The translations under genes and the position numbers were made by a program. This document shows, one piece after another, positions 1 through 19,864 of a DNA stretch of 19,864 nt (within the stretch, counting starts at the first letter, position 1; each line of letters begins with the position of its first letter). This DNA comes from Candidatus Pacearchaeota archaeon (lineage in GTDB: Archaea > Nanobdellota > Nanobdellia > Pacearchaeales > GW2011-AR1): the NCBI GenBank assembly GCA_016866975.1, contig VGKP01000014.1, positions 1-19,864 on the forward strand. Direction: 5' to 3'. A model generated the notes under the pieces. It had not been told where the DNA came from, did not search any database, and was given only the letters and a program-made list of their open reading frames with translations.

Positions 1-231
1 AGCACCAGCAAGTTATATCTATCAGAGAATGAATTGAAGATAGACATAACAGAGACAAATAATCTCGAAGAGAACATAATAAATAAATTTGAGGAAAATC
101 ATCCTAGCAGGTTTAATGCCTTTGTGCCTTCTCTCATGAAGGTTCTTCAGGTCGAGAAACTCGATGAAGAGCGTTCTTCAGTATTCGAGGAAAGAATACT
201 CTCAGACATTAAGAAGATACTTTCACTATGA
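1..231 (+). CDS. mre11: C-terminal end of DNA double-strand break repair nuclease Mre11 (partial, starts before the window)
   Basis: Frame 1 is open from base 1 (STSKLYLSENELKIDI...KKILSL*). Its TGA overlaps the rad50 ATG (ATGA, 228-231). Identity rests on the position directly upstream of rad50; no catalytic motifs lie in the window. Confidence 0.65.
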   Translation, partial: STSKLYLSENELKIDITETNNLEENIINKFEENHPSRFNAFVPSLMKVLQVEKLDEERSSVFEERILSDIKKILSL

Positions 232-2270
232 TAATTAAAAAGATAAGGCTTCAAAATATAAGAAGTTACGAGGACCAAGAGGTGGAATTTCCTTTAGGTT
301 CATTTCTATTGGCAGGCGATGCCGGTGCAGGCAAGACCTCTCTTTTGTTAGCTATAGAGTACGCGCTTTTTGGTCTTCAGCCAGGGCAAAATAGCGCAGG
401 TCTTCTTAGGAACAAAGCTCAAGCAGGGGCAGTAGATCTTGAATTAGAGATAGATGGCAGGGAGATATTGATTGAACGCAAGTTACGAAGGGGCACTAAG
501 ACTATAACCAACGAGTATGCCGCAATTACATTAGAAGGCAAAAAACACGAATGTTCTGTGACTGAGCTTAAGGCACATGTCCTTAAACTTTTAGGATATC
601 CTTTAGAATTCATCAAGAAAAATAATCTTCTTTATCGTTATACTATCTATACTCCTCAGGAGCAGATGAAACATATAATCATAGAGGATCCAGAAGCAAG
701 GCTTACCATAATCCGCCACATTTTTGGGATTGATAAATACAAGCTCATAAGGGAAAACACTCAAAAAGTTATTACCTATCTCAAGGAAGATTCTAAGGAG
801 TTTCAAGCATTGATAAAGAATTTTGAGCAGGACGTAAAAAGACTGACTGAGATACAGGATAGCCTAAAGAATATATCTGGTCTTATAATAGAAAGAGGAG
901 CTAAATTATCTGAGTCGATTAGGGAAAGGAAGGAAAAAGAAAAGGATCTACAATCTTTGAGAGAGAAAGCTAGGGAGAAAGAGAGACTGGAGAATGAGAT
1001 AGACAAAACGAAAGTCATGATAAGCTCAAAAAAGGAGGCATTTGTATCTCTGGAGAAAGAATACCAGGAGATACAGGCAACTATCGCGAAAACTGTGCCA
1101 TTTGAAGAGAAACTTTACTTGGCGACATTAGAAACCATTAAAGAAAAAAAGCAGAGTCTATCTAACTTACAAGAAAGATATATCCAGATAAAGAGCCAGA
1201 TACAGGCAATGGAACAGCAGCAGAGAGAATCCAAAACAAAAAAGGACAAGATTTTCATCATAGATGTCTGCCCTACTTGCCTGCAAGACATACCAGAAGT
1301 GCATAAGCACAATGTATTGAACGCAACGGAACAGACAATAACTGCCTTGCAAAGGCAGATTTCTTCATTGAGCGAGGAAGATAAACAGCTTATTCATATG
1401 ATGGAGCAGGAGAGGAAAGGGCTTCAAGATATAGAGCGCAAAAAGACTGAATATGAAATAATAAAATCAAATGTTCAATTCCTTGAGCTATCTCAGAGAA
1501 AATCACATGATATTCTGAAATTAAAGGAGAGCCACTCTAGAGACATAAGACTTCTCGAGCAGCATTGTGAGATACTGAAGGAAGATCTTTCCCAGTTCTC
1601 CAGATTTTTAAATACTCTAAAGGTAAAGGAGGAAGAGCTAAAGAGAATGTTCTCAGAAGAGAAGAAGAACGAGATTCAGTTGGCAGAGGCAAAAAAGGAA
1701 CAAGAACTTTTGAACAAGGAACTTGAAAGGCTACAGACTATCTTAGATGAGAAGGAGATTGTCAAGAAGAGATTGGCTACGACTTTGGAGACAATAGACT
1801 GGCTCGCGCAGAATTTCCTGACGCTTATGAACTTGACCGAGAGCAGCGTGCTAATGAAGATAAGGGGAGAGTTCTCAAAGCTTTTTAGCAAGTGGTTCCA
1901 TATGCTTGCAGGAGAGCAGTTCGAGGTCAAGATAGACGAGACATTCACCCCCATAATATTGCAAGGAGACCATGAGATGGATTACTCTTTTCTTTCAGGA
2001 GGAGAGAGGACTGCAGTGGCGCTAGCTTATCGTCTTGCACTAAATCAGACAATCAATTCAGTGTTGAGTCATATAAAGACAAAGGAAATAATAATCCTTG
2101 ATGAACCTACTGAAGGTTTTTCAGAGACTCAACTGGAACGTATGAGGGAAGTCTTGGCAGAGCTTCAGGTAAGGCAGCTTATCATAGTGAGCCATGAACA
2201 GAAGATAGAAGGTTTCGTTGAGAATGTCATAAAGATAAAGAAGGAAGATGGATTGTCTGTGAAGGAGTGA
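228..2270 (+). CDS. rad50: DNA double-strand break repair ATPase Rad50 (SMC family), 680 aa
   Basis: Walker A GDAGAGKT, Q-loop YTPQEQM, long coiled coil with central zinc hook CPTC, signature LSGGE, Walker B IIILDEPT, H-loop IIVSH. Confidence 0.95.
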   Translation: MIIKKIRLQNIRSYEDQEVEFPLGSFLLAGDAGAGKTSLLLAIEYALFGLQPGQNSAGLLRNKAQAGAVDLELEIDGREILIERKLRRGTKTITNEYAAITLEGKKHECSVTELKAHVLKLLGYPLEFIKKNNLLYRYTIYTPQEQMKHIIIEDPEARLTIIRHIFGIDKYKLIRENTQKVITYLKEDSKEFQALIKNFEQDVKRLTEIQDSLKNISGLIIERGAKLSESIRERKEKEKDLQSLREKAREKERLENEIDKTKVMISSKKEAFVSLEKEYQEIQATIAKTVPFEEKLYLATLETIKEKKQSLSNLQERYIQIKSQIQAMEQQQRESKTKKDKIFIIDVCPTCLQDIPEVHKHNVLNATEQTITALQRQISSLSEEDKQLIHMMEQERKGLQDIERKKTEYEIIKSNVQFLELSQRKSHDILKLKESHSRDIRLLEQHCEILKEDLSQFSRFLNTLKVKEEELKRMFSEEKKNEIQLAEAKKEQELLNKELERLQTILDEKEIVKKRLATTLETIDWLAQNFLTLMNLTESSVLMKIRGEFSKLFSKWFHMLAGEQFEVKIDETFTPIILQGDHEMDYSFLSGGERTAVALAYRLALNQTINSVLSHIKTKEIIILDEPTEGFSETQLERMREVLAELQVRQLIIVSHEQKIEGFVENVIKIKKEDGLSVKE

Positions 2271-2325
2271 CCGTAAAACTTAAATACTTGATAAAAGTCT
2301 CTAAACAAGAGGTTCTGTAATTCTT

Positions 2326-2991
2326 ATGAATCCGCTTTCGCAAGACATTGAAAAAAATATAGTAAAGTCAGGTACAAGCATAGTCGGAATTGTATGCAAG
2401 GATGGAGTTGTACTTGCTGGTGACCGAAGAACCACTGCTGGAGGCCAGATAGTCATGTCTAAACGTTCTGATAAAGTCATCAAAATAAATGATTATATTG
2501 CTGTGGCAGGCACAGGAGTATCCTCAGACATAGATTTATCTCAAAGGGTTCTTTCTGCAGAATTGCGCCTTAAGGATCTTAAGACAAAGTCTCGGACTAC
2601 TGTGAAGGAAGCTGCAAATCTATATGGCCTCATGTCTTATCGTAATATCAGGACGCCCAGCATGATACCTAGCATGGTAGGTACATTGCTTGCAGGAGTA
2701 AACGAAGACGGTTCTACCGAACTTTACACTATTGAACCTGCTGGAGGAGTCTATAAGGTTGAAGATTATGATGCCAACTTTGGTTCAGGCATGCCCTATA
2801 TATTGGGTCTTCTCGAAAGGCAGTACAAGAAAGACATGAGCGTGAAAGATGCCGTGGAGTTGGCCAAGGAATGCATAAAGGCAGCCATGGAAAGAGATCC
2901 TGCATCGGGCAATGGTATTGACGTATTCGCAATCACAAAAGAAGGCGTTCGCCACGTTGTTTCTGAAGTGATTGTGATTGAATACAAATAA
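2326..2991 (+). CDS. psmB: 20S proteasome beta subunit (with 16-aa propeptide)
   Basis: Propeptide ends in G|TSIVGIVCKDGVVLAGDRR. Lys33-equivalent SDKVIKI, GSG motif (FGSGM) and RDPASGNG are present. Lies directly upstream of aCPSF1, a conserved archaeal neighbourhood. Confidence 0.93.
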   Translation: MNPLSQDIEKNIVKSGTSIVGIVCKDGVVLAGDRRTTAGGQIVMSKRSDKVIKINDYIAVAGTGVSSDIDLSQRVLSAELRLKDLKTKSRTTVKEAANLYGLMSYRNIRTPSMIPSMVGTLLAGVNEDGSTELYTIEPAGGVYKVEDYDANFGSGMPYILGLLERQYKKDMSVKDAVELAKECIKAAMERDPASGNGIDVFAITKEGVRHVVSEVIVIEYK

Positions 2992-3004
2992 TCTGGGATA
3001 AGAA

Positions 3005-4885
3005 ATGGCCGATATTTTAAAAAGTATTAAAGAAGACTTACCTAAAGTCATTACAGATGCCGAATTTGAAGGAGCAAATATAGTTCTATATACTTCAGAC
3101 AAGGAATTTTTCAAGTCTGGGGAGAGAAAGATAAAGGACGTTGTTGATAAGGTAAAGAAAAGGATAGAATTACGTGCAGAGCAGAATATCCTGGCCTCAG
3201 AAGAAGAGACTGAAAAGACCATACGCGCTCTTGTGCCAGAAGAGGCAGAGATAACACAGATAATCTTTGATGTCCAGAGGAGTAGTCTGGTGATAGAGGC
3301 TAAACGACCCGGCTTAGTGATAGGCAAACAAGGCTTTATATTGAGCGATGTTAGAAAAGCCACTTTTTGGACTCCTAACGTTAGAAGAAGTTCCAGCATA
3401 CCTAGCAAGATTACCGAGAAGATACGTTCAGTCTTATATGCAAACAACGCTTATAGGAGGAAATTCCTTAATGAGATAGGTAAGAAGATATATAGTGAAT
3501 GGAGTTCCGAGAAGATGGATATGTGGGTAAGACTAACTTATCTAGGCTCGGGCAGACAAGTAGGCCGCTCGTGCCTTCTTCTCCAGACTCCAAATTCTAA
3601 AGTCCTTCTCGATTGCGGCATTAATCCTGCAATTCCCGACGGTCCTGAAAGGTTTCCCTACCTTAATGTCCCAGAGATAGGCGACCTTAATTCCATAAAT
3701 GCAATAATCTTAAGTCACGCCCATACAGACCATGCAGGAGTGATACCTTATCTTTATAAGATGGGATATCGCGGGCCAGTCTATCTTACTGAACCAACAA
3801 GAGACATTGCAGCTCTTTTGGCTTTAGACTTTATTGGGGTGGCGTATAAACAAGCAGCTTCTCCACTATACAAAGCAGAAGATATTAAAGAGATGGTAAG
3901 ACACTCAATCTCACTAGAATATGGAGAGGTCACAGATATAACTCCAGATATCAGAATAACTTTCTACAATGCTGGTCACGTACTTGGCTCAGCACAAGTG
4001 CATATTAATGTCGGCAACGGTCTGCACAATCTGGTTTATGGTGCCGATACTAAATATAGCAAGACGCGATTGCTTGATCCTGCAGTCAACCATTTCCCCA
4101 GGGTAGAGACGCTTACCATAGAATCTACATACGGATCTAGAGATGATGTTCTTCCTCCAAGGCAAGAAGTCGAGAATCACTTCATAGATATTGTGAAAAA
4201 GACTATTGAAAGAAATGGCAAGATTCTTCTGCCTGAATTAGGACTGGGCCACGCTCAAGAGACGGTACTGAGAGTTGAGGAAGCTGTACGTACTGGGATC
4301 TTGCCAAAAGTTCCTGTCTACATAGATGGCATGATCTGGGATATAACTGCTATCCACACGGCTTATCCAGACTTTCTTTCAGCATCTGTCAGAAATCAGA
4401 TATTCCAGGACAATAATCCATTTACCTCAGACATGCTTAAGAGAATCGGCAGTCCTGCAGAGAGAAAAGAAGTCATTGAAGGAGGCCCATGCATAGTCAT
4501 TGCTACAGCAGGTATGCTTACAGGAGGAGCATCTGTCGAATATTTCAAACACTTTGCAGGCAACGCAAACAATCTGATTGTCTTTGGATGTTATCAAGCA
4601 CTTGGTTCTCCTGGTAGGCAAGTTCAAGATGGTGCCAAAGATATCTATCTTGACAATGAGAAAATAGAGATCAACATGCAAGTCGAGACTATAAAAGGAT
4701 TCTCAGCCCATTCTGGAAGAAACGAGCTACTTCAATATGTAAGCAGGATGAATCCGAAACCTAAGAAGATAATCATAAATCACGGTGAAGTTTCTAAATC
4801 TCTCGATCTCGCATCATCTCTCTACAAACTAAGCCGCACAGAAACCGTCGTCCCAAGAAATCTTGAGACAATTAGATTGAAATAG
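3005..4885 (+). CDS. fttA: aCPSF1 / FttA: KH-domain metallo-beta-lactamase beta-CASP ribonuclease and transcription termination factor, 626 aa
   Basis: N-terminal KH region (RPGLVIGKQG), GSGRQVGRSC, LDCG, HAHTDH (HxHxDH), NAGHVLGS, ESTYG, FSAHS, HGE. Confidence 0.94.
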   Translation: MADILKSIKEDLPKVITDAEFEGANIVLYTSDKEFFKSGERKIKDVVDKVKKRIELRAEQNILASEEETEKTIRALVPEEAEITQIIFDVQRSSLVIEAKRPGLVIGKQGFILSDVRKATFWTPNVRRSSSIPSKITEKIRSVLYANNAYRRKFLNEIGKKIYSEWSSEKMDMWVRLTYLGSGRQVGRSCLLLQTPNSKVLLDCGINPAIPDGPERFPYLNVPEIGDLNSINAIILSHAHTDHAGVIPYLYKMGYRGPVYLTEPTRDIAALLALDFIGVAYKQAASPLYKAEDIKEMVRHSISLEYGEVTDITPDIRITFYNAGHVLGSAQVHINVGNGLHNLVYGADTKYSKTRLLDPAVNHFPRVETLTIESTYGSRDDVLPPRQEVENHFIDIVKKTIERNGKILLPELGLGHAQETVLRVEEAVRTGILPKVPVYIDGMIWDITAIHTAYPDFLSASVRNQIFQDNNPFTSDMLKRIGSPAERKEVIEGGPCIVIATAGMLTGGASVEYFKHFAGNANNLIVFGCYQALGSPGRQVQDGAKDIYLDNEKIEINMQVETIKGFSAHSGRNELLQYVSRMNPKPKKIIINHGEVSKSLDLASSLYKLSRTETVVPRNLETIRLK

Positions 4886-4900
4886 ACAAACTATTAAAAA
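4886..4900 (+). promoter_or_regulatory. Putative BRE/TATA promoter
   Basis: ACAAAC-T-ATTAAAAA lies 21 nt before ATG 4922. This matches the architecture and spacing of the promoters at 6710-6724 and 6754-6768. Confidence 0.5.
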
Positions 4901-4921
4901 CCTATTTTCCTTCTCTATAAT

Positions 4922-5035
4922 ATGATTCTAATAATGTGCTGGAAGATTGCAATCCCGCAGGTTGGATGCTGGAAGATTGCAATCCCGCAGGTTGGATGCT
5001 GGAAGTTGAGAAACCCGCAGGAGGTTTTCATTTGA
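4922..5035 (+). other. Possible 37-aa upstream ORF (MILIMCWKIAIPQVGCWKIAIPQVGCWKLRNPQEVFI*)
   Basis: ATG sits at the leaderless position of the promoter and the frame is open through the repeat. Its TGA (5033-5035) overlaps TTG 5032-5034 of the protease gene. Confidence 0.3.
4937..5021 (+). repeat. 30-bp tandem repeat: two exact copies plus a 25-bp diverged copy, each able to form a hairpin
   Basis: TGCTGGAAGATTGCAATCCCGCAGGTTGGA at 4937-4966 and 4967-4996. TGCTGGAAGTTGAGAAACCCGCAGG at 4997-5021 matches 20 of 25 positions. Internal palindrome GATTGCAATC at 4945-4954 and 4975-4984. Confidence 0.95.
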
Positions 5036-5970
5036 AGCATTCTATAAAGATAACTCTTATCCTTTTGGGAATGTTTCTCCTTGCTCAGTTTATTGGACTC
5101 GGAGTCAATTACATCTATTCTCCAGACATAACTTCTGAGACTGTAACTCTTTCAAATAATGAGACAGTCACCATAAATGTAACAACTTATAAGAATCTTC
5201 CAGAACCTTTCCAGCCTGCAGAGGAGAACAATCATTGGGGCAATTTCATATCTCTGATAATAGCATTCATTCTAGCGATAGGAATAATGCTCTTAATGAT
5301 GAAATTCAGGGCAGAAATACTTTTGAGGATATGGTTCTTCATAGTGATTATTCTCGGCCTGACAGTGGCATTGAATGCCTTTCTTTTATCGATCCCATAT
5401 GCACTGCTTTATTCATTTATCATTTCAGTCATTTTAGCTTATTGGAAAGTCTTCAGGAGAAACATCATCGTCCACAATCTGACAGAACTTCTCATATATC
5501 CCGGAATAAGCGCTGTATTTGTCCCTCTACTTAATTTATGGGGAGTCGTGGCCCTTCTAGTGATAATCTCATTTTATGATATGTATGCTGTCTGGCACTC
5601 AGGTTTCATGCAGAAGATGGCAAAATATCAGATAAAGAAAGTCAAGGTCTTCTCAGGTTTTTTCATACCTTATATCAGGAAGGAAGACAGGGCATTGATT
5701 GAAAAAATAAAGAAGGGCAAGGCCAAGGACCAGAAAATCAGAGTTAACATTGCACTTTTAGGCGGAGGAGATGTAATATCCCCGATGATTCTATCAGGGA
5801 TTGTCTTGCAGGCATGGGGAATAATTCCAGCTTTAATGGTAACTCTTGGCACAACAATTGCCCTCGCATACTTATTTTACATCTCTGAGAAAGGCAAATT
5901 CTATCCTGCCATGCCTTTCATAACAGCTGGCTGCCTGATAGGTCTTGCGATAAGTTCTCTTCTTAGATAG
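5032..5970 (+). CDS. Presenilin/signal-peptide-peptidase-like GxGD intramembrane aspartyl protease (archaeal DUF1119-like), about 312 aa
   Basis: Multiple TM segments. Catalytic YD (ISFYDMYAVW), GxGD (LGGGDV) and PAL-equivalent YPAMPF are present. Start placed at TTG 5032 because a GGAGGT Shine-Dalgarno lies at 5020-5025; the longer ORF-track start (4936) runs through the tandem repeat. Confidence 0.85.
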   Translation: MKHSIKITLILLGMFLLAQFIGLGVNYIYSPDITSETVTLSNNETVTINVTTYKNLPEPFQPAEENNHWGNFISLIIAFILAIGIMLLMMKFRAEILLRIWFFIVIILGLTVALNAFLLSIPYALLYSFIISVILAYWKVFRRNIIVHNLTELLIYPGISAVFVPLLNLWGVVALLVIISFYDMYAVWHSGFMQKMAKYQIKKVKVFSGFFIPYIRKEDRALIEKIKKGKAKDQKIRVNIALLGGGDVISPMILSGIVLQAWGIIPALMVTLGTTIALAYLFYISEKGKFYPAMPFITAGCLIGLAISSLLR

Positions 5971-6688
5971 AAAAATCAATAGGTTGAGTGACTACTTGAA
6001 TTGCTTCAATTTCTTTCCTAATTCGGGACATTGTTTTAATCTTTGCCTGGGCAAGAGAAGATTGAATTTCTTGGCCATATTGCTTTATATCATGAGGAAC
6101 GACAACTACCATGTCAAATCCTCCAGTATAAATATCCGTAGCAGCCCTTTCAAGTGCAGAGTCAGCCATAGAAGCAGCATCTGATAAACTTATCTGCTCA
6201 AAAGAAAGGTATTTTTGTTCGTCAAAATATCGAAGTGCGTGCTCACTTCCACTTCCAATAGAAGTCCCTAATCTTTCTTCTATACGCCCCAAGGGCCAGC
6301 AAGTGTATAGCTTAGGCTTTCCTTCGTAACGTGATGCGATAAGAAGGCTGTTCTGGGCACTACTATTCCATGTCTTACCTCCGAACCGATTGTAATTAAG
6401 GCGGAAAAGTTCTTCAAAATGCCCCTTTTCCAAGGATTCTTTTAGAGGAATTTTGCCTTCAAGAAGATCATAAAGGAACTGACAGTAATCAGAATCTGCA
6501 ATACCTGCCATGCACACCGCGAACTCATTAGATCTAGATATATGGATTTTTTGAGCATTGGTGCGCGTAAGTCTCTTATACGCAACATCTCCTCTTTCTT
6601 CCCATTCCGTGCGTGTACTTGCGATGTCTGAAGCAAGGACTACCCCAGGTGTTCCTTTGCATGCAACTATTCCTACAAGAGTAGTCAT
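5963..6688 (-). CDS. Divergent proteasome-beta-like Ntn hydrolase without propeptide, 241 aa
   Basis: Starts M-TTLVGI (Thr1 exposed by Met removal). Also has GVVLASD, QKI, MAG, SIGSGS and TDIYTGG, in the order and spacing of beta-subunit catalytic motifs. Confidence 0.8.
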   Translation of the reverse strand: MTTLVGIVACKGTPGVVLASDIASTRTEWEERGDVAYKRLTRTNAQKIHISRSNEFAVCMAGIADSDYCQFLYDLLEGKIPLKESLEKGHFEELFRLNYNRFGGKTWNSSAQNSLLIASRYEGKPKLYTCWPLGRIEERLGTSIGSGSEHALRYFDEQKYLSFEQISLSDAASMADSALERAATDIYTGGFDMVVVVPHDIKQYGQEIQSSLAQAKIKTMSRIRKEIEAIQVVTQPIDFSI

Positions 6689-6709
6689 ATCTTTTTATTT
6701 AACCATTCT

Positions 6710-6724
6710 TTTTTAAATCTTTCT
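6710..6724 (-). promoter_or_regulatory. BRE/TATA promoter of the beta-like gene (leaderless)
   Basis: Minus strand reads AGAAAG-A-TTTAAAAA, 21 nt before ATG 6688. Confidence 0.6.
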
Positions 6725-6753
6725 ATAATTTACCCTTATATAGTTACAACATC

Positions 6754-6768
6754 AGAAACATTTAAATA
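6754..6768 (+). promoter_or_regulatory. BRE/TATA promoter of the TrmB gene (leaderless)
   Basis: AGAAAC-A-TTTAAATA lies 22 nt before ATG 6791. Confidence 0.6.
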
Positions 6769-6790
6769 CCTCATTTGTTGCTATCCCTAC

Positions 6791-7594
6791 ATGATAATGA
6801 AACCAGAACTTGTGAAAAGGATCAAAGAATATTTCAACCTGAACATTTACGAGACTAAGGTCTGGCTAGCCCTCCTTACTAAAGGTATAGCTTCAGCCAG
6901 GGAAGTCGCAGATCTTTCAGGAGTGCCTAGAAGCAGGACATATGACGTACTGGAATCTCTTGAAAAATCAGGGTTTGCAATAACCAAGATAGGCAAGCCT
7001 GTCAAGTATATTGCAGTAAAGCCTACAGAAGTCCTTGAGAAAATGAAGGCAAATACTATGAATGATGCTCAGGAAAAAGTCAAATCCCTTTCTACTCTAA
7101 AGGACACTCAAGAATATACTGAACTTGAACAATTACACAAGTCAAGCATATCTTTGGTTAAATCAGTAGACATTACAGGATCTCTTAAAGGAAGGTCAAA
7201 TGTCCTTGGAAGATTACGAGAACTTCTTGAGAGCGCAAAGAACGAAGTGTTAATCTGCACAACCGTATCAGATTTTGAGGATAAAAGCAGGATACTTGTA
7301 CCTGCCCTAGACAAGCTTGCTAAAAATAATGTAAAGATCAAGCTAGCATTATCTGGAGATAGTGAAAATATAAGAAAGGTATCAAGCAAAATAAACGCCA
7401 AGGTAAAAACCACAGATACAAACGCAAGGTTTTTCATCACAGATAAGAAAGAAGTATTATTCATGGTAACTCCAGAGCAAGCTGATGAGGAGATGGGCGT
7501 TTGGCTCAACTCAGAATTCTTCACATCTTCACTCACAAATATAATCGACTTCTCTCTCAAGAATGGGAATGGCAATCTCCCCCAGACGAAATAG
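6791..7594 (+). CDS. TrmB-family transcriptional regulator / chromatin protein, 267 aa
   Basis: N-terminal winged HTH typical of TrmB (LNIYETKVWLALL...AREVADLSGVPRSRTYDVLESLEKSGF...KPVKYIAV), a helical linker, and a C-terminal effector-type domain (AKNEVLIC...ARFFITDKKEVLF). Confidence 0.9.
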   Translation: MIMKPELVKRIKEYFNLNIYETKVWLALLTKGIASAREVADLSGVPRSRTYDVLESLEKSGFAITKIGKPVKYIAVKPTEVLEKMKANTMNDAQEKVKSLSTLKDTQEYTELEQLHKSSISLVKSVDITGSLKGRSNVLGRLRELLESAKNEVLICTTVSDFEDKSRILVPALDKLAKNNVKIKLALSGDSENIRKVSSKINAKVKTTDTNARFFITDKKEVLFMVTPEQADEEMGVWLNSEFFTSSLTNIIDFSLKNGNGNLPQTK

Positions 7595-7595
7595 A

Positions 7596-7904
7596 ATGAT
7601 ACCTAAAAAAACAGTCTGTTATCATCACTTTTTTGTTGCAGAAAGTAGAAGAAAAATAAACGAGCCGATAAAAGATGATATGACTGTCGTTCCTAATTCT
7701 GATATGGACAGAGCATATGAAAATCAACTCGGTCATGGAGTGGATCTGTGTGCACGATTGTATTTAGGAGGCGTCATACTTTATAGACTCGACTCTCCCT
7801 GTATAGAGTTATTTCATGAGCAGAAAAGAGGCATCGAGAAAATTGCCAAAGAGTTAGGATTTTTAGAATTAATAAAAAAACAAGAAGCTAATCCAAAATC
7901 TTAA
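7596..7904 (+). CDS. Hypothetical protein, about 102 aa
   Basis: ATG 7596 lies 1 nt after the TrmB stop. The ORF fills the gap and overlaps the cca 3' end by 17 nt. No recognisable motif. Confidence 0.55.
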   Translation: MIPKKTVCYHHFFVAESRRKINEPIKDDMTVVPNSDMDRAYENQLGHGVDLCARLYLGGVILYRLDSPCIELFHEQKRGIEKIAKELGFLELIKKQEANPKS

Positions 7905-9225
7905 TCCCTGTAATACTCATCTCTTTCATTTTCTTCCAGGAGGTCTTGAGGAACTTATTAATACATTCTCTTGCAGATCCAGAAGTCTTTACGCGCGCAT
8001 GCAAGAAACCATTCTTCTTAAATACATTTTTATGTTCCTTTCTGAATGCATTGGCATGCTTTTCCATCTTCAAGGGCGGACCTATTTTTACTATCTCTTT
8101 CTTGGCCTTTAGTACAAAATAAATCTCGGCACTTTCATCGCAATCGTATTGGAATGCCTTAGAGAAAATCTCAAATTCTTTTATCAGTTCAAGAGACAAG
8201 AACTCGAAAAATTTCTTGAGTTTAGTCCCTGCGATATCTCCCGCTTGTTTGTCAGTAGATATATTTAAGTGCAATAATTCTGCCTTATTTTCCAGAGCCA
8301 GTTTTTCTAGCTCTTTCTTGTCTATGGCATGGAATATAAAATATTCCTTAGAAGGCCTTCTGATAAACTCTCCAGCAGCCTTCTTGAATACTTCAAAACT
8401 TTCCCTGCTCAATGCAGCAAGGGCATTTCGCTCTTTCCAAGTAGGGTCTATAAGGATTATGGGGCTTTGCAGCTTGCTTTCATTCATCAATATTAGGAGA
8501 TTGTCTTTCTTCCCATACTGCTTTTCAGGGTCAATAACAATTCTCTTTTCTGCCTTTGAAAGCGCCCTGATCATTTTTAAGAAAGAGCCATAATAAAGGA
8601 TTAGGCACTCTAAAGCATATCCGGAGAATCCTTGTATATAACTCTCTGCCCCATATACTCCTTGTGCTCTGCAAAAAGTCTTTGCTAGCGCTACTTCATT
8701 GTTGAATTCAGGATGTCTCGCAATATATTTTTTAAAATACTTTACATGGAAGTAGCTGAGGTCAGTGACATTTCTCGCCTCTCGCGGATGTTTTATGGAT
8801 ATCACAGGAATTATTTCAAATGATAAGTAAGATGAAAAATTCAGCCTGAAATAGTCCCTGCTTCCATGTATTTTATCTATCTTAATATCTCTGTTTTTTC
8901 CAAACGCATTGTGCACCACTCTTTCCAGTATCGAGGACAGTTCTTCATATCTTTGGTCAAATCGGACATAGACGTCTATATCATGTACCTGTTTTTTCAC
9001 CATTGTCCTCTTTGCAAAGCTTCCTCCTAGAAATACTTCGGCACCTATCTTGTTTTTTCTCAGAGAAATTTTCAATTTTTCTACAACTTTTTTGCTCTCC
9101 TCTTCCAACCATTTGTACTGATTTTCAATGGGAGTAAGATCCAACCCCTTGACCACTTGTCCAATATTTTTCCCATATTTCTCTTTGAGGCGTATAGTCT
9201 CACCCACATATCTTTTGAATTGCAT
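7888..9225 (-). CDS. cca: Archaeal (class I) tRNA CCA-adding enzyme
   Basis: Nucleotidyltransferase motif FLGGSFAKRT...HDIDVYV, plus GVYGAESYIQGFSGYALE and PIILIDPT..ERNALAAL. Start is uncertain: ATG 9225 is used here, and the frame is open to TTG 9246. Confidence 0.92.
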   Translation of the reverse strand: MQFKRYVGETIRLKEKYGKNIGQVVKGLDLTPIENQYKWLEEESKKVVEKLKISLRKNKIGAEVFLGGSFAKRTMVKKQVHDIDVYVRFDQRYEELSSILERVVHNAFGKNRDIKIDKIHGSRDYFRLNFSSYLSFEIIPVISIKHPREARNVTDLSYFHVKYFKKYIARHPEFNNEVALAKTFCRAQGVYGAESYIQGFSGYALECLILYYGSFLKMIRALSKAEKRIVIDPEKQYGKKDNLLILMNESKLQSPIILIDPTWKERNALAALSRESFEVFKKAAGEFIRRPSKEYFIFHAIDKKELEKLALENKAELLHLNISTDKQAGDIAGTKLKKFFEFLSLELIKEFEIFSKAFQYDCDESAEIYFVLKAKKEIVKIGPPLKMEKHANAFRKEHKNVFKKNGFLHARVKTSGSARECINKFLKTSWKKMKEMSITGIKILD

Positions 9226-9249
9226 CCTCAAAACAATGATCGTCAATAT

Positions 9250-9684
9250 TTAAACTCGCGCTTCCTTTTTCTCTCCACCAAATATGCTAGACAGGTCTAC
9301 AATATATTTTCCGTCTTCCAATTGATATACTCTAGGTCTTTCCTTAGATAGAAGCTTTTGCAGATCCAAAAGATATTTTCCAGGTTTCAATACTCTTATG
9401 CTCTCAAAATCAAGGAATACGGGCTGTTCTTCATCTTTTATCCCAGTTATATCTCTTATGTCCTCTTCTATCTGTTTCTTTTCACCAGTACTAAGGTTGA
9501 GAACCAGGTCTTCAGCGCTATTATTTCCAGGAATAGACGGATGAGCCATGTTGCTTGATATCAGTTTCAATTTATCTTCTTTTATATAAAAGAAGAATTT
9601 TCTTTTACAGTTAGAACATCCATTTAGTACTTCTTGAGCTCCATCTTTGTAAGTAGAAGAGCAATGAACACACCGATATGCCAT
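9250..9684 (-). CDS. oapC: OapC Zn-ribbon protein (DUF2072-like origin-associated protein C)
   Basis: N-terminal CVHC...CSNC..KFFFY and C-terminal ESIRVLKPGKYLLDL. Third gene of the GTPase-DUF2073-Zn-ribbon triad. Confidence 0.88.
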   Translation of the reverse strand: MAYRCVHCSSTYKDGAQEVLNGCSNCKRKFFFYIKEDKLKLISSNMAHPSIPGNNSAEDLVLNLSTGEKKQIEEDIRDITGIKDEEQPVFLDFESIRVLKPGKYLLDLQKLLSKERPRVYQLEDGKYIVDLSSIFGGEKKEARV

Positions 9685-9732
9685 AATCCCTAAAAACCTG
9701 CAAACTTAATAAAGTTTTAGATGATTGCCAAT

Positions 9733-10116
9733 TCACTTAAACAATAACTCAACTTTTTTAGGATCTCTCTTTATCTCCTTCACTACGCTTGAGGGTCCTA
9801 TGACTGTCAGTGCAGAACTGTCTCCTACAAGCCTTCTTGCTAGGCCATATTTCATCTTAACAAATATAGTCTTGTCCCTTAGGTCAGGCTCAATCACTGC
9901 AAGCTCAATGCCCCTGAAATTCTTAATATGCCCTACAAGGGCCATTGTGTCCTCAATCAATCTTGCCTCTTCTTCTGCTCTCAATCTTCCATGTATCATG
10001 ACTATCTTATTGTTCAAGATCAGGCTAAGTATCTTTTTTACTCTCTCAGATATGCTTAAGTCAGCTATCTCCGAATACGGAATGACTTGCAAGCTTAAAC
10101 CCTCTATTTTTTTCAT
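9733..10116 (-). CDS. oapB: OapB (DUF2073-like origin-associated protein B)
   Basis: KIVMIHGRLRAEEEARLIEDTM...FRGIELAVI...LTVIGP. ATGA overlap with oapA. Confidence 0.88.
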   Translation of the reverse strand: MKKIEGLSLQVIPYSEIADLSISERVKKILSLILNNKIVMIHGRLRAEEEARLIEDTMALVGHIKNFRGIELAVIEPDLRDKTIFVKMKYGLARRLVGDSSALTVIGPSSVVKEIKRDPKKVELLFK

Positions 10117-12152
10117 ACTGTTTTGCTGAGCCTGAATACTGCTTCGTAAAATTCCTCCATATTTAATCCTTCTTTTGCGGAGATTCCAACAACTTCATAT
10201 TCTGGGAAAGCCGCGGCCACTTTTGCGACATCTGCCTTCTTTATATCTATCTTATTTGCAGCTATGAGCACAGGAATCTTCCTAGCCACAAGATTTCCTA
10301 TTATAGTGATATTCACTTGGGAATAAGGGTTTTCCGTAGCGTCAAGGACAACTATCACTGCATCCATATCATCAAGCCACCGTATCGATTCTATGATTCC
10401 TTGGGTGGCTTCTTTTGCTCTCTTCTTTGCATCTCCTTTTTTGACACCGAATTTCAAGAACTCTTCATAATCTATTTTTGTCGCGATACCTGGAGTGTCG
10501 ATGAGCTTAAATACGAGAGTTTTGCCCTTATGCTTTATCTCTACACGTTCCTTAAACTGAACTTCTCGTGTCTCATGCGGTATCTTGCTCACGACGCCAA
10601 TCTCCTCTCCTGTCCAGTCCTTGCATATTCTGTTTGCAAGGCTTGTATTATGCGCGATAAGACCATTGGAAATAATGAAAGTATGTGTATCTTCTACGGT
10701 GAGATCATAAACATAATCATCATACGTTTCTTTTTCAATAGATATAATTTCATCCCAGAGGGCATCTGCGTGAGCAAGTTTCTGTACAAAAGGATTGTCT
10801 AATTGATCAGCCATATCCTTAATCCTATGGTAAGTGATACGATTATCTCTTCGCATTCGCGCAATATGCTTATCATCAAGGAAAAATTCCTCCTGCGTTA
10901 AACCCGACTTCTTTTGAATTTCTTCCAATAACTCTACGATAGGAAGGGCAAATAGATTTCTTTTGAGGCCAGCAGCACACAAAATAGAGAGATTTTCTGA
11001 TTTATAGCCTATATCAAATCCTATATATTTCTTAAAGAGTCGATGATTATCACTTCCTCCAATAAGGAGGCGATAATAGGGATTGCCTTTAATGATTTTC
11101 TCTTTAAATCTCCCAACAATTCCAAAACGATTTAACAAGAGTTGAACTTGTTCAGTAAGTTTTTTACTCTTACTCGTAAATTCTATCTCTGCTCCACGGA
11201 TTCGGGCAGTTTTAGGAACATATCCTTCACAATCAAACATTCTGCGTAAAAAGAGTGCAGTAAGATTGTCAGGTAATCCCATAAGTTGCGCAGGAATTTT
11301 CTTGCCTCCAGCAGTTGCTGGTTTCATATCAAAAACATCAGAAAGCCAGTCACAGAGAGTCTTAGAATAAATTTCAATTTGAGGTATACCTTTGTTTATA
11401 CGATAAATGGTAGGCAGTTTAAAGACATTCTTAGCAATGGAATCAAAGTGATTAAGAAGTTTAGGATTTGTGTTGCTAAAGACTATTCTATTAGCACCAT
11501 GATGACTCTCTGTTAGAACATATGCAATAAAACTGACCATATCTTCATTAATGTATGTTGGAATAGATATCGATTTAGGCTTATGAAATTTAGAAAGAGT
11601 TTGAATTTGACCATTGCAGGTTGTAAAGAGGGCCTGAGTTATCTGAGGAATTTCTACTAAAGTATTAAGTGCTATCTTCTTAGTAATTCCTACACATTCA
11701 CTGACTTTCAAATTGCCGCTTCGTACATACTCCACACCATTATTGGAGATGCGCATAAGAGGATGATTAGGGGTAACGCGTATTTTCCTACCCGAGCGAG
11801 TCTTAATATTCAATATTTCTCCAGTATATTTTTGAGCATAGACATAAGTTACTTTTTGAGGGACAATTTTCATGCTTTCGATATCAAAACTAGGGAGGAT
11901 AATATTGGAATCTGAGGCATCAATATAAATTTCCTTATATCCATCTTCTTTAGGGGCACCTTTATCTTCTCGTACTTGATTAAATATTTCTTTAATAGGC
12001 TTAACCTGGCCATTCTGTAAAACGACTTCAGTTTCTGGAGCAACACACTTTCCAGCATTCGGAGGTCCGTAAAAGCCTATCTTAATATGTTCTTTTCTTC
12101 GAAAAAGACCACGCAAAACCCTCCTCGAGAAATTCTTCAAAATTCGCAACAT
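10113..12152 (-). CDS. oapA: OapA Era-like GTPase precursor containing an intein (679 aa precursor, 212 aa after splicing)
   Basis: Removing residues 36-502 restores G1 GPPNAGK|TS, G2 (HETRE), G3 DTPG, G4 NKID and G5 SAK. Directly followed by oapB and oapC. Confidence 0.92.
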   Translation of the reverse strand: MLRILKNFSRRVLRGLFRRKEHIKIGFYGPPNAGKCVAPETEVVLQNGQVKPIKEIFNQVREDKGAPKEDGYKEIYIDASDSNIILPSFDIESMKIVPQKVTYVYAQKYTGEILNIKTRSGRKIRVTPNHPLMRISNNGVEYVRSGNLKVSECVGITKKIALNTLVEIPQITQALFTTCNGQIQTLSKFHKPKSISIPTYINEDMVSFIAYVLTESHHGANRIVFSNTNPKLLNHFDSIAKNVFKLPTIYRINKGIPQIEIYSKTLCDWLSDVFDMKPATAGGKKIPAQLMGLPDNLTALFLRRMFDCEGYVPKTARIRGAEIEFTSKSKKLTEQVQLLLNRFGIVGRFKEKIIKGNPYYRLLIGGSDNHRLFKKYIGFDIGYKSENLSILCAAGLKRNLFALPIVELLEEIQKKSGLTQEEFFLDDKHIARMRRDNRITYHRIKDMADQLDNPFVQKLAHADALWDEIISIEKETYDDYVYDLTVEDTHTFIISNGLIAHNTSLANRICKDWTGEEIGVVSKIPHETREVQFKERVEIKHKGKTLVFKLIDTPGIATKIDYEEFLKFGVKKGDAKKRAKEATQGIIESIRWLDDMDAVIVVLDATENPYSQVNITIIGNLVARKIPVLIAANKIDIKKADVAKVAAAFPEYEVVGISAKEGLNMEEFYEAVFRLSKTV
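10647..12047 (-). mobile_element. Intein with LAGLIDADG homing endonuclease, 467 aa (Cys36-Asn502, +1 Thr)
   Basis: Block A CVAPETEV (TGT at 12047-12045), block B RVTPNHPL, LAGLIDADG-type motifs FIAYVLTES and FLRRMFDCEGYV, block H SKSKKLTEQVQLLLNRFGI, blocks F/G VYDLTVEDTHTFIISNGLIAHN (AAT at 10649-10647) followed by Thr. Confidence 0.96.
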
Positions 12153-12157
12153 GATAG

Positions 12158-14827
12158 TCAGAAAGAAGGTCTTTTAATAAATCTTGCGTCTATCGGTTCT
12201 TCCTGCCTTTTCTCTATTTCTTTCTTCACTTTCCTGTTCTCTAAGAACTTGAATATCGGTATTTCATACATCCCAGTTCTTTTTCCGTCTATTTTTTTCA
12301 GCGCATAGACAATTTGTTCAGAATTCCAGCCAGTCTCAGCCAATTTTTTCCTTATATCTCCATCTGTAAGACTTTGCGCTCGGGCATTGTATATAAAATT
12401 GACCATATTATAAAGGTCGTCTGAGTTATGGAATAGATGGCCTTCATATCTTCTCTTATACCACTCCTGAAGTATGATATAAACAATTAGGAAAAGCAGT
12501 ATTGTGGCAATCACTCCGCTCCACGCTGTTTTCCAAGGGTTATATATGAAGAATGGTTTTGCCTCGACTTTTTCACTTTCAAGATATTTAATATCTGGAG
12601 CAAGATATGCTCCCAATGAAGATAGTTCTATGTTTCCAGGAAATGCAAATGATATAGTTTTATCTTCAGATATAGGTATTGCAATGCCATTTGAGCTTCC
12701 AGCACTTACTTCAAGAGACTCATAACTCTTATCAAAATAAATCTGTTTTTTTGGAGAGCCTATTATTACAAATGCAGGGCTGGCACTCTCAGATATTTTC
12801 TTTATATCCAACGTATAGAATGTAGCAATCTCAGACTCTTTCTCATCAAGTACCATAGAGTACACTTCTTTCTTTATATCTGCTTTATAGGAGCGATCAG
12901 TCCAGTTCACTATTGCCCTCTTTAGACTATCTTCACTTAAATCTTTTTCACCGACTTTTGATATCGATGCCAGATATTGCAAATTTGCATTTACAAGACC
13001 AGAAAGAAGCAAGTCTTCCTTTATCATGGATGGAGCTACTTGAGAAGGAACTTGTATCTTAAGCACTCCTTCGACAACAGCAGTATAATTTTCATCACTT
13101 GATGCGGAAGCATATATCTTTTGTAAATTCTCTAGCTCATTTTTCAGGCCAGTTACGTTGATTCTTTCTTCTATGTACTTTGCCTTCCAACTAGGGAGTT
13201 TTGCTATTTCAGAACTTAAGTTAGATATCTTTTGAGATATATATGGCATTAACAGCTTAGCAGAAGTATTTGCATTGCCCACAGAGACGGTGAAATTTTT
13301 CATGCTTATTGCACCATCTGATCTGGTCGCAGTCACTTCTAGGCTATTGTTCCCGGACTTGGTAAAAGTGTGATATACCACTCGACCTCTGACTGTCTCT
13401 GTCTTGCCATCCCCAAACTTCCAGACTGAATGTGAGATATTCTCCTTGCCGCCTATATTAAACAAGGTAGATAGCCCTATACTCGCTATATTTGGATAGA
13501 CATCAAAATCAAACCCTGCTTGCAGCGATAAAGGCACAGGATTAAACAGCCTATTGCTTCCCGCATATAGGGCAAAGAACGTCTCTTTAGTGCCTCTAGG
13601 GATCGTGAAATTGGCATGGTCTAGCGTTATGTTTATCTTTTCTGCGTTTATCACTGGAGTGGTGGGTTCCATCTGGAATAAACCAGTATTTGTCAATAAT
13701 GCTCCTTTTGATATGTATTTAAGTTCAGATATAGTGAAGCTGACTTGCTGACCAATGCCGCTTCTCAATACAAAAGGTATTGCACATCCTTTTGTACAAT
13801 TGCTGGAGTATATTTCTCCAAGATAAGTATTTAGGAGATTGACTAGGCTCTTCCCGCTGACTTGTACAACACTTGATTCGTTTATCTCAAATGCTGGTTG
13901 TGCAAATGTCAGTGCTTGCCCAGAAAGCGGATAATCTCTAGAGAATGAATTGGAATTCTTCTGTGATGTCCCGCATATAGGGCTTGAGGTCTCAGTAGAT
14001 AAGGTATAATTGCTCTCTATTCCCGGCTTCGCGCTAATACATAATAAGTAATCTTGGGTATAAGCTCTTGAGCTATTGATGATGCAGCCTAAGTCTCCTG
14101 AATGTGTAGAATGCTTAGGCAGTATACAAGAGTCTATCAATACCCAATTGGCATCATACAAAGTCAAAGTCAGCTCGGCATATGCTTTTGTGCTATTGAT
14201 AACAACAGCAGACAGATTATACCCTGGCCCAGTAGGCAATGTTATTTTTTCACAATAAGGGTTTTGTTGATTATTTGATATCTCAGCTATTTCAGTAGGA
14301 GAACTCGGCGAGAAGCACCCTCTTGCTTTCTCCCCACATCCAATCGCCTTATAATTTGCATTGACCAATGAGATATTTGAATCAAGAAGATCTGCGCGCA
14401 ATTGTCCGATGCATGATTCTGCAGCATCACTGTTCACAGACAACCTAAGAGACTGTATGCTGATATCTTCTCCCGTAAGGTTGAACCCTACTGTCTTATT
14501 CTCGACTGTCATTGTCAAAGGAGAGGTAAACAAGCCCTTTGCACTCACAGCAGTTGTGCAGTTCTTAGTGTTGCACTTATATTCATTCCCCTCGGAAAAA
14601 CTATTTCTCCTCAATAGATCTATTAAGCTGATAGATCCCTGGAAATTGCTGCTTATATTTAATGTAGGGTTTTCATTTATTATCTTGAGCTGCACATTTC
14701 CTCTTATCACATCCCCTCCCTGATATCCCGATGTCTTTATGCTTATATTTACCCCATCAATACTAGCAGCCACAACAGGCAACAATACGACAATCAAAAA
14801 CAACCCCCAAAACATGCCCCTTTTCAT
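12158..14827 (-). CDS. Large single-pass membrane-anchored surface protein with PKD domain, 889 aa
   Basis: N-terminal signal peptide, Cys-containing ectodomain with many NxS/T sites, PKD motif VWKFGDGKT...VYHTFTKSG, TM helix (AWSGVIATILLFLIVYIIL) and a cytoplasmic tail of about 100 aa. Confidence 0.85.
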   Translation of the reverse strand: MKRGMFWGLFLIVVLLPVVAASIDGVNISIKTSGYQGGDVIRGNVQLKIINENPTLNISSNFQGSISLIDLLRRNSFSEGNEYKCNTKNCTTAVSAKGLFTSPLTMTVENKTVGFNLTGEDISIQSLRLSVNSDAAESCIGQLRADLLDSNISLVNANYKAIGCGEKARGCFSPSSPTEIAEISNNQQNPYCEKITLPTGPGYNLSAVVINSTKAYAELTLTLYDANWVLIDSCILPKHSTHSGDLGCIINSSRAYTQDYLLCISAKPGIESNYTLSTETSSPICGTSQKNSNSFSRDYPLSGQALTFAQPAFEINESSVVQVSGKSLVNLLNTYLGEIYSSNCTKGCAIPFVLRSGIGQQVSFTISELKYISKGALLTNTGLFQMEPTTPVINAEKINITLDHANFTIPRGTKETFFALYAGSNRLFNPVPLSLQAGFDFDVYPNIASIGLSTLFNIGGKENISHSVWKFGDGKTETVRGRVVYHTFTKSGNNSLEVTATRSDGAISMKNFTVSVGNANTSAKLLMPYISQKISNLSSEIAKLPSWKAKYIEERINVTGLKNELENLQKIYASASSDENYTAVVEGVLKIQVPSQVAPSMIKEDLLLSGLVNANLQYLASISKVGEKDLSEDSLKRAIVNWTDRSYKADIKKEVYSMVLDEKESEIATFYTLDIKKISESASPAFVIIGSPKKQIYFDKSYESLEVSAGSSNGIAIPISEDKTISFAFPGNIELSSLGAYLAPDIKYLESEKVEAKPFFIYNPWKTAWSGVIATILLFLIVYIILQEWYKRRYEGHLFHNSDDLYNMVNFIYNARAQSLTDGDIRKKLAETGWNSEQIVYALKKIDGKRTGMYEIPIFKFLENRKVKKEIEKRQEEPIDARFIKRPSF

Positions 14828-14848
14828 CTCTCTGATTATCTTCGATTC

Positions 14849-14856
14849 TTTAAAAA
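14849..14856 (-). promoter_or_regulatory. TATA box of the PKD-oapABC-cca gene run
   Basis: Minus strand TTTTTAAA lies 21 nt before ATG 14827, the same spacing as the other leaderless promoters. Confidence 0.45.
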
Positions 14857-14898
14857 TATAGCGTTAAATTAAAAAAGGCCATATAGCTTCTCTGTCTC

Positions 14899-15339
14899 AT
14901 GGGTGAGAGAATCGGGGTGCGCCCCTGCGCCATATTGATAGAAGATAACAAGGTTCTTTGTATTAGTTGCAAGTATGAAGATGGAGAATATTTTCTTTTT
15001 CCAGGAGGGGGTCTTGAAGCAGGAGAGACTATGGAAGAAGCTGCAATCCGTGAGATGTTTGAGGAGACAGGATTAATTGTGAAATCAAAGAAACTTATTT
15101 ATGTTAACGATTGGATAAAAGACAGAAAGACAAACACTAGAGTTTTAAACGTCTTTTTCTGGGTAGAGAGGATAGGAGGGAATATAATCCAGGGAGAAAA
15201 AGATGGAGGCAAGGTCAAGGAAGTTGTTTGGATACCTCTGAAGGATATCCATAAAATAGATTTTAGGCCGCACCACCTTGCACAAAGACTAAAAGAAGAC
15301 TATCAAAGAAGATTCTCAGAAGTACCTTATTTTAACTGA
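14899..15339 (+). CDS. Nudix hydrolase, 146 aa
   Basis: Complete Nudix box GGLEAGETMEEAAIREMFEETGL (GX5EX7REUXEEXGU). Confidence 0.93.
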   Translation: MGERIGVRPCAILIEDNKVLCISCKYEDGEYFLFPGGGLEAGETMEEAAIREMFEETGLIVKSKKLIYVNDWIKDRKTNTRVLNVFFWVERIGGNIIQGEKDGGKVKEVVWIPLKDIHKIDFRPHHLAQRLKEDYQRRFSEVPYFN

Positions 15340-15382
15340 TTTTTCTTACTTTTCTAGCAGGATCTTTATCTTTTTTAAACCC

Positions 15383-15396
15383 AAAAGATTTATATA
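15383..15396 (+). promoter_or_regulatory. BRE/TATA promoter of the 308-aa secreted protein gene
   Basis: AAAAG-A-TTTATATA lies 34 nt before ATG 15431. Confidence 0.5.
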
Positions 15397-15430
15397 TAAG
15401 TAGTCACCATATAATAGTGTCAAAAACACC

Positions 15431-16357
15431 ATGAAAAAGACATTAGAATCTCTTATAAGAAGAGCAAAAGATGCTGTCAAAAAGACAGCCACAGCCTTGG
15501 GTGCAACAGCAGCTATAGCCACAGCCACTACCTTCCCTCAGCAAGCAAATGCCGATGTGTATTTGACTATGGAATCCCAGAATGGACTAGGTCTTCAATT
15601 ACCTCATTCATCTAAAAATAATCCTGGAGTAGACATCCATATATATGCAGACAACACCACTGAATCAGATTCTACGGGAAGCATAGAAATTACCTCCCTC
15701 AAAGCTCCACCTTGTTTTGAATATTGGGGCGCCTTTATTATGGATCCTTATGTAAATTATTATGATGACTTAATTATACCTCCCTCCCCTTCCAGGGACT
15801 TTTTCTATCCAAAGCCATTAAAACATGGTGAAAATTATATTGGTCCCATTAAAGGCAAGAGAAGCGTAGACCTGTCCAATACAAGTCTATCTCCTCTCAG
15901 TCTTGCTCAAAAAGGTGTAATAAATAAAAAAGGATTAATAGGGATTATAAGTTATGGGTTAAAATCAGATACTCCTACAGGAAAATATCAATTTGAGATT
16001 CAAGGCATAGCAAAGAGGCCAAATGGAACAATTCAACAAACAAAAGGCAGTATATTTACTATAAATATTGTTCAAGATAAAGACTATTTTGATAAAACTC
16101 CTCTTCTTACTCAAGATATGAATTATGCTCCAGGAACTACCAAGAAAGTCCCAATACTTAGAGTTAGCGGTTACAAAAAACCAGTCCAGCTTCAGGCTTC
16201 TTCAGACCTAAAGACTTGGCAGACAATAGCCACAAGTCCTTTTAGTATTAAAGATTATGTTCCAGAACAGGAGAGAGATATATGGGCTGCCTTTAATCAT
16301 GTAGACAAAGAAGCCGAAAAATATCCAGCTAGATTTTATAGATTATTTGTCCCTTAA
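15431..16357 (+). CDS. Secreted hypothetical protein (beta-rich, possibly cohesin-like domain plus distinctive C-terminal module), 308 aa
   Basis: Basic n-region, Ala/Thr-rich h-region and AxA cleavage site (QANA|DV). C-terminal motif LQASSDLKTW...FNHVD...PARFYR. No TM anchor. The cohesin-like fold is a guess. Confidence 0.8.
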   Translation: MKKTLESLIRRAKDAVKKTATALGATAAIATATTFPQQANADVYLTMESQNGLGLQLPHSSKNNPGVDIHIYADNTTESDSTGSIEITSLKAPPCFEYWGAFIMDPYVNYYDDLIIPPSPSRDFFYPKPLKHGENYIGPIKGKRSVDLSNTSLSPLSLAQKGVINKKGLIGIISYGLKSDTPTGKYQFEIQGIAKRPNGTIQQTKGSIFTINIVQDKDYFDKTPLLTQDMNYAPGTTKKVPILRVSGYKKPVQLQASSDLKTWQTIATSPFSIKDYVPEQERDIWAAFNHVDKEAEKYPARFYRLFVP

Positions 16358-16414
16358 TCTCGTTGTTTGAGGTTTAAAGAATGCCTTTTTGCTTGTTACA
16401 ATCTAGATTATCTA

Positions 16415-19204
16415 TTACTTTTTCTTTCTAACTTTACTTTTTGAGATATTTCTTCTAATCAAATAATATATTGCAATTACAATCAATACTGCAATTGCTA
16501 ATTGTACTGCTCCAAAGAAAGGCAGATAAAGAACAGAACGCCCACAAGGCAATCCATAACCTTCCTGTTCTTTGCACCTATCGCAACTTCCACTTCCAGA
16601 TCCTCCAGAACTAGAGCTTCTGATTATCTCGATTCTTATCTTTTGCAATTTTGTTGTCTGATCACAAATACCTTTAGTCACAGATTTATATACACAAGTA
16701 TTAATTACTTTTCCTTTACTATCTCTTTCTTCAACCTTATTATTACATTCTTTTTTATTTTTATCCCACTCGCAATAAGCTTGAGGGTTGCAAGAAACCT
16801 GTTTATCTTGTGGGACAGATTCTCTAAAAGCACCATTACATGTTCTTTCGGCATCATTTACTTCTTGAGGAATATTCGGATTAATACTACTATGGACACT
16901 TCTGCAGTCACTGACTTTGATACATCCTCCAGGAGGGCAACCTGGAGAAGTCTCATCTTCAATTCTAAGGTCATTACTAGTTATCTTACCACTCTCATGT
17001 GCTAATCCAGTTATTACTGCTCCACTTATTGAACCAGTGGTAGGATTGACTTCGAATTTTACAAAATGTCCAGGTATCGCCTTATCTCCCACTATATCTT
17101 TAAGAGTTCTTGGAGAGCCATCTTGCTTTTTAGGAGGACTAATTGAAGTCGATCCGACTTTACCCCAGGTTTCTATTTTTATACTTTCTGAAATGTCATT
17201 GTTTTTATTAAACACTCTAAACTGCACATTTTGATTAATCCAACTTGATGGTACGTTATTTACCTTCATCTGCACTTTTTCACTCAACTTCGCAGAATTG
17301 GCTATATTTACTCCGTCTTTAGTCCATATCGCCACAGGCGTTTTAGTGATTTTACACCCACTAGTATCAAATGTACATGCTGCCCCAGTCGAACCAGATC
17401 CTCCATCATTGCATCTCAGGTTTCCTTCATTGAAAGGAGAGTTAGGAATATAATTTGTACAATCCTTGCCATTCATCACTGGCCCTTTTTTATCGCATTG
17501 CTCCCCACTATCTATTCTTTCATTCCCACAAAGACTTAATGCTCCCGATCCCGATCCCGACACTACAGGCAGTGGAATAGTAGGAGATATTGTACAGCAT
17601 ATCTTATGGGAAGCAGTTGTTCTAGCTTGAGACATGAACGCATTAGATGTCCCAGAAAGAGCAAGTATTTCTCTCTCATTGGCAAGACAAGCAGATCTAG
17701 TGACGCAAGATAAATCCCCATAGCAAACATTTACAGGCGCATTAGCAGTACATCCAGAAGTCACTATCTTGCAATTATCACACGCAAGGTTTCCTCCATT
17801 GAACGACCCCCCTCCAATATCTTTGCATTGCAGTCCTCCGAAGTCATTTCCGTCACATGCCTCTACTCCTTTCTTAACTCCATCATTATCACACTGCAGG
17901 ACAGCGCCGCCGCAGCTGCTTGGCTGGCAGGTGCTGCTACAAAGGACGCCATTGATACACTTGTCATTCCCAACTCCATTGTCACATCCTTCCCGGAATT
18001 CCCTCTTTCCATTCCCACATATTGGCTCAGGGGGAGTTCCTCCACCACCCTCATTAATTATAGTGGGAGGTACATACGGGGGAGGTATGTAATTGATCCC
18101 AGTATTGAAATCCCAGAAAAAGAAGAAGAAATTATTCTGTATTATTACATTAGGCGTAGGGGGATTTGGATATCCCTGCTGAGGGTCTTCTCCAGAAGGA
18201 ATATTGTTTCCAGGAAGATCTAAGCAAGCAGATCCCATCACTTGGAAAGGCGATTTAACAGGTTGGTTTTGGGATCCAAATCCCTCAGGAGTAATTTCCT
18301 TCTCATCTATGATATTGTTGCCTCCATCAGGTCTACCTAGTCCAACAAAGAAATTAGCAAGATAGTCTCCTTCTTTATCATTTTCAACACAGAATTCATT
18401 TGTACTGAATCTAAAGCTCTCTCCTGTCTCATATACCACATAGACATTTGTATCTCTAAATCTCACAGTGTTTGTTTTATGGTAATATCCTACATAATCC
18501 ATTACGCTGTCTACAGGGTATATTGGCCCAAGCATTCCAGCATCACTCGAGCTTACATATTTTCCTCCAGGAACATGGCTATTTTGAGATACTAGAAGGC
18601 TGTTATCAATTTCTTCATAAGCTACAGCTGAGCCATCTGGTTTTTGAGGAATTCCATGCATAACTTTGAATGGAGGATGATCCGCACACGTGAATTTGAG
18701 CCTATATTTTATCTGGTAATTTGTCTTATACCTTAAATTGGCTGGCCCGCCTTCATAAAACTGATTTACTTCAGTCCATGTTCCCTGCTTATTTACAACT
18801 ATTCCCCATCCACTACGTCTAGCTCCATTGATTTGTTTGCCCTCATTTTCACCAGTCTCATATAAAAGATCCTTGAGATAAGGTATTATTGTATTCGTAT
18901 AAACAAGTCCCGGATAACCAAATTCTTTCACTAAAGGATCTTGTTTAGGTTTCCAGCCCATTTGGCCTGCAAAATCAGTATATTCATTGACGCAAGCATC
19001 AAGTTCCTGACCAGTAGGAATATTTAATGGAGAGAGGCTTTTTCTCTCTCTTATTGCATTTGCTTGCTGGTAAGTAATGATCTGACCATTTGAATCATAT
19101 ACACATGGATCGTTTACAACAGGGATGCAATAAGGATTATACGCAAACACACCAGGTATACTTAATGATGCAGCTATAACCAATAAGATAAAGAAGTATT
19201 TCAT
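16415..19204 (-). CDS. Cys-rich membrane-anchored surface protein, 929 aa
   Basis: Start is ATG 19204, overlapping the upstream TGA. Has a signal peptide, Pro/Gly linker, three CGN/CDN..E.CD Cys modules, a C-terminal Cys-rich region, and LPFF plus TM helix plus basic tail. Confidence 0.85.
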   Translation of the reverse strand: MKYFFILLVIAASLSIPGVFAYNPYCIPVVNDPCVYDSNGQIITYQQANAIRERKSLSPLNIPTGQELDACVNEYTDFAGQMGWKPKQDPLVKEFGYPGLVYTNTIIPYLKDLLYETGENEGKQINGARRSGWGIVVNKQGTWTEVNQFYEGGPANLRYKTNYQIKYRLKFTCADHPPFKVMHGIPQKPDGSAVAYEEIDNSLLVSQNSHVPGGKYVSSSDAGMLGPIYPVDSVMDYVGYYHKTNTVRFRDTNVYVVYETGESFRFSTNEFCVENDKEGDYLANFFVGLGRPDGGNNIIDEKEITPEGFGSQNQPVKSPFQVMGSACLDLPGNNIPSGEDPQQGYPNPPTPNVIIQNNFFFFFWDFNTGINYIPPPYVPPTIINEGGGGTPPEPICGNGKREFREGCDNGVGNDKCINGVLCSSTCQPSSCGGAVLQCDNDGVKKGVEACDGNDFGGLQCKDIGGGSFNGGNLACDNCKIVTSGCTANAPVNVCYGDLSCVTRSACLANEREILALSGTSNAFMSQARTTASHKICCTISPTIPLPVVSGSGSGALSLCGNERIDSGEQCDKKGPVMNGKDCTNYIPNSPFNEGNLRCNDGGSGSTGAACTFDTSGCKITKTPVAIWTKDGVNIANSAKLSEKVQMKVNNVPSSWINQNVQFRVFNKNNDISESIKIETWGKVGSTSISPPKKQDGSPRTLKDIVGDKAIPGHFVKFEVNPTTGSISGAVITGLAHESGKITSNDLRIEDETSPGCPPGGCIKVSDCRSVHSSINPNIPQEVNDAERTCNGAFRESVPQDKQVSCNPQAYCEWDKNKKECNNKVEERDSKGKVINTCVYKSVTKGICDQTTKLQKIRIEIIRSSSSGGSGSGSCDRCKEQEGYGLPCGRSVLYLPFFGAVQLAIAVLIVIAIYYLIRRNISKSKVRKKK
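17354..18019 (-). repeat. Protein-level Cys-rich repeats (Myxococcus cysteine-rich/DUF4215-like)
   Basis: CGNGKREFREGCD, CDNDGVKKGVEACD...FNGGNLAC..C..VTSGC and CGNERIDSGEQCD...FNEGNLRC...C.FDTSGC. Confidence 0.7.
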
Positions 19205-19864
19205 CAAGCCACTCTGCCTGCGCTTGCCAGGGCCCTAGTAGGGCTATTTAGTATCAATATTCTGTTGCTCAAAGAGGACTTGCATTGATGAGGATTTGTA
19301 GGCCGTGTATGTCCCGGGAATAGTGTGCTGAAGCATATCTCGATAGGATATATGCTTCCTCCATTCCATAGTTCCCCTAATGCATTTGCAGGTTTTTCTA
19401 TTCTCAGTATAATATCATCTGCAGTAGCACATTTCTGTGGTTCTATTCCGGGCAAGGGAGGGGGAGTTTGTGCACATATCGTATTATGAACGTCTCCACG
19501 TGTGCACGTCTGTGGACCATCTCTTCCAGACTCATCTATAGACACGTATGTCGAAGAAAAAGCGGAATGGCCAGTTGATGAAATAGCCTTTACCCAATAA
19601 GAGTAATCGTGGGCATATCCTTGGTAAACTGGCCTGGCAAGGACTGCTGCTCTTTCATCATTATAGCTGGTAGAGGTAGTTGTACCTATAAGTCCAGTTT
19701 GTGCTTGATCAGGATTAGCTACGCCCTGTTTGCCATAGTAAATCTCGTAACTGGTTGCCCCAGTTACCGGGCTCCACCTTATAGTATTTCTTAGAAAATA
19801 ATCGTTATCTCCACTGATAGAGTTTGAACTGCAAACAGAATCTCCCTTTGTAATAACTGGAGCT
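19204..19864 (-). CDS. Fibronectin type III domain-containing protein (C-terminal part, runs off the window)
   Basis: Manual translation shows the frame open from 19863 to TGA 19206-19204: APVIT...TIRWSPVTGATSYEIYYG...IGTTTSTSYNDE...YSYWVKAISSTGHSAFS, the FN3 W/Y/Y pattern. The ORF track reports only the last 113 aa. Confidence 0.85.
   Translation of the reverse strand, partial: APVITKGDSVCSSNSISGDNDYFLRNTIRWSPVTGATSYEIYYGKQGVANPDQAQTGLIGTTTSTSYNDERAAVLARPVYQGYAHDYSYWVKAISSTGHSAFSSTYVSIDESGRDGPQTCTRGDVHNTICAQTPPPLPGIEPQKCATADDIILRIEKPANALGELWNGGSIYPIEICFSTLFPGHTRPTNPHQCKSSLSNRILILNSPTRALASAGRVA

Follow-up and report, generated by a model that had tools for sequence, protein, structure and literature searches.

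A stretch of 19,864 nucleotides, referred to below as the window, encodes a third proteasome-fold protein in an archaeon that also possesses canonical 20S alpha and beta subunits. This protein of 241 amino acids (window 5963-6688, minus strand), which is designated X, lacks a propeptide, retains all catalytic residues and belongs to a rare, fast-evolving and dispensable archaeal family. With moderate confidence we prefer the explanation that X acts as an accessory threonine peptidase, made without a propeptide and able to self-assemble, and that it is separate from the 20S alpha and beta subunits encoded by its genome. Its source is a tiny, Pacearchaeota-like DPANN archaeon of the symbiotic type with a genome size of 0.8 Mb, in which the retention of a third proteasome-type gene needs explaining. 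Stand-alone archaeal proteasome homologues were catalogued in 2021; to our knowledge, structure, assembly state and substrate are not known for any of them, and none has been studied at the bench. X, which is small, confidently modelled and catalytically complete, is a good test case; it opens no new enzyme class and settles no long-standing question.

Gene structure and active site

The open reading frame of X is real, as claimed in a preliminary description of this DNA. It starts with M-T-T and exhibits a match to the Pfam family PF00227 (Proteasome; 43.5 bits vs. a cut-off of 22.4). Clustered at 50% identity, its homologues amount to about 130 representatives, and 109 to 117 of 117 family members retain the catalytic positions, a conservation far beyond chance. 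Upstream of the ATG only two codons are open before a stop is reached (open frame of 243 aa). The downstream neighbour is transcribed convergently with X and trmB divergently from it, which indicates that X is monocistronic. The upstream sequence TTTAAAAAA is a putative promoter of a near-leaderless transcript, but in this AT-rich region a TATA-like box alone is little proof. A scan for bacterial-type promoters and terminators around X was uninformative, because the host is an archaeon.

Table 1. Features of X and of the canonical beta subunit in the window. Fractions refer to 117 aligned full-length members of the X family.
Feature	Position	Strand	Remarks and basis
X, third proteasome-fold paralogue (CDS)	5963..6688	(-)	241 aa; ORF, Pfam PF00227, AlphaFold2, homologues
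TATA-like box TTTAAAAAA	6709..6717	(-)	-29 to -21 of the X ATG; from sequence
M1-T2-T3 start; T2 predicted N-terminal nucleophile	6680..6688	(-)	T2 pairs with PsmB Thr1 (hhalign)
D21, Asp17 equivalent	6626..6628	(-)	hhalign; D in 116/117
W29-K38 insertion (WEERGDVAYK), lengthens the S3/S4 beta-hairpin	6575..6604	(-)	ten residues; gap opposite PsmB in hhalign
K47, Lys33 equivalent	6548..6550	(-)	hhalign; K in 116/117
G62, Gly47 equivalent (oxyanion hole)	6503..6505	(-)	hhalign; G in 117/117
G145-S146-G147, Gly128-Ser129-Gly130 equivalents	6248..6256	(-)	hhalign; S in 109/117, T in 4/117
D185-I-Y-T188-G-G190; D185 = Asp166, T188 = Ser169 equivalents	6119..6136	(-)	hhalign
Amphipathic C-terminal helix, residues 205-233	5990..6076	(-)	29 aa; DSSP on model
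Canonical beta subunit PsmB	2326..2991	(+)	16-residue propeptide; Pfam 156 bits; groups with PsmB of related genomes

The residues of X were paired with those of the canonical beta subunit in a profile-profile alignment (hhalign) of the X family and 15 DPANN PsmB sequences, and their conservation was counted over 117 aligned full-length members (Table 1). The position of D185 is occupied by Asp in 111 of the 117 sequences and that of T188 by Thr in 85 and by Ser in 29. M60, which precedes G62, corresponds to the S1-pocket residue 45 (Met45) and hardly varies within the close family. Among 126 full-length representatives, 116 start with MT (110 of them with MTT), five others carry MTT at the aligned position, and one has VTT; 116 of 126 is the unbiased figure for the N-terminal Thr, since the rows of the 117-sequence alignment were pre-selected for an MT start. 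The Thr nucleophile is replaced by Ser in two members of the family (P0079, P0083). This pairing and the high conservation bear out the propeptide-less start at Thr2 and the intact catalytic set that had been recognized before, and they support the classification of X as a second beta-like, propeptide-less Ntn hydrolase. The N-terminus had also been said to fit none of the stand-alone beta-like families clearly, but it is not unusual: HslV of Escherichia coli likewise begins with V/M-T-T, and the homologues catalogued in 2021 are all propeptide-less.

Predicted fold, hairpin and C-terminal helix

The AlphaFold2 model of X (pLDDT 88.6, pTM 0.82) is an alpha-beta-beta-alpha Ntn sandwich with strands S1-S11 and helices H1-H4, which together with the N-terminal Thr and the equivalents of Asp17, Lys33 and Gly47 places the protein in the PF00227-fold superfamily. 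Known structures most similar to the model are those of 20S beta subunits (Z 19.0-19.5). The beta subunit of S. acidocaldarius superposes with a Z of 19.1 and an rmsd of 2.8 over 169 residues, with model residues 1-3 lying on chain residues 1-2. The next matches are alpha subunits (Z 17.6), Anbu (17.1), BPH (15.5), HslV (15.2) and connectase (11.2). The helices H1 and H2 are present in the model (residues 66-76 and 92-102).

Two regions distinguish X from PsmB. The first is the S3/S4 hairpin, whose strands comprise residues 23-32 and 35-44 in the model; W29 is nearly invariant, and the tip G33-D34 is invariant in the close family. The reported distances between the catalytic Asp and Lys, 26 residues in X and 17 (D33 to K50) in the neighbouring PsmB, were confirmed; a spacing of 26 is found in 72 of 117 family members, with a range from 14 to 28. 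The second region is the C-terminus, which had been described as a helical tail of about 45 aa. There are indeed 45 residues beyond the Pfam domain, but they are not all helical: two short strands come first, the helix is confined to residues 205-233, and eight poorly modelled residues of low confidence terminate the protein. Hydrophobic positions recur along the helix of the X family at a spacing of 3-4 residues, and the helix of X aligns with the C-terminal helix of the alpha subunit of M. jannaschii.

Separation from the canonical proteasome subunits

The canonical alpha subunit of the genome is encoded on contig 10 (271 bits) and the canonical beta subunit in the window, so that X represents an added third paralogue. 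The location of the alpha gene on contig 10 also ruled out that X is a divergent alpha subunit. Family models draw the same border: X obtained 32.9 bits with the archaeal beta equivalog TIGR03634 (cut-off 224) and 22 bits with the archaeal alpha model TIGR03633 (cut-off 287), which is below the scores expected of true members, as are its HslV-type and connectase matches. For the HslV family model (NCBIfam) no match to X was reported at E-values up to 10. Anbu chains are missing among the best 60 profile matches of X to the PDB, and the Anbu fold match (Z 17.1) is a designed Anbu protein. PsmA, which has no nucleophile, carries an N-terminal extension (H0, PF10584) that is absent from X. X is also devoid of the autolytic propeptide of PsmB (Gly-1/Thr1), because its M-T-T start is preceded by a stop two codons upstream. 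In profile-profile comparisons X matches beta with a probability of 98.8% (E 1.2e-16) and alpha with an E-value of 7.9e-6, compared with 9.6e-24 between beta and alpha.

In a phylogenetic tree of the X family, HslV and canonical subunits from DPANN archaea, the X family is split from canonical alpha, beta and HslV with a support of 98/97 and in 98% of the bootstrap trees, and a quick tree agrees. X is accordingly not nested within ordinary PsmB.

The main alternative is that X is an additional catalytic beta-type subunit that replaces some or all PsmB copies in the 20S particle and alters its cleavage specificity, a role known from second beta paralogues of other archaea. The beta subunit is the closest match of X in fold (Z 19) and in profile, an observation that counts against our preferred explanation. 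All carriers tested, i.e. the source genome and five others, possess alpha and beta subunits. Moreover, a distance of 3 kb separates X and psmB in the window and in two further loci (L039, L036), and a remote family member in locus L044 lies directly upstream of psmB-fttA; this proximity within 3 kb in two arrangements may indicate that X works with the 20S particle, which likewise speaks against our preference. On the other hand, the X family forms a well-supported group on a long branch outside canonical alpha and beta, X reaches 33 bits with a PsmB equivalog model whose cut-off is 224, and both its longer hairpin at the cleft or interface and its long C-terminal helix are absent from archaeal beta subunits. 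Most loci of the family are nowhere near psmB, and about 97% of the genomes sampled from the phylum, as well as most genomes of the genus, yielded no member of the family. We therefore regard a beta-type subunit as unlikely.

Proposed mode of action

If X is an accessory peptidase in its own right, as we favour, it would be expressed from a promoter of its own and lack a propeptide, and a methionine aminopeptidase would remove Met1 and expose Thr2 as the nucleophile. Autolysis would be unnecessary, since the removal of Met1 exposes Thr2; a gene of the M24 methionine-aminopeptidase type is present in the genome. The catalytic triad would consist of Thr2, Asp21 and Lys47, with Gly62 as the oxyanion hole, and Ser146, Asp185 and Thr188 would fix the site like their counterparts in 20S beta subunits. 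X most likely self-assembles into a single or double ring and acts as an ATP-independent peptidase, given that it keeps the helices H1-H4, through which the subunits of ring-forming relatives contact one another. Searches for AAA+ proteins recovered Cdc48. The long C-terminal helix may serve as an inter-subunit or inter-ring clasp in analogy to helix H5 of Anbu, which contributes to an inter-ring coiled coil (PMC8665760). The lengthened S3/S4 hairpin with its Trp and its Gly-Asp tip probably borders the substrate cleft, where it would either extend the non-primed binding channel or alter the packing of the ring. The choice between the terms "alpha-independent protease" and "ligase", both of which had been put forward, is one that we infer.

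The position of the ten-residue hairpin coincides with the S3/S4 site of the signature element of connectase (PMC8665760). This counts against our preferred explanation, because by analogy X could have a specific activity in processing or ligation instead of a general peptidase activity. X would then be a sequence-specific protease or transpeptidase with few substrates and with the hairpin as its specificity element, a role for which the conserved Trp29, the Gly33-Asp34 tip and the Ser nucleophile of P0079 and P0083 would be suitable features. We judge this scenario to be improbable. Connectase is the weakest structural match of X (Z 11.2 vs. 19), the insertion of X extends a beta-hairpin and does not form a two-helix lid, and H1/H2 are present in X but absent from the monomeric connectase. 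Furthermore, a conserved neighbouring substrate gene is missing in the 16 loci investigated, and the D-to-K spacing varies from 14 to 28 across the wider family.

Distribution and genomic localization

The X family was found only in genomes of the Woesearchaeota/Pacearchaeota type. It is present in 13 of 400 genomes in a sample of the phylum and in two of the 17 genomes of the genus to which the source organism belongs. A search for related loci with alignment A1 recovered seven loci, six of them from Pace- or Woesearchaeota and one from an archaeon; in a search with the remote-member alignment (A2), the named members of all matches belong to DPANN. Cluster look-ups for homologues of X retrieved named records from Woesearchaeota or Nanoarchaeota only.

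X is located between a gene for a presenilin-like peptidase and trmB. This slot is empty in the three sister species G005, G007 and G014 and is occupied by an unrelated gene of 438 aa in a fourth. With an identity of 48%, compared with 64-89% for its syntenic neighbours, X is the fastest-evolving gene of the block. Clean presence and absence at a single chromosomal slot among close species together with fast evolution indicate that the gene is dispensable and that X is accessory and not housekeeping, which narrows the range of hypotheses.

The immediate neighbours of X are housekeeping genes. Elsewhere, members of the family are accompanied by an ABC transporter, a diphthamide/asparagine synthase fusion, a glycogen debranching enzyme or orphans, and a recurrent partner gene was not detected in 16 loci. 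The two neighbours of 438 aa (L064, L044) are unrelated. Among longer proteins no fused forms of the X family were detected, which is weak evidence, and two long matches (P0137, P0173) proved to be spurious. A part in a conflict or defence function would be in agreement with the variable slot, the patchy distribution and the fastest evolution within the syntenic block, but is very improbable considering the surrounding housekeeping genes, the absence of a nuclease, integrase, transposase or small partner gene beside X in the window and of any such gene recurring in the 16 loci, the lack of repeats flanking X, and the lack of relatives in phage records, plasmids and IMG/VR viral contigs.

Comparison with known proteasome homologues

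PsmB is universal in archaea. X shares with it the best fold and profile match, equivalent catalytic and structural residues including that of Met45, and the helices H1-H4; it differs by the missing propeptide, an S3/S4 hairpin that is ten residues longer, a C-terminal helix of 29 residues, the position in a separate clade, its rarity and its dispensability. HslV is a self-compartmentalising bacterial Ntn peptidase of about 175 aa, which lacks S12/H5 and has HslU as its partner. HslV (PDB 1M4Y; E. coli b3932) and X have in common a T-T start with the catalytic Thr right after the initiator, whereas X comprises 241 aa with a C-terminal helix, its fold match to HslV has a Z of 15.2, and HslV is placed on the canonical side of the tree.

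Anbu is bacterial, and its gene belongs to a conserved operon that also contains transglutaminase-like and ATP-grasp genes. Anbu (PDB 5LOY, 5LOX) and X are both stand-alone and propeptide-less with a long C-terminal helix (Z 17.1 over 185 residues), but X is archaeal, has housekeeping neighbours and obtains a lower fold score with Anbu than with beta subunits. Connectase (PDB 6ZW0, 8JTU) resembles X as a stand-alone archaeal homologue whose S3/S4 site carries an insertion. It is a monomer with Ser1, a two-helix lid and neither H1 nor H2, in contrast to X with its Thr2, H1/H2 and a beta-hairpin insertion (Z 11.2).

The closest parallels are found among the 22 uncharacterised proteasome homologues catalogued by Fuchs, Alva and Lupas in 2021, which include the archaeal families ACC, WPH and PHI (representatives WP_161937350.1, WP_040339656.1 and WP_012956871.1; PMC8665760). 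All newly catalogued homologues lack a propeptide, and coiled-coil C-termini have been predicted for WPH, ACC and some PHI (PMC8665760). Like X, the three families combine the missing propeptide with the Thr/Asp/Lys/Gly set and a long C-terminal helix, are similar to both alpha and beta subunits, and occur in archaea beside a true proteasome and without a neighbouring AAA+ partner. Remote members of the X family even exhibit large helical insertions after H1 (P0169, 333 aa) that are reminiscent of PHI. The X family differs by its hairpin extension of ten residues, as S3/S4 insertions are listed for connectase, PMI-5 and PMI-6 only (PMC8665760) and not for ACC, WPH or PHI. ACC is known from just 17 sequences with a RefSeq representative (PMC8665760), while the X family was found in metagenome genomes of the Woesearchaeota/Pacearchaeota type only.

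It seems doubtful that the X family represents a branch outside the 22 catalogued homologues, i.e. a dispensable, fast-evolving, host- or virus-related DPANN protease or ligase whose hairpin and helix build a novel quaternary form or substrate channel. The proposal of a possible new Ntn-protease family is not supported in this form, because stand-alone, propeptide-less archaeal homologues with C-terminal coiled coils have already been catalogued (PMC8665760). Based on a comparison with ACC, WPH and PHI by their published descriptions, which are insufficient to decide on membership, X is at most another branch of this known, uncharacterised kind.

The third proteasome-fold gene and its setting

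The third proteasome-fold paralogue of the genome (X), located in the window, is a real gene encoding a propeptide-less protein of proteasome fold, as the preliminary description had proposed. A stop lies two sense codons upstream of its ATG (open frame of 243 aa), so that a longer N-terminus is not possible. The gene is monocistronic, and the TATA-like TTTAAAAAA located 21-29 nt 5' of the ATG would fit a near-leaderless archaeal transcript, which is weak evidence because the region is AT-rich. The protein passes the cut-off of the Pfam Proteasome family (43.5 versus 22.4 bits), but its scores with the archaeal equivalog for beta subunits (32.9 bits, cut-off 224) and with alpha models (22 bits) are low. 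Its source genome (0.8 Mb in 31 contigs, 89% complete) encodes both canonical 20S subunits, alpha (PsmA) and beta (PsmB), and X hence represents a third paralogue that replaces neither of them. Both subunits are also present in five other carrier genomes. The genome harbors a Cdc48-type AAA+ ATPase gene; a separate PAN was not found in the 89%-complete assembly, as this gene, with its two AAA domains, gave the only matches to the PAN model.

The features of the locus and of the protein are compiled in the table. The tandem repeat coincides with the GTG listed as start codon of the presenilin-like peptidase; in G008, a genome of the same genus, the corresponding ORF begins at a position equivalent to about residue 34 of the window ORF (MKHSIKIT...), and the repeat therefore probably lies 5' of the true start. 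The GTPase orthologue of G008 has only 213 aa, so that the intein looks present in the window and absent from G008. The oapC and oapB genes suggest a nearby replication origin.

Features of the X locus, related loci and the X protein (window coordinates unless stated; residue numbers include Met1)
Feature	Position	Strand	Remark
X ORF	5963-6688	minus	241 codons, begins M-T-T
Canonical beta	2326-2991
Presenilin-type signal-peptide-peptidase gene	4936-5970	plus	convergent with X, stop regions overlap by 8 bases
Tandem repeat, 30 bp	4937-5021		2.8 copies, 92% matching
trmB-type regulator gene	6791-7594	plus	divergent from X
oapC, oapB (origin-associated proteins)	9250-10116	minus	PF09845, PF09846
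GTPase gene with intein	10113-12152	minus	beside oapB/oapC; LAGLIDADG endonuclease domain; Pfam Intein_splicing, LAGLIDADG_3, MMR_HSR1
Canonical alpha	contig 10		271 bits
Cdc48-type ATPase gene	contig 5, 45253-47478	minus	1047 bits
GTPase orthologue, G008	L039 10550-11191
Orphan gene in X slot, G003	L064:5107-6423	minus	438 aa, HEGMGH (HExxH-like) motif
Remote family member, G271	L044:5330-6754	minus	75 bases upstream of psmB-fttA, same strand
Two wider-family members, G369	C3:38250-38927; C5:10407-11114
X: Ntn sandwich strands	3-9, 15-20
X: unusually long hairpin, strands	23-32, 35-44
X: insertion relative to PsmB	29-38		profile-profile alignment
X: strand bearing Lys47			AlphaFold2
X: helices	66-76, 82-88, 92-102, 148-157, 168-182
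X: C-terminal part	helix 205-233		preceded by two final strands
X: T2, D21, K47, G62			PsmB Thr1, Asp17, Lys33, Gly47 (profile-profile alignment)
X: G145-S146-G147			PsmB Gly128-Ser129-Gly130 (same alignment)
X: D185, T188			PsmB Asp166, Ser169 (same alignment)

Structure and conservation of the active site

AlphaFold2, supplied with 21 family members, produced a confident model of X (pLDDT 88.6, pTM 0.82). Comparison of this model with 48,161 representative chains gave Z scores of 19.0-19.5 for 20S beta subunits, 17.6 for archaeal alpha, 17.1 for Anbu, 16.9 for M. tuberculosis PrcB, 15.5-15.6 for BPH, 15.2 for HslV and 11.0-11.2 for connectase. When the profile of X is aligned with that of 15 PsmB sequences from DPANN archaea (probability 98.8%, E 1.2e-16), the complete set of active-site positions listed in the table is paired, and the Asp-to-Lys spacing noted earlier, 26 in X versus 17 in PsmB, is correct. 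Met60, which is nearly invariant in the close family, corresponds to the S1-pocket residue 45; in the light of what is established for archaeal and beta5-type subunits, it may point to a preference for hydrophobic residues at S1.

Searched exhaustively, a set of 1.84 billion representatives yielded 132 proteins (E up to 0.001), nearly all of 215-250 aa and aligned with X from residue 1 to residue 1. Among 126 full-length representatives, 116 start with MT, 110 of these with MTT; in five more the start is probably mis-called and an aligned MTT follows it, one begins with VTT and one is N-terminally truncated. Two (P0079, P0083; start M(M)ST) carry Ser instead of the nucleophile Thr, and P0131, starting with M-N-T, would lack the nucleophile. 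Of the 117 aligned members, 116-117 retain Asp21, Lys47, Gly62 and Gly145; Asp185 is found in 111, Ser146 in 109 (Thr in four), and Thr or Ser at position 188 in 114. The spacing of 26 (72/117) is typical of the close clade and ranges from 14 to 28 in the wider family. X is probably active as a threonine peptidase.

Phylogenetic position

The PDB-sequence profile search retrieved both 20S subunits of M. jannaschii, alpha with an E value of 1.4e-12 and beta with 7e-11. Profiles of the canonical beta and alpha subunits from these genomes lie nearer to each other (E 9.6e-24) than to the X family, whose profile matches canonical beta with E 1.2e-16 and alpha with E 7.9e-6. Our maximum-likelihood tree was confined to 28 family members, 17 canonical beta, six canonical alpha and E. 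coli HslV. The branch separating the entire X family has a support of 98/97 and is present in 98% of the bootstrap trees; a quick tree of 112 rows concurs with this split. Within this sample, X does not nest among ordinary PsmB paralogues.

Distribution and gene dynamics

With the close-family profile, an orthologue of X was found in only one of 60 related genomes, G008, which brings the carriers in the genus to two of 17 genomes. In an even sample of the phylum comprising 400 high-quality genomes, 13 carry one, seven of them within family f31. The wider M-T-T family is present in about 25-27 of the 400 genomes (broader profile, at least 92 bits; canonical beta subunits score 60-88 bits), a tally that took in six genomes flagged as unpublished (G418, G392, G304, G454, G381 and G303), which gave canonical-level matches only and underlie no specific claim. 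One genome, G369, has two wider-family members. All homologues with named records stem from Woesearchaeota, Pacearchaeota, Nanoarchaeota or an 'archaeon'.

In the window, in G008 (locus L039) and in a Woesearchaeota genome of greater distance (L036), the genes follow the same order: Rad50-like, PsmB, FttA, the presenilin-like peptidase, X on the opposite strand, and TrmB. Three genomes of the same genus (G005, G007, G014) kept the block with only 82-275 bases between the peptidase gene and trmB, and in a fourth species, G003, the slot is occupied by an unrelated gene. The latter is an orphan without a Pfam match, unrelated to the orphan of the same length (438 aa) adjoining the family member in G271. 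Since X occupies the slot even in the more distant L036, several losses would be a more parsimonious explanation than several gains. The X proteins of the window and G008 share 48% identity, compared with 64-89% for their eight syntenic neighbours. The empty slots and this low identity show that X is dispensable and evolves fast, yet its catalytic residues are held fixed.

Functional interpretation

We lean slightly towards X being a putatively self-assembling, accessory ATP-independent peptidase, with the C-terminal helix as clasp and the long hairpin shaping the cleft. The main rival explanation, an alternative 20S beta subunit, appears rather unlikely. Nearness to psmB is the sole recurrent association of the family and is seen in two independent settings, in the common block (window, L039, L036) and in G271, where the arrangement of the remote member and the canonical beta gene resembles an operon; in most carriers the two genes are tens of kilobases apart or on separate contigs. 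The 16 loci carrying the family revealed no recurrent partner gene, and longer fused forms were not found, which is weak evidence. A specific processing enzyme or ligase is improbable; P0079 and P0083 share Ser at the nucleophile position with connectase. Least probable is a conflict-related role: searches of phage records, of plasmids and of viral contigs in IMG/VR gave no relatives, and neither a nuclease partner nor a mobile element was found beside X.

Comparison with known proteasome homologues

Fuchs, Alva and Lupas described 22 new proteasome homologues (Bioinformatics 2021, PMC8665760), three of which occur in archaea and are close to the true proteasome, namely WPH, PHI with its helical insertion, and the archaeal coiled-coil homologue ACC. 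All new homologues lack a propeptide, and neither genomic context nor AAA+ partner was found for them; WPH, ACC and part of the PHI proteins have a predicted C-terminal coiled coil, and similarity to alpha as well as to beta is noted for WPH and group II (PMC8665760). Compared by description only, these traits match X. In the ESM Atlas, X falls into a 136-member archaeal (Nanobdellota) cluster adjoining one Nitrososphaerota and one mainly bacterial cluster, a position compatible with a WPH-like neighbourhood but only a lead. In a remote M-T-T branch, helix H1 is followed by long insertions that look helical (P0169, 333 aa; P0147, 340 aa; P0170, 274 aa; open frames of 335-354 aa in G321, G161, G292 and G193) and recall the published PHI homologues. 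X differs in its S3/S4 insertion, given only for connectase, PMI-5 and PMI-6 and not for WPH, PHI or ACC (PMC8665760). X is a real, probably active, propeptide-less threonine peptidase of proteasome fold outside the PsmA and PsmB clades. The proposed interpretation is supported in part, as X is no categorically new family. By the published descriptions, it adds a further branch to a kind of homologue that has been catalogued but is still uncharacterised.

Follow-up and report, generated by a model that had tools for sequence, protein, structure and literature searches.

A probable selfish homing intein at the Walker A motif of the small GTPase OapA in a Pacearchaeota genome

One open reading frame in the stretch of DNA analysed here encodes a small GTPase with a second protein embedded in it. 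The stretch, which we call the window, is 19,864 nt long and comes from contig VGKP01000014.1 of a Candidatus Pacearchaeota archaeon (assembly GCA_016866975.1). The question that this locus raises is what such an insert is doing in the P-loop of a GTPase, and in particular whether the host has put it to use. We consider it very probable that we are looking at a selfish homing intein with a LAGLIDADG endonuclease, inserted in frame at the Walker A GK|T of oapA/arvA/dipA in a DPANN (Nanoarchaeota-type) genome of about 0.8 Mb, and it is most likely without adaptive function for the host.

The interrupted gene and its insert

The precursor (10113..12152; positions are those of the window, and every part of the precursor lies on the minus strand) is 679 aa long, and its 2040-nt frame is open throughout. 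The list of open reading frames, Pfam and NCBIfam matches, and the junction sequence identify it as an OapA/ArvA/DipA-type small GTPase with an in-frame intein. The N-extein (12048..12152) has 35 aa and consists, by translation and alignment, of a basic and hydrophobic N-terminal helix, placed at residues 2-14 in an AlphaFold model, and then the first half of the P-loop, ending in GPPNAGK. The intein (10647..12047) has 467 aa, spans precursor residues 36-502, begins with CVAPETEV and ends with GLIAHN. Matches to PF14890, PF14528 and structure 7qss, together with the model, divide it into a HINT splicing domain, a LAGLIDADG endonuclease and a helical accessory domain. The C-extein (10116..10646; 177 aa, again by translation and alignment) begins with TSLANRIC, which supplies the Walker A Thr, and continues with switch I (HETRE), G3 DTPG at 552, G4 NKID at 633 and G5 SAK at 658. 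The host protein is thus split between Lys35 and Thr of GPPNAGK|T.

Each of the splicing motifs can be found in the translation. Cys1 of the intein (Cys36), the N-terminal nucleophile of a class 1 intein, directly follows the GPPNAGK of the N-extein, and block B reads TPNH (residues 127-130, 11763..11774), which fits TxxH. Blocks F and G run from VYDLTVEDTHTF to GLIAHN (residues 481-502, 10647..10712), with the block F Asp and His present and a C-terminal His-Asn before the +1 residue (AHN|T); this +1 residue is a Thr and is also the Walker A Thr. In the +1 position, Cys and Ser are stronger nucleophiles than Thr. The Pfam Intein_splicing model PF14890 matches residues 43-502 above its cut-off (E 1.3e-28), and with the structural match of the model this gives a HINT fold; NCBIfam intein_Nterm and intein_Cterm match at residues 36-133 and 480-503. 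Pfam LAGLIDADG_3 (PF14528, E 7.8e-23) covers two LAGLIDADG helices, each with an acidic residue. The first motif is FIAYVLTES (residues 208-216, 11505..11531) and the second is MFDCEG (residues 305-310, 11223..11240), and in the alignment to 7qss their Glu215 and Glu309 each stand opposite a catalytic Asp of TliVMA. The exteins of the precursor match Pfam MMR_HSR1 and NCBIfam small_GTP. The G+C content is 35.5% in the intein, compared with 41.6% in the exteins and 39.0% in the whole window.

This anatomy is far beyond chance, and the insert is a canonical class 1 intein with a LAGLIDADG endonuclease. An earlier note, made from the sequence alone, had described a complete 467-aa intein at GK|T, and translation, Pfam and NCBIfam show that its coordinates and residue calls were exact. 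The same is true of its claim that excision gives a normal 212-aa GTPase. The joined exteins come to 212 aa, the modal length among intein-free orthologues, and their alignment to 212-aa orthologues needs no gaps and reaches 94% identity, with the C-extein by itself 92-94% identical to intein-free orthologues. After removal of the intein, the G1-G5 motifs (GPPNAGK|T, DTPG, NKID, SAK) are intact.

In an alignment of 30 intein-bearing OapA alleles, Cys36, His130, Glu215, Asp483, His490, Thr491, Phe492 and Asn502 are invariant, and Thr127, Asp307, Glu309, Gly310 and His501 are kept in at least 90% of the alleles. The residue at +1 is Thr or Ser in all alleles examined. The AlphaFold model built on this alignment has a pLDDT of about 90 over the intein, and its best structural match is TliVMA (7qss; Foldseek E 1.5e-32, TM 0.85, rmsd 3.9 Å), with PI-PfuI and PI-PkoII next. 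Over the exteins the model has a pLDDT of 35-75, with the P-loop and switch I below 50, and we drew from these parts no evidence for an unfolded precursor. We predict that the intein is capable of both splicing and endonuclease activity.

The host gene is followed directly by OapB and OapC. OapB (ArvB/DipB; 9733..10116, minus strand) has 127 aa and matches PF09846 (E 4.4e-14), and the OapA stop overlaps its start as ATGA. OapC (ArvC/DipC; 9250..9684, minus strand) is a zinc-ribbon protein of 144 aa that matches PF09845 (E 2.6e-22). Operon context and family names together support the identification of the host as the OapA/ArvA/DipA GTPase, and the earlier note's naming of the host as OapA stands with the Pfam matches to these two downstream genes. 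A neighbourhood made up of a PKD-domain surface protein, OapA, OapB, OapC and the CCA-adding enzyme recurs on independent contigs, both with and without the intein.

A described member of this family is OapA of Haloferax volcanii (also ArvA, DipA and ArcoA), a small GTPase whose operon, as at the locus here, also encodes OapB (DUF2073) and the zinc-ribbon protein OapC. This protein (HVO_3014) was renamed ArvA as a GTPase needed for extracellular vesicle formation, and a knockout of the gene is viable (PMC10927574). Two 2026 preprints describe the oap operon, as DipABC or ArcoABC, as an oscillator that positions the division ring (PMC13228585; bioRxiv 10.64898/2026.07.23.738820). The Haloferax OapA is intein-free, and the vesicle and division-ring roles are known only for H. 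volcanii. Unlike in Haloferax, we did not see an Orc1/Cdc6 gene adjoining the oap operon in the window. Directly upstream of oapA is an 889-aa protein (12158-14827, minus strand) with a signal-like N-terminus, a PKD domain and a C-terminal transmembrane segment; the pairing of PKD protein and OapA is also found on the independent contig L032.

Distribution and history of the intein allele

The earlier note had proposed a search for homologues with an insertion at GK|T and a mapping of intein-plus and intein-minus alleles in related genomes, and both have now been run. Searching with the C-extein among proteins of 373-1189 aa gave 42 metagenomic protein clusters, about 36 of which carry an intein at exactly the same site, GK|C…N|T/S. 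Five alleles (P0011, P0022, P0028, P0030 and P0032) have at this GK|C site a mini-intein, 187-217 aa long, that lacks the LAGLIDADG domain. All of these except P0032 have lost the penultimate His (…ASN| or …SGN|). The mini-intein alleles look like a decay stage of the homing cycle. P0012, P0038 and P0042 (411-432 aa) are of another kind, in which an intein-free OapA-like part shares the protein with unrelated Pfam domains (a caspase-type peptidase in P0038, lyase/ASL_C in P0042); they may result from gene fusion or from wrong gene calls on short contigs. The C-extein search among shorter proteins returned at least 8000 matches, and the best among the matches listed is 212 aa long and 94% identical.

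In genomes close to the window, the intein is missing. We found OapA in 37 of 40 relatives (16 genus-mates plus family and order members), and all 37 copies are intein-free, with frames of 170-241 aa. A wider sample of 400 other genomes from the order has OapA in 390 and the intein in only one, G395, which belongs to another genus and has an intein 74% identical to that of the window; its own genus-mates G172 and G193 are without it. In the phylum, two of 400 sampled genomes have the intein, at 50-55% identity. Intein-plus alleles therefore occur in about 0.5% of the sampled species in order and phylum.

These counts bear on two claims that the earlier note had made about the host. It had taken the persistence of the intein in a streamlined genome to mean that OapA is important, which finds no support, given that 399 of the 400 order genomes are without the intein and that Haloferax survives the loss of oapA. 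It had also seen splicing as a possible post-translational switch, and here the record is no kinder: the allele is absent from every genus-mate searched and from about 99.5% of the sampled relatives. Since the intein is missing from the genus-mates and from nearly all of the order, any regulatory role is not conserved.

We then compared the history of the intein with that of its host. The extein trees were made with fast methods (FastTree, or the quick search of IQ-TREE), and in the tree of 185 alleles the intein-free rows were picked for closeness to the window, which biases this tree toward the neighbourhood of the window. In it, the window protein falls in a clade with three intein-free alleles at 99% support, nested in a group of 135 rows that is otherwise intein-free. 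Presence and absence of the intein need at least 7 changes on this tree, which is unrooted and so does not separate gain from repeated loss. With 99% support, the intein tree groups P0019 with the window, G395, P0001, P0002, P0003 and P0005. A clade of P0019 with this window group is rejected by the extein data (log-likelihood difference 43.5, AU p 0.0016), which points to transfer of the intein between alleles. P0019 and the window are 67% identical in the intein and only 66% in the C-extein. This suggests that the intein moved horizontally between distant OapA alleles.

A recent arrival from one of the sampled alleles would be a different matter. We looked for a co-conversion tract in the extein DNA flanking the insertion, comparing the window with P0043, G008 and three further genus-mates, all five intein-free, and with the intein-bearing alleles P0001 and P0002, and found none. 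Identity of the extein DNA is flat along the gene; it is about 81% with P0043 and about 71% with either P0001 or P0002. Synonymous sites have nearly saturated, and all compared alleles have the same amino acids up to about 20 residues from the junction. No tract was seen, and even the closest intein in the samples shares just 74% identity, so these data do not show that a sampled donor has recently invaded this genome.

Homing element or something else

As a homing element, the intein would work in the following way. The 679-aa precursor would be translated, and Cys36 would attack the peptide bond of Lys35. The +1 Thr, which doubles as the Walker A motif's Mg-binding Thr, would take over the N-extein, Asn502 would cyclise, and ligation of the exteins would yield a normal GTPase of 212 aa whose GPPNAGKT loop is intact. 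Once released, the 467-aa intein would then cleave intein-free oapA within the conserved DNA of the P-loop, and repair would insert a copy of it there. For this cleavage, the patchy distribution and the conflict between intein and extein trees are indirect support. The element would thus pass through a homing cycle of spread and loss. Such a cycle would account for the rare and patchy presence of the intein and for the mini-intein relics. The conservation of the endonuclease residues indicates selection for mobility, and the intein is probably still mobile, judging from its sequence. Rare and patchy occurrence, together with a tree at odds with that of the host, is the picture given by a selfish homing element and not by a conserved regulatory switch.

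What speaks for a switch is the position of the insert and what is known of similar inteins. The insertion separates the Walker A Lys from the Thr, so the precursor should be inactive: it is probably unable to act as a GTPase or to bind GTP-Mg until it is spliced, which would hold for every P-loop intein. There is also a Cys at position +8 of the C-extein in addition to the Cys at position 1 of the intein. Conditional splicing is documented for other P-loop inteins, for example that of Pho RadA (PMC4513877; PMC5790916). An intein domesticated as a conditional post-translational switch would then gate a GTPase for division-site placement or vesiculation, with a trigger such as redox, temperature, nucleotide or a partner protein, and we think this improbable. 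Its role would be private to a lineage, as the intein is missing from all genus-mates searched and from about 99.5% of sampled order and phylum species. The endonuclease residues are conserved, the histories of intein and extein conflict, and we found no sensor-specific sequence feature. For these reasons of distribution, conservation and history, the switch is without support. A narrower form, in which redox at Cys1 and the conserved Cys at +8, or binding of OapB/OapC, gates splicing in the carrier lineages and thereby times the activation of the OapABC oscillator, we regard as similarly unlikely.

The insert might also have stopped splicing, which would make this oapA copy effectively a pseudogene in a reduced genome. 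A +1 Thr can slow splicing, and OapA is dispensable in H. volcanii (PMC10927574), but the frame is open over all 2040 nt, all catalytic residues are intact and conserved, the exteins are 94% identical to functional-looking orthologues with G1-G5 intact, and the coupled oapB and oapC are retained. We rejected this reading on the open frame, the conserved catalytic residues and the retained operon partners, and consider it very improbable. Finally, the genome is a MAG of 31 contigs and the G+C of the intein is below that of its flanks, which could be taken as signs that assembly or binning joined an intein from another organism to oapA. Such an artefact is exceedingly improbable and was likewise rejected: the insert keeps the frame to the codon, and its site is common to about 36 independent database alleles and three other species genomes, and the neighbourhood of PKD protein, OapA, OapB and OapC recurs on independent contigs. 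The selfish homing intein remains our preferred reading.

Relatives of the intein and a new host

We scanned the intein alone against 1.84 billion protein representatives. Beyond the OapA alleles, its full-length relatives are only 27-35% identical, and those inspected sit in MCM, AAA+ and PilB-type ATPases, nearly all of them exactly at GK|S/T. By type, then, the insertion site is the classic P-loop hotspot, and the novelty lies in the host protein alone. The P-loop inteins of MCM (MCM-a/CDC21), AAA+ and PilB-type proteins begin with Cys and have a similar CV.(G/P)(D/E)T motif, like the window intein, but their hosts are ATPases of different families and they are too distant to name a donor.

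Two known inteins are useful for comparison. TliVMA (Thermococcus litoralis V-ATPase A subunit, VMA-b site, 7qss) is the best match by both sequence (E 2e-24) and structure, and like the window intein it occupies a P-loop site, combines HINT, LAGLIDADG and helical accessory domains, and has acidic residues in both LAGLIDADG motifs. The two are only 23% identical, the catalytic residues are Glu in the window intein and Asp in TliVMA, and the host of TliVMA is an ATPase of a hyperthermophile whereas the window intein sits in a small GTPase from a mesophilic DPANN archaeon. The TliVMA endonuclease is active in vitro, and PhoVMA, without those acidic residues, is inactive (PMC8966425). The RadA intein of Pyrococcus horikoshii (Walker A site; 4e2t, 2lqm; PMC4513877) shares the P-loop insertion and the +1 Thr, and its HINT domain matches at E 7e-14. 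It is a mini-intein without an endonuclease, and it is for this intein that regulation has been shown by experiment, which makes it the precedent for conditional splicing at a P-loop.

The earlier note had suggested that both host gene and insertion site might be undescribed. This is true of the published literature as far as we searched it, but sequences of this kind are already in the databases: they make up about 36 clusters, some of which bear the name 'intein/homing endonuclease/GTPase SAR1 family protein' from the automatic annotation of JGI. The papers on OapA/ArvA/DipA/ArcoA cited here do not mention an intein in this GTPase (PMC10927574; PMC13228585; bioRxiv 10.64898/2026.07.23.738820), and the main text of the Novikova 2016 intein survey does not mention GTP or GTPase. 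A full-text literature search, with InBase outside its scope, gave no earlier description of an intein in this GTPase and no relevant report from DPANN, Woesearchaeota, Pacearchaeota or Nanoarchaeota. Put modestly, this would be the first Arf/Era-like small GTPase recorded as an intein host, and it would extend P-loop targeting from ATPases and IF2 to a membrane-remodelling GTPase.

For the intein catalogue, the gain is a host protein that has been prominent since 2024 for archaeal vesicle formation and a Min-like division-ring oscillator. It is a further example of related inteins at a common GK|S/T P-loop site across unrelated NTPases. With full-length inteins, mini-inteins and empty sites all present, the OapA family is also a compact natural series in which the homing cycle can be followed in uncultivated archaea that have tiny genomes. 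Those who make trees or profiles from DPANN OapA sequences should be aware that about 0.5% of the alleles are about 680 aa long owing to the intein and are misnamed '50S ribosome-binding GTPase'. How inteins work is understood no differently after this case, which is an ordinary selfish element that is rare among relatives.

Searched against its own genome, the intein finds only itself at E <= 0.001, so we saw no paralogous source intein there. Three other loci match the Pfam intein model (G000 C1:49972-50985, C8:26031-27383 and C21:3589-3915, in frames of 1344, 881 and 1057 aa). None of them is a close paralogue of the window intein, and together they are a high intein load for a 0.8-Mb genome. 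In the rest of the window, two ORFs (16415-19207, minus strand, 930 aa; 15431-16357, plus strand, 308 aa) are without a Pfam match at E <= 1e-4. The other end of the window (228-9246) has archaeal housekeeping genes, which include a Rad50-like ATPase, FttA/aCPSF1, a presenilin-type signal-peptide peptidase, a TrmB regulator and the CCA-adding enzyme, along with a proteasome subunit and a second, divergent gene of the proteasome family.
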